Source: a virus (Duplodnaviria; Heunggongvirae; Uroviricota; Caudoviricetes). From it: a stretch of DNA of 64,000 nucleotides. Positions within the stretch are counted from its first letter, which is position 1. Each line of letters begins with the position of its first letter. A program made the position numbers and the translations under genes. The stretch is from the IMG/VR virus record IMGVR_UViG_2937142334_000003. One strand, 5' to 3'. The notes under the pieces were generated by a model. It did no database searches, was not told the origin of the DNA, and saw only the letters and a program-made list of their open reading frames with translations. Below are positions 1-64,000 of this stretch, in pieces.

Positions 1-54
1 ATTTCAGTTGAGAGGTAGGGTGCTTTTTCACTAATTTAAATATATCGAATTTGG

Positions 55-735
55 TATATAGTAATCAGCTATCACACAATCAAACACTCAATAACACCCA
101 TCCACACATATCACACCAAACACCTAATTAATACATATCACTTCACACCTTAACAACCTACCACACACCCAATAAAATACACTACACACCGCCTAATAAA
201 CTCACTAATTACACGCCCCCAATAACCCATAACCTAACTCACAAACACAAAATAAACACACCCAATAAATTCACTCACTTAATAACTTAATTCATACCCC
301 TAATACAATAAGCTAAATAACCCAATTTATTCACTGCATACAATACACAAACACACCGCATACATTACTCACTTAATCCATTAATGCATAACAATATATA
401 ACTACGTTACCCAATACGCACACATATACCATACAACGCTATACATTAACGCACTTGACAATCTAATATCTACAAATGTAAATCACTCACTAACTCAATA
501 CATTATATACATCAGTACACTATCATATTACATCACTATGTAACGCTACTCACTCACTAACCTATATACATGGACACGCATAACACTACACTGTATCACT
601 ATCATAACAACACTACGCACATTACTATATACACATCACTGTACTACCTATACACTGCTATACTATATACATCACTATGTGAGCGTTACCATATGACTGC
701 AATACAAAAGGGCAACACGCTAAACACTAACGCAT
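55..735. repeat. G-depleted low-complexity block (top strand almost only A/C/T) with degenerate ACACAC / CTCACT / ATACA-type repeats
   Basis: Direct reading shows ~680 bp with only a handful of G on the plus strand. ORF 570..764 inside it is a composition artefact. Confidence 0.8.
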
Positions 736-962
736 TACCCTATATCATTATCTTTATTTTTTAATTCCAGTAATTTATTATCAATCAAATTTTTTAAGAA
801 AATTAAATCTTCTTCAGTAGATTTTTTATTTATAAAGTTTACCGCCTTACTTTTATATTGATAATAATTTACTTTATCTTTATTTTTAGATTCCCACTTT
901 TTAACGCTATTTATTGCGCTTTCTTTTCGTTGTTTGTCTGTTAATTTTCTGGGCTTTGGCAC
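735..962 (-). CDS. small basic lysine-rich protein. Paralog of 2849..3079 (shared KKW/NYE..N.DK..YY..KS.A..FI motif).
   Basis: ORF track. Shares a motif with the 2849..3079 product. Confidence 0.4.
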   Translation of the reverse strand: MPKPRKLTDKQRKESAINSVKKWESKNKDKVNYYQYKSKAVNFINKKSTEEDLIFLKNLIDNKLLELKNKDNDIG

Positions 963-1112
963 TTAATTATTACCCCTTTAATTTTTTAATAAACTTTCTA
1001 AAATTGAGAACACTCAACACAACTAAAAAAATACTAACTAATAAAACTAAACTATTTATAATAATTTGCATAACTTTACACACCCTTTTTATTGTGGTAT
1101 TATACAATTAAC

Positions 1113-1137
1113 AAAAAGGGAACGGCGCCACGTTCCC
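1113..1137 (-). terminator. GC hairpin (gggaacg/cgttccc) followed by a U-tract on the minus strand
   Basis: Perfect 7-bp stem. An A5 run precedes it on plus, which is a T-run on minus. Confidence 0.35.
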
Positions 1138-1490
1138 TCGATATAAGCATTTTAAGCCTTAACGTTTTTTACTTTTACGTTTTGGCTTTTTCTTATGCAA
1201 TTTTTTATAAAACTTTTGTAAATTAAGTAATGCAATACTTAATATATATAAAGCGATTGAAAAATGCATAAAGGCGCTAAGAACGCCATCAACCACGCTT
1301 ACACCCCTTTTCTACACTATAAGAATAGCCGTAGATGATGCGGGTTGATAAGCTGTTCTAATAGCTTACATATATTATCATAATACATAATTATAAATAG
1401 TCAACCTATATTTATTTTTTTGTTTGCTAATTTTTCTATTATATTTTTTCTTCCTTATATAGAAATAAAAAGGGGCGTTATTGTATAATA

Positions 1491-1516
1491 AAAAAGGAAG
1501 TGGTCGCAACACTTCC
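1491..1516 (-). terminator. GC hairpin (ggaagtg/cacttcc) followed by a U-tract on the minus strand
   Basis: 7-bp stem plus an A5 run on plus. Confidence 0.35.
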
Positions 1517-1773
1517 CAAATATTCATAAATGTAAACTATTTAGATTGCCCCTTGTCTTTATCTGACTTGTGGGCTTTTTCTTATGCAATTATTGACTTT
1601 CAGAAATAACAATGTTTAAATTATTTTAGCCCCTTAAGGAAAGGGGGTGGGAACATTGCTTTTCTTTATAATAAAAACGCCAAAGCATTATAAATTTAAG
1701 TTGCACCTTAAATTTAACAGCTTCAGCATTCAACTAATTATAAAGTGGTAATATAATCTCACCACCCTAAAGG

Positions 1774-1810
1774 TTAACCGACAAGTTAACAACCTTTAGG
1801 GGCTTTCCTG
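1774..1810. other. 11-bp perfect inverted repeat hairpin (ccctaaaggtt ... aacctttaggg)
   Basis: Seen in sequence. Confidence 0.5.
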
Positions 1811-2111
1811 TATCTATATTATAACAATCTAGTAATATCATATCAACAAATATATAATACCACAATAAAATGTGATATAATGTAATTGTAATAAAAATCT
1901 CCCTGGGTTGAGCCGTCACACAACAACTCAGGGAAGTGATTACACTACTTTATAATGATGATTTTAAGAAATAACTTTATTAGGCTACACTCAAAGTAAA
2001 AAGCCTTGTAGGGTTGTTTCTTTTCTTTTTCATTATGTTTCATGTTGTCACCTCCTTACTCAAGGAGATATAACAATTTTAAACTTAAGTATTGTAATAG
2101 TCAATTACTGA

Positions 2112-2150
2112 ATGATGTAGTTTTATTTCTGTTGAGTATGATATAATTCA
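2112..2150 (+). promoter_or_regulatory. promoter-like repeat gtagttttatttctgttgagtatgatataat (extended -10 TGATATAAT). Second copy at 2523..2565.
   Basis: Near-identical ~35-nt motif occurs twice, each ending in TATAAT. Confidence 0.4.
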
Positions 2151-2337
2151 AAGCGCTATCACTATTTATTATTTTTGAATACTATTTCAAAATAAAGGTG
2201 GTGATACATTTTGACCTTGTTAACTCTCATCTTAAAATATCTATTACAATTACTTATTGCAATAGCGCCCGTTGTGGTCGCTTGGTATCTTGATAAATAT
2301 CATAAGTAATTAAATAGATTAGTGGTAGTTACAAAAT

Positions 2338-2378
2338 AAAAGCCTTTTAGTATTTGCGGTACTAAAAGGCTTTTTGTA
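2338..2378. terminator. bidirectional rho-independent terminator (aaaagccttttagta...tactaaaaggcttttt)
   Basis: 14-bp stem flanked by A-run and T-run. Confidence 0.6.
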
Positions 2379-2597
2379 TAGTGATACATCTTGACCACTA
2401 ACACTCATCTGTATATATTATAACATCAATTGATTAAAAATAAACAAATATAGTCAAGAATAATCAAGGTTGTTTAGTTATATTTGTTAATTATGTTCAA
2501 GTATAGTCAATTATGTTCAATGATTGTGTAGTTTTATTTATGTTGAGTATGGTATAATTATATTTATTAGATTATATATCAAAAGGGAGTGTACAAC

Positions 2598-2759
2598 GTG
2601 GCTATTGAACCGCCTAATAAGTTTAAGTTTGGTGCAAAAGAAACTAAACCGCGAGAATACGACGAACCACAAGAAAAATCAGCAGAATACAAAAGGGGCT
2701 ATAAACAAGCTCTAATTGATATTCAAAAGGTTATTACTGATAAATTAGAACAATTATAA
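2598..2759 (+). CDS. small basic protein (53 aa, GTG start)
   Basis: RBS aaagggag 6 nt upstream of GTG. Terminator hairpin immediately downstream. Confidence 0.4.
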   Translation: MAIEPPNKFKFGAKETKPREYDEPQEKSAEYKRGYKQALIDIQKVITDKLEQL

Positions 2760-2762
2760 TAT

Positions 2763-2790
2763 ACATTATTAACAACCTTTACGGGTTGTT
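2763..2790 (+). terminator. rho-independent terminator (aacaacc-tttacg-ggttgtt-ttttatt)
   Basis: Stem-loop plus T-run. Confidence 0.6.
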
Positions 2791-2848
2791 TTTTATTATG
2801 TTATAATGTTTATAACTTACCATGTTATAAAGTGAAGAGGGTGAAGTC

Positions 2849-3079
2849 TTGGTTAGTGAAGCACAAAAACAAGCAAAAAAGAATTATGAAAAAGCAAATC
2901 CAGATAAAGCGTACTATTGGAAGCGTAAGAGTGAGGCGGGGGGCTTTATTCGCCCATCATCTAAAACAAGATTATATCAATTAATAAAATCTAATATAGA
3001 TATAAGAGATACTTATATCAGTGACTTGAAAGAGTTTAAAATTGAATTAGATAAGCGCTTAAAAGAATTACAAGGGTAG
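2849..3079 (+). CDS. small basic protein (TTG start). Paralog of 735..962.
   Basis: ORF track. RBS agagggtgaag. Shared motif with 735..962. Confidence 0.45.
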   Translation: MVSEAQKQAKKNYEKANPDKAYYWKRKSEAGGFIRPSSKTRLYQLIKSNIDIRDTYISDLKEFKIELDKRLKELQG

Positions 3080-3319
3080 TTATTATAACTACTCTTATTT
3101 TTTACAAAAAGTCGTTGACTTTATAACTTACGATGTTATAATTGAAATCGTCAAAAGGACAACGGCAATAAATACCAAGTATCAAAAATAATTTGAAAAA
3201 GGTATTGATAATTATAACATCGGAAGTTATAATAAAGCCGTAAAGTTGATTAGGACAATCACAATAAAGAGCAGTCATCGAACTAGCCTAGGTGATTAAA
3301 AATTAATCAAATTTACTTC

Positions 3320-3348
3320 TTGACAATTATAACTTACGAAGTTATAAT
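3320..3348 (+). promoter_or_regulatory. promoter P3: TTGACA - 17 nt - TATAAT with embedded operator-like palindrome
   Basis: Exact consensus hexamers at 3320..3325 and 3343..3348. Confidence 0.6.
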
Positions 3349-3443
3349 AAAAGCACAAACTTAATAAATGGATTGAAAGTGAGTTTACTTGAGTATCTAA
3401 CTTTGACTTCAAGGTCAACCGCTACAATTCAAAAAATTAAGTC

Positions 3444-3472
3444 TTGACAATTATAACATCGGAAGTTATAAT
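3444..3472 (+). promoter_or_regulatory. promoter P4: TTGACA - 17 nt - TATAAT with embedded palindrome
   Basis: Exact consensus hexamers at 3444..3449 and 3467..3472. Confidence 0.6.
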
Positions 3473-3599
3473 AAAGACACGATAAAGGAGCAAGCAATCG
3501 CAAGCCTTGAAGCGATTAAGAAATAAAAGGTTATCCTTATATAACTTACGATGTTATATAAAATGTTCAAACTAATTGGAAAGTTACCAATTCAAAAAA

Positions 3600-4100
3600 C
3601 GTTAGTAAGTCGCAACTCAATCAAGACTGTACCGAAAAGGGTCTGGATAAGGCGCTATTATCACCTAGGGTTATGGTGAAAGCTACCCAACAAGGCTATG
3701 CAACGGGTGAAAGATCAGGGCACGTGGAGAGCATGGTGCTAATTCTACAGACTGGGCGTAAACGTTACCGTTAAATAACGACCTCCGCACGGCGGGAAAT
3801 AATTACAACGGCGAACATTGACAATTAAATAAAACTTGTGAACTCTACCAAGGAAGAAGTGAAATGCTTAAAAATTGGATAGCGAACGCAAGGCGGGTTA
3901 TATGGTGGCAGCATATAAATCGTGAGTATGAACCATAAAAGGGGAAGATTAGCCTATTAAGTGGGGCTTGAACTGGACGGGGTTTATACATACAAACACT
4001 GACGACACTTAACGAACACTATTAATTGTTTTTAGAGAGCCTTATCAATACGATAAGACTCTATATAAAGCGATTAATAATAACCGCTGAAGCAAATTAG
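3600..4100 (+). ncRNA. ORF-free, GC-richer segment downstream of the promoter array. Candidate structured non-coding RNA or leader.
   Basis: No ORF >=60 aa. GC visibly higher than flanks. Only tiny peptide ORFs possible. Confidence 0.25.
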
Positions 4101-4115
4101 AAAGGTTTTGATATT

Positions 4116-4319
4116 ATGATGTCACAAAAGGAACTACAAAAATACGCTGAACAGGATTATAAGTTAGTTGATCCTGAATACATTAAGCAATTAGAACGGG
4201 ATAGCGAAAAACTAATCAAGTTTAAGAAGTACAGTATTTTAGCGATATTCATTGCAGTTATTGTTATTGTAGTGACCCTTCCACTTTTACGGGCACTATT
4301 GACGAACTTGCTAAACTAA
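4116..4319 (+). CDS. small protein with C-terminal transmembrane segment
   Basis: ORF track. RBS agaaagg. Confidence 0.5.
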   Translation: MMSQKELQKYAEQDYKLVDPEYIKQLERDSEKLIKFKKYSILAIFIAVIVIVVTLPLLRALLTNLLN

Positions 4320-4335
4320 TGTAATCTTACACTAT

Positions 4336-4352
4336 TAATCACAACAAAAATA
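4336..4352 (+). promoter_or_regulatory. conserved intergenic motif TTAATCACAACAAAAATA. Further copies at 17764, 20159, 26410, 34162 and a variant at 5115.
   Basis: 6 occurrences, all intergenic and directly upstream of plus-strand genes. Confidence 0.45.
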
Positions 4353-4382
4353 CTAAAATATATTAATCAAGGGGTAAATATC

Positions 4383-4745
4383 ATGACACAACAAAATACT
4401 ATTAAGACTTTTAACTACAAGAACAACGTACGCGGCGCACACATTTACACCCAAATTCTAGCCGAACTATTCTTGGCTGCACGTGATGCAAGCAAGCACG
4501 GCAATAACTGGGACGAACTCGATGAGTACTATCAAGCAATGACTGGTCAGGGTGATTATGCAGGTACAACATCAAGTGAACGTGCTGAATACATGCTAGA
4601 CCAACATGGTGACTTTATGACTGGATATGCAGAAGACTTTTTCAACGATTCAAAATACAGCTATGAATGGTTTGTAGAACAACATAACAAGGCGGTTGAA
4701 ATTGCAAAATCATTCAACCTTGAACACTTAGACATTATCAAATAA
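4383..4745 (+). CDS. hypothetical phage protein
   Basis: ORF track. RBS caagggg. Confidence 0.55.
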   Translation: MTQQNTIKTFNYKNNVRGAHIYTQILAELFLAARDASKHGNNWDELDEYYQAMTGQGDYAGTTSSERAEYMLDQHGDFMTGYAEDFFNDSKYSYEWFVEQHNKAVEIAKSFNLEHLDIIK

Positions 4746-4760
4746 CTGGAGGTAAGGACA

Positions 4761-4919
4761 ATGGATAAGAATACATTAATGAAAAAGGCAGACGTAATGA
4801 TTGAAATGATGGGCTGTGCTGAGTTTGTAGATGACCTAATGCGTGCCCTGGATAAGAAGGATCTACAAGATGCATTGGAATATATTGATCAATGCCGTGA
4901 ATTACACTTATTTGACTAA
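4761..4919 (+). CDS. hypothetical small protein (52 aa)
   Basis: ATG preceded by ggaggtaagg. Below the ORF-track cutoff. Confidence 0.35.
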   Translation: MDKNTLMKKADVMIEMMGCAEFVDDLMRALDKKDLQDALEYIDQCRELHLFD

Positions 4920-4953
4920 CCACACAATACAACTACTCGGAGGACAAATAACC

Positions 4954-5103
4954 ATGAAGAAAAACATTGCAATTGTAATGCTTGCTATTATCGCACTTGT
5001 ATGCTTTGGGGGCTGGGTACATTCAGCACAAGAAGCCGAGTCAAATTACAAAGTAATGATGAGCGAAGCAAAAATAATTCGCCAACTCAAAGGTATTGAA
5101 TAA
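4954..5103 (+). CDS. small membrane/secreted protein (N-terminal hydrophobic segment)
   Basis: Internal ATG of ORF 4843..5103, preceded by ggaggacaa. Confidence 0.45.
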   Translation: MKKNIAIVMLAIIALVCFGGWVHSAQEAESNYKVMMSEAKIIRQLKGIE

Positions 5104-5184
5104 AAGAAATTTTGCACTATTAATCACAACCACTATTAAAAATCTAACCAATCGAGAAAAACGTAAATAACGGAGGAAATAACA

Positions 5185-5625
5185 ATGAAGAACATTATTA
5201 ACAACAACGCTAATCAGACTCAAGCTATGGATTTATATATGGGGAGAAATGACGAAGTGCTAGTAAGCATGTTGCAAATCGCAAAAGAAAATAATATCGA
5301 TTTTCTGAAGTTTGAAGATGATTATATCTTTTTCATTAACTATCGTGAGATTGCTGGTATGAATCAAAGTACAGATTATAAGTACTTTATCACCATTGCA
5401 GAAGGAAGCATAAAAGAAGATGTTAACTTTGAAAGAGCATGGTTCTTAACGAATGATGATGAAAAAGTTGACAAAATAAAAGCTTATAAAACAGTTAATG
5501 AGTTGAACGAAGAAAAGAATTTAGGAATAAAAAACACTGATAATCTGGACGGGAAAATTTTTCCAGATAGATGGGATCGTGAGGAAATGGCTGTTTCTGG
5601 AATGTACTTAGGTCGTCCTAGTTAG
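5185..5625 (+). CDS. hypothetical protein
   Basis: ORF track. RBS acggaggaaat. Confidence 0.55.
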   Translation: MKNIINNNANQTQAMDLYMGRNDEVLVSMLQIAKENNIDFLKFEDDYIFFINYREIAGMNQSTDYKYFITIAEGSIKEDVNFERAWFLTNDDEKVDKIKAYKTVNELNEEKNLGIKNTDNLDGKIFPDRWDREEMAVSGMYLGRPS

Positions 5626-5693
5626 AACGAAAAGAATTTATCACTATTAATTACTGAACAGAAAATAAATTAACCAATTGGAGGAAATAGAAA

Positions 5694-5975
5694 ATGAGTA
5701 AATTAGACAAAATGAAAAACTACTTAAAGCAGGTAATCGAAATCAATTTTGATTATATCGACGAAATCAAACAGATGCCTCAAAGTCAAATTGATTTCAT
5801 GGGCGGAGTTGCTGAATGGTATGCAACTACAGGGTGTTCATCTTACTACACCGAAATAGTTAATGCGATCAAGTTTGCAGGTTACAAATATCCAAGTAGT
5901 GGAAGTGTTTGGGAAAAGGCAATACAGGTAAAAGATGAAATTGTTAGAGAAAAACTGAACTATTTATCAATTTAG
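5694..5975 (+). CDS. hypothetical protein
   Basis: Conserved leader aattggaggaaatagaaaatg. Confidence 0.55.
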   Translation: MSKLDKMKNYLKQVIEINFDYIDEIKQMPQSQIDFMGGVAEWYATTGCSSYYTEIVNAIKFAGYKYPSSGSVWEKAIQVKDEIVREKLNYLSI

Positions 5976-6055
5976 ATAAAATATGTATTTTATAAAGAAA
6001 TTTAGGTGCTCAAAACGTTGATATAACAGCATTTACAAATTGGAGGAAATAGAAA

Positions 6056-6382
6056 ATGAAAGAGTTTAAGAATGTTAATGAATTGAAAAAAGACAATCCA
6101 TCGTTAGCAAAAGAATTGCTTGAAATGTTTGATGAGGGCGAATGGCAAGAAAATGAACTGTACGTTTATGAAAGCCTAGCCGATTATGCTTATTACGAAT
6201 TAACCGAAGGTTGGTACGCAGATAAACATTTAGATCAAAAAGATTATAATGGTGCGCCTAATCCAATTGACTTTATTGATCTAAAGGCATTAGGACTTCA
6301 ATTATCGCGTACATGGGACGAAAGTATACATTACTTAACTAAAGAAAATTGGGTAGTTGAGACTGGTTATGGTTGGAATTAA
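6056..6382 (+). CDS. hypothetical acidic protein
   Basis: Same conserved leader. Confidence 0.55.
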   Translation: MKEFKNVNELKKDNPSLAKELLEMFDEGEWQENELYVYESLADYAYYELTEGWYADKHLDQKDYNGAPNPIDFIDLKALGLQLSRTWDESIHYLTKENWVVETGYGWN

Positions 6383-6406
6383 AAGAAAATTTAGGAGGAA
6401 ATTAAG

Positions 6407-6673
6407 ATGACTATCAAATTTGCAGGAATTGATGCAATTCCGGCCGATTGTTACATTTTGAATTTTGTTGTTAACGGCAATGATGAAACAATCTTTTGCC
6501 AAGGTATTGAGGAATTAATGTCCACTGTTTTGAGCGCCGAAGAATTTGATGATTGGTTAGGTGGTGAGGGTTTGCCACTACTCAACGGAGAGAAAATTAA
6601 TGACGAAGTTGAATATGCTGAAAAATATATAGATAAAACGGCAGATGACTTCTGCGTATTGTTCGAGAATTAA
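6407..6673 (+). CDS. hypothetical protein
   Basis: RBS ttaggaggaaat. Confidence 0.55.
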   Translation: MTIKFAGIDAIPADCYILNFVVNGNDETIFCQGIEELMSTVLSAEEFDDWLGGEGLPLLNGEKINDEVEYAEKYIDKTADDFCVLFEN

Positions 6674-6731
6674 GAAATTTTCATAACAAAAACACTATTA
6701 AAAATAAATTCACTATTAAGAGGTAATTATC

Positions 6732-7574
6732 ATGAATACACAAACACTATTAAACAATGTAGCAACTACTACAAACAACGACGCAATTATTGTAAACGCA
6801 AAAGAATTTTTGAAAGCTCTTAGGTTCGTCACGGTTGGTGTAAGCACGAAGAAGTCCCGGCCAACACTAATGAATATTCATGTGGGTATTAATGAGAATG
6901 AATTGGTCCTTGGCGCAACGGATTCACACAAATTGACGTATTTAAAGGTGGGGGCAAGTATTCCATCTGAGTTATCTAGTAAAGAATTTTTGGTTGATGG
7001 AAAGTTTGCTAAAAACTTATCTAAGACACCGACAAAACACGGGGAATATTTACTTATTAAGCCGGAATTTAATTTTAATGGACGGTCAGTTGGTAAGGTC
7101 ACATTCATTGACGGTAACAACGAAACATTTATTGATAATCATGGCAGCGATGATTTTTACCCTGAACTAGAACGAGTAATTCCAGATCGTACTTACTTCA
7201 GTTTTGAAACACGGAAAAAAGAATTATTGCCAGTGTTAAAAGAATTGAAGAAATTTACCAATGCAAAGGATGGCAATGTTGTTCGTCTTGAAATTCAAGA
7301 CAATTCGGGAGTAGTTATTGGCGTTGATGGCAACGACAGTAGTATTCAAGAAATTAAGCAAAAGAATTTATTTATTGATGAGAAGCATATTGTAGAAAAT
7401 GACAAGGGACTTAATTTTGAAATTAATTTTAATTTGAAGTATCTAATTGAATTGGTTCAGAAATGTGATAGCACAGAATTTCTAAAGTTCTCATTTAGTG
7501 GAACATTACGACCATTTACCTTTATTCGAGAAAATGCAGGAATTGGTGAAATTTGTCCTATTCGGACATACTAA
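6732..7574 (+). CDS. DNA polymerase sliding clamp (beta/DnaN-like, short form), putative
   Basis: N-terminal RPTLMNIHVGINENELVLGATDSHKL resembles the DnaN domain-I pattern (RPIL..v.le...l.l.aTD.e..l). Confidence 0.4.
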   Translation: MNTQTLLNNVATTTNNDAIIVNAKEFLKALRFVTVGVSTKKSRPTLMNIHVGINENELVLGATDSHKLTYLKVGASIPSELSSKEFLVDGKFAKNLSKTPTKHGEYLLIKPEFNFNGRSVGKVTFIDGNNETFIDNHGSDDFYPELERVIPDRTYFSFETRKKELLPVLKELKKFTNAKDGNVVRLEIQDNSGVVIGVDGNDSSIQEIKQKNLFIDEKHIVENDKGLNFEINFNLKYLIELVQKCDSTEFLKFSFSGTLRPFTFIRENAGIGEICPIRTY

Positions 7575-7599
7575 AAGAATTTTTGGTGGTGATTTTAAA

Positions 7600-7782
7600 T
7601 TGAGATTTCTAATTGACACTGGTGACGGATTTAGAGAACGAGTTAATGAACAAGAATTAATAAAGTGGGGCGAGTCATTTGGAATTGGACTAGAGATGAC
7701 TTTAACCGAGGCAATTCAATCACTAGAGAACGTCGGATATAAAGTGCAAAGGTTAGAAGAAAAAGAAATTTTAGGAGAGTGA
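7600..7782 (+). CDS. hypothetical small protein. TTG start after ggtggtga. ORF track alternative 7498..7782 overlaps the upstream gene.
   Basis: ORF track frame. Start chosen to avoid a 77-nt overlap. Confidence 0.3.
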   Translation: MRFLIDTGDGFRERVNEQELIKWGESFGIGLEMTLTEAIQSLENVGYKVQRLEEKEILGE

Positions 7783-7997
7783 AAGCTATGTTTATGGAAT
7801 TAGTTACCTGGGAAGAAGGAAGTAATGTATATCAATGTTGGTTTAACAAGAAGAAATTAATCAAGGTATTGAATAGTTTGGGGGTTAGTAATTGGAAACT
7901 ATTCCTGTATAACTACCAGGCTGATGATACACAAATGGTTATGGACGAGTTTGAGAAGCGTGGTTGGAAATATAAGAAAGAAACACTGATGTTTTAA
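7779..7997 (+). CDS. hypothetical protein
   Basis: ORF track. Confidence 0.45.
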   Translation: MKAMFMELVTWEEGSNVYQCWFNKKKLIKVLNSLGVSNWKLFLYNYQADDTQMVMDEFEKRGWKYKKETLMF

Positions 7998-8029
7998 GGT
8001 TAAAAAGAAAATTTTGGAGGGCGAATAAA

Positions 8030-8287
8030 ATGGAAATTTTAACAGGTAAAAAAGTATTTATTGTAAAAGCTATGTTAGGTGTAACAAAAGGAATTATTGG
8101 AGTGTTTGATAATCAAGAGGCTGCTGAAAGGTATGCTGAAGAGAAATATCGAGTTTGGACTGATGATAATAATTTTACCTGGGCAGAAAATAAAACGGCA
8201 CAAACAGTTAACATCAAAAATGAAAATCAGGAAACACAATTAAAAGGACACCTAATCATTTCTCAATATAATGTTCGGAGTAAATAA
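8030..8287 (+). CDS. hypothetical protein, paralog A (about 55 percent identical to 8941..9192)
   Basis: Alignment by eye: VFDN..AAE.YAEEKYR.WTDD..FTW...KTAQ. Confidence 0.6.
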   Translation: MEILTGKKVFIVKAMLGVTKGIIGVFDNQEAAERYAEEKYRVWTDDNNFTWAENKTAQTVNIKNENQETQLKGHLIISQYNVRSK

Positions 8288-8328
8288 AACAGATATTTTA
8301 GAAAAGGTAAGAATTGGAGGAAATTATC

Positions 8329-8631
8329 ATGATAAAAACAAAATTACGTACAGAATTAGTAAGTTTGGTAGAAACAGCATATGGCGAGGCTATCTTAACA
8401 ATGAAGCGCGGCGAAGAAGAAAAACAACTCCTTATCGCTGAATGTGGATTGTCAGACGTTGTTTACGAGTCGTCAGTGGATTATTACTTAGATAACGAGC
8501 ATTGGACGCAAGAAAAATTTGACGACTATTGGGAAAACGGCGGCGAGGATAAAGAAATTGACAACTATGTTGATGGCATTGTTGATTTTTATGACGACGA
8601 TTTGACTTGGGAAGAACTTGAAACACTGTAA
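8329..8631 (+). CDS. hypothetical acidic protein. Start at the ATG after ggaggaaattatc.
   Basis: ORF track 8314..8631. Leader duplicated at 9203..9231. Confidence 0.5.
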   Translation: MIKTKLRTELVSLVETAYGEAILTMKRGEEEKQLLIAECGLSDVVYESSVDYYLDNEHWTQEKFDDYWENGGEDKEIDNYVDGIVDFYDDDLTWEELETL

Positions 8632-8673
8632 TTTACATTGTTGATATCCGTTAATGATTTGGAGGAAATTATC

Positions 8674-8916
8674 ATGAATTATGTAGTAACTATTCAAAAT
8701 AACAAATTTACTTTTAAAAATAGCGGTTGGGATACTGAAAAAATGTGGAGTGATTTAATCAACGCATTACAATCAATGAAACTTGCGAGCGAAGTTGAAA
8801 CAGTTGAATTTTCTAAGTTCAACGAAGGTCAATTAGGATTTGACGGAGAGGTTTCTCAACTATTGGAATATATAAAAGACGAAGGCATTATCACAAGTTG
8901 GCATAAAGAAGATTAA
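8674..8916 (+). CDS. hypothetical protein. Start at the ATG after ggaggaaattatc.
   Basis: ORF track 8638..8916. Confidence 0.5.
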   Translation: MNYVVTIQNNKFTFKNSGWDTEKMWSDLINALQSMKLASEVETVEFSKFNEGQLGFDGEVSQLLEYIKDEGIITSWHKED

Positions 8917-8940
8917 AAGCCCTTAAAGGAGAAAATTATC

Positions 8941-9192
8941 ATGAAAATTTTAACAAGGCAAAAGGTTTGGTTGGTTAAGTCAGAATTAGGTAAAACATGG
9001 GGCGTCATTGGAGTATTTGATAATGTGCTTGCTGCTGAGAAATACGCAGAAGAAAAATATCGTAAGTGGACTGACGATGAGGAGTTTACTTGGAATCGAG
9101 GAAAAACAGCACAAGAAATTCACATTGAAACTTCAACACAATCGTTAGACGGTAAGTTGATTATTTCAGAATATCCTGTTCGGTCTAAGTAA
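8941..9192 (+). CDS. hypothetical protein, paralog B of 8030..8287
   Basis: See paralog A. Confidence 0.6.
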   Translation: MKILTRQKVWLVKSELGKTWGVIGVFDNVLAAEKYAEEKYRKWTDDEEFTWNRGKTAQEIHIETSTQSLDGKLIISEYPVRSK

Positions 9193-9231
9193 ATAAACAT
9201 TTTAGAAACGTAAGAATTGGAGGAAATTATC

Positions 9232-9411
9232 ATGAGGTTATACAACGAAGAAATTATTATTAACGGGCGGAAATTATCACCACTTGAAGTGACTGTCGTT
9301 CTTGAGGCGTTAAAGGATAGCGCAGACAATGGTGTATGTAATGACTACACTCAATATGAATTAGGAATTAGTAAAGATAAGCAAACAAAGGTCTTAGAAC
9401 AATTTGCTTAA
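9232..9411 (+). CDS. hypothetical small protein
   Basis: ORF track 9217..9411, ATG after the duplicated leader. Confidence 0.4.
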   Translation: MRLYNEEIIINGRKLSPLEVTVVLEALKDSADNGVCNDYTQYELGISKDKQTKVLEQFA

Positions 9412-9507
9412 GTGGTAAAACATGTCCTTTAGAAAAGGTAAAAGGTGGAGAAAATAATTACTTGTGATTACCTTGCGAGTGTGAGAAAATTACTATGAGG
9501 TGATAAT

Positions 9508-9846
9508 ATGGATATTACTAAGACAAGAAAACAAGGAAATGCAGTTATGGTTACCGTTCCTAAAGCATTTAATGTTAGCGAGGGAACAAAGTTACGCCCA
9601 CGATTAACAGACAAAGGAATTTTCTATGAGTTCGTTAACGAAGACGATTTTTTTGACTTTGATGAGGATATTTTGAAAGATTTGGTAGCTCAAGGATATG
9701 AGGGTCAAAAGCTTATTAGCAAGTTTAAGGAAATGAAAAAAGATATACCTACTGCAATGGATAAATTGATTGATGCAGCAGAGAAAGAAGCTGCTAATAG
9801 CAATCCGATGAGTAGAGAGGAGTTTGAGAAGGAAATTGGCCTATAG
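9508..9846 (+). CDS. AbrB/MazE (SpoVT-AbrB fold) family antitoxin-like protein
   Basis: N-terminal RKQGNAVMVTVPKAF matches the looped-hinge-helix consensus (r.vGNS..vtIPke). Confidence 0.55.
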   Translation: MDITKTRKQGNAVMVTVPKAFNVSEGTKLRPRLTDKGIFYEFVNEDDFFDFDEDILKDLVAQGYEGQKLISKFKEMKKDIPTAMDKLIDAAEKEAANSNPMSREEFEKEIGL

Positions 9847-10129
9847 TGTTATCCCTACCAAACGAGTCTTGAAATATTTGAAGAAAATAAAAAATAGGCA
9901 ACTGAAAAAGAATTTTACCGCTACAATTTATGACACGATAGCAAACGATCCATATGTAGGAAATGAAAAGCATGGCGACTTAAGTAGCTATTTTGCTTAT
10001 GGATTTAAATACGATCGTGTTGATTATCGAGTTGCTTATACTATTAATGATAATGATGAAATTGTCATCGTAGTTTTAGCAGGCCCGCACGAGAATTTTT
10101 ATAAAGAATTGAAGAAAATAGTAAACTAA
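9836..10129 (+). CDS. RelE/ParE-family type II toxin (TTG start, MAYSVIPTKRVLKYLKK...)
   Basis: YDRVDYRVAYTINDNDEIVIVVLAGPHENFY matches the RelE/ParE C-terminal pattern. Overlaps the stop of the upstream antitoxin. Confidence 0.6.
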   Translation: MAYSVIPTKRVLKYLKKIKNRQLKKNFTATIYDTIANDPYVGNEKHGDLSSYFAYGFKYDRVDYRVAYTINDNDEIVIVVLAGPHENFYKELKKIVN

Positions 10130-10208
10130 TAAGCTCGTCACTTTACAATTTGTGATGGGCTTACATTGGTAAAACACGTCTTTTACAAAAGAAATTTTAA
10201 TCGAAGTT

Positions 10209-10269
10209 AAAAGACTTCATTTGAATTATGTTTAGCGAGTAAACTAGGCAGCATTCAAATGAAGTCTTT
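10209..10269 (+). terminator. 17-bp perfect inverted repeat (aaagacttcatttgaat ... attcaaatgaagtcttt) with 27-nt loop, followed by ttattaca
   Basis: Seen in sequence. Lies between two TA-like modules. Confidence 0.4.
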
Positions 10270-10362
10270 TATTACAAGGAGGGACTTGTTATTGTAAATA
10301 GTTTGATTAAATCACCTTATTTGAGTATAATATAATAAATTATAAGTACGAGGTGAGTTAAA

Positions 10363-10653
10363 ATGGGTATTAGCGTGAAGGACAAAAAGACACAGGCAAG
10401 AGTGCAAGCTAATGTTGATGCTGATGTCAAGGATATGGCAGAAAGCGTAATTAAAGCGGTTGGACTAACACCTACAGTAATAATTAATGGTCTTTATAGA
10501 AAAATTGCGACTACAGGAAAAATTCCTTTAGATTTTTCTCTAACTTCGGAACAAATGGCAGACTTACAACTTCAAAATGCTGTAAAAAAGTTACCAGTGA
10601 AGAAGTTAAGAACGAAGAAAGAAATAGAGGACTTTTTCAACGATGAAGATTAA
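10363..10653 (+). CDS. RelB/DinJ-family antitoxin-like protein
   Basis: RVQANVDADVKDMAESVIKAVGLTPTVIINGLYRKIATTGKIPLDF resembles the DinJ/RelB pattern (r.d..lK..A...l...Gls.s..i..l...v.....lPF). Confidence 0.5.
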   Translation: MGISVKDKKTQARVQANVDADVKDMAESVIKAVGLTPTVIINGLYRKIATTGKIPLDFSLTSEQMADLQLQNAVKKLPVKKLRTKKEIEDFFNDED

Positions 10654-10966
10654 CGAGATTTATACGGCTTATGTAGCATGGCAAAACGGTGGTAAACGTC
10701 GTCCTATACTTATTATTGAAACGGAAGAAAATAATTTTTCTTTCCTAAAAGTAACAAGTAAGTATAAGAACAAATCAGAGAAAATTAAAAAGCTTTATTA
10801 TCCTTTGCAAGACTGGAGAGATGAAGGTCTAAGAAAACAATCATATATTGATACGGGAGCTTTGTTAAGTATTTCAAGAAGTGAAGTATCGTTAAATTAC
10901 GTAGGCCGGTTAACCCGAAAAGATAAAAGTGGATTGACGAGATTTATTGAAAACCGTGATTGGTAA
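10643..10966 (+). CDS. putative toxin partner (MazF/PemK-like fold suggested by GGKRRPILII and a later GL.K.S motif). Assignment weak.
   Basis: 4-nt overlap with the upstream antitoxin. Size 107 aa. Confidence 0.35.
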   Translation: MKINEIYTAYVAWQNGGKRRPILIIETEENNFSFLKVTSKYKNKSEKIKKLYYPLQDWRDEGLRKQSYIDTGALLSISRSEVSLNYVGRLTRKDKSGLTRFIENRDW

Positions 10967-10996
10967 AACGAAGGCTTTATATATTTAGGAGGATTT

Positions 10997-11170
10997 ATGG
11001 ATAGCGTAGAAAAAACGAGATTAGAAAAAGATATTATGAGTGTTTTAAAAACACCTGCTGGAAATAAAGAAAAATTACAGGTAATTATGACTATCATTAA
11101 AGGACATGACAATAACCTGTTAAATAAAGTTGGTAATCAAATTGGTGTTGTACTTGATATGAATAAATAG
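10997..11170 (+). CDS. hypothetical small protein (57 aa)
   Basis: RBS ttaggagga. Below track cutoff. Minus-strand ORF 10897..11112 considered spurious. Confidence 0.35.
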   Translation: MDSVEKTRLEKDIMSVLKTPAGNKEKLQVIMTIIKGHDNNLLNKVGNQIGVVLDMNK

Positions 11171-11272
11171 ATCGGTTAGCTTAAAGTGAATATTAATAAG
11201 GTAGCGCTGTGAAGTAATTTTCATGGTGCTTTTTGATTTTAAAATTTAATTCAATACATGGAGGAATATGAA

Positions 11273-11383
11273 ATGAATTTAATTAATCGGATCGGTGAAG
11301 AATTAGGCTTTGCCTTTAATTTTGTAAAGGTCGGGTTATTGTTAACGTGCTTATTGGTAGCAATTGCAGATTTATTAATGTAG
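11273..11383 (+). CDS. 36-aa hydrophobic peptide (MNLINRIGEELGFAFNFVKVGLLLTCLLVAIADLLM)
   Basis: RBS ggaggaatatgaa. Confidence 0.3.
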   Translation: MNLINRIGEELGFAFNFVKVGLLLTCLLVAIADLLM

Positions 11384-11395
11384 GAGGGTAGAATT

Positions 11396-11746
11396 ATGAA
11401 TAGAGGAAGATTAATTCAAGAAGAATATAATTTTTTCGAGATTATGTGTAATGAATTGGGTGTACGAGGACAATTTGCTCATGATAACAATGGTTTGGAA
11501 TATATGGTAATAATTGCACCAAACGGAGCAATTAGAGCTGTTCCATGTCGAGTAGAATGGCTAGATTTTTTAACAGATGGACTTGATAGAAATGAGGCAA
11601 TCTATGAAATACGAAAAGATTTATTAACTAAGTTCATGTCAGGTGGCTGTGGAGTGGATACATCACCAACGGAGCTAACGTATAAAGATCGAAAATTTTT
11701 CAATGCATTTCGACAAGGTGTTTTGAAATTAATGGGAAGGATTTAG
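11396..11746 (+). CDS. hypothetical protein
   Basis: RBS gtaggaggg. Confidence 0.5.
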   Translation: MNRGRLIQEEYNFFEIMCNELGVRGQFAHDNNGLEYMVIIAPNGAIRAVPCRVEWLDFLTDGLDRNEAIYEIRKDLLTKFMSGGCGVDTSPTELTYKDRKFFNAFRQGVLKLMGRI

Positions 11747-11751
11747 AGAAA

Positions 11752-11880
11752 ATGCGATTCATTATATTTGATACAGTGGTACTATTTGTAGCGTTGATTG
11801 GCAGTATTATAGAGAAACGAAAAATTGATAAGCAAGAAAGAAAAAGGGGCGGTCGTCATTCAAAACGATCGTCTTTTTAG
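11752..11880 (+). CDS. 42-aa peptide with N-terminal TM segment and basic tail
   Basis: Immediately upstream of the mazF-like gene. Possible cognate antitoxin or small membrane protein. Confidence 0.3.
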   Translation: MRFIIFDTVVLFVALIGSIIEKRKIDKQERKRGGRHSKRSSF

Positions 11881-11898
11881 ATAACGGAGGTAAATATT

Positions 11899-12245
11899 AT
11901 GAGTAAAATTTTATATAAACAGGGAGACGTTCTTTATATGGACTTTAGTCCGGCGGTTGGTTTTGAAATGGATGGAAAACATCCAGCAGTAATTATTTCA
12001 AACGATAGATACAATCGCAATTCAGGCTATTTGATGGTTGTACCAATTACATCTGGGGGACTTATTTCAATGGTTACGTTAATTTGGTTGGGTACGAAAA
12101 AATTTATGGGCGAGTAAATGCTACACAGATTCATTGTTATTCTCGTGAAAGAGTGCGTTCTTTACCAATGGATAAATTACGACTAGAAGATTTCAACAAG
12201 GTTCAAAGACAACTTAGTAAAGTAATTAATGATTTTTGTATATAG
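11899..12245 (+). pseudogene. mazF: MazF/PemK-family toxin gene interrupted by a frameshift at a G5 tract (12055..12059)
   Basis: Frame 1 gives KQGDVLYMDFSPAVGFEMDGKHPAVIISNDRYNRNSGYLMVVPITS (classic MazF N-terminus) then stops. Frame 3 continues ...ATQIHCYSRERVRSLPMDKLRLEDFNKVQRQL, matching the MazF C-terminal pattern (EQIRTIDK.RL). Confidence 0.65.
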
Positions 12246-12362
12246 CGTTTTCAGCGAAAGAAATTTTTGGTAAAATAAAAGAGTTTTAAAACTAAATGGT
12301 CAATCGACGCAATTAGCTACGCTGATTGACCATTTTTGTGTAATTAGGAGGATATTTATATT

Positions 12363-13022
12363 ATGGAGACTTTAGCAACATTATTAGAATTGGTATTTTT
12401 AGTATCGTTTATTGTAGCGATTGTTTACGGTATTAAATGGTTCAAAAATAGGAATGATAAAGAGAATGACTTATTTAAGAAAAACAAGAAACGTTTTTGG
12501 ATTAGTATTGCTGTAGTTGTGATTTCCTTTATCCTTGGAGGAATGGCTCAGAGTAGCGCTGATGACGCCCAAGAACAGGAAGCTACAGCACAACAAGAAA
12601 AGAAAGATAAATCAAACTATAAGGATGATAAAGAAGAATTCGCCAACGAATACTTTGCACTTGGTCATAAGGTAGAAACGCTCTCTTCAAAAGAAGGAGA
12701 AGAATGGAATGACGCTATAGAAAATTCCGACGAAGATTTTGATGTAGATTCTGCTATTGATACTATTCAAAATAACCACACTGATGAAATAGACGATATT
12801 GATAGTAAACTTAGCGATCTTCATGACTTAGACCAGAAGATTCAGAAAAATGATTCGGTCGACGATTCAGATAAAGAGAAATTTCATAATGCATATTTAG
12901 ACGTAAAACATTTTGCCAACCATGCTACTAATATTAGTGGAAGCTACAATGATTTTATGGACGAACATAATGATTTAGATCGAAAGGTAGCTGACCATGT
13001 AGAAGAACTTCAAGACCTTTAA
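12363..13022 (+). CDS. membrane-anchored acidic protein (N-terminal TM)
   Basis: ORF track. RBS taggagga. Confidence 0.55.
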   Translation: METLATLLELVFLVSFIVAIVYGIKWFKNRNDKENDLFKKNKKRFWISIAVVVISFILGGMAQSSADDAQEQEATAQQEKKDKSNYKDDKEEFANEYFALGHKVETLSSKEGEEWNDAIENSDEDFDVDSAIDTIQNNHTDEIDDIDSKLSDLHDLDQKIQKNDSVDDSDKEKFHNAYLDVKHFANHATNISGSYNDFMDEHNDLDRKVADHVEELQDL

Positions 13023-13050
13023 TATAGTTAGCGATGGGAGAAAATTTACT

Positions 13051-13578
13051 ATGAAAAAATATTTTAGAATTCTAATTGCTGTTTTTGTGGGAATTGGCGT
13101 TATATCTATTTCTGGTAGTGTACACGCTATGACAACAAAAGACTTGTCGGGAAGAGTATATAAAGTATCGACAAATTTTGATGATGTAAATTTTGAACAA
13201 TATGTCTATTTTGATAATAAGGGGCATTGTGTTGTCGTAGGAGATCCCAGTGACCCAGATAACGACGATGCAAAAAGTGATCAACGGAAGATTAATAAAT
13301 TAATCTTAAATAAAAAATCAGCGAAGAAACAGTTTAAGGGTGCCGATAAATATAAAATAGAAGATAATGAATTTAAAACAGATGCTTCTATTTTCCCTAT
13401 GTTGCCAATGTTAGATAATCCTATAGAAATTGTGTCTGATAATATTGACAATATTACTGTTCGTTTCTTAAACAACAGTCCACGTGCTCGAATGTTGAGT
13501 GATGATGGGAATGGGATATATATGACATATTCAATGACTACAGCCGACCCATCAATGCAATATAGATTTCAGTGGTAA
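13051..13578 (+). CDS. secreted protein (signal peptide)
   Basis: ORF track. RBS gatgggag. Confidence 0.55.
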   Translation: MKKYFRILIAVFVGIGVISISGSVHAMTTKDLSGRVYKVSTNFDDVNFEQYVYFDNKGHCVVVGDPSDPDNDDAKSDQRKINKLILNKKSAKKQFKGADKYKIEDNEFKTDASIFPMLPMLDNPIEIVSDNIDNITVRFLNNSPRARMLSDDGNGIYMTYSMTTADPSMQYRFQW

Positions 13579-13647
13579 AGCGAACTAAATAAAATACAGT
13601 TTTTATAAAATTATATTAAAATGTTTATAGAATAAACATTAAAATTA

Positions 13648-13677
13648 CGGAGCTATATTATATGGCTCCGTTTTTTT
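13648..13677 (+). terminator. rho-independent terminator (cggagc-tatattatatg-gctccg-ttttttt)
   Basis: Seen in sequence. Confidence 0.7.
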
Positions 13678-13778
13678 AGTACCCTTATTCTATATAAGCT
13701 TATTAAAAATAAGTAAATTTCAACACCTCTAACATACCTATTTTATAGGAAAAATCAAACCTCCTAAATTAAACCGTA

Positions 13779-15160
13779 CTTTATAAAAACTGTATTTCTT
13801 TTCAGCGGTAGTACATTAAACCATAGTCACAAAAAGAAAGCGGTAATAATTAATGATTAAAGGAATTAAATTGCGACTATATCCCAATCAAATGCAACAA
13901 AACCTGTTATTTCAAATGTTTGGTAATACCCGCTTTGTATGGAATCAGATGTTAGCAATGGCTAAGGCAAGGTACAAAAATAATCCAAGTTCTCGATTTA
14001 TAGATGAATATGGTATGAATTACTTTCTTAAACCGTTAAAAGAAGAATATCCATTCTTGAAAAACAGTGATTCTACTAGTTTGCAAGTGACAAACCATAA
14101 CTTAGCTCAGGCCTTTAAAATGTTATTTCAACATAAAGGTGGTTATCCTCATTTTAAGAGTCGCAAGATCAGTAAGCAATCATATACGGGCCGCAATGGG
14201 TGTCGTGTAGAGGCAAAAAGGCGAATAAAATTGCCTAAAATTGGGAGCATACGTACTAGTAAGACTACGCATCTCATTGGTTGTAACATCAAGCGCTACA
14301 CCGTCACTTATGAACCGACTGGTCGTTACTATGTATCATTTCAGGTCGAAACTGAAATTAATCAGTTACCGAAAACAGGAGATGCAGTTGGTATAGATGT
14401 TGGGCTTGCGAACTTGGCGATTACTTCTGATGGTCAAAAATATGGTACTTTCGATGCCTGTTGGGTAGAAAAACAAGCACAAATATGGCAATCAAAGTTT
14501 AGTAAGCGTAAATATCGTGCGATGGTGGCAGTACGTCACTGGAATCATAATCATAAAGCCTTTCAGATGGAATTAAGTGACTATCAGAATTGGCAACGTG
14601 CGAGAATTCAAAAATCACGCTATCAAAAGAAAATAGTAGATAAACGAAAAGATTATTTGCATAAGGTAACAACAGATTTAGTTAAAAAATACGATGTGAT
14701 TGTCATTGAGGATTTGAAAATCAAGAATCTTCAAAAGAATCATCATTTGGCTAAATCAATTGCCAATGCGAGTTGGTATCAATTTAGGACCATGTTGGAA
14801 TATAAATGTGCGTGGTATGGAAAGAAGCTAATAACTGTTAAGCCAAACTATACTAGTCAAATTTGTAGTCAATGTGGCTATCACAGTGGTAAGAAACCAC
14901 TAGAAATTCGTGAGTGGATGTGTCCAAATTGTGGCACCCATCACGACCGAGATATTAATGCAGCAGTTAATATCTTGAAACAAGGATTAAAGCTAATTGG
15001 CTAGGGACTAGCCGTGGTAAAAGAATGAAGTTCTGTAAGTTAGGTATTCAGAATACTGATATAACATCCTAAATACTACTTCGTGTTCCCAGAAACATAC
15101 CGACTTTAGTTGATATGTAGTTCACAAAATCCGCATTTGTTATAAGAGATATGGAGGAAT
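13779..15160 (+). mobile_element. IS200/IS605-family tnpB-only element (IS1341-like). Boundaries approximate.
   Basis: Contains the tnpB gene. An 18-bp perfect IR (13592..13609 vs 13780..13797) brackets the upstream terminator region. tnpA absent. Confidence 0.5.
13853..15004 (+). CDS. tnpB: IS605-family TnpB (OrfB) RNA-guided nuclease-like protein
   Basis: N-terminal [28 protein letters not shown]. RuvC-like [22 protein letters not shown]. Zn finger CSQCGY..CPNCG. Confidence 0.85.
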
Positions 15161-15164
15161 CGAT

Positions 15165-16205
15165 ATGAGTGAAGAAATGATAAATGTATATCAAACTTGG
15201 ATTAATTCGTTGGCATCAGCAAATACAATTCATAAGTACACAAGCTCTGTAACATTGTTTAGTAATATGGTATTTAAGAAAAAACCAACAGAACTTTCCG
15301 AATTTGATTTAGTTCATTTGCGATACAGTGACGTATTGAATAAATTTGTTACACCACTTAAGGAAAATGATATTAAAGGCTCAACCATTAAGGGACATTT
15401 AATTGCGGTTAGATCTTTAATGAAGATGATTAAAAAAGAAGGTATTTATGATAAAGCCAATATTGACGATTTAAATAATTATGTGTTAACGGACAAAACG
15501 TTAAAAACTAATGACGTAAAGCATCATGAAGCAATCTCGTTAGAAGAATTAGATCAGTTTAAGGATTTCTTAACTAAAAGAAAATATCGTGATGACCAAG
15601 ATGGAATGATGGGTAAAAAATATGCTGAGTTAGTAGACTTTATGTTCAAAACTGGTATTCGTGTCACAGCTACATTCTCAATCAAATGGATAGATTTTCA
15701 ATTTATCGTTGCACATGACGGTACTCGTTTTGCTCGTTTAGATGTGATTGATAAGGGGCATAAGTTAAATACTAAATACCTTACATTAAGCTACTACCAA
15801 AATTTACATGATTTGCTCTTTACGGGTAGTGACGAAGAATTTGTTTTTGGCGAATTATCACATGAGTCGTTAAAAAATGCTTTTCGTGATTTCAGTAAGA
15901 AGATTAATCATAAGTTATCTCCTCACTCGTTACGTGCTGGCGCGGCCACGACACTTTACTACCAAACAAAGGATATTATGTTGGTAAAGGATTTTCTTGA
16001 TCATGAAAGCGTAGCAAATACAGAAAAATATATTCATAATCAAACAGATCCTACTATGACAGGTACGGCAATGCTTACCTCAGATTATGATTACTCAGAA
16101 ATTGATAACCTCTCTAAAGAACAATTACTAATGTTAATTCATTCACGTCCCGAAATTGAAAATGTAGTATATCGCGCCGGAAAAGATCATAAAGTATTAA
16201 AATAA
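15165..16205 (+). CDS. tyrosine recombinase / phage integrase family
   Basis: HSLRAGAATTL (H-x-x-R) and LDHESVANTEKYIH (catalytic Tyr box). Confidence 0.75.
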   Translation: MSEEMINVYQTWINSLASANTIHKYTSSVTLFSNMVFKKKPTELSEFDLVHLRYSDVLNKFVTPLKENDIKGSTIKGHLIAVRSLMKMIKKEGIYDKANIDDLNNYVLTDKTLKTNDVKHHEAISLEELDQFKDFLTKRKYRDDQDGMMGKKYAELVDFMFKTGIRVTATFSIKWIDFQFIVAHDGTRFARLDVIDKGHKLNTKYLTLSYYQNLHDLLFTGSDEEFVFGELSHESLKNAFRDFSKKINHKLSPHSLRAGAATTLYYQTKDIMLVKDFLDHESVANTEKYIHNQTDPTMTGTAMLTSDYDYSEIDNLSKEQLLMLIHSRPEIENVVYRAGKDHKVLK

Positions 16206-16384
16206 ACAAAATTATTCACTAATATCTCGTTCATTTGGGAGTAATGTCTATTCTGTTTATGTTAAGTTAAGAAAGTGTTAACATAACAACACAATTGTAT
16301 TCGATGTATGGATTTGAGTTGTAATTAAGGGTATAATACAATTGCTTAGATTGATTAGGAATAGGCATAATATAGAGGAATGAC

Positions 16385-17653
16385 ATGGAAAATAAGATAA
16401 TTTTAGACAGAATCGGTAATCTTAATAGGATAATTAATGATCTAGGGGAGAGAGATCAGAAAGAAATTAGTGAATTATTATTGTCGGTGGATTATAATTC
16501 AGAACAAATTGAAATTATATTTCACGTGTTTTTTAATAACTTCATGAATGATGAGTTAAATAAACGCCTTCAACTCCGAACATATCGAATTGGAAAATAT
16601 AGGTCTTTTAATCCTAAATATGAGATTGGGAATAACATAAAACAATTAGCATGGTATTACTATGCAGAACGGCACAACGAAGTAAGTGCAGCAAGTGCTA
16701 ATGCTGCGTTGACCGATGTGGAAACAATCGAAAAAAAGTATAACATTCCATTTTGGGAATTCAATAAAGTTCAGATAAAAGAGTTTCGTGAATATTTGCT
16801 TGAAGAGAAGAAACTTAATAAAAAGACGGTTGATAATAAATTAGGATATTGTCGTACCTTAGTGCGATCAATTAACGATTTGTTATCAAAATACAATGAC
16901 AAGAAGATAGCGATTGAAGATAATTGGGCTTTACACTCAAATAAATGGAAACCTAGAAAAGTACAACTGATTACGTATGATGAACTTATGGACAATTTTA
17001 TGCCAAAATCGTCAAGTCCAGAAAACTTAATTGCCCTACTTCTTTTTAAAGGTGTATATCTTGCCAGAGAAACGGAAGATAGCGAAATCGCTCGCATTAA
17101 GCTAAAGGACTTTAACGGAAATGAATTAACTGTCCATGGTAAATATGGTGATAGAATTGTTAAGTTTACTCCAAAAGAAATGGAGTGGATAAATTTAGGG
17201 ATAAAAGAAGTCAAGGTGAAGAATGCAGGAGGGGCTAGTCCTCAAACTGACAAATATTTTATACCTGTAACACAAGATTCTTATCTTTTTCGTAAATTAA
17301 AATTTATAAGTAATGAAGAAACTCCACTGGGACATTGGACTCTTAACAAGAGGCTTAATGAAGCATGGAAAATGGTATATGGCAAGGATTCAAAGATTAG
17401 TGCCAATAAATTAAGAACATCTGGAATACTTGACCTAGTTAATCGTAGGCTTATAGCTAAATACGGTACTCTACGACCAGAACATCAATCTGATGTAGTG
17501 ATCGAGATTATAAAAGTATTTGGTGAGGTTGGCGACTATTCAGAAAACGAGATTAAAGAGGCTATCTCTTCACAGAAGTCAGCAAATTCAATTTGGCATC
17601 GTGGGCTTATGTACTATCACGACAGAGAAAACTTAATGAAAGTAAAGCAGTAG
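16385..17653 (+). CDS. divergent tyrosine-recombinase-like protein (SAM-like N-domain, degenerate C-terminal boxes)
   Basis: KLGYCRTLVRSIND-type core-binding region. ANKLRTSGI...RRLIAKYG instead of HxLRH...Y. Confidence 0.35.
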   Translation: MENKIILDRIGNLNRIINDLGERDQKEISELLLSVDYNSEQIEIIFHVFFNNFMNDELNKRLQLRTYRIGKYRSFNPKYEIGNNIKQLAWYYYAERHNEVSAASANAALTDVETIEKKYNIPFWEFNKVQIKEFREYLLEEKKLNKKTVDNKLGYCRTLVRSINDLLSKYNDKKIAIEDNWALHSNKWKPRKVQLITYDELMDNFMPKSSSPENLIALLLFKGVYLARETEDSEIARIKLKDFNGNELTVHGKYGDRIVKFTPKEMEWINLGIKEVKVKNAGGASPQTDKYFIPVTQDSYLFRKLKFISNEETPLGHWTLNKRLNEAWKMVYGKDSKISANKLRTSGILDLVNRRLIAKYGTLRPEHQSDVVIEIIKVFGEVGDYSENEIKEAISSQKSANSIWHRGLMYYHDRENLMKVKQ

Positions 17654-17829
17654 TTAATTTAGCAGTATAACTACTGCTTTTTTAGTTTTCTTAAAAAAGT
17701 GTTACCGATAGGTGCAATTTTGTGACTTGCATATCTCTTTTTTGTTATGATAACTGAGCGTTATTAATCACAACGAAAATATTAATATCTATCAAAAAAG
17801 GAGGAGTATCTATCTTAAATATAGCCATT

Positions 17830-18405
17830 ATGGGTTCTAGTGGTGGTGCCGGTAAAGACACAGTAGCAAATTATATCAAAGATAATTTATTCAACGGCCG
17901 TGCCGTTAAACACGCATTAGGGGAACCTATTCATGAATTAGCTGAACAATTTGCTGGGGATAAGGTACAGCGTCATCATTTGCAAGATCTAGGAGAAAGT
18001 ATCAGAAGTATTTTTGGTCATGAAGCGTGGATCAATCTACTTGACGAAAAATATGGCGGTATTGACGTGCCATTAATAATTCCAGATATTCGCAAATTAT
18101 TAGAATATTCACACTACTGTATCGAAAAAGAGTTTAAGCCGTTATATGTGTATACTGACCCAGAAATTGCAAAAAAGAGACTAAAAGATCGAGATGGTGG
18201 TTATAACGAGGAAGATTTAGGTAAGAATATCGAACGGCAAATGGACTTCTTACAAGACTATGGTCGTAAACAATTCCCTAAGCGCTTCGTTACACAGTTA
18301 AATGCACCATATCCATTCGGCGAAATTTATGTTATTGATAACTCGGGTTCACTCCAAGATACATATCGACAATTAAATGAATGGTGGGAATTGATTCATG
18401 AGTAA
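17830..18405 (+). CDS. P-loop nucleotide kinase (dNMP-kinase-like)
   Basis: GSSGGAGKDT Walker A near N-terminus. True start may be a non-ATG codon a few codons upstream. Confidence 0.45.
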   Translation: MGSSGGAGKDTVANYIKDNLFNGRAVKHALGEPIHELAEQFAGDKVQRHHLQDLGESIRSIFGHEAWINLLDEKYGGIDVPLIIPDIRKLLEYSHYCIEKEFKPLYVYTDPEIAKKRLKDRDGGYNEEDLGKNIERQMDFLQDYGRKQFPKRFVTQLNAPYPFGEIYVIDNSGSLQDTYRQLNEWWELIHE

Positions 18406-18997
18406 TTTTACACACAAATACGACATAGAAGTTGGATTAGATTTAACTAAAATTCTTACTCCAGAAGCTATTCCTGGTATTAAAGCCTATTTAGGTGTCG
18501 ATAACGACAATGAACTTCTGAATGCTATCGCAGAAGATAGATACCAAAAGTTAGTCCAAGCATTACAAGAGGCTGGATTTGGAGTTATTCGCGCAGGATT
18601 CTCAAGAATTGAAGAGAAAGACCATGGTGAACAAAAGGATGCAAGCACGTCACCTTTAAATAAAGCTAAGGACCATAACGTTAGCAAAGAACAAAAAGGT
18701 GAGCAATTAAGTCTTGAAGAATTTAGTAATACACTGATCTCGCTTTTAAAGGGCGAACAAAAAAGGATCTCTGATAATGACGGAGAAATCATCAAGGTGG
18801 ATATTGACGCAGATTATATTAGTATTGCTCCAAACTTTGATGTTATCCGTAAAGAGGCTGGATTAAACAATGAAATAGAATTTAATTTTGAAGAGTTAAA
18901 TGATGGGGTAATACTAATCTCATATACAGATCCTGAAAAACAACAATTACAATTTAAGAAAATTTCCAAGGAGGAATTAGTTAATGCCAAAGGCTAA
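18398..18997 (+). CDS. hypothetical protein
   Basis: ORF track. Overlapping start/stop. Confidence 0.5.
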   Translation: MSNFTHKYDIEVGLDLTKILTPEAIPGIKAYLGVDNDNELLNAIAEDRYQKLVQALQEAGFGVIRAGFSRIEEKDHGEQKDASTSPLNKAKDHNVSKEQKGEQLSLEEFSNTLISLLKGEQKRISDNDGEIIKVDIDADYISIAPNFDVIRKEAGLNNEIEFNFEELNDGVILISYTDPEKQQLQFKKISKEELVNAKG

Positions 18998-20132
18998 GTT
19001 AGAAAAAGAATTAAAGCCGGGAATTGCCCGTTTTATTGCTCGAGGACGAGCTTCTATTTCAAGCGACACATTCCCTGCACAAACTACTGAATCTAAGTCA
19101 GGTTGGGTATATAAACGAGTAGGCTTCCCAGTTAAGATTGGTGATAGTAATTCTATTTATGTACAAATGATGGGTGGCTACTCAAAGCGTAAGCCGGTTG
19201 TCCATGTATTTAACAAGGATACTAATCAACATATGGAGCTTGATTGGGATTTACGTGATAACGAAGATGCTCTTAAAAATGTTGCCGAATTCTCATTCAT
19301 CAATGTTGCTCTTGAACGCGACGAAAAAGGAAAGTTAATCCGAAAACGTTTCTTATCTGAACTAGATGCTATTAATTACATGAACGAACACTTACATGAC
19401 GGCCAAGAAATTTACGTTAGTGGTAACGTTGAATACCAACGTTACGATGGAAAGATTAGTCGTAGTTTCAATGTCACAAATATTGGCCTGTACGACGGTA
19501 AGGATAATGAGGAAGTAGAAGAAAAGGCGGAAATGCGTCAAACCTACTTGCTAGAAAGTACGGCGTTGCCAAGAGATTGGGAAAAGACATTAAAAGAAAG
19601 AAACGAGATTGTTGTTAATGCCTTTGTCCCACAATACGTTGGTAAGGAAAATGGCAAGGAAATTAAAAAGACGCTTGCTTTCCCACAACAATTTACTATT
19701 CAAACTACAGAAGACAAAGTAGATATGATGACCAAAGCTATCGAAACGCTTTTTAAAGTCAAAAAAGGCGTAGTTCGTGAAATTGGTCTCAAGAATAATA
19801 TTGTTCACGGTTATGAAAAGAGTACGGGTAAGATTCAACGAAGTAAGCAGGTTATGGAATTGATTCAACTTGGTATTATGACCGAAGAACAAATTGAAAA
19901 CGAAGAAACAATTGGTGACCGCAGTGTTGACAAGGTTATTTTCAAGATGCCATTAATGAACGTTGATGGTGAAAAGTCAGATTTCATGTTAGCAGACAAG
20001 TATTCGCCTGAAGCATTGATTGTCGTTGAAGATGATGAAGATATTGAAGAAAATACTAGCGTGTTCAACGAGGACGATAATAAAGATGAAGAAGCCAATG
20101 CAGACGCAATGTTTGGCGGTCTGTTTAAATAA
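18984..20132 (+). CDS. hypothetical protein with acidic C-terminus (possible ssDNA-binding or recombination protein)
   Basis: ORF track. RBS caaggagga. Confidence 0.5.
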   Translation: MPKAKLEKELKPGIARFIARGRASISSDTFPAQTTESKSGWVYKRVGFPVKIGDSNSIYVQMMGGYSKRKPVVHVFNKDTNQHMELDWDLRDNEDALKNVAEFSFINVALERDEKGKLIRKRFLSELDAINYMNEHLHDGQEIYVSGNVEYQRYDGKISRSFNVTNIGLYDGKDNEEVEEKAEMRQTYLLESTALPRDWEKTLKERNEIVVNAFVPQYVGKENGKEIKKTLAFPQQFTIQTTEDKVDMMTKAIETLFKVKKGVVREIGLKNNIVHGYEKSTGKIQRSKQVMELIQLGIMTEEQIENEETIGDRSVDKVIFKMPLMNVDGEKSDFMLADKYSPEALIVVEDDEDIEENTSVFNEDDNKDEEANADAMFGGLFK

Positions 20133-20195
20133 TAGTAAAACTCTCCCATTAGTCACAACAAAAATACGAAAATATATTTAATAAGGGGTTATTGT

Positions 20196-21191
20196 ATGGC
20201 GTTAGATTTGGATATGTTGCGAAAGCCTAATAGCCGAAAAAAAGGCTTAAAGATTTTAGTATATGGTCCGACAGGTGTCGGTAAAACAGTTTTCGGTCTT
20301 TCATTCCCAGAAATCATTGCAATGGATAGTGAAGACGGGTATGCGTGGTACGAAGGAACGGAACGAGCTAAGAATTTATTAGGAATTGTTGATTCTCAAT
20401 CCTTTGATGATTTAGCTAATTTGATTGATGAATTAGACAAAAATGTAGACGACTTCAAGACATTAATTATTGATTCAGAAACTAAGATTTACGAAAACAT
20501 TCAAGAAGCTCTTCAAGAAGTTGAAGAGTCACGAGCAATTCGTAAAGGAAAAGATGTACTTGATGCTAATTTGTCTGTACGTTCATGGGGAAAGATTAAG
20601 CAATTAGCGAGTCGCTTGCAGAACTTAAAACTTAAATTAGCAAGTCAAGGAATTAATATTGTGTCAATTGCTCAGGCTTCAGATGTAATGAAAGATGCAG
20701 GTGGCGGTGTCCGTGTTAAGACTGGCGAGAAGCCGGATATGGCAAAGAAGGCGCCATTCGATTACGACGTGGTTCTTCGATTATTTACTCGTGATAATAA
20801 ATACTTTGGTGTAGTTGAAAAAGACCGTACTGATACCTATGCTCGGGGAGCCGAAATCGAAAATCCTTCGTATGCCAACTGGGCCAAACGCTTAGAAGCA
20901 GATGACAACAAGGGTAATGTTATTGTTAAAGACTTTAGTAAGGATAAGAAAAAGGCCAAGGTCGCATATGAAGAAAGTATTACTTCTGAAATGCCGTTTG
21001 AAGATCAAGTAGCAGATTTCTTATCTTTGTTAGAAGGTCAAGATAAGAAGCAAGAATTTGCTACTAAAGTTAAAGAGATGACTGGAAGCAAGACTTTAAG
21101 CGCATTAACTAAAGAACAGCAGAATAAAGTTATTAAGTATATAAATGAACAAAAGGTGAAAATTTTAGACGAAACACCGGTAGCAGCTTAA
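20196..21191 (+). CDS. AAA/RecA-like ATPase (Sak4-like), putative
   Basis: ILVYGPTGVGKT Walker A and IIDSE Walker-B-like. Confidence 0.5.
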   Translation: MALDLDMLRKPNSRKKGLKILVYGPTGVGKTVFGLSFPEIIAMDSEDGYAWYEGTERAKNLLGIVDSQSFDDLANLIDELDKNVDDFKTLIIDSETKIYENIQEALQEVEESRAIRKGKDVLDANLSVRSWGKIKQLASRLQNLKLKLASQGINIVSIAQASDVMKDAGGGVRVKTGEKPDMAKKAPFDYDVVLRLFTRDNKYFGVVEKDRTDTYARGAEIENPSYANWAKRLEADDNKGNVIVKDFSKDKKKAKVAYEESITSEMPFEDQVADFLSLLEGQDKKQEFATKVKEMTGSKTLSALTKEQQNKVIKYINEQKVKILDETPVAA

Positions 21192-21289
21192 TAACACATA
21201 ACATATTTAATTACGAGGATTTTCCTCGTGTACATAATCATAATTGTGGAAGAAATTAATATCTGAGTGAAATATCAGCCAATATCATT

Positions 21290-22634
21290 AAATGTCGTGA
21301 TAAATATAAGATGGTGCCCGATAAATCTTTGAGAGGGGGTGATACAAACGATAAGAACAGAAAAAGTTAGATTATATCCTAATAGCATAATGAAACAACA
21401 GTTAAAGGATCTTTGTGACTATCGTCGCTATTGTTGGAACAAGGGTTTGGCGCTATGGAACGATATGTATGATGAGTCTGTCTTGCTAGGCAATAAGAAA
21501 TTACGACCCAACGAAAGGAAGGTTCGTAATGAACTTGTAACTAACAAACAAGATTGGCAATATCTATATTCGTCTCGTTGCCTACAATTAGCGATTTCTG
21601 ATCTTGGAAAGGCTTGGGAAAACTTTTTTAATAAAGCGCAATCCGATTGGGGAATACCCAAATTCAAATCTAAAAAAGCTCCTAAACAAGGCTTCAAAAC
21701 TGATCGAGCAAAGATTGTTAATGGGAAGCTGCGATTGGATAAGCCTAGAGGAATTAAAGAATGGTCGGATATTAAGATTGCAGGTGTAAAATCTCTAGAT
21801 GGTGACTTAAAGGTTGTATCAATTTACCGTGAGAACGGCAAATATTGGGCATCACTGCCTTTTGAAGTGACGATTAAGCATAAGCCTAAAACGGAGCAGA
21901 AGACAGCAATTGATGTCAATGTTGGACACTTTAATACTCCAGGTGGTCAAATTACCATTATTCCAAAGCGATTAGATAGGCTTTATAAACGGATTAAGCA
22001 TTACCAACGCCAATTAGCTAAGAAACGAATTGTTAATGGTAAACAAGCATACCAATCAAATAATTACGTTAAAACGAGAGCCAAGTTACAACGTGATTAT
22101 CGTAAAGTAACTAATATTCAGCGTGATATTATTCAAAAGTTTACTACTAAGCTAGTCGATGATTACGATCAAATCGTAATTGAAGATCTGGATGTTAAAC
22201 AAATGCAAATGAGTCATGTCGCTTCTAAGGGTTTACAACGTTCGTTGTTTGGTTACTTTCGCCAAGTTCTTACATACAAATGCGAGTGGTATGGCAAAGA
22301 ATTGATCCTCGCCAATCAGCATTATCCAAGTACGCAACGCTGTTCACAGTGTGGGTACATTAAAACTGGTGAGGATAAGATTACTCTAGCTGGGAATCAG
22401 AAATATCATACTAAGCATAACGAGTACATATGTTATAAGTGTGATGCAGTAATGGATAGAGATGAAAATGCTGTAATGAATTTATTACAGTTAGCATAAA
22501 TAAGAATAAATATTAACGGGGTGGGCTACATCCTTAAACTATCAGAGTTGGTCAATGTCATTACCCTCTAGTTAGGATATGGGAATACCGATGTTGACGG
22601 TAGTAAATAAAATTAAGAAAGGAAAAGCTATATA
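21290..22634 (+). mobile_element. IS607-family tnpB-only element, copy A. Conserved right end 22518..22634.
   Basis: Left-end motif taaatctttgagagggggtga. Right end nearly identical to copies at 30883..30999 and 59826..59935 (reverse complement). Confidence 0.6.
21339..22499 (+). CDS. tnpB: IS607-family TnpB
   Basis: VRLYPN..LCDYRRYCWN. AIDVNVGHFN, IVIEDLDVKQM, CSQCGY...CYKCDAVMDRDENAVMNL. Confidence 0.85.
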   Translation: MIQTIRTEKVRLYPNSIMKQQLKDLCDYRRYCWNKGLALWNDMYDESVLLGNKKLRPNERKVRNELVTNKQDWQYLYSSRCLQLAISDLGKAWENFFNKAQSDWGIPKFKSKKAPKQGFKTDRAKIVNGKLRLDKPRGIKEWSDIKIAGVKSLDGDLKVVSIYRENGKYWASLPFEVTIKHKPKTEQKTAIDVNVGHFNTPGGQITIIPKRLDRLYKRIKHYQRQLAKKRIVNGKQAYQSNNYVKTRAKLQRDYRKVTNIQRDIIQKFTTKLVDDYDQIVIEDLDVKQMQMSHVASKGLQRSLFGYFRQVLTYKCEWYGKELILANQHYPSTQRCSQCGYIKTGEDKITLAGNQKYHTKHNEYICYKCDAVMDRDENAVMNLLQLA

Positions 22635-22674
22635 ATCCTTTTTGAACGTAATCAAATTTAATTAATGATTATAT

Positions 22675-23958
22675 TTGTTCGTATTTTATATAGCAGGTTG
22701 GATTAGTATCGTTACAAAAGAATATAGCTATGTTAATAAAAAAGGTGAACATATTAATGTTACTCACCAACATTTAAATGTAGCTAGTGAAATTAAAGAA
22801 GAGTTGCAAAAAACGTCCCCATCGCGGCGTTGCTCATGGTCTAAGCACAAGAAGATGATGGAACAAGAGGGGTTCTATGATAGTGATACTAACGAAAACT
22901 ATCGTGGACTTATTAAACGTTTTCAAAAAGATTCTGGCCGTTTGAAAGATGCAACTACTCATGCGGACTTGATTGCTGATAATAAGTTGCAAAGTATTCA
23001 GAATGCAATTGGTCAATTGAATAGTAAGAAGTTGGAAACACAAGAACAGGGTCGGGCAATTCGGCGATTAGTTCGTCAAACTAATAAAGACCTGTTGTTC
23101 ATTAATGAAATTAAGTCGGCGTTAGAAAAGACCGATTTTGTTTTAGCAGAAAATCCAGTAATTCTTCCTGACGCTGGGCAGGATACAAATAGCTCAATGA
23201 TTGTTTGTTTATCCGACATTCATTATGGTGCATATGTTGATATGCCAGAAAACTATTATGATACACAAGTGGTTGAAGGTTTATTAATTAAATATGCTGA
23301 TAAAGTCATTAAACTTATCGAAGAAAATAAAGTCTATAGCGTTGATATTGTTAATCTTGGGGACATTGTAGAACATGCTTACATGCGTAACCAGAACTTA
23401 TACGACTCGGAAGAAACTTTGTCTGAACAAATCGTTCATGTAACAAAATTAATCATTGATTTTATTCAACGAATTCGGCAACATGTAGAGCTAATTACTT
23501 ATCGCGGAATTGCTGGGAACCATGATCGTATGCAAGGTGACAAGAATTCTAACTTAAATTCTGATCATGCGGTAAATATTAGCAATCAGATTATTAAGAT
23601 GTGGATTGAATTATCGGGATCAGACGTAGAATTTATTGATTCAGATAGCTATTTTACAGATATTAATGTGCAAGGCTGGAACTTTGCATTTGTACATGGT
23701 GATAGAAACAGTTTGAATAAAAAGACTACATTGGCTGAACTAGGAGAACAATACGATCGTCATTATGATGCTGTCCTTGGAGGACATTTACATCGTTTCT
23801 CAATGTTAGAAGTGGGTGACAATCGTTTCCAAGCAACTTTTGGATCGATCAAAGGAATGGATGAGTACAGCAAAAAAATAAGTGCGAAGTCCAGTCGTTC
23901 TCAAGGTGTTGTTTTGGTTAACCAAAACGAATTTGAAATTCGAAAGGTTAAATTATAA
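22675..23958 (+). CDS. calcineurin-like metallophosphoesterase (SbcD/Mre11-like nuclease candidate). Start uncertain.
   Basis: LSDIHYG, NLGDIVEH, GNHDR, GGHLHR motifs. Confidence 0.6.
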   Translation: MFVFYIAGWISIVTKEYSYVNKKGEHINVTHQHLNVASEIKEELQKTSPSRRCSWSKHKKMMEQEGFYDSDTNENYRGLIKRFQKDSGRLKDATTHADLIADNKLQSIQNAIGQLNSKKLETQEQGRAIRRLVRQTNKDLLFINEIKSALEKTDFVLAENPVILPDAGQDTNSSMIVCLSDIHYGAYVDMPENYYDTQVVEGLLIKYADKVIKLIEENKVYSVDIVNLGDIVEHAYMRNQNLYDSEETLSEQIVHVTKLIIDFIQRIRQHVELITYRGIAGNHDRMQGDKNSNLNSDHAVNISNQIIKMWIELSGSDVEFIDSDSYFTDINVQGWNFAFVHGDRNSLNKKTTLAELGEQYDRHYDAVLGGHLHRFSMLEVGDNRFQATFGSIKGMDEYSKKISAKSSRSQGVVLVNQNEFEIRKVKL

Positions 23959-24572
23959 TGGCTGTTCAAAAGTGCTATTACTGTGCTAATCCATTGAATG
24001 AAGAAGATATGGTAATCAAGCCAATTCCGCTAAAAACTAAGCGAGGGTCTAGGAATTATAAGCGTAAATTCCATATTGACTGTTTGCCTAAGTATCTTAA
24101 AGAACATAAAGACATCAAGTTCAAGGAGCAAGAAAACAGTGATTGGGATCAAGTTTATCGGTATTTCAAGTCAGAAATATTAAATCTTCCCGCTGGCGCC
24201 AACTTATCAAAATATTGCGTTGAACGTCTATTAGGATTGAGAGTGGGAAAATTTAGACCCTCAAGTACAAATGTGCGTGGAAATAAGCAAGGATACTCGT
24301 TCAAAACAATCTATTATACGCTGTTATATTCTTATGACGCCATAAAAAAAGCGCAGAAAACAGTCGATTTTAACAACGAAGAACATGAAGTTAATTACAT
24401 CATGAAAATCGTGACAGGAAATATTAATTTTATCCAGAGAAGATTAGATGCCTTAGATAAAGAGCGGAAAAAAGTAGAGAAAATTAGTAAAGAAGAAGAG
24501 AAGAAGATCGAACAGCCTACAGTCGCTTACAAGCGCAAAGGCTCTGGGAGACGGAAGGTTGATTTTATTTAA
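23958..24572 (+). CDS. hypothetical protein with N-terminal Cys cluster
   Basis: ORF track. ATGA overlap with upstream gene. Confidence 0.5.
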   Translation: MAVQKCYYCANPLNEEDMVIKPIPLKTKRGSRNYKRKFHIDCLPKYLKEHKDIKFKEQENSDWDQVYRYFKSEILNLPAGANLSKYCVERLLGLRVGKFRPSSTNVRGNKQGYSFKTIYYTLLYSYDAIKKAQKTVDFNNEEHEVNYIMKIVTGNINFIQRRLDALDKERKKVEKISKEEEKKIEQPTVAYKRKGSGRRKVDFI

Positions 24573-24862
24573 TGAAAGATAAACACATGTGGGTAGACCA
24601 AAAAATCGAAGAGCATAAACATGTATTAATGGCCTCATTTGGTTTTCAAGGTCTATTGAAATCAAGATTAAAGCTTCCATTGATTCTAAAGATTATAAGA
24701 GAAATGCCAGGGAGCGCAATTGAAAATGTAACAATCTTTTTTGATGAATTACGTGAGCATTATCTTGCTGATTCTCAATTCAAACAGTTTAGATTAAGCG
24801 AAGTTGATAGATTTATTTCAGAAGAGAAAAGTTTGGTAGGGTTGAAAGTTATTAATAATTAG
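24572..24862 (+). CDS. hypothetical protein
   Basis: ORF track. Confidence 0.45.
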   Translation: MKDKHMWVDQKIEEHKHVLMASFGFQGLLKSRLKLPLILKIIREMPGSAIENVTIFFDELREHYLADSQFKQFRLSEVDRFISEEKSLVGLKVINN

Positions 24863-24874
24863 GGGGTTCGGCGA

Positions 24875-26359
24875 TTGGTAGAAAAGGTAAAACAAGAAAA
24901 TACCATTATAAAATCTGACTTTTATAAAGAGCTGAAAACTCAAAGAGGTATCATCGAGAGTCAATTAATTTTTTCCCTTTACGGTGATACAAATTACTTT
25001 TTTGATTACCCTGTAAATCCAAACGATATTTCTAATTCGATGTGGCGTTTCTACTATCATATGCTGAAAGAGATGGTCGAGGATCGTGGGCTTAAAACTT
25101 TGGATGCAGTATCCGTAGGTGCCTACGTAAATTCCAAAGAAGAGAAAATTCAAAAAGCATATTCAGAAGCTGGTGGTTACGAAACCATTGAAAAGGGTAT
25201 TGCCATTGTTGAAAAAGAAAATGTCGATAGTTATTACAATGAATTGCAACGTTATAAAACGTTAATGAAACTGACTGAGATGGGATTTCCTATTAAGCAG
25301 AACTGGGATAAATACCAGGAAATGGACTTGGAAACCCTCAATGAAGTATTAGAAGGTCTTATAGCAGAGGCATTTGTAGATTCTCAATTTGGAAATGACC
25401 GAGTTGAAGAAATGTTTGATGATGTTGATGAAATGCTTAAAGAGGCTGATGAGGGTATTGCACAAGGACTACCATTAGGAAGTCCATTAATGGATTCAAT
25501 TCAAAACGGGTTAGCCCTAGGAAATATTACAATGTTAGCTGCCAATTCGGGGGTAGGGAAGACGTTTCTCACTACCCTTTTGCATATTCAAAGTTCAATT
25601 AATAACGAGGAACCTGTCTTAATTATCGCTAACGAAGAAGAAAAAAGTCGATATGTTCAAGGATTACTAACAGCTTATATTAACGCTCGCCATAAGGAGG
25701 CCATGTTTAACAAGAATAGGTTCTTACGAGGTAGTTTTACCGATGAAGAATGGGAATATTTAAACGAGGCCAAAGAATGGTATTTGAGAAAGGTGTCAGA
25801 AGGTCTAGTTCGTTTTGTTAATATGAATGAGTTTAGTATGGCAAAGACAATTCGACTTATTAAGAAGTATGCTCGATTATATGATGTACGGTATTTTATC
25901 CTTGATACATTGAAATTGGATAACGATACATATAGTCGGGTTAACGATAGTTCCTGGCTACAATTACAACAGAATATGGTGAAGCTATATAACGTGATTA
26001 AGCCTAGTAATTTGAACGTCCATGTTTGGGTTACTACGCAGATGACCAAAACTAATCGACGAGCACGTTATTTGGATCAAAGCATGATTGGAATGGCGAA
26101 GAATATTACCGACGTAGTATCGTCATTGATTTTAGTACGTATGGCCTCTCAATCAGAGGTGAGTGGGAAGAATGCTATTAAGGTAGTTAACTCAAGGGGA
26201 CACTCAGAAATGTTAGACGAAGATAATGATTACATGATTGTTTTCTGGGATAAAAACCGACAAGGTCAGACTAATCGACAGGTTGTTCTGGAGGTTGATC
26301 GTGGACTTAATCTTATTCGTGATGTTGGAAAAACACAAATTAATAATGATTTAGAATAA
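24875..26359 (+). CDS. DnaB-like replicative DNA helicase, putative
   Basis: AANSGVGKTFL Walker A and ILDTLKL (DnaB IDYLQL-like). Confidence 0.5.
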   Translation: MVEKVKQENTIIKSDFYKELKTQRGIIESQLIFSLYGDTNYFFDYPVNPNDISNSMWRFYYHMLKEMVEDRGLKTLDAVSVGAYVNSKEEKIQKAYSEAGGYETIEKGIAIVEKENVDSYYNELQRYKTLMKLTEMGFPIKQNWDKYQEMDLETLNEVLEGLIAEAFVDSQFGNDRVEEMFDDVDEMLKEADEGIAQGLPLGSPLMDSIQNGLALGNITMLAANSGVGKTFLTTLLHIQSSINNEEPVLIIANEEEKSRYVQGLLTAYINARHKEAMFNKNRFLRGSFTDEEWEYLNEAKEWYLRKVSEGLVRFVNMNEFSMAKTIRLIKKYARLYDVRYFILDTLKLDNDTYSRVNDSSWLQLQQNMVKLYNVIKPSNLNVHVWVTTQMTKTNRRARYLDQSMIGMAKNITDVVSSLILVRMASQSEVSGKNAIKVVNSRGHSEMLDEDNDYMIVFWDKNRQGQTNRQVVLEVDRGLNLIRDVGKTQINNDLE

Positions 26360-26491
26360 TTTATTTTTCTAGTGTCATGGACTTGGGTTATATGATATTA
26401 TGTATATTGTTAAACACAACAAAAATATTTTATATTGATTTTAGATAAAAACACAAGAAAATAATATTTTAGTTTAGAGAGGCTGGAAGGC

Positions 26492-27019
26492 ATGAAGCAA
26501 ACATACTCAGACGAATTTTACAATCATTTGTACCGTTTGGAATCGTATAACAAGATTGGCGAGAGCTGGTCACGAAAAGCTGACAAAAATAACCCGGATT
26601 TAATTTGGATACGCAATTATATTAAAGAAAATAATTTATTTGACGAATATAGTCATGATCGGCTAGAAAGAATGCTTAACAATTGCATTAGTCGTGGACT
26701 GGTTACGATTAAAGAAATTGCCGATGACTTAGAATTATCGGTACGTAAGATGCACAATCTATTAGTCAAGTATGACTTGCTAAGAAAACAACGTCTTGCG
26801 TACTATGCGAAAGTCGGTTATGTGATTACTGATAAGAATAATGATAATCCGGTATTCGTTAAGAGTATTTCTCATGGCTTAAGAGTTGCACCTGAACTAA
26901 GTAGACGGTCATTCGTTAATCTTGAAGGTCATAGAGTGATGCGAAACGGTCGTCATTTATATAAGACTGATGTCTGGAAGAAACAACACCCTGAATTCAA
27001 TCTTGAGGAGGTAGCGTAA
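26492..27019 (+). CDS. hypothetical protein
   Basis: ORF track. Confidence 0.5.
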   Translation: MKQTYSDEFYNHLYRLESYNKIGESWSRKADKNNPDLIWIRNYIKENNLFDEYSHDRLERMLNNCISRGLVTIKEIADDLELSVRKMHNLLVKYDLLRKQRLAYYAKVGYVITDKNNDNPVFVKSISHGLRVAPELSRRSFVNLEGHRVMRNGRHLYKTDVWKKQHPEFNLEEVA

Positions 27020-27022
27020 TCT

Positions 27023-27328
27023 ATGGAAGTGTCCAAGAAGCCATTTACTTTTACGTTAAAAAACGACTTCAACATGACTGGTTTTTTACTAAAAGCAAAA
27101 CCTGATGAAGCATTTAGAACTAAGACTGAATTATCAAAAGAACTAGTTCGTACAAACACAACTTCTAATGTGAAGTTAAAAGATAATATTGATTTAACGC
27201 AAGAAGATGTAGAAAAGCTTATTGAGGCTGGCCGTAAGACTCTGATTTATTATGAAGCAAATAATAGATTAGATGCATATAATTATCCCGACGAATTCGA
27301 ATTACTTGATCTGGTGGTGAAATATTAA
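27023..27328 (+). CDS. hypothetical protein
   Basis: ORF track. Confidence 0.45.
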   Translation: MEVSKKPFTFTLKNDFNMTGFLLKAKPDEAFRTKTELSKELVRTNTTSNVKLKDNIDLTQEDVEKLIEAGRKTLIYYEANNRLDAYNYPDEFELLDLVVKY

Positions 27329-29598
27329 TGGCCGAAATAGAAATTGTAGGTTCGATTCAGCGCATAAGGTTTGCCGCCAACGATTCATTATTCAAAATTG
27401 CTACGATGAGGGTGTCAGAGGTACGAGAAGGGAATATTGTTAAAAATTCTTTTGGCGATGTAGTGTTCAAGGGTGAGATGTCACTCATTCCTCAGAACGA
27501 ATATATTATTCGCGGTGAATTTATTAACGATGAAAAATATGGCCCGCAATATCAATACATTAGCAGCAAGCGTCGAGATCCAATTGAAGGTATGTCTCGA
27601 GAAGACTTCCGGCAATTCCTTACTGATATCTCCCCCAAAGGGGTACTTGTTAATGCTCAGTTTGATGATCCTCGACCTATTTTTCAAGAGCATAGGGTAA
27701 AAGAATTGATGGCTATCAAGGGCATTGGACCTGTTAGTGCCGACAAGTTGATTAACGCCTATGAAGAGCAAAAAGATTATAGCGAAGCCTACGTTGCTTT
27801 TGGTAAGTGGGGCTTTAACCCTAATATGACACGAAAATTAGTACGCCACGTTCACTCAGTGGAAGGTGCTATTGAACTACTTAATAAAGATCCTTATGAG
27901 TTTATGGATGTTCCAGGAGTAGGTTTTAAGACTATAGACGAAAAGGCGCTTAATTTTGGTATTCAATCTAATGATCCACGTCGTGTCCATGCTTTCGTAA
28001 AGGATTACTTTGATAAGTTAGCTATGGATGGAAGTTCCTGGACTAAAGAAATAGATTTGATGAAATATCTTCGCCAAGAAGTGTTTGATTGTGACGTTGA
28101 AGAGACACTTCAATGGATTAACGACAGTGACGAATTTGTTGCTTATGAAGTTGATTACGTAAGGCGAGTGGCTACTAAGCGTTTGTATAACACCGAAAAA
28201 TCTATTGCAAAGAATCTATTGAGATTACTTCACTCTGAAAATAAATTTGAGTATAAAGAGCGCGATAAAATTATCGACAGAATTCAAGAAGAACAAGGTT
28301 GGAAATACTCAGACGAACAGACCGAAGCAATTAATATGATGCTTGATAAAAATGTATCAATGTTACAGGGATTAGCCGGTACAGGTAAATCTACCGCCTT
28401 AAATGCCGTGATTAAAGTATTACAGGAGAATGACTACCAGGTAGCTACCTGTGCATTGTCTGGGAAGGCAGCTGATAATCTTACTCAATTAACAGGTAAA
28501 CGAGGACAGACTATTCACCGTTTGCTTGGAATCGGTGATCCATTTGGCGGTTTTGAACATGAAGAAAATCCATTGCCAGTTGATGTGGTTATCTTAGATG
28601 AGGTGTCAATGGTTAATGATAGCTTATTTGAGGCGCTAGTTAATGCTTTGGGCGATGGTACTAAATTTATTATGGTCGGTGATATCGCTCAATTAGATTC
28701 TATTGGTGTTGGGGTTATGAGAGATATTATTTCTTCTAAAATTGTCCCTACTGTTTCTTTGACTAAGATTCATCGTCAAGCACAGGATTCAGCAATTATT
28801 ACTCATTCATTACAATATCGAATGGGCAAGATGCCTGAGGTTAGCCCGAAAGATAGTTGGACAATGCTAGGTAATAAGAACGATCTAGGCTATGTGTTTG
28901 AAGATTCGGCAGAAGAAGAGAAGCTAAACACAGATGCTTATAGGATTTTTGCCCAGGCGTTAAATAAGTATGATGTTAGCAATATTCAAATACTCACTCA
29001 GACAGTTAGTGGTTGTACTCGTATTAATGACTTAGCACAAACAATTGCTAACCCGAAAAGTCCTACTAAGAACCAATATAAGGTCAAAGCTAACAGTGCT
29101 GATGCTTATATTCTACGTGAAGGCGATAAAGTGCTTAACACGTCAAATAACTATCGGGCAACAGCAGCAGAGAATCATCAAATGTATCGACCAATTTTCA
29201 ACGGAAACACAGGAATTATCGAAAGTATCGATCTTGAATTTAATAGCAAGGGTGGCATTAGTCATGTTGAGGCTATTATTGATTTCGACGGGGTCGGTAA
29301 AGTATTTCTTAGAGATAAAGAACTTGAGACTATCCAACTAGGGTACGCGATGACAGTTCATAAGTCCCAAGGGTCTACTATTCCATGTGTGATTGTGGTG
29401 TTGCCATTCCATTACATGCTAAATAATCGGGAATTATTATATACGGCTTTGACCCGAGCTAGTGAGCTTTGTTTCTTGCTTACATCAACAAAGTCACTTA
29501 AATCAACTGTTAAAAAAACTGGTGAGACTGTTCACCGTAGCAATTTAGGATTGTTATTAAAGAGGGAGGAATTAATTGCTCCCAAAAACGTAGAATAA
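27328..29598 (+). CDS. RecD2-like ATP-dependent DNA helicase (SF1, with HhH region)
   Basis: LAGTGKST, VVILDEVSMV, MVGDIAQL, HKSQGST, plus GIGPVSADKLINAY HhH. Confidence 0.7.
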   Translation: MAEIEIVGSIQRIRFAANDSLFKIATMRVSEVREGNIVKNSFGDVVFKGEMSLIPQNEYIIRGEFINDEKYGPQYQYISSKRRDPIEGMSREDFRQFLTDISPKGVLVNAQFDDPRPIFQEHRVKELMAIKGIGPVSADKLINAYEEQKDYSEAYVAFGKWGFNPNMTRKLVRHVHSVEGAIELLNKDPYEFMDVPGVGFKTIDEKALNFGIQSNDPRRVHAFVKDYFDKLAMDGSSWTKEIDLMKYLRQEVFDCDVEETLQWINDSDEFVAYEVDYVRRVATKRLYNTEKSIAKNLLRLLHSENKFEYKERDKIIDRIQEEQGWKYSDEQTEAINMMLDKNVSMLQGLAGTGKSTALNAVIKVLQENDYQVATCALSGKAADNLTQLTGKRGQTIHRLLGIGDPFGGFEHEENPLPVDVVILDEVSMVNDSLFEALVNALGDGTKFIMVGDIAQLDSIGVGVMRDIISSKIVPTVSLTKIHRQAQDSAIITHSLQYRMGKMPEVSPKDSWTMLGNKNDLGYVFEDSAEEEKLNTDAYRIFAQALNKYDVSNIQILTQTVSGCTRINDLAQTIANPKSPTKNQYKVKANSADAYILREGDKVLNTSNNYRATAAENHQMYRPIFNGNTGIIESIDLEFNSKGGISHVEAIIDFDGVGKVFLRDKELETIQLGYAMTVHKSQGSTIPCVIVVLPFHYMLNNRELLYTALTRASELCFLLTSTKSLKSTVKKTGETVHRSNLGLLLKREELIAPKNVE

Positions 29599-29654
29599 TA
29601 TCTACGAGAAAACAAAATATGGAGTAGATATTGTGACCATAGTTGAACCAAAAT

Positions 29655-30999
29655 AAATGGTAGAACATTTGGGCGTATCTATTAAATCTTTGAAAGGTGG
29701 TGAGATAAATGATCCGAACAGAAAAAGTTAGGTTGTATCCCAATACGACAATGAAACAAGCCATAGATGCCTTGTGTGACTATCGACGTTATTGCTGGAA
29801 CGAAGGCTTGGCGTTGTGGAATGATATGTATGAAGAGTCTAAGTTGATGGACAATAAGAAGTTACGACCAAATGAGTACAAGGTCCGTAATGAACTTGTT
29901 GCTAATAAACAAGATTGGCAATATCTATATTCGTCTCGTTGCCTACAATTAGCGATTTCTGATCTTGGAAAGGCTTGGGAAAACTTTTTCGACAAAGCCC
30001 AACCAGATTGGAGTATGCCAAAATTTAAGTCTAAGAAGACTCCAAGACAAGGTTTTAAGACTGACCGAGCCAAGATTGTTAATGGTAAACTCCGATTAGA
30101 TAAGCCAAGAGGGGTTAGTGGCTGGACAGATATTAGGATCTCGGGCGCTAAGCCCCTAGATGGCGAATTAAAAGTCATATCGATCTATCGTGAGAATGGC
30201 AAATACTGGGCGTCATTACCTTTTGAAACATCGGTTGATACAAAGTCTAAAACAGGTCAAAGTACAGCTATCGATGTTAACGTGGGCCACTTTAACTATC
30301 CCGATGGTCAGATTAATGTTTTGCCAGTAAAATTACAAAAGCTCTACAAGCGGATCAAGCATTACCAACGCCAATTGGCCCGTAAAAGGATTACGAATGG
30401 CAAAATGGCAACGCAAAGCAATAATTACATGAAAACGAGAGCCAAGTTGCAGCGCGATTATCGCAAGGTTGTCAACATTCAATCCGATCTTTTACAAAAG
30501 TTCACGACTAAGTTAGTCACCAATTACGACCAGATCGTTATCGAAGATCTTGCCGTCAAGAAAATGATGATGGATCACGTAGCATCGAAGGGTATGCAGC
30601 GGTCGTTGTTTAGCAAGTTTCGTCAAATTCTAACCTATAAGTGTGATTGGTACGGTAAGAAACTAATTCTGGCAAATAGATGTTATCCAAGTACACAGCG
30701 CTGTTCGCAATGTGGACATCTCAAGACTGGCGTGGACAAGATTACTCTAGCCGGCAACCAAAAACATCGTACTAAACACAATGAGTATATCTGTTACGAA
30801 TGTGGTTTGGTTATGGATAGAGATGAAAATGCCGTCATGAACTTATTACGGTTGGCGGCGGCGTAAAAAGAAAAATGCTTTTGGGGTGGGCTACACCCTT
30901 AGGCCATCAGAGTTGGTCAATGTCATTACCCTCTTGTTGGGCTATGGGAATACCGATGTTGACGGTGGTAAATAAAATTAAGAAAGGAAAAGCTATATA
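29655..30999 (+). mobile_element. IS607-family tnpB-only element, copy B
   Basis: Same left-end and right-end motifs as copy A. A ~90-bp stretch (29910..29990) is identical to 21551..21630. Confidence 0.6.
29709..30866 (+). CDS. tnpB: IS607-family TnpB
   Basis: Homolog of 21339..22499. Confidence 0.85.
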   Translation: MIRTEKVRLYPNTTMKQAIDALCDYRRYCWNEGLALWNDMYEESKLMDNKKLRPNEYKVRNELVANKQDWQYLYSSRCLQLAISDLGKAWENFFDKAQPDWSMPKFKSKKTPRQGFKTDRAKIVNGKLRLDKPRGVSGWTDIRISGAKPLDGELKVISIYRENGKYWASLPFETSVDTKSKTGQSTAIDVNVGHFNYPDGQINVLPVKLQKLYKRIKHYQRQLARKRITNGKMATQSNNYMKTRAKLQRDYRKVVNIQSDLLQKFTTKLVTNYDQIVIEDLAVKKMMMDHVASKGMQRSLFSKFRQILTYKCDWYGKKLILANRCYPSTQRCSQCGHLKTGVDKITLAGNQKHRTKHNEYICYECGLVMDRDENAVMNLLRLAAA

Positions 31000-31064
31000 C
31001 TTTCTAATTAGGTAGAAAATTACATTATTCTACTTAATTCCATATTTTATATAGCAGAAGCAAT

Positions 31065-31406
31065 ATGATGAAAAAGTATAACGGCGAATCTATGCGTGTT
31101 ATTCGTGCTTATAAAGTTGATAATACTCAATATGTAGATTTGCGTAATCAAGCTGGAAAAGACTTTGAGAGTATTCCAGTTGAGGATTTAGGTAAGAAGA
31201 AAGCAATAAAAAAGAAAGCTGTAGTTGAAAAAAGAGTTCCTAGAATTCGTTTTTCAAAGGGCAATGAGGAATATATCTTTTGGTTAGACTCTAACGAATA
31301 CGAAAAGTTTGTTGCCGATAATAAATTAAATAAAGCAATGATTCAAAATTGTCTTGAAGGCGTAGTAAAAACACATAAAGGATACAAGATAAGTGAAGTT
31401 AAATAG
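31065..31406 (+). CDS. hypothetical protein
   Basis: ORF track. Confidence 0.45.
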   Translation: MMKKYNGESMRVIRAYKVDNTQYVDLRNQAGKDFESIPVEDLGKKKAIKKKAVVEKRVPRIRFSKGNEEYIFWLDSNEYEKFVADNKLNKAMIQNCLEGVVKTHKGYKISEVK

Positions 31407-31614
31407 AGAACCTATGTATTTTTACTATAAAGGAATTCAAATTATTCCTACTAATCAGTGGGAAGTAGATGGTGATAGTGGGACAGTTCAGTTTATTGAT
31501 GCAATTAATGTTAGAACAGGGCGTGAAATGACTGGATTGCCTGCAAAGAAAATTGTTGTAAGTAAAATTCATGTATTACCAAACAAGGAGGAAGTAAATG
31601 GAAAAATCAGTTAA
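31393..31614 (+). CDS. hypothetical protein
   Basis: ORF track. Confidence 0.4.
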   Translation: MKLNREPMYFYYKGIQIIPTNQWEVDGDSGTVQFIDAINVRTGREMTGLPAKKIVVSKIHVLPNKEEVNGKIS

Positions 31615-32407
31615 ATGGTCTATTGGAGTAGTTATTGTATTATTGGGTGTCACTATTGGGGGCTTCCGATTCTTTGAGAAGATTGATAATGGTAACGTTG
31701 GTATTCGTTATTCGATGTCGGGAGGGGTTCGTGACGAAAGTTTAGGCCAGGGAGTACGATTCGTTGGGTTAGATAAAGTTACTCAGTATCCTATTCGCAG
31801 TCAAACTGTTAAACAAAAGGTTGGGTCTGCTACTAAAGATGGGAAGAAGACTACTGTTAATATTACTTATGCTTACCATGTAGATCCAACTAAAGCCACT
31901 AAGGTATATAAGAAATTTGGATCAGCAGATATTAAGTCAATTGAAAATGGTTGGCTTAATCAAAAGCTTCAAAAAGCTAGTCGTGATGAATTATCTAAGT
32001 ATAGCTTGCTTGATGTAATGGGTGCTGGCTCTGCTAAGGTCCAAGGCGCCATTTTGAAGGACTTCCAAAAGTCAGTTGAAGACCAAGGATTCATTGTTGA
32101 AGATTTAAGTTTCGGCGTTCCTGATGTTGATGCTCAAACTCAAAAATCAATTGATGATTTAATTAAGGCCAGTCAAGATAACGAACGGGCTAAGTTAGAA
32201 GCGAAGACTAAGAAGACCGAGGCCGAAGCTGATGCAAATGCAAAGATTGCACGTGCAGAAGGGGAAGCTAAGGCAAATAAGAAGATTTCTGATTCAATCA
32301 CTGATAAGAATATTCAATACATGGAAGCACAAGCACACCTTAAGCATGGTTTCGTTACTGTTCAAGGTGCAAATGGTGTGATTGTAGATCAAGCAGGTAA
32401 CAAGTAA
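31598..32407 (+). CDS. SPFH/band-7 (prohibitin/HflC-like) membrane protein
   Basis: N-terminal TM, GIRYSMSGGV...QTV core, C-terminal coiled coil KLEAKTKKTEAEADANAKIARAEGEAKA. Confidence 0.6.
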   Translation: MEKSVKWSIGVVIVLLGVTIGGFRFFEKIDNGNVGIRYSMSGGVRDESLGQGVRFVGLDKVTQYPIRSQTVKQKVGSATKDGKKTTVNITYAYHVDPTKATKVYKKFGSADIKSIENGWLNQKLQKASRDELSKYSLLDVMGAGSAKVQGAILKDFQKSVEDQGFIVEDLSFGVPDVDAQTQKSIDDLIKASQDNERAKLEAKTKKTEAEADANAKIARAEGEAKANKKISDSITDKNIQYMEAQAHLKHGFVTVQGANGVIVDQAGNK

Positions 32408-32566
32408 TGGGATATTTCATTGTTAAGTCATTAATGCTACTAGTTGTTATTGGCGTTTTAATATTTGGAAATTTGTATTTAATAGACAACAAGAAGAGTG
32501 AAAGCTCGGATAAGCAGCCCAAATAGGGTAAAAGCTACTAAACAAGAAAGAGGGAATTATATAAAT

Positions 32567-33337
32567 ATGGGAACTAGTGTAGAAAAGATTGCGTGGTATA
32601 GCGTATTCAAGCCAAGTTGGTATGTTGAACAGATGAAGGGCTGGACAACTCGTAGCTATTGTTTGTTACTTATTGGAATTGGGTTGATTGTAGGTATGAC
32701 AGTTGGTGGCGGGATATTTAATCCTGTTACAATGACAACAATGCTTGCGGGGGTACTAGGATTCACATGCACCTTGTCAATTTCTAATTCAAAGCCACTA
32801 AATGGAATTCTAGGTCTAATAAGTGCCTTGATTTATATCTTTGTAGCGATTAATGCAAAAAATTATAATGATGTATTATTACAAACAATTTATATCTTAG
32901 CACTAGATTTACCGGTATTACTTTCTCCAAGCTGGGCTAAAGATGTTGATAAGAAAGTGCGTTTCCTCGGAGAACAAGGACATGGTTTACGCAATTGGAC
33001 TCTAACTGTTCTATTGTTTGTTGTTTTAACGCTTGTGTTGTACTATTCAGATACGCATTGGTTTATCAGTCCTCGCCCATGGGTTGATAGTATCGCTGCT
33101 TCAGTGGGAATTACAGGAGCCGTGCTAACTACATTCCGCTTTAGCGAAAGCTATTTCTGCTGGTTGGCGCAAGGATTACTTTCAGTAACATTATGGGGAA
33201 TCACAGCGGTACAAGGAGATGCTAATTTTGTACTTTTTGTTACGTACCTATTGTACTTATCAAATGACTTTTTAGCATTTTTTGATAAAGATATTGCGTG
33301 GTTCCATCACGAAAAACACCAACTAACAACTAAATAG
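32567..33337 (+). CDS. pnuC: PnuC-family nicotinamide riboside transporter, putative
   Basis: Multi-TM protein. GFTCTLSISNSKPLNGILGLISALIYIFVAINAKNYNDVLLQ resembles the PnuC core. Start at the ATG after agagggaatt. Confidence 0.5.
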   Translation: MGTSVEKIAWYSVFKPSWYVEQMKGWTTRSYCLLLIGIGLIVGMTVGGGIFNPVTMTTMLAGVLGFTCTLSISNSKPLNGILGLISALIYIFVAINAKNYNDVLLQTIYILALDLPVLLSPSWAKDVDKKVRFLGEQGHGLRNWTLTVLLFVVLTLVLYYSDTHWFISPRPWVDSIAASVGITGAVLTTFRFSESYFCWLAQGLLSVTLWGITAVQGDANFVLFVTYLLYLSNDFLAFFDKDIAWFHHEKHQLTTK

Positions 33338-33679
33338 ACAGAAAAACCGCCTAGTCCCGAAAAACTAGACGGTAGATAAAAACACTAACTCATGCTATAA
33401 TATAACCGTATCAAAGAATTATATTACTTTAATAGTTGGGTTGATAAGTTAGCTGGCAAGTGTTCCTATTCTGGTGTATTGCCGTACACCACCAACCAAA
33501 CACTCGACAAAAAGGCTTGCGACTTAATCACACCCTTTAAACGGTTTTGGTGTATTGGGTCTCGACCAATGCACTTTTTAATTATAACAGATAAAATGGC
33601 TATTCTGACAAAAGAGTTAGGATGGTCATTTTTGTTTAAGGAGCGATAATATGACAAGATATATTAAGTGGGTGAACTA

Positions 33680-33943
33680 ATGATTAAGGTAAAAATTTAT
33701 ACAAAAGAGCATTGTCCTGCTTGTATGATGACTAAGAAGTTGTTTAATAAGCTGGACGTAGATTATAAAGAGGTAACAGTTCTTCAAGATAGTCCAATGT
33801 TAGAAGTTTTACGTGAACAGGGGTGGCACAGTTTTCCCGTAGTAGAATGGCTGGACGAAGAAGGCGTAGGAGACGCTTGGTCAGGATTTAACCCAGATAA
33901 TATTAAGGAGGTAGCTAGTTATTATGGACAAAGCATTGATTAA
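33680..33943 (+). CDS. NrdH/glutaredoxin-like redoxin
   Basis: MIKVKIYTKEHCPACMMTKKLF has a CPAC active-site motif. Confidence 0.6.
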   Translation: MIKVKIYTKEHCPACMMTKKLFNKLDVDYKEVTVLQDSPMLEVLREQGWHSFPVVEWLDEEGVGDAWSGFNPDNIKEVASYYGQSID

Positions 33944-34166
33944 ATTGTTTGAAAAAGAAATGTTTAACAAAGAGAATAGTGAAGATGGGTTTCGTAACTT
34001 CGTTCTTGATTACTATAAGAAACATTCGAAAGATACGTTTGAATATCCTAAGGATCGTTACGAACTTTTAACAAAGGGCGATCCTAAAGCGCAATGGACT
34101 ATGGAAGATATTGTTGTATATTACCTCTCTAATAGCGATCAAAAAGGTAAAGTAACTTTTATTTAA
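33924..34166 (+). CDS. hypothetical protein
   Basis: ORF track. Confidence 0.45.
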   Translation: MDKALIKLFEKEMFNKENSEDGFRNFVLDYYKKHSKDTFEYPKDRYELLTKGDPKAQWTMEDIVVYYLSNSDQKGKVTFI

Positions 34167-34207
34167 ACACAACAAAAATATTTTATATTAAATTATAGGT
34201 AAATCAA

Positions 34208-34236
34208 TTGACAAATATTTTTGTTTGGGTTATTAT
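34208..34236 (+). promoter_or_regulatory. sigma70-like promoter TTGACA - 17 - TATTAT reading into the tRNA region
   Basis: Hexamers at 34208..34213 and 34231..34236. Preceded by the conserved CACAACAAAAATA motif. Confidence 0.55.
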
Positions 34237-34331
34237 AGATATCGTTGATGAGGAGCAACGCAGTTGCGACCCGTTAATAAATCACACAGATCAAATGATC
34301 AATTCAACATTTCAGGATTATTCCTGATTAT

Positions 34332-34404
34332 GGGCTTATAGTTTAACTGGAGAGAACAGTAATCTTCTAAATTACCAACCTTGGTTCGAGTCCAAGTGAG
34401 CCCA
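34332..34404 (+). tRNA. tRNA-Arg (anticodon TCT)
   Basis: Manual cloverleaf: acceptor gggctta/tgagccc, D-arm gttt/gaac, anticodon stem gtaat/attac with loop cttctaa, T-arm cttgg-ttcgagt-ccaag. 73 nt. Confidence 0.8.
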
Positions 34405-34432
34405 TCAACTCTTATGAAAGGGAGGCGGATAC

Positions 34433-35125
34433 ATGTTTGTCCCTGTTAGCGATTATGAGGGATTATATAAGATTAACGAAATTGGAGAAGTTAGATCTGT
34501 GCATAGAATATATAAAGATTCTATCGGCAGAGCAAGAACGGTCAATGAACACGTCGTTAAACCTTGCGTCAATAAATCTGGATATAAAACGCTTGGACTA
34601 TATAAGGATGGAAAAAGAACTACAGAATATGTTCATAAGTTGGTATATGCCTCTTTTAATCATTTAACTCATGAAGAAATAGGTGAAATTGATATCGATC
34701 ATATCGATGGAAATAAACTAAATTGTCATTTAGATAATTTGGAAGCTGTTTCTCACAAAGAGAATATTCATAGAAAAATATGCCGAAAAAATGGACTAAC
34801 AATTCAAAAAGGTAATTCTTATGCCGAAAATTTTCATTATTTTGGACAACAAAATAAATTCTTTAAAATAAGATGTAGAATTTGCGGTAAGCCATTGTTA
34901 AAAAGTGAAAGCGGACTTTGTAGAATTTGTTATGATTCTTACGTAAGGAGCAGCAAAAAGCCTAATAAGCAACAGTTTCTCATTCATCTTCGTAAAACAC
35001 TGGATATTCACGACCTGAGTAAAATATATGACGTAGAAGAGCACAGTGTTAGAAGATGGTTAAGAGAATACGGCATACCAAGCCTCACTGAGCTCAAAAA
35101 GAATCCTGAATTAATTGAAGCGTAA
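34433..35125 (+). CDS. HNH homing endonuclease with NUMOD4-like N-terminus
   Basis: GLYKINEIGEVRSV and IDHIDGNKLNCHLDNLEAVSHKEN. Confidence 0.75.
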   Translation: MFVPVSDYEGLYKINEIGEVRSVHRIYKDSIGRARTVNEHVVKPCVNKSGYKTLGLYKDGKRTTEYVHKLVYASFNHLTHEEIGEIDIDHIDGNKLNCHLDNLEAVSHKENIHRKICRKNGLTIQKGNSYAENFHYFGQQNKFFKIRCRICGKPLLKSESGLCRICYDSYVRSSKKPNKQQFLIHLRKTLDIHDLSKIYDVEEHSVRRWLREYGIPSLTELKKNPELIEA

Positions 35126-35510
35126 ATTGCGAAGAGTGGAAAGGCAATACGTACATTTTGGAAGTACACACTCCCTATATATCTTTTAAATTCATAATAC
35201 AAACACACCTTTCTAATTTTTAATCATCCATGTTTGTCTTTTACAGAGGTTCGACTCCTCTGCTTCGCATAGGGCAGAAATGCCCGAAATTATTAAACAT
35301 TTGCGTGCTGTGTTTAATAATCAAAAATTGTTGATTCATAAATTTTCATTTCTTTTTATCTACTTTTGTCAGCACACTGCGGTTCGATTCCGTTTTGTGT
35401 TATTCCCAGCTAAGTGGTTGGGCTGGGGAACTCCTTTCATGGTTAAACACCTCCGAAATATGAAAGATTAGTTAGTCAGATAAGATATGTGTGGTCTTAT
35501 CTTGATATGG

Positions 35511-35580
35511 TTCGGTATAGCTCAGTTGGTAGAGCAACATTGTACGGTGTAGATATGTGGTTCGATTCCCATTGCCGAAA
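35511..35580 (+). pseudogene. tRNA-like element (degenerate): acceptor ttcggta/tgccgaa and consensus D-arm TAGCTCAGTTGGTAGAGC, but no foldable anticodon or T stem
   Basis: Manual folding fails for nt 27-65. Length 70 nt. Confidence 0.35.
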
Positions 35581-35735
35581 TTCCTAGTAATAGGTTGTTC
35601 CAAATGACGGAAAACGTTTGGAATGTAAAAACACCTAACGTATGTTCAATAGGTTATATTTTCCACATGCCTTTACCTTTACATTTTTCAATTCGATCTA
35701 ATAACGTGTTTGCGCTGGCATGGCACGTTATTAAT

Positions 35736-35818
35736 GCCTAGATAGCGAAGTCTGGTCAAACGCGACGGTCTCCAAAACCGTTCCTTCGGGTTCGGGGGTT
35801 CAAATCCCTCTCTAGGCA
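35736..35818 (+). tRNA. class-II-shaped tRNA (12-nt variable arm, A73) carrying anticodon CCA. Identity ambiguous: Leu/Tyr-like body with a Trp anticodon.
   Basis: Acceptor gcctaga/tctaggc, 3-bp D-stem with 13-nt loop, anticodon stem acggt/accgt with loop ctccaaa, variable arm tccttcgggttc, T-arm ggggg-ttcaaat-ccctc. 83 nt. Confidence 0.55.
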
Positions 35819-35843
35819 TTGATTAAGAAGGAAAGGAGTAAGA

Positions 35844-36419
35844 GTGCATATGCCACTTAATGATGACTTAATTAGAGATATCCTGAAAAATGTTGCTATA
35901 CATGGTGTAAAGGGGAATAACCTTACTAGCATCATAGCTGAACTTCCTGGATATTCAGAAAAGGCAATTTTGGAAACCCTTAACTGGATGGAAATAAATG
36001 ATTTCATTGGTAAAACACAATTAGAAAACTACATTCTATCTTATTATGGACGGTATGTGTTTGGAGTTATCGCCGATGATTCAGTTTGGGAATACGCAAA
36101 AAGCGAGTACACCAAACGAAATTGCAAAACATGGTCTTGGAGTTCTAAGGTTAGAATTGCCACTCAATACCTGAAAAAGTATGATCCTGAGGCTCCTGTA
36201 AAATTTGACTATTTGCCATATAAGAATGAGGAAAAAGGCACCTTATATTACTACAAAGATAAAGAGGGCAATAACATTCCTGCCTTTGGTGATTATAAGG
36301 GCGCATCGATTATGATTGACGACAAGAATGTTGATCGAGTTTTAGAGTTCTTTCCACAAGCTAAGAATAATTTATATGTGGTATATCAAGGTGTGGAATT
36401 TAAGATTAATAATGTCTAA
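35844..36419 (+). CDS. hypothetical protein
   Basis: ORF track. RBS ggaaaggag. Confidence 0.55.
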   Translation: MHMPLNDDLIRDILKNVAIHGVKGNNLTSIIAELPGYSEKAILETLNWMEINDFIGKTQLENYILSYYGRYVFGVIADDSVWEYAKSEYTKRNCKTWSWSSKVRIATQYLKKYDPEAPVKFDYLPYKNEEKGTLYYYKDKEGNNIPAFGDYKGASIMIDDKNVDRVLEFFPQAKNNLYVVYQGVEFKINNV

Positions 36420-36778
36420 CCATTTATAGCTACTGAGATTGCGGTAGATAAGATAGATTGAAGCGTGACTTTTGTAGCTGATAATAAAATTTTTTGAGTT
36501 TTCTTCCAAACTAGTGGATTCTTGATCTTATCAAGATAATCTTTGCCCGTATCTGTAATACTTCCTTCGGCAATCCACATTGGGGTTTTCCCAGCATAGT
36601 GAATCTTATTAGTAACGAGTTTCCCTTTATTCATAATCGCAATGGTATCTAACAATTCACGTCTGGATTTATTATGAAGGTCAGCAAACTTAAACAATTC
36701 CTTTTCATTGACACCAGCAAAGTCTGCTTCTTCATATAAAAATAGTAAATTTCGTACAAATTTTGGATCGAATTTCAT
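36416..36778 (-). CDS. hypothetical protein
   Basis: ORF track. Confidence 0.45.
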   Translation of the reverse strand: MKFDPKFVRNLLFLYEEADFAGVNEKELFKFADLHNKSRRELLDTIAIMNKGKLVTNKIHYAGKTPMWIAEGSITDTGKDYLDKIKNPLVWKKTQKILLSATKVTLQSILSTAISVAING

Positions 36779-36824
36779 GTCTACATCATTCCTTTCTTAT
36801 GATATTTTATCAAAGAAACAATTT

Positions 36825-36896
36825 ACACGAATAATTCAATTGGCAGAATGGTAGCCTCCAAAACTACTCATCTAGGTTCAAGTCCTAGTTCGTGTG
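36825..36896 (+). tRNA. tRNA-Trp (anticodon CCA)
   Basis: Acceptor acacgaa/ttcgtgt, D-arm attc/gaat, anticodon loop ctccaaa, T-arm ctagg-ttcaagt-cctag. 72 nt. Confidence 0.7.
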
Positions 36897-37391
36897 TCGG
36901 GCGATCTGGTAATCTACACCCTGAATAATATAAACGCAAGATTACAAGTCATGCTAGTTATTGGCGGAAGCCTTTGAAAAATAAAAAAGCAGTCTAGAAA
37001 AAGTTCTGACCACTAGTGGGAAGAATGACAGTTTATGCCTTCTGTTAGTAAAATGCTTATTTTATAAAGTTTTTGCGTCTTTAAATTGCTGTTGTAACAG
37101 CGATAAGATAATAAACTTATTTATATAATCTGATTACGGCTCACGTAGGGCTTCGAAATACAGCATAATTACCCACCTCGGTGTTCAAGAGAGCACGTGC
37201 TCAGAGAATGCAAAAGAAATAGGTATGACAGATAAGAAAGAGGCTGTCTTGTTAAAGATTAATCAGATTAACGTGGAGCTTGACTCCTTAATGGCTTGGG
37301 GCGAATTCGTCCTCGTGTTGATGTCTTTTGCTGACAAGTTTCAACCGTCACGTAAAAGCGGAAATGAAACGATACATGTATTATGTTTGGA

Positions 37392-37460
37392 AGCCTTGTC
37401 TGATGGTGCCAGGAAGATTGATTGGGTTCGATCCCCAACAAGGCTATTCTCCTTAATGCG
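37392..37460 (+). other. tRNA-like minihelix: 8-bp acceptor-type stem (agccttgt/acaaggct) plus T-arm gggttcgatcccc, without D or anticodon arms
   Basis: Seen in sequence. Lies in an ORF-poor 37.1-37.7 kb block. ORFs 37225..37524 and 37268..37477 judged spurious. Confidence 0.3.
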
Positions 37461-37973
37461 CAAGGAGAACCCACCAAGTGAATGTGGATATATGCCTAAA
37501 TCATGGCGCTTCGCTCATCTATAAATGAGTGTTGTATTTGGTAGCCCTAATCAAGCTATTAAAAAACCAAGCGGCTCGCGTCATGGCTAACCCCGCGAAA
37601 GTAGAATGAGTGACCATGGCCACGAAAGCCTAAAGGCATTTCTACAAAGTGGGTTGGTGGTAGTCCCACTAATTATTTACGAGGGCAGAATTGCTAAGTC
37701 AATGTCCATCAAAAAGATATAAGCTCTAAGAGTAATCAGACTGATACTTAGCACAGTCAGCAAGCTCTTAACTTATCAGTTCACCATCTAACGTTTCTGG
37801 GTGAATATAAACTTATTGTAGTGAATCTAAAAGTTATATTTGACTGGTATAACATAGTGAGATACGAGACTAATCTTGGTTCGATTCCAAGTGTTTGTGT
37901 CCTATTAGTCAGTGGGAATAATGGGAAGTGAGTCTGGTTAATGTTGGTGCAAATCCAACCCAATAAGTATTAT

Positions 37974-38064
37974 TGCGAAGTAGCTTCAAAACAGGGAAAG
38001 CGTTGGGAATGCGCATGAGAAAAACAAGACCCAGAGATCGCAGGTTCGAATCCTGTCTTCGCAG
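37974..38064 (+). pseudogene. tRNA-like element with ~20-nt expansion in the anticodon region (acceptor tgcgaag/cttcgca, good D and T arms)
   Basis: 91 nt. Stem ttggg/cccag encloses a 22-nt loop containing the palindrome atgcgcat. Confidence 0.4.
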
Positions 38065-38211
38065 TTATAGTAGCAAGCGTCAACGCTTTGAATGTAGTGG
38101 TTGGTATGTAAAGGAGAGCAACGTACTTAAATGTGCGTCTCAGCGATAGGATTAATCAACTATCCTTGTTACTTTGAGAATATGAAGTGATTAATCGTGT
38201 TCTCTAAATTT

Positions 38212-38285
38212 TGCGAATTAGCTCAGTTGGTTAGAGCAGAGGTCTGTTAAACCTTGTGTCATCGGTTCGAATCCGATATTCGCAG
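38212..38285 (+). tRNA. tRNA-Asn (anticodon GTT)
   Basis: Acceptor tgcgaat/attcgca, D-arm gctc/gagc, anticodon loop ctgttaa, T-arm atcgg-ttcgaat-ccgat. 74 nt. Confidence 0.85.
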
Positions 38286-38595
38286 TTGACTTGATAAATT
38301 ATCCCTTCGCGGTGGCAAGGTTAGTGTCTCCACCTAAGTTTGCCGAGAATGGGCTGTTTACAGCGCACGAAGTGGAGTCAGTGCCATTCGGTAATTTGTT
38401 AAGTTTTGGTTCTAGTGTGCCGTCGCTAGAATTGTATTTCACTTAACGGAGCGGAGAGTAAATCCAGTGTGTCCTTGGGAACATAGACTGTAAAACTGGT
38501 GTCTCGAAGTCAACACGAGGGTAGGATGCCTAGTATTGTTGGCATGTGATAGCAGCGGGGTGTAGCTGCGAATATAAATAAATCACCTCCCTAAT

Positions 38596-38667
38596 GCGGT
38601 TATAGTTTAACTGGTAAAACCACAGCCTTCCAAGCTGTTGTCGCGAGTTCGAGTCTCGTTAACCGCT
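38596..38667 (+). tRNA. tRNA-Gly (anticodon TCC)
   Basis: Acceptor gcggtta/taaccgc, anticodon stem acagc/gctgt with loop cttccaa. 72 nt. Confidence 0.85.
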
Positions 38668-38924
38668 TCAGGTTCTCTTAAATGTTCTCCTTAAACACAA
38701 GAAAAGAGCAGATTAATTAACTAAAAAGCTACCCCCTAGCTTGAGGCTTGCGCGACTGATACTAGCAAAGAGACAGCCTCGCCTGAGTGGAAAAAGTTAA
38801 GGAAGTTGTATCAGAACACCCTTAATACCAATGATGTTAGTTGCCGAAAGCATAGTTGCAAATATGTGATTGGATTAAATGCTCATAGTTAGTTTGGTTC
38901 GATGTTTGAGAACTAACATTTTAT

Positions 38925-38999
38925 ACTCCAATAGCTCAGCCTGGTCAGAGCGCACAACTTATAATTGTGATGTCGATGGTTCAAGTCCATCTTGGAGTA
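38925..38999 (+). tRNA. tRNA-Ile (anticodon TAT, reads AUA)
   Basis: Acceptor actccaa/ttggagt, D-arm gctc/gagc, anticodon stem cacaa/ttgtg with loop cttataa, T-arm gatgg-ttcaagt-ccatc. 75 nt. ORF 38879..39193 spurious. Confidence 0.8.
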
Positions 39000-48905: not shown

Positions 48906-49619
48906 ATGAAAACTGTAAGATATAATGGATGGTTATGTGGGAACGATTCATATCCTGATGACACTGCAAAGAAATATAAAGATAAAATAAATAAGGAGAT
49001 CTTTGGTTTTAACCGTTTAGCTAAAGATATTGCTGATAATGAAGATGGATGGGAATACATTCAACAAGAAGTTAGGTTCAAGGGTCAGAAAGTTAACGGC
49101 TTAACGCTAGGACGTAAGGCATGGGATCATTATATAATTATTAACAATCAAAAAGTATTGGTTGAATTTGATGGATCGCAACATTATACGGAGGTTAATC
49201 AGTATTTAAAGGATATTGAATATACAAAAGCGGTTGAAAAACTTGGCTATAAAGTTGTACGCATTCCTTACTTCATTCAACTTGATAGTAGATTAATTAA
49301 ATATTATTTTGACTTTGATTTAAAGAATACTATTGTGGATCATACCTTTCTGCAAGGATTCAGGGTTAATGGTAAAGAAGAAATTTCTGAATTTAAAGGT
49401 ACGGCAGCTAAAGATTTTAAAAATACAATGAAATATAAATCAGTTTTACCAACAGAATATTGTATTTTAGGTTTACAAAGGTTCGAAAAGGAAATTCACA
49501 ATTTTCTAGATGTCGGATTCAATGATGTAGTTCAAGAAATAAAAGAGAGTATTATTTGTAGATGTAAAGATTATGGGTGGCCGGTAGAGTACGGATTACC
49601 TGATATTAAATGGAATTGA
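48906..49619 (+). CDS. DUF559/Vsr-like endonuclease-fold protein
   Basis: VLVEFDGSQHY ... KAVEKLGYKVVRIPY. RBS caaggagag. Confidence 0.45.
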   Translation: MKTVRYNGWLCGNDSYPDDTAKKYKDKINKEIFGFNRLAKDIADNEDGWEYIQQEVRFKGQKVNGLTLGRKAWDHYIIINNQKVLVEFDGSQHYTEVNQYLKDIEYTKAVEKLGYKVVRIPYFIQLDSRLIKYYFDFDLKNTIVDHTFLQGFRVNGKEEISEFKGTAAKDFKNTMKYKSVLPTEYCILGLQRFEKEIHNFLDVGFNDVVQEIKESIICRCKDYGWPVEYGLPDIKWN

Positions 49620-49775
49620 TGTATTACACGTTAATTGGTCGCATTAAAACAAGAATTTTAATGACTAGTTATAGCATGAAAGACTCATGAATACCTCACT
49701 GAGTATTCACTGACTACTCAATTCCCCTCTTTCATGTTATAATATAGATACACAAAAAGCAGGCCCGTTAAAAAG

Positions 49776-50012
49776 ACGGTGGCCATGTTACAGATTAACT
49801 AATAAAAGATCGTCCGTAAACCTGCCAAAGTTAGTAGGACGGTTTTTTATTATGCACAGAATGTGAAAATAAAGGTTAGCAATGCGATAATAAATGTCGC
49901 AAAGGCCAACATTAACATAAGTGCTTGGTAAGCGCTCATGTGCCGATAATCCTTTCATCATGGTGAAGTCCATATGAACCACCTCCAGTCAGGAATCGGC
50001 CACCGTCCTTAA
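49776..50012. other. 13-bp perfect inverted repeats (aaggacggtggcc / ggccaccgtcctt) bracketing a 225-bp segment with a small minus-strand ORF and an internal hairpin
   Basis: Seen in sequence. Confidence 0.45.
49788..49975 (-). CDS. hypothetical 62-aa Cys-containing protein. Start at the ATG after ggaggtgg.
   Basis: ORF track 49788..49982. Confidence 0.3.
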
Positions 50013-50286
50013 AACTTGCCTGCTCTAGTATTATATCATATAGATAAAAAGGGACCCAGGAACCAAAATGATTCCTGGGTTATTTAATAATGGAAATATA
50101 CTATTTAAAATTAGGGAGTTAAATAGTATGTCACTATTATAACATAGTTTAGCCAGACCTTTTGTAAAATGAATGTTTTATCAATTTAGAAAATATTGGA
50201 AAAATAAAAGAAGCTTGATTAGAAGCTTCTTTGTTTCTACCATCTAGGTATCCTTATATGTAAAAGATGAATTGATTATATCATAA

Positions 50287-53200
50287 TTATTTTTTAAGTA
50301 AACCTACAGTCGCAGTAAATCTATCTTGTTGGGATATATCATCTCCAAAAAGGCCATATAGTCTATCAACAAGTTGATCATTATTTTTGTGTGCATCATT
50401 TAATTTTTCTGGTAAAGCAGAATTAGATGCATACATTTGATATATAGAAATATCATTTTTCATAAGGTTTTCGCGTTCATTGATTATATTCTTTGCAGAC
50501 TCTTCCAGAAGTAATTTGTCTTTATCAGACAACTCAGGAAGTGGGAATTTATAATAAACAGTTTCCGTAGAATACCTAATGCCATTTCCAAGACTTCCAC
50601 TAATAATTTGAGTCCAGGCATAATGTAATCTGCTTTGCAAAATAGCAAATAACCAAAGTGGAGCGTCAAAAATCTGGTAAACTTGATCACTAACTATTAC
50701 GTTATCCGATATATAACGCATGGGTACAATCATTCTCTTACTGGTTGTATTTCTAGGTATTGCAAGGCTAGATTTATGTCTGTATCTATCTCTCTTATAA
50801 GTTCCAGGTGTTTTAGAAAGTTTTCTATCTTCTTTTGATACGGTCTGTCTAAAGATTGATATATTCTTTAGTCTGTCCTGAATGAAAATTGGTAATTTAT
50901 TAATATCGCTATCCTTCGGAATATACATTTCATAACTTTGAGATGTATTTTGCTTAAGTAGCTCTTGACCTCCGTAAAATGGATGAAAATATTTTGCGCT
51001 TTCAGGATCACTATCGATTAGCTCGTCATATTTAGACTTTGTAATTCTGTAATTCCCATCATCAAGGAAGACACTTCCAAGTTCGGCTAACGGTAATTCT
51101 GTATTCTTTGACTGTTTAGATAAGTTAATCCAGTCACCCTCAACTAAATATTCATTAATATTTGATACAAGACGAATATTTTGGTTTTCATCAACCAATC
51201 TTTTATTCTGATGCCCGAGTAGAGCTCCTTTTTTATTGAAACCTATGATAACTACGAATACCTGTGCACCGTTATTATCCCATCTGAATGTCTGGTATGC
51301 AAAATCTATTTCTAGTTTGTGTCCCGTTAGGAGTTTCTCAAGATTTAGTGCCTGCACACCTTGCGCTATAGAATTAGAGGACACAAAGCCAACTTTTAGA
51401 TTTCTATTGAATTCGGTCGCTTTTGCAGCTTTCATAAACCAACCAAACACGAAATCCATATTATTTAATCTTTTTAACGCAGATTTTGGGAAATAAGTTG
51501 ACAGACGTGGATGTTCGAATTTACCCTTCTTCGTTTTCCCGCCTTTAAATGGTGGGTTTCCTAAAATATAATTTAAGGAACTTAAATCAACTACATTATT
51601 CCAGTTTAGTTTTAGTGCATCACCCTGAATAATATTCGCTGATTTATGGAGTGGTATACGGACAAAAGGAACACCAGATACGACAGTTTCAGAAAATTCC
51701 TGGTTCATAATATGATCCATCATCCACATACCTGCTCTAGCTATATCTATAGGGTATCGATTGTATTTGGCCTCACCTTTTTCTGATTCATATGGAATAC
51801 CGAGTTCAATACCACTAAACTGATTGACTTCAACCCCAATAAGCGGCTGCCAGTTCCGTGAGTTTTTATCTGAAGATAGATTGCCATATCGTGTAAACCC
51901 AAGTGTAGTAACATCGTTTAGGCCAAAACCGATTTCTGCATTACTTTGGTTGGTGCTAATCAATATTTCTGATACAACTTGATGTTCTAATCTTCTTAAT
52001 TCCCTATAGGCAAGGATTAAAAAGTTTCCAGAACCACAAGCAGGATCAAGAAAAGTAAGTGTTGATAATTTTCTCTTAAATGCGAGTAATTTGTTCGTAA
52101 CGCTTGCTTTCGATTTCTTTATTTTCTCGAATTCTTCTCTCAGATCATCCATAAATAGGTTGTTTATTACCTTCAAGATATTTTCTTCGCTTGTGTAATG
52201 CGCCCCTATTTCATGTCTAGTTCCTTTATCCATTGCACCTTCATACATTGATCCGAAAACTATTGGGTTCACCTTAGACCAATCATCTTTAGATATATTA
52301 TAAAGGTCATCAACTAATTGATCATCCAATGGTTTTACATAAAGGCTAAAGGATTCCTTTTCAGCACCTTCGAAGAGTCCTCCGTCGATATAAGAAACTC
52401 CGGGAGCCAATCTAGCTCTTAATTCGTTATCTTCAGTGTCAACTGCACCGAAAAAGCGCTTGAGTTTTTCTAAACGTAAAGGCGCCTCTATCTCTTTCAG
52501 CCCATGTAAAAAGTCAGTGAAGATATTTTGCTTGTTAAATATTTGAGTGTCATCAGCGAACATTAGGAACGCTAATCGAACAATCATTTTGTCTGCTTGT
52601 TCCTGCGTAAAGCCTAAAGAAATAAGCTTACTATGGATTTGTCCCATTTTTGTTGCTTTATCAGCAGAGATTCTTAAACCTAATTCACGCTTCTTTGTGA
52701 CCTCTTTTTTCAGATCTACAATAGGAGAGATCTCTTTATCGTCTAGTTTTGGAATGATATTTTGAGGCGCTAATAGATAAAATAACTTTTCTAAATTATC
52801 ACCAGAAGTCAGTTTCTCTAAGTTTATAGAAAAATAGTCTAGTCGGTTTCCAAGATAAACTCTTAATTCAACAAAGTTAGTTACGATTTCAAAACGTTGT
52901 TGATTATCTGGATTGCGAAAACGGGAGGCGTAATCAAAAGCTTGATCTATTCCTTTACCACGATCATGCTGGCCTCTTTTACCAAAGCCATAAGTAGAAT
53001 CTTCTACTTCAATAAAACCAACGGGATATATATCGTTAGACTTGTTCGAATCTAGATCCTCCACATTGAATAATCCTAAAATACCATCTGGAATTTTTCC
53101 CGTCTGATCACTATATTCTGTAGCAAACGTTACTGTATCTGATTTTCTAGAGCTTGAATCGGTTTTTGTATAGCCCAGTATATCCACAAATAGATTGCGT

Positions 53201-53382
53201 AAAAAGTCAGGTCGGTGTTGATTTTCCTTCCATTTATAAACCTCATCACCATGAAAAGAGTTAACTAGACGCTTGGCTGCTTCATACTTTTCTTTTGTTA
53301 TCAGTGCCTTGGTATTTTGGGCAGCCATATCGTTTCGTAAATCAACGTCCGAAATGATAGTTCCATGATTAATTATACTCAT
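50287..53382 (-). CDS. gamma-class N6-adenine DNA methyltransferase fused to large N- and C-terminal domains. Candidate Type IIL/IIG (MmeI-like) restriction-modification enzyme or BREX PglX-like methyltransferase.
   Basis: FLDPACGSGNFL (motif I) and GNPPF (motif IV) in the middle of a 1031-aa protein. Possible PD..EVE nuclease-like motif near the N-terminus. Confidence 0.6.
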   Translation of the reverse strand: MSIINHGTIISDVDLRNDMAAQNTKALITKEKYEAAKRLVNSFHGDEVYKWKENQHRPDFLRNLFVDILGYTKTDSSSRKSDTVTFATEYSDQTGKIPDGILGLFNVEDLDSNKSNDIYPVGFIEVEDSTYGFGKRGQHDRGKGIDQAFDYASRFRNPDNQQRFEIVTNFVELRVYLGNRLDYFSINLEKLTSGDNLEKLFYLLAPQNIIPKLDDKEISPIVDLKKEVTKKRELGLRISADKATKMGQIHSKLISLGFTQEQADKMIVRLAFLMFADDTQIFNKQNIFTDFLHGLKEIEAPLRLEKLKRFFGAVDTEDNELRARLAPGVSYIDGGLFEGAEKESFSLYVKPLDDQLVDDLYNISKDDWSKVNPIVFGSMYEGAMDKGTRHEIGAHYTSEENILKVINNLFMDDLREEFEKIKKSKASVTNKLLAFKRKLSTLTFLDPACGSGNFLILAYRELRRLEHQVVSEILISTNQSNAEIGFGLNDVTTLGFTRYGNLSSDKNSRNWQPLIGVEVNQFSGIELGIPYESEKGEAKYNRYPIDIARAGMWMMDHIMNQEFSETVVSGVPFVRIPLHKSANIIQGDALKLNWNNVVDLSSLNYILGNPPFKGGKTKKGKFEHPRLSTYFPKSALKRLNNMDFVFGWFMKAAKATEFNRNLKVGFVSSNSIAQGVQALNLEKLLTGHKLEIDFAYQTFRWDNNGAQVFVVIIGFNKKGALLGHQNKRLVDENQNIRLVSNINEYLVEGDWINLSKQSKNTELPLAELGSVFLDDGNYRITKSKYDELIDSDPESAKYFHPFYGGQELLKQNTSQSYEMYIPKDSDINKLPIFIQDRLKNISIFRQTVSKEDRKLSKTPGTYKRDRYRHKSSLAIPRNTTSKRMIVPMRYISDNVIVSDQVYQIFDAPLWLFAILQSRLHYAWTQIISGSLGNGIRYSTETVYYKFPLPELSDKDKLLLEESAKNIINERENLMKNDISIYQMYASNSALPEKLNDAHKNNDQLVDRLYGLFGDDISQQDRFTATVGLLKK

Positions 53383-53399
53383 ATATCTATAATTACTCC

Positions 53400-53615
53400 C
53401 TATTCCTTTTTTCTAGGATCTTTTTCGCCAGTAATAGCTTCCATTGCTTTAGTGGTTACAACCCATGTGCTTCCAAATTTGCGGATTGAACCTTCTGGAA
53501 ACTTTTCTGGTGATTTTTTATATGCTGTTCTTACATATCCTTCATTTTTATCCCATATTTTAGCTGCTTCTTTTGCATCCATAATATTGGGATTATTTAA
53601 ATCTATTTCATTCAT
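53400..53615 (-). CDS. small HTH DNA-binding protein (possible controller or excisionase-like)
   Basis: KFGSTWVVTTKAMEAITG HTH-like. Directly upstream of the MTase gene. Confidence 0.45.
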   Translation of the reverse strand: MNEIDLNNPNIMDAKEAAKIWDKNEGYVRTAYKKSPEKFPEGSIRKFGSTWVVTTKAMEAITGEKDPRKKE

Positions 53616-53863
53616 TTCTTTCCCCTTATTATTGATATATTAAGTATATAATAGACACGCTTACGTGTAAATGAGTATAAAAAAGAAGTCCAGGACTGGG
53701 AAGATGTCCTGGAGCTCCAATGAAGATGAAAACAGTTACTCTAAATAGTAACTAGGTATATTATACCCTATTAGTCATACTTGATCATAGTATTATTTTA
53801 GTGTTATGACAAAATTGGTGGTTTGTGTACGGCGCAAGGGAACAATTGATAGAAATAAGAAAA

Positions 53864-53916
53864 ATAGACATCTATTAATTACTTCAATGAGGTAATGATA
53901 GATGTCTATTTTTTTG
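53864..53916. terminator. 13-bp inverted repeat (aatagacatctat / atagatgtctatt) followed by a T7 run
   Basis: Seen in sequence. Confidence 0.5.
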
Positions 53917-53975
53917 TTAGGTTCTTACTGTGCAGCGCACAATACTCTAATGATATCATAACATAAAATAGCTAT

Positions 53976-54476
53976 TTAATACGTATTACGCCACCAGTCT
54001 ACTGTAGATTTCTCATTATATATTCTATTCCCAAATTTCCTCATAAACCATTTCACCTGATCTGGGGTATAGCCCCTAAAAACCATGGGTAACTTATTCC
54101 ATTTATTATAAATAGCAAATAGAAATAAAATATATTCTTTACTATCTATATCTTTAGCAGGAATTTCGCTTATCATGACGGGTGATATTGCAGTACCCAA
54201 GGCAGCGAAAGTGTCTAAACTCATTTTATAGGTAAGATGATACCCATCAAGGTTAGTAGTGAATACGAATAAAGCTTGTTTCTTTCGAGGATTGTAAACT
54301 TCCTCTATTTTCCTATTAGCTCTTCGTAATAATTTTTTTGTAGGATTTAGAATTGGTCCTTTCAATTGTAAACATCTCCTAAAAGAAAGCGTGCATATAA
54401 ATATACTTATGACTTGGTGTACTTTTGTCATAATCAAAGTAGTCATGGTAACGACGAATACGTTCCCATTGTGCAT
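53976..54476 (-). CDS. hypothetical protein. Overlaps the downstream frame of 54379..54825 by ~100 nt, so the two may be one frameshifted gene.
   Basis: ORF track. Confidence 0.35.
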   Translation of the reverse strand: MHNGNVFVVTMTTLIMTKVHQVISIFICTLSFRRCLQLKGPILNPTKKLLRRANRKIEEVYNPRKKQALFVFTTNLDGYHLTYKMSLDTFAALGTAISPVMISEIPAKDIDSKEYILFLFAIYNKWNKLPMVFRGYTPDQVKWFMRKFGNRIYNEKSTVDWWRNTY

Positions 54477-54825
54477 TTCTAAATGCTTGTTCTTTAGAAA
54501 TATTCTTTGCTTTTGCTGATTCTAAAGCCATAGCTATCTCTTCTAATGATAATTTTACATCTTCTAGCTCTATTTCTATAATAGCAAGAGTTTGATTTCG
54601 AAGACTTTCTTCAAGTTTTTCTGGTATGTCGCTATCACCATTTAGCATTTTATCTCTTGTTTCGTTCATCAATCTAACAATTTGAGTTGCTTGTTGCTTG
54701 TTATAAATATAGGCAGAATCAACTTTGTTGTATTCTTCTGATCTTAAGAAACCAGCAACCTTACTAATATATGCGCCGGAGTTTTCATCTAAAACACGGT
54801 ATATCTTTTTGCTCATAATAGTCAC
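54379..54825 (-). CDS. hypothetical protein (N-terminal part of a possible Rep-like or regulatory protein)
   Basis: ORF track. Confidence 0.4.
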   Translation of the reverse strand: MTIMSKKIYRVLDENSGAYISKVAGFLRSEEYNKVDSAYIYNKQQATQIVRLMNETRDKMLNGDSDIPEKLEESLRNQTLAIIEIELEDVKLSLEEIAMALESAKAKNISKEQAFRNAQWERIRRYHDYFDYDKSTPSHKYIYMHAFF

Positions 54826-55188
54826 CCTTTAACATTTAATCGAACGTTAGTTTGCATATTCAGTATATCATGCGTACATATGTTCGTAAATAGAATAATA
54901 AAAAAGACATTACTAATTTTAGTAATGTCTACGGGGTGCTAGAAAGTCAGTGGAAAACTTTCTAGTAATTGCAAAAGACATCGGAGGAGTCTTTCACATA
55001 AGTCCATTCTACTAAAATTTAATTATGAATACAATGTACTGATAATTATTCCCTCTCAGTGCAAATTAAATGATCAACTATACGTTAACTAGATTTAAAT
55101 TTTGCCTGAGAGGGAATAAAAACTAATACTTTGGTTAATTGAATTTCATATCCATGATTTTTGAACGAGTTTCTACCTATTATATATG

Positions 55189-55446
55189 TTAATTTTCGAA
55201 CTGTTTAAGCGTCTTCCAAAATATACAAATTAAAGCACATTGAATAATGAATGTAAGTATTACTGGAATATTGACACGTCCAATAACAAATAATTCTGTA
55301 GAGACGAGAGCTAAAACGACAACGCTTAAGCTCATTTGTGCAACAGCAATCCAATGCTTTCGCTTCCTATTAAAAAGTGAAGTAGCAATTATTTGAAATA
55401 GAATAATGAGACTTATAAGTCCCTGCAAAATATATAATGGCTGCAT
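55189..55446 (-). CDS. small membrane protein (2-3 TM)
   Basis: ORF track. Confidence 0.45.
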   Translation of the reverse strand: MQPLYILQGLISLIILFQIIATSLFNRKRKHWIAVAQMSLSVVVLALVSTELFVIGRVNIPVILTFIIQCALICIFWKTLKQFEN

Positions 55447-55455
55447 ATTATCTCC

Positions 55456-56049
55456 TTACCCGAAATCTATAGTATCTAATAGTCTTTCTCGAGACACTTG
55501 GTCTAGCCCCAAATATCTCAAAGTCATTTCTTCTGATGAATGGTTGAGTAATGACATAACTAATCCGATATTATAATTGCTCTGTACGTAAACTCGATAT
55601 GCTCCAGTCTTTCTCATGGTGTGTGTTCCCAGATATGGAATGTCCAGGAGATCTCCAACTTTATGCATAATCGTATAATACCTTCTTTCATCGATATGTT
55701 TATTGGGTCTGGTAGTCGATGGAAATAGCCAGGGCGTAGTTTGATAATAGTTGTTTTCTTCTAACCATTTTTTATAATTCTCTAAATCCTCACGGACAGG
55801 TTTTAAATACAATGTATTTTGCTTGCCCGTTTTCTTATCTTTAATAAATGCGTTTCTTTTTACCTCGCCATATTTATCATAGACATCTTCCTGTTTTAAT
55901 CTGAGTACGTCACTTACTCGAAGTAAGGTTGCCTTTCCAACTTGGAAAATAGTGTAGTTTCTAACACCAGCTCTAAAGTTATTTATTAACGTATCTTGTA
56001 CTTCAGATAACACATAAGAGTCTTTTATAGGTAAGACTAACTGCTTCAT
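55456..56049 (-). CDS. small tyrosine recombinase/integrase (catalytic domain only)
   Basis: LRVSDVLRL (Arg I), GTHTMRKTGA (H-x-x-R), LLNHSSEEMTLRYLG (catalytic Tyr). Start at ATG 56049 after aggtgg. Confidence 0.7.
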   Translation of the reverse strand: MKQLVLPIKDSYVLSEVQDTLINNFRAGVRNYTIFQVGKATLLRVSDVLRLKQEDVYDKYGEVKRNAFIKDKKTGKQNTLYLKPVREDLENYKKWLEENNYYQTTPWLFPSTTRPNKHIDERRYYTIMHKVGDLLDIPYLGTHTMRKTGAYRVYVQSNYNIGLVMSLLNHSSEEMTLRYLGLDQVSRERLLDTIDFG

Positions 56050-56389
56050 AAAACCACCTAAGATAAGTGTTATTTTTTGATATATATAATTATAACACTT
56101 CTTTATTTTACCAGAAAAACAAGTGCTAAAATAGCTTAAATTAGGAAGTGTTATTAGAAACAAATAACACTTCTTTGCTAAAAATAAGTAAAAAGAAAAA
56201 AAGCCCCACATAAAGTGGAGCCATCTTAGGAAGGTAGGAATCTGTATTTGGATTTTCTTAATGTTATTGTATCACATTTGTAAATTAGTGGGAGTCAAAA
56301 TTTTTCAAGGATTATTTTAGACGCTGTGAGCAGTATTATTCTATAGTTTAACTGTTTTATTATAAACGTATGATATAATATTAATGTCA

Positions 56390-56860
56390 AAAAGATTTAA
56401 TGGCGGTGGCGTAATCCACGAAAGGATGGTGGTCACTATGAGCGTAAGCTCGTGGTACTCTCCTCTATCCGTAAGAAGGGAGTGCGCCGTAAAGTTTGTC
56501 CTTAATTGGACTTTTGCAATCAAGTTGCCCTTGGGCAGTTGGGACGATTGTAACGATACTAGGCTTAGTCGGAATATTTCTGGCTCTACGCCTATTGTTA
56601 CTCAGTGTTGCTTACTGTATTGATGCAGTGGGCACAGTGATCCGAGCTGTAAAAAGGGTTGTGTTGACGTGGAAATCTCCACCGAATGACACAAAATTAG
56701 ACAGAGATGCAAAAGAAAAACACCGCCTATTGGACGTGGGACGGTGTCTTCTGAAGTCTTTGTTTAATATAAAATAAATGACGTTAAGTAACCTGTCACC
56801 GCTAATAAATCTTAGCGACATCAGAAAGGGCTGTGTTGGTAGCGCAGCTCTTTTTGTTTA
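56390..56860 (+). other. GC-richer block with four mutually overlapping ORFs on both strands, ending in a terminator hairpin (56826..56860). Non-coding RNA or a small membrane protein (56496..56777).
   Basis: Composition visibly differs from flanks. No frame is clearly preferred. Confidence 0.3.
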
Positions 56861-56921
56861 CACAATTATAATATCATACTTAGTCAATTAAGTACAATAA
56901 AATTCATTTTAGTACCAACCA

Positions 56922-57440
56922 CTAGTAGAATGAATTTTGTTGCCAAAATAATTTGGCCGCAGTCCACGAGCCGTATCTTTGTGCAACATATCGATCCGCT
57001 GTAGCTTCTTGATTTTCAGGACTTAGATCTCCGTTAAGGTATGAGACATCAAGCTGAAATTTACCATAGTACCGCGAATTTGCAGCAGTATAACTACCAC
57101 CAGATTCACGTTGTGCAATCCAAGCCTTTGCCTCAGCCTCTGAACCTGAAGCAGAGATACCTGATACACCACTTGCTGCAGGTGCTTGTTGAGTAACTGG
57201 TGTGGTATTAGTTGTAGTATTTTGTTGGTCGCTAGTTGGTGTAGTTACAGGGTTCGTTACATGATTATCGGTATCTTGCCCGTTTACATCTGTGTTCTTT
57301 ACACCAGGCATAACAACCAACTTATCTCCTACGTGAATTAAATGTTTGTTTGCAATATGATTTTCACGCACAAGAGTATCAACGTCCGTTCCGTGCTTTT
57401 GAGCGATGGCAGATAATGTATCACCCGCTTCTACTTGCAC
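56922..57440 (-). CDS. LysM-domain protein with an Apf/transglycosylase-like C-terminal domain. The mature protein probably starts upstream (signal peptide KNNNGVKIALTAIGALALGLVATGTTANA in-frame up to ~57542, no ATG).
   Basis: LysM: VEAGDTLSAIAQKHGTDVDTLVRENHIANKHLIHVGDKLVV. C-terminus: ESGGSYTAANSRYYGKFQ ... W. Confidence 0.6.
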   Translation of the reverse strand: MQVEAGDTLSAIAQKHGTDVDTLVRENHIANKHLIHVGDKLVVMPGVKNTDVNGQDTDNHVTNPVTTPTSDQQNTTTNTTPVTQQAPAASGVSGISASGSEAEAKAWIAQRESGGSYTAANSRYYGKFQLDVSYLNGDLSPENQEATADRYVAQRYGSWTAAKLFWQQNSFY

Positions 57441-57567
57441 GTGGTTGCTGTCAATAGTTGTGTCGGCATTTGCTGTTGTTCCTGTTGCTACAAGACCGAG
57501 TGCTAATGCTCCTATAGCTGTTAATGCAATCTTTACGCCGTTGTTATTCTTAGTGTTTAAAATAGTA

Positions 57568-58192
57568 TCATACTTCCTTTTCTTTATTTTTCTTAGTTAC
57601 TTTAATTACTGGATTTGTGTAATGGTAGCGGCAAACCGAAATATATTCCTGATCACCAATTTGAATTTGATCTCCATCATAGACTGGGGCGCCATCTACC
57701 ATTCTTAAATTCATTGTTGCTTTATGGTCACACCATTGACAAACTGTTTTGATTTCCTCTAATTTATCTGCTACCTCAAATAGTGTTTTTGATCCTTCAA
57801 ACAGATTACATTGAAAATCAGTCCGTAAGCCATAACAGATAATTGGAATATTATATGTGTCAACAATATTAGCTAAATCAACGACTTGCTGTGCCGTTAA
57901 GAATTCAGCTTCGTCGATTAAAATACAGTGTGGCCAAACAGTTCTTCCTTCTGTATCTAACTTCAATAACTTTGTAATCAATTCAATTACGTTATCTTCT
58001 GGTTTAATTGGTTGTGCTTCACAACTTAATCCTACTCGACTTGAAACCTTTCCAACGCCATAGCGATCATCGATGGCACTGGTCATAATCAAAACATCCT
58101 TATCTTGTTCTTGGTAATTGTGAGCTGTGGTTAGCAAGGACAATGATTTGCCTCGCATTCATAGCTCCATACTTAAAAAATAATTGTGCCAT
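57568..58192 (-). pseudogene. tdk: thymidine kinase with an apparent 1-nt insertion in the P-loop codons (MAQLFFKYGAMNA / RGKS)
   Basis: N-terminus MAQLFFKYGAMNA reads in one frame. The remainder (GKSLSLLT ... LIDEAEF ... ICYGLRTDF ... CQWCDHKAT ... SVCRYHY) reads in the +1 frame. Confidence 0.7.
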
Positions 58193-58194
58193 AA

Positions 58195-58566
58195 TTAAAT
58201 CACGTGTAATTCTTCAAATAAGTCTGCTGCTGGGAACATGCGGAATGCTGGATGCGCACGTAAGAAATCACGCAGTTCTGTTGCATTCATTTCAACATAC
58301 TCATAGTTATCTTGGTCTCCACCTTCTGTACAAACCAAAAATTCCAATTCCGTTGCATCAAAATCTGGATCTTCAAAATCATAGCCTTCTGGATTTTGCA
58401 CAACAAGTGGATACATATGGAATCCTTTCCAGAAGAATAACGGTTTCTTACGTTTGTCGTCTTGATCTTCTGAATAGCCCTGGGTTGTAAAAATGTAGCC
58501 GTAAATATTATCTGGGCTCAATTTCATATCAATGTTTTCTTGTGTTTCGTTATTCATTAGCATCAT
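58195..58566 (-). CDS. hypothetical acidic protein
   Basis: ORF track. Confidence 0.45.
   Translation of the reverse strand: MMLMNNETQENIDMKLSPDNIYGYIFTTQGYSEDQDDKRKKPLFFWKGFHMYPLVVQNPEGYDFEDPDFDATELEFLVCTEGGDQDNYEYVEMNATELRDFLRAHPAFRMFPAADLFEELHVI

Positions 58567-64000: not shown

Follow-up and report, generated by a model that had tools for sequence, protein, structure and literature searches.

The DNA that we analysed, which we call the window (64,000 nucleotides), contains a gene for a 1031-amino-acid protein that resembles the restriction-modification (RM) enzymes of the MmeI family. The gene lies in a block of 6.5 kb (49776–56300), and all of the ORFs that we confirmed in this block are on the minus strand, as originally predicted. 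The features of the block and of the adjoining region are:

48174–49638, no strand assigned: second accessory slot, at the strand-convergence point (two-gene content, Pfam matches)
48320–48799, minus: gene with a YbjQ_1 domain (Pfam)
48876–49619, plus: DUF559/Vsr-like nuclease gene (Pfam)
49850–50045, minus: type I toxin-like module, left flank of the hotspot (Hol_Tox peptide and rli28-like RNA)
49850–49939 including the stop codon, minus: Hol_Tox peptide gene, 29 aa (Pfam Hol_Tox, 1.5e-11)
49870–50045, minus: rli28-like RNA (Rfam rli28, 70 bits; gathering score 45)
50182–53678, minus: accessory RM cassette, about 3.5 kb, a true indel (promoter/operator, HTH_59 gene, MmeI-like RM gene, terminator)
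50207–50232, minus: intrinsic terminator of the RM operon (terminator scan; fold −14.9 kcal/mol, z −4.2)
50287–53382, minus: MmeI-like single-polypeptide RM enzyme, 1031 aa (Pfam, PADLOC and PDB matches)
50290–50529, minus: C-terminal bundle, residues 952–1031
50530–51132, minus: TRD, residues 751–951
51133–52362, minus: N6A-MTase, residues 341–750, with an insertion of ~45–70 aa at 471–540
52363–52662, minus: helical spacer, residues 241–340
52663–53382, minus: nuclease-like domain, residues 1–240
53400–53615, minus: HTH_59 protein, 71 aa, putative repressor/controller (Pfam HTH_59, 1.3e-15)
53643–53671, minus: sigma-70-like promoter, TTTACA-N17-TATACT (promoter scan and sequence read)
53655–53668, minus: 14-nt palindrome ACACGTAAGCGTGT in the promoter spacer, putative operator (hairpin scan)
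53680–53720, minus: backbone hairpin that terminates the 129-aa gene and flanks the hotspot on the right (fold −17.4 kcal/mol, z −4.2)
53976–54365, minus: backbone gene, 129 aa, TTG start (the mechanical ORF reaches 54476)
54379–54825, minus: backbone gene, 148 aa (a separate gene of 144–148 aa is conserved in relatives)
55189–55446, minus: small membrane protein, 85 aa, backbone (three hydrophobic segments in the translation)
55456–56049, minus: tyrosine recombinase, 197 aa, catalytic domain only, backbone (Pfam and PHROG integrase matches)

The large protein had been noticed for its DPACGSGNFL and NPPF motifs. Both are there, and as methyltransferase motif I (LDPACGSGNFL) and motif IV (GNPPF) they are intact. 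Of the architectures suggested for it, the Type IIL architecture of the MmeI family is the one that we found: a nuclease-like N terminus, a gamma-class N6A MTase, and a C-terminal TRD. In the profile search that had been recommended, four Pfam models were above their cut-offs (MmeI_Mtase, 1e-59; MmeI_TRD, 3e-39; MmeI_hel, 7e-11; MmeI_C, 2e-6), and only the N-terminal nuclease domain was divergent (MmeI_N, 18 bits, below the cut-off of 27). PADLOC's REase_MTase_IIG matches residues 31–1013 (1.4e-181), and the structure of MmeI (PDB 5HR4) aligns at 2.6e-113. We predict that the protein is an MmeI-like (Type IIL/IIG) enzyme. Its residues at the six specificity positions known from work on the MmeI family (PMC2731914) are R877, D899, Q900, G932, G934, and R936; the KxD pattern found in subfamily members P0008–P0010 confirms the alignment register. 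A chromosomal homologue from L. oris (P0003) has the same six residues, so a common target site is plausible. The TRDs of these enzymes are mosaic: a sister copy of the enzyme carries an exchanged TRD.

We defined the limits of the cassette by comparison with about 20 related molecules. The edges of the indel are at 50181/50182 and 53678/53679, and within the 6.5-kb block only 50182–53678 is accessory. In L011, the slot is empty and the flanks abut, with window position 50184 joined to 53680. The left breakpoint (50184–50188) is shared by L010, L011, L016, L017, L018, and L019, and the right breakpoint (53676–53680) by L009, L011, L016, L018, and L019; the breakpoints are identical in more than six relatives, with microhomology of only 2–3 nt (TA or TAT) at the junction. 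The cargo of the slot varies. L016, L018, and L019 have a small gene of ~635 bp, L010 (LN906635.1, plasmid pI) and L015 have a canonical MmeI and an 81-aa gene, and L017 and NZ_CP030090.1 have HTH_59 and a Type ISP enzyme. On the right, L009, L011, L016, L018, and L019 keep the hairpin of 53680–53720 at their junctions. On the left, the toxin-like module matches the chromosome of L. oris with 92% DNA identity. (An ORF at 49788–49982 is spurious; the real features there are the Hol_Tox gene and the rli28-like RNA.) The second slot is absent from L011, L016, L018, and L019, and its counterpart in L008 is 99.5% identical.

An HTH gene upstream of the enzyme had been noted, and it does lie in the RM gene's transcription unit, 17 nt from it; this unit has a promoter, a palindrome, and the ribosome-binding sites and terminators that it needs. 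The HTH_59 protein matches both winged-HTH halves of TraN/AM32 (PDB 6G1T, E 2e-5), and TraN is a repressor that binds promoters (PMC6158623). The palindrome is unchanged in L008 and L017, and the promoter region is identical in L008 and has one different base in L017. The HTH_59 gene and its leader also precede the Type ISP enzyme in L017 and NZ_CP030090.1, with 97% DNA identity. These features suggest that HTH_59 regulates the operon. Homologues of HTH_59 are also found upstream of terminase genes and elsewhere, so a specific controller role stays putative.

To the right of the cassette, the recombinase, the membrane protein, and the two small genes are present with or without the RM gene. 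The membrane protein was correctly predicted, and a homologue of 84–86 aa follows the recombinase in L009, L010, and L015–L019. The two small genes had been read as one frameshifted Rep-like gene. We reject this because they are conserved as two genes, here 13 nt apart, in L009, L010, L015–L019, and annotated plasmids. (The 129-aa gene is kept at 129 aa in L009, L010, L015–L017, L019, and the annotated plasmids.) Neither gene has a match, Rep-like or other, in Pfam, PHROG, NCBIfam, PADLOC, or PDB.

Judged from its sequence, the replicon is a member of the Limosilactobacillus reuteri megaplasmid family of ATCC 53608 pI; plasmids of the same family include LN906635.1 (pI), NZ_CP102426.1, and NZ_CP065541.1 (sequence comparison; PMC4667477). 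At ~48–50 kb of the window, the coding strand switches and the GC skew changes sign, and the cassette is located at this convergence. The convergence point is probably the replication terminus, and the RM hotspot adjoins it.

The original prediction was that the whole of 49776–56300 is an integrative island or satellite that is delivered by the small tyrosine integrase, and the HTH protein might then be the excisionase. The catalytic-domain-only integrase is real (Pfam Phage_integrase, 3e-18): it aligns with the catalytic domain of XerA (4a8e), its catalytic residues (R, HxxR, H, Y) are in place, and it is just 2 kb from the cassette. HTH_59 also matches a PHROG family that is labelled excisionase. 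However, the recombinase and its neighbours are found in all of the relatives, including L011 with its empty slot. The recombinase is ~78% identical to a core chromosomal gene of Limosilactobacillus that sits beside YjbR in a fixed, non-mobile context. HTH_59 is co-transcribed with the RM gene, and in L017 it accompanies a different RM enzyme. When we looked for att-like sites or direct repeats, as had been advised, there were none at the ends of 49776–56300 and none at the boundaries of the cassette. We therefore reject the recombinase as the mover of the cassette, and an integrative island seems very improbable. We also considered that the replicon might be an infectious phage or phage-plasmid, with the enzyme as a viral weapon that degrades host or competitor DNA during infection. 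The phage-like context that had been described is partly right: the megaplasmid family carries many phage-like genes and is listed as viral in IMG/VR, the window has phage-type replication and nucleotide-salvage genes, tRNAs, and a tmRNA, and in the relative L021 an endolysin and tail-like genes lie close by. But the replicon belongs to a megaplasmid family, and close relatives were deposited as circular plasmids that are stably maintained; they have a RepA/ParA system, and what they carry of a prophage is described only as an "incomplete prophage" (PMC4667477). Within the 64-kb window, we saw no structural genes. Also, phage records rarely contain MmeI-family genes (5 of 50,697), which are common on plasmids (146 PLSDB records match at E ≤ 1e-50, many of them from Lactobacillaceae). 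A viral weapon is thus unlikely.

Could the enzyme be something other than a complete RM system? It might be the methyltransferase part (PglX, DrmMI, or YeeA-like) of a multi-gene BREX, DISARM, or helicase-dependent system, and BREX PglX had indeed been suggested. Weak and partial matches point that way (PADLOC DrmMI, 6e-32 on the C-terminal half; PADLOC PglX, E 0.0056; NCBIfam PglX, 17 bits), but the NCBIfam cut-off is 500, the best full-length match is to Type IIG, the cassette has only two genes, and no gene for PglZ, BrxC, DrmA/B, or a helicase is adjacent. Nor does the window contain any ORF of the size of PglZ or BrxC; its other ORFs of at least 400 aa encode a RecD-like helicase (756 aa), two replication proteins (a DnaB-like helicase and an exonuclease), and a protein without a PHROG match, with the last three at 422–494 aa. 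We give this idea hardly any credence. A more serious alternative, although still doubtful, is that the nuclease is dead and that the cassette is an orphan strand-specific adenine methyltransferase, either for anti-restriction self-methylation against an isospecific host enzyme or with an epigenetic role. The catalytic lysine of PD-ExK (K82 in MmeI) is replaced by glutamate, giving the triad D99/E125/E127. In the characterised MmeI family, K82 is fully conserved and its mutation abolishes cleavage, and relatives of MmeI that lack PD-ExK showed no endonuclease activity (PMC2731913), so nuclease activity of our enzyme is only a prediction. The target site that is plausibly shared with L. oris P0003 would also suit self-methylation. 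On the other hand, purifying selection acts on the first 240 residues as strongly as on the MTase and the TRD (pN 0.17 and pS 0.84 against the L. oris homologue), and D99, E125, E127, E89, and a DQA motif do not vary down to 45% identity. Among 103 canonical homologues, the lysine position is K in 95 and E in 8; with no other residue seen, a tolerated catalytic variant fits better than decay. The equivalent position is Glu in BamHI and Gln in BglII. The fold of the domain also seems to be retained: hhalign relates it to the canonical MmeI nuclease domain at 93.9%, and an AF2 model (pLDDT 87) has D99 where beta-2 begins and E125/E127 where beta-3 ends, which matches the published topology of MmeI (PMC2731913). 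Foldseek found no significant match in PDB for this model.

We consider it likely that 50182–53678 is self-contained two-gene cargo that encodes an MmeI-like RM system and occupies, in an L. reuteri-type megaplasmid, a hotspot where insertions recur. We propose that the enzyme binds an asymmetric site via its C-terminal TRD and, with SAM and its NPPF motif, methylates one adenine on one strand, which would mark plasmid and host DNA as self. Incoming DNA that lacks this mark would be cut by the N-terminal PD-(D/E)xK-fold domain, at a set distance from the site. Cutting would protect the host and the plasmid from phages, and would probably penalise plasmid loss as well. HTH_59 probably binds the spacer palindrome as a dimer, autoregulates the operon, and so limits the dosage of the enzyme. 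Related plasmids probably exchange the cargo of the slot when their conserved flanks recombine, and not through the nearby recombinase. A defence payload, as originally proposed, is a reasonable description of this single-polypeptide enzyme.

As an MmeI-type system, the cassette is defence cargo of a rather common kind. A few points are unusual: the glutamate at the lysine position of PD-ExK, the exchanged TRD of the sister copy, and the similarity of the regulator to the repressor TraN. Like MmeI and NmeAIII (Morgan et al. 2009, PMC2731913; 5HR4, PMC4833311), the enzyme has the five-domain order, DPACGxGNFL and NPPF, and no separate methyltransferase or S subunit, and the TRD specificity positions align cleanly. 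Unlike MmeI, it has 1031 instead of 919 amino acids, an N-terminal domain that is ~85 residues longer and below the Pfam MmeI_N threshold, an MTase insertion of ~45–70 aa, the triad D-E-E instead of D-E-K, and a co-transcribed HTH gene upstream. There are also long-form MmeI-like enzymes (~1000–1090 aa; cf. DrdV, PDB 7LO5, whose similarity to our enzyme is undetectable by phmmer). Of 90 aligned long-form sequences, 80 keep the lysine (D-E-K), while 9 have D-E-E and 1 has Q-E-E; the clade of our enzyme has glutamate.

In L. reuteri ATCC 53608 pI, LRATCC53608_pI065 ("putative DNA methyltransferase") follows the 129-aa gene in exactly this slot; it is only ~30% identical to our enzyme, keeps D-E-K, and has a complete MmeI_N domain. 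Fixed flanks around interchangeable, mostly defence cargo, including RM, are likewise known from the P2/P4 hotspots (Rousset et al. 2022, PMC9122126); in our case, a Gram-positive megaplasmid carries the slot, which lies in the convergence/terminus region, and single-polypeptide RM dominates the cargo. Winged HTH proteins of the TraN type, such as TraN of pIP501, repress promoters by binding inside them (PMC6158623). The Type ISP cassettes of L. reuteri plasmids (NZ_CP030090.1) occupy the same slot in this plasmid family and share the HTH_59 leader, but their enzyme is a different one, a helicase-driven RM enzyme. As in C-protein-controlled RM systems, the RM gene here is preceded by a small, co-transcribed HTH gene whose own promoter contains a palindrome. 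The classical C proteins have an HTH of the XRE type and set the timing of R relative to M expression, whereas in our cassette R and M are one polypeptide and the putative regulator is a single-domain, TraN-like HTH_59 protein.

Only 50182-53678 varies among related loci within the 6.5-kb block (49776-56300) that the original prediction took for one island; the recombinase and its neighbours belong to the backbone. We fetched relatives by similarity to the recombinase, to the restriction-modification (RM) protein and to the DNA, and placed breakpoints with blastn. The left flank stops at 50184-50188 in six related loci (L010, L011, L016, L017, L018 and L019), and the right flank starts at 53676-53680 in five (L009, L011, L016, L018 and L019). 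This is an insertion hotspot: in six or more loci, the same flanks enclose at least four types of cargo or an empty site. The junctions share only TA or TAT as microhomology (2-3 nt), and the first feature of the right flank is the hairpin that terminates the upstream 129-aa gene. On the minus strand, the cassette runs from this backbone terminator through a promoter, a ribosome-binding site and the HTH_59 gene to the RM gene and a terminator.

Features of the cassette and its surroundings
49850-49939, minus strand: gene for a 29-aa Hol_Tox peptide, within an rli28-like RNA
50207-50232, minus strand: terminator of the RM operon
50287-53382, minus strand: RM gene, 1031 aa, 17 nt past the HTH_59 gene, with ribosome-binding site GGGAG; LDPACGSGNFL and GNPPF in its translation
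53400-53615, minus strand: HTH_59 gene, 71 aa, preceded by a ribosome-binding site
Ahead of the HTH_59 gene, minus strand: promoter TTTACA-N17-TATACT, with the 14-nt palindrome ACACGTAAGCGTGT in its spacer
53976-54476 and 54379-54825, minus strand: two mid-sized ORFs
55189-55446, minus strand: 85-aa hydrophobic ORF
Conserved form starting at 56049, minus strand: tyrosine recombinase, 197 aa

Contents of the slot between the conserved flanks
L011: empty
L016, L018 and L019: a small gene on about 635 bp, 170 aa long in L016 and L019 and called as 216 aa in L018
L010 (plasmid pI of Limosilactobacillus reuteri ATCC 53608) and L015: a canonical enzyme of the MmeI family (961 and 934 aa; MmeI_N domain complete, ExK present), with an 81-aa membrane protein
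L017 and plasmid NZ_CP030090.1: an HTH_59 gene, a 1577-aa Type ISP enzyme and an 81-aa gene
This window and L008: an HTH_59 gene and the MmeI-like enzyme

In another relative (L021), the RM cargo is decaying, as the Type ISP enzyme (12943-17630) is broken into three ORFs of 950, 245 and 381 aa.

The catalytic residues of a tyrosine recombinase (R, HxxR, H and Y) are all present in the 197-aa protein. We rejected the reading that it mobilises an island or satellite because the recombinase is found in all relatives whatever the cargo and because the junctions show only 2-3 nt of microhomology. A search for direct repeats around the block gave short matches only, with no att repeats at the boundaries; chance explains some of these matches, and others reflect promoter-like motifs in common (ATGTTATAATAT and TATGATATAAT). 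Integron-like capture was also rejected, since the cassette lacks attC-like ends and lies three genes away from the recombinase. Outside plasmids, the recombinase is closest (about 78% identity) to a chromosomal core gene found in many Limosilactobacillus species, whose neighbourhood is fixed as YjbR-int-unknown. Because the recombinase is near the point where the coding strands converge, a role in multimer resolution is a reasonable guess. Elsewhere on the replicon there is a full-length XerC/XerD-like tyrosine recombinase (346 aa, 15165-16205), and in two relatives (L022 and L023) a 350-aa integrase adjoins ParE, PemK and Fic toxin modules.

The genes for the recombinase and for the 85-, 148- and 129-aa proteins are present in essentially all relatives. 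(The exceptions are L018, which lacks the 148/129-aa pair, and the group L020-L024, in which the DNA downstream of the recombinase is arranged differently.) It had been suggested that the 148-aa and 129-aa ORFs may be a single frameshifted, Rep-like gene. They are always two genes with a short gap between them, so they are not one frameshifted gene, and neither resembles Rep or any other family. For these two proteins and the 85-aa protein, we found no family match above a curated cut-off and no credible match in PDB. Two strong hairpins lie nearby, both in intergenic backbone: one at 55032-55133 (39-nt arms, 74% complementary), and one at 53860-53913 with perfect 16-nt arms, in a 170-bp segment (53799-53967) that is missing from L011.

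At the other end of the block, we discarded the ORF at 49788-49982, as the stretch holds the Hol_Tox gene instead. The Hol_Tox/rli28 module (49850-50045, minus strand) is 92% identical in DNA to the L. oris chromosome. A 49-nt inverted repeat (71%; 49992-50040 and 56369-56417), which lies off every indel boundary, joins the leader of this gene to that of a second gene for a small membrane peptide (56369-56777, plus strand; a 93-aa ORF conserved in L010). The two leaders are 71% complementary over 49 nt, and the two genes face outward and flank the block.

The cassette itself consists of the HTH gene and the RM gene, as delimited by comparison, with no second methyltransferase or specificity subunit gene beside the RM gene. 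Four MmeI domains of Pfam score above their cut-offs in the large protein (MmeI_Mtase, 1e-59; MmeI_TRD, 3e-39; MmeI_hel, 7e-11; MmeI_C, 2e-6), and MmeI_N falls below its threshold (18 bits vs. 27). Furthermore, residues 31-1013 match the Type IIG model of PADLOC (1.4e-181), and phmmer aligns the solved structure of MmeI (5HR4) at 2.6e-113, to residues 240-1015 only. LDPACGSGNFL (motif I) and GNPPF (motif IV) are gamma-class N6-adenine methyltransferase motifs that align with those of MmeI. Similarity to MmeI extends along the spacer, methyltransferase, target recognition domain (TRD) and C-terminal domain, as in Type IIL enzymes (sensu Morgan et al. 2009), which are defined biochemically by adenine methylation on a single strand, by cutting about 20/18 nt away from an asymmetric site and by a need for two sites. 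The original prediction had proposed either this architecture or BREX PglX. PglX fares poorly: NCBIfam's BREX_1_MTaseX gives 17 bits against a cut-off of 500, PADLOC's PglX model gives E = 0.0056, and the window has no ORFs of suitable size for PglZ, BrxC or other BREX partners. Given the Pfam, PADLOC, NCBIfam and 5HR4 results, the body of the protein is MmeI-type and not BREX. Profile searches also found both a nuclease-like N-terminal region and a C-terminal TRD.

The N-terminal region is a PD-(D/E)xK endonuclease domain, as in the MmeI family. A profile of the nine closest homologues matches a profile of 103 canonical MmeI N-terminal domains (93.9% probability, E = 1.5e-7). [quoted passage not shown] This is where Morgan et al. 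placed D70 and E80/K82 in MmeI (PMC2731913). At the aligned positions, the large protein has D99 and E125, with E127 in place of the lysine, so by its predicted catalytic residues it is MmeI-like rather than a strict member of the MmeI family.

The N-terminal domain on its own has 124 relatives among 1.84 billion cluster representatives (HMMER), mostly proteins of 1000-1090 aa. Across 90 long-form sequences, PDGILGLF...IEVED of this protein aligns with PDGxLGxF...IELKD; the catalytic triad is D-E-K in 80 of them, D-E-E in nine (including this clade) and Q-E-E in one. The lysine position is K in 95 of the 103 canonical homologues and E in the other eight, and E127 is invariant across the nine closest homologues. 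The domain is constrained (pN 0.17 and pS 0.84 in comparison with the L. oris homologue, with similar values for the other domains; synonymous sites are saturated, so we report pN and pS rather than a proper dN/dS). Our reading is that the N-terminal 240 residues are a real restriction-type nuclease domain in which glutamate replaces the canonical lysine. Such sites can be active, as in BamHI (E-x-E) and BglII (E-x-Q). In MmeI itself, however, mutating these residues abolishes cleavage (PMC2731913), so nuclease activity of the large protein is only putative.

The main alternative is that the change from lysine to glutamate left a predicted methyltransferase only, one that might protect the plasmid against chromosomal enzymes of the same specificity, for example the L. 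oris homologue. We also considered a DUF559 nuclease as a partner that replaces the missing nuclease, and rejected it: this gene belongs to a separate indel and is absent beside the L. oris homologue and another homologue (P0005). The reading with the best support is a self-contained MmeI-like RM cassette, borne on a plasmid, with its own HTH-regulated promoter, whose activity is predicted from sequence. The enzyme would methylate one strand of an asymmetric site and cut unmodified DNA; the cassette would defend the host and the plasmid, and possibly penalise plasmid loss; and cargo at the slot would turn over through recombination in the conserved flanks. Readings of the region as an integrase island, a BREX component or a weapon of a virulent phage are poorly supported.

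The specificity of MmeI at bases 3, 4 and 6 is set by E751, N773, A774, E806, R808 and R810 (PMC2731914), which align to R877, D899, Q900, G932, G934 and R936 of the large protein. The register of this alignment is confirmed by three other members of the subfamily (P0008-P0010), which carry the classical KxD pattern at the residues for position 6. In MmeI, the change to G at position 3 was brought about by an R...D pair, and arginine at the position of R810 accompanies a purine at position 4 (PMC2731914). Our partial guess is that R877 and D899 would go with G at position 3 and R936 with a purine at position 4. The chromosomal homologue in L. oris, P0003 (overall identity 76%), has all six of these residues, and they are not the same in a sister copy of the protein, P0002. 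P0002 is 98% identical to the window's protein at residues 1-650 and only 48% identical at 700-1031, where it is 80% identical to yet another homologue (P0004). P0002 is a clean swap of the TRD and C-terminal region.

The HTH gene reported upstream of the RM gene is confirmed as a 71-aa ORF of the HTH_59 class at 53400-53615 (minus strand). The palindrome and HTH gene are conserved in L008, and they also occur, at 97% DNA identity, ahead of the unrelated Type ISP enzyme of L017. The HTH protein matches both winged-HTH halves of TraN from pIP501 (PDB 6G1T; E = 2e-5), a repressor that binds within promoters (PMC6158623). The HTH gene lies upstream of the RM gene, and the promoter spacer bears a 14-nt palindrome that is conserved; the protein may be a controller at this cassette. 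In the simplest model, the single-domain protein would dimerise on the palindrome of its own promoter. HTH_59 homologues (64-80% identity) also occur in non-RM contexts, namely upstream of a ParB-methyltransferase gene, upstream of terminase genes, and beside Cas9 ahead of large ORFs; given these contexts, the protein is a small, general regulator that serves accessory and late operons in these bacteria. A single locus matched the HTH protein in a scan of genome_contigs. At L035 1658-12216 (ENA ERZ27234144 k141_3976), a 74%-identical homologue lies directly downstream of Cas9 and upstream of ORFs of 824, 477 and at least 973 aa, which lack both precomputed Pfam hits and PADLOC hits. This locus may be an uncharacterised defence cassette with the same type of leader.

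As for the replicon, megablast against PLSDB shows mosaic identity of 85-96% to complete L. reuteri plasmids, including NZ_CP065541.1 (132.6 kb), NZ_CP102426.1 (128.8 kb), LN906635.1 (138.5 kb) and smaller ones; these three cover large stretches of 1-24000 and 40000-64000. This similarity and the shared gene order place the window in the L. reuteri megaplasmid family (ATCC 53608 pI; PLSDB rep_cluster_2483); the molecule's own replication genes were not seen. pI is described as a megaplasmid that has a RepA/ParA system and carries an incomplete prophage, genes for nucleotide salvage and tRNAs, with 98.8% of its genes on the leading strand (PMC4667477). The window fits this description, with phage-type replication genes, PnuC, thymidine and thymidylate kinases, a tmRNA, several TnpB elements and tRNAs (at least nine by Rfam, six by ARAGORN). 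MmeI-family genes occur on 146 PLSDB plasmids (E <= 1e-50) vs. 5 of 50,697 phage records. Among GenBank phages, a near-identity search matched LR1 and LR2 of L. reuteri alone, over 380 bp, and a scan of viral contigs with the 399-aa PgpA-like neighbour gave nothing.

Up to about 48 kb the genes lie on the plus strand; from about 50 kb they lie on the minus strand, and the sign of the GC skew also flips at about 50 kb. The Hol_Tox module is exactly at this point of convergence, with the RM slot on one side and a second indel (48174-49638) on the other. The second indel holds a gene with a YbjQ_1 domain and the DUF559/Vsr-like nuclease gene; it is absent from L011, L016, L018 and L019 and 99.5% identical in L008. 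Elsewhere in the window, 1-4300 is ORF-poor (no ORF of at least 90 aa), with a strongly negative GC skew (-0.57) in the first kb that turns positive after about 2 kb, and may be a replication origin region. The tmRNA (39659-40036, tag ANNHRVTALAA) is an unusual cargo for a plasmid or phage-like element. Among the genes of the tRNA cluster (34331-40438) are one for tRNA-Ile(tat) and two for tRNA-Trp. Four TnpB/IS605-type ORFs (PHROG "transposase") lie at 13853-15004, 21339-22499, 29709-30866 and 60168-61118 (with 61048-61731), one of them adjoining a serine-recombinase-type transposase. Three are followed by Rfam's Transposase-1 RNA (22539-22597, 30904-30962 and 59856-59914), which are probably omega-RNAs or element ends. 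On the L. oris chromosome (L001), a small gene at 9201-9900, ahead of P0003, is 41% identical to the backbone gene at 46219-46488, and P0003 is about 7 kb from a Hol_Tox module (20116-20527) that is 92% identical to the window's. These likenesses suggest past exchange between this plasmid family and the chromosome.

A broader joint reading, which we hold only tentatively and think rather doubtful, is that the TraN-like HTH_59 gene and its palindrome promoter form a portable controller module, of a new HTH class, that sets the dosage of single-polypeptide RM enzymes, in which expression of R is inseparable from that of M. The module would also be a conserved 5' recombination arm for swapping unrelated enzymes (MmeI-like or Type ISP) at a terminus hotspot, the D-E-E site would be an active, recurring alternative to PD-ExK within Type IIL, and swapping a whole TRD, as in P0002, would reprogramme specificity in one step.

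In gut lactobacilli, plasmid-borne and phage-like elements hinder strain engineering in practice and are also a tool for it. If this L. reuteri megaplasmid enzyme is active, it defines a methylation motif to match for efficient transformation. These loci also form a natural study series (the same leader with different single-chain RM enzymes, the same enzyme body with swapped TRDs, and the change from Lys to Glu) that could inform the engineering of Type IIL specificity and how one-polypeptide RM enzymes spare their own host.

A Type IIG/IIL RM gene as cargo of a hotspot in a mobile element is of a kind already known. The variants of note are the D-E-E site in an extended N-terminal domain, the TraN-like leader common to two unrelated RM enzymes, the natural TRD swap, and the location at the terminus. 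The cassette differs from RM systems controlled by C proteins in that its HTH protein is TraN-like and not of the XRE type. It extends the picture of defence hotspots to Gram-positive megaplasmids and does not overturn current understanding.
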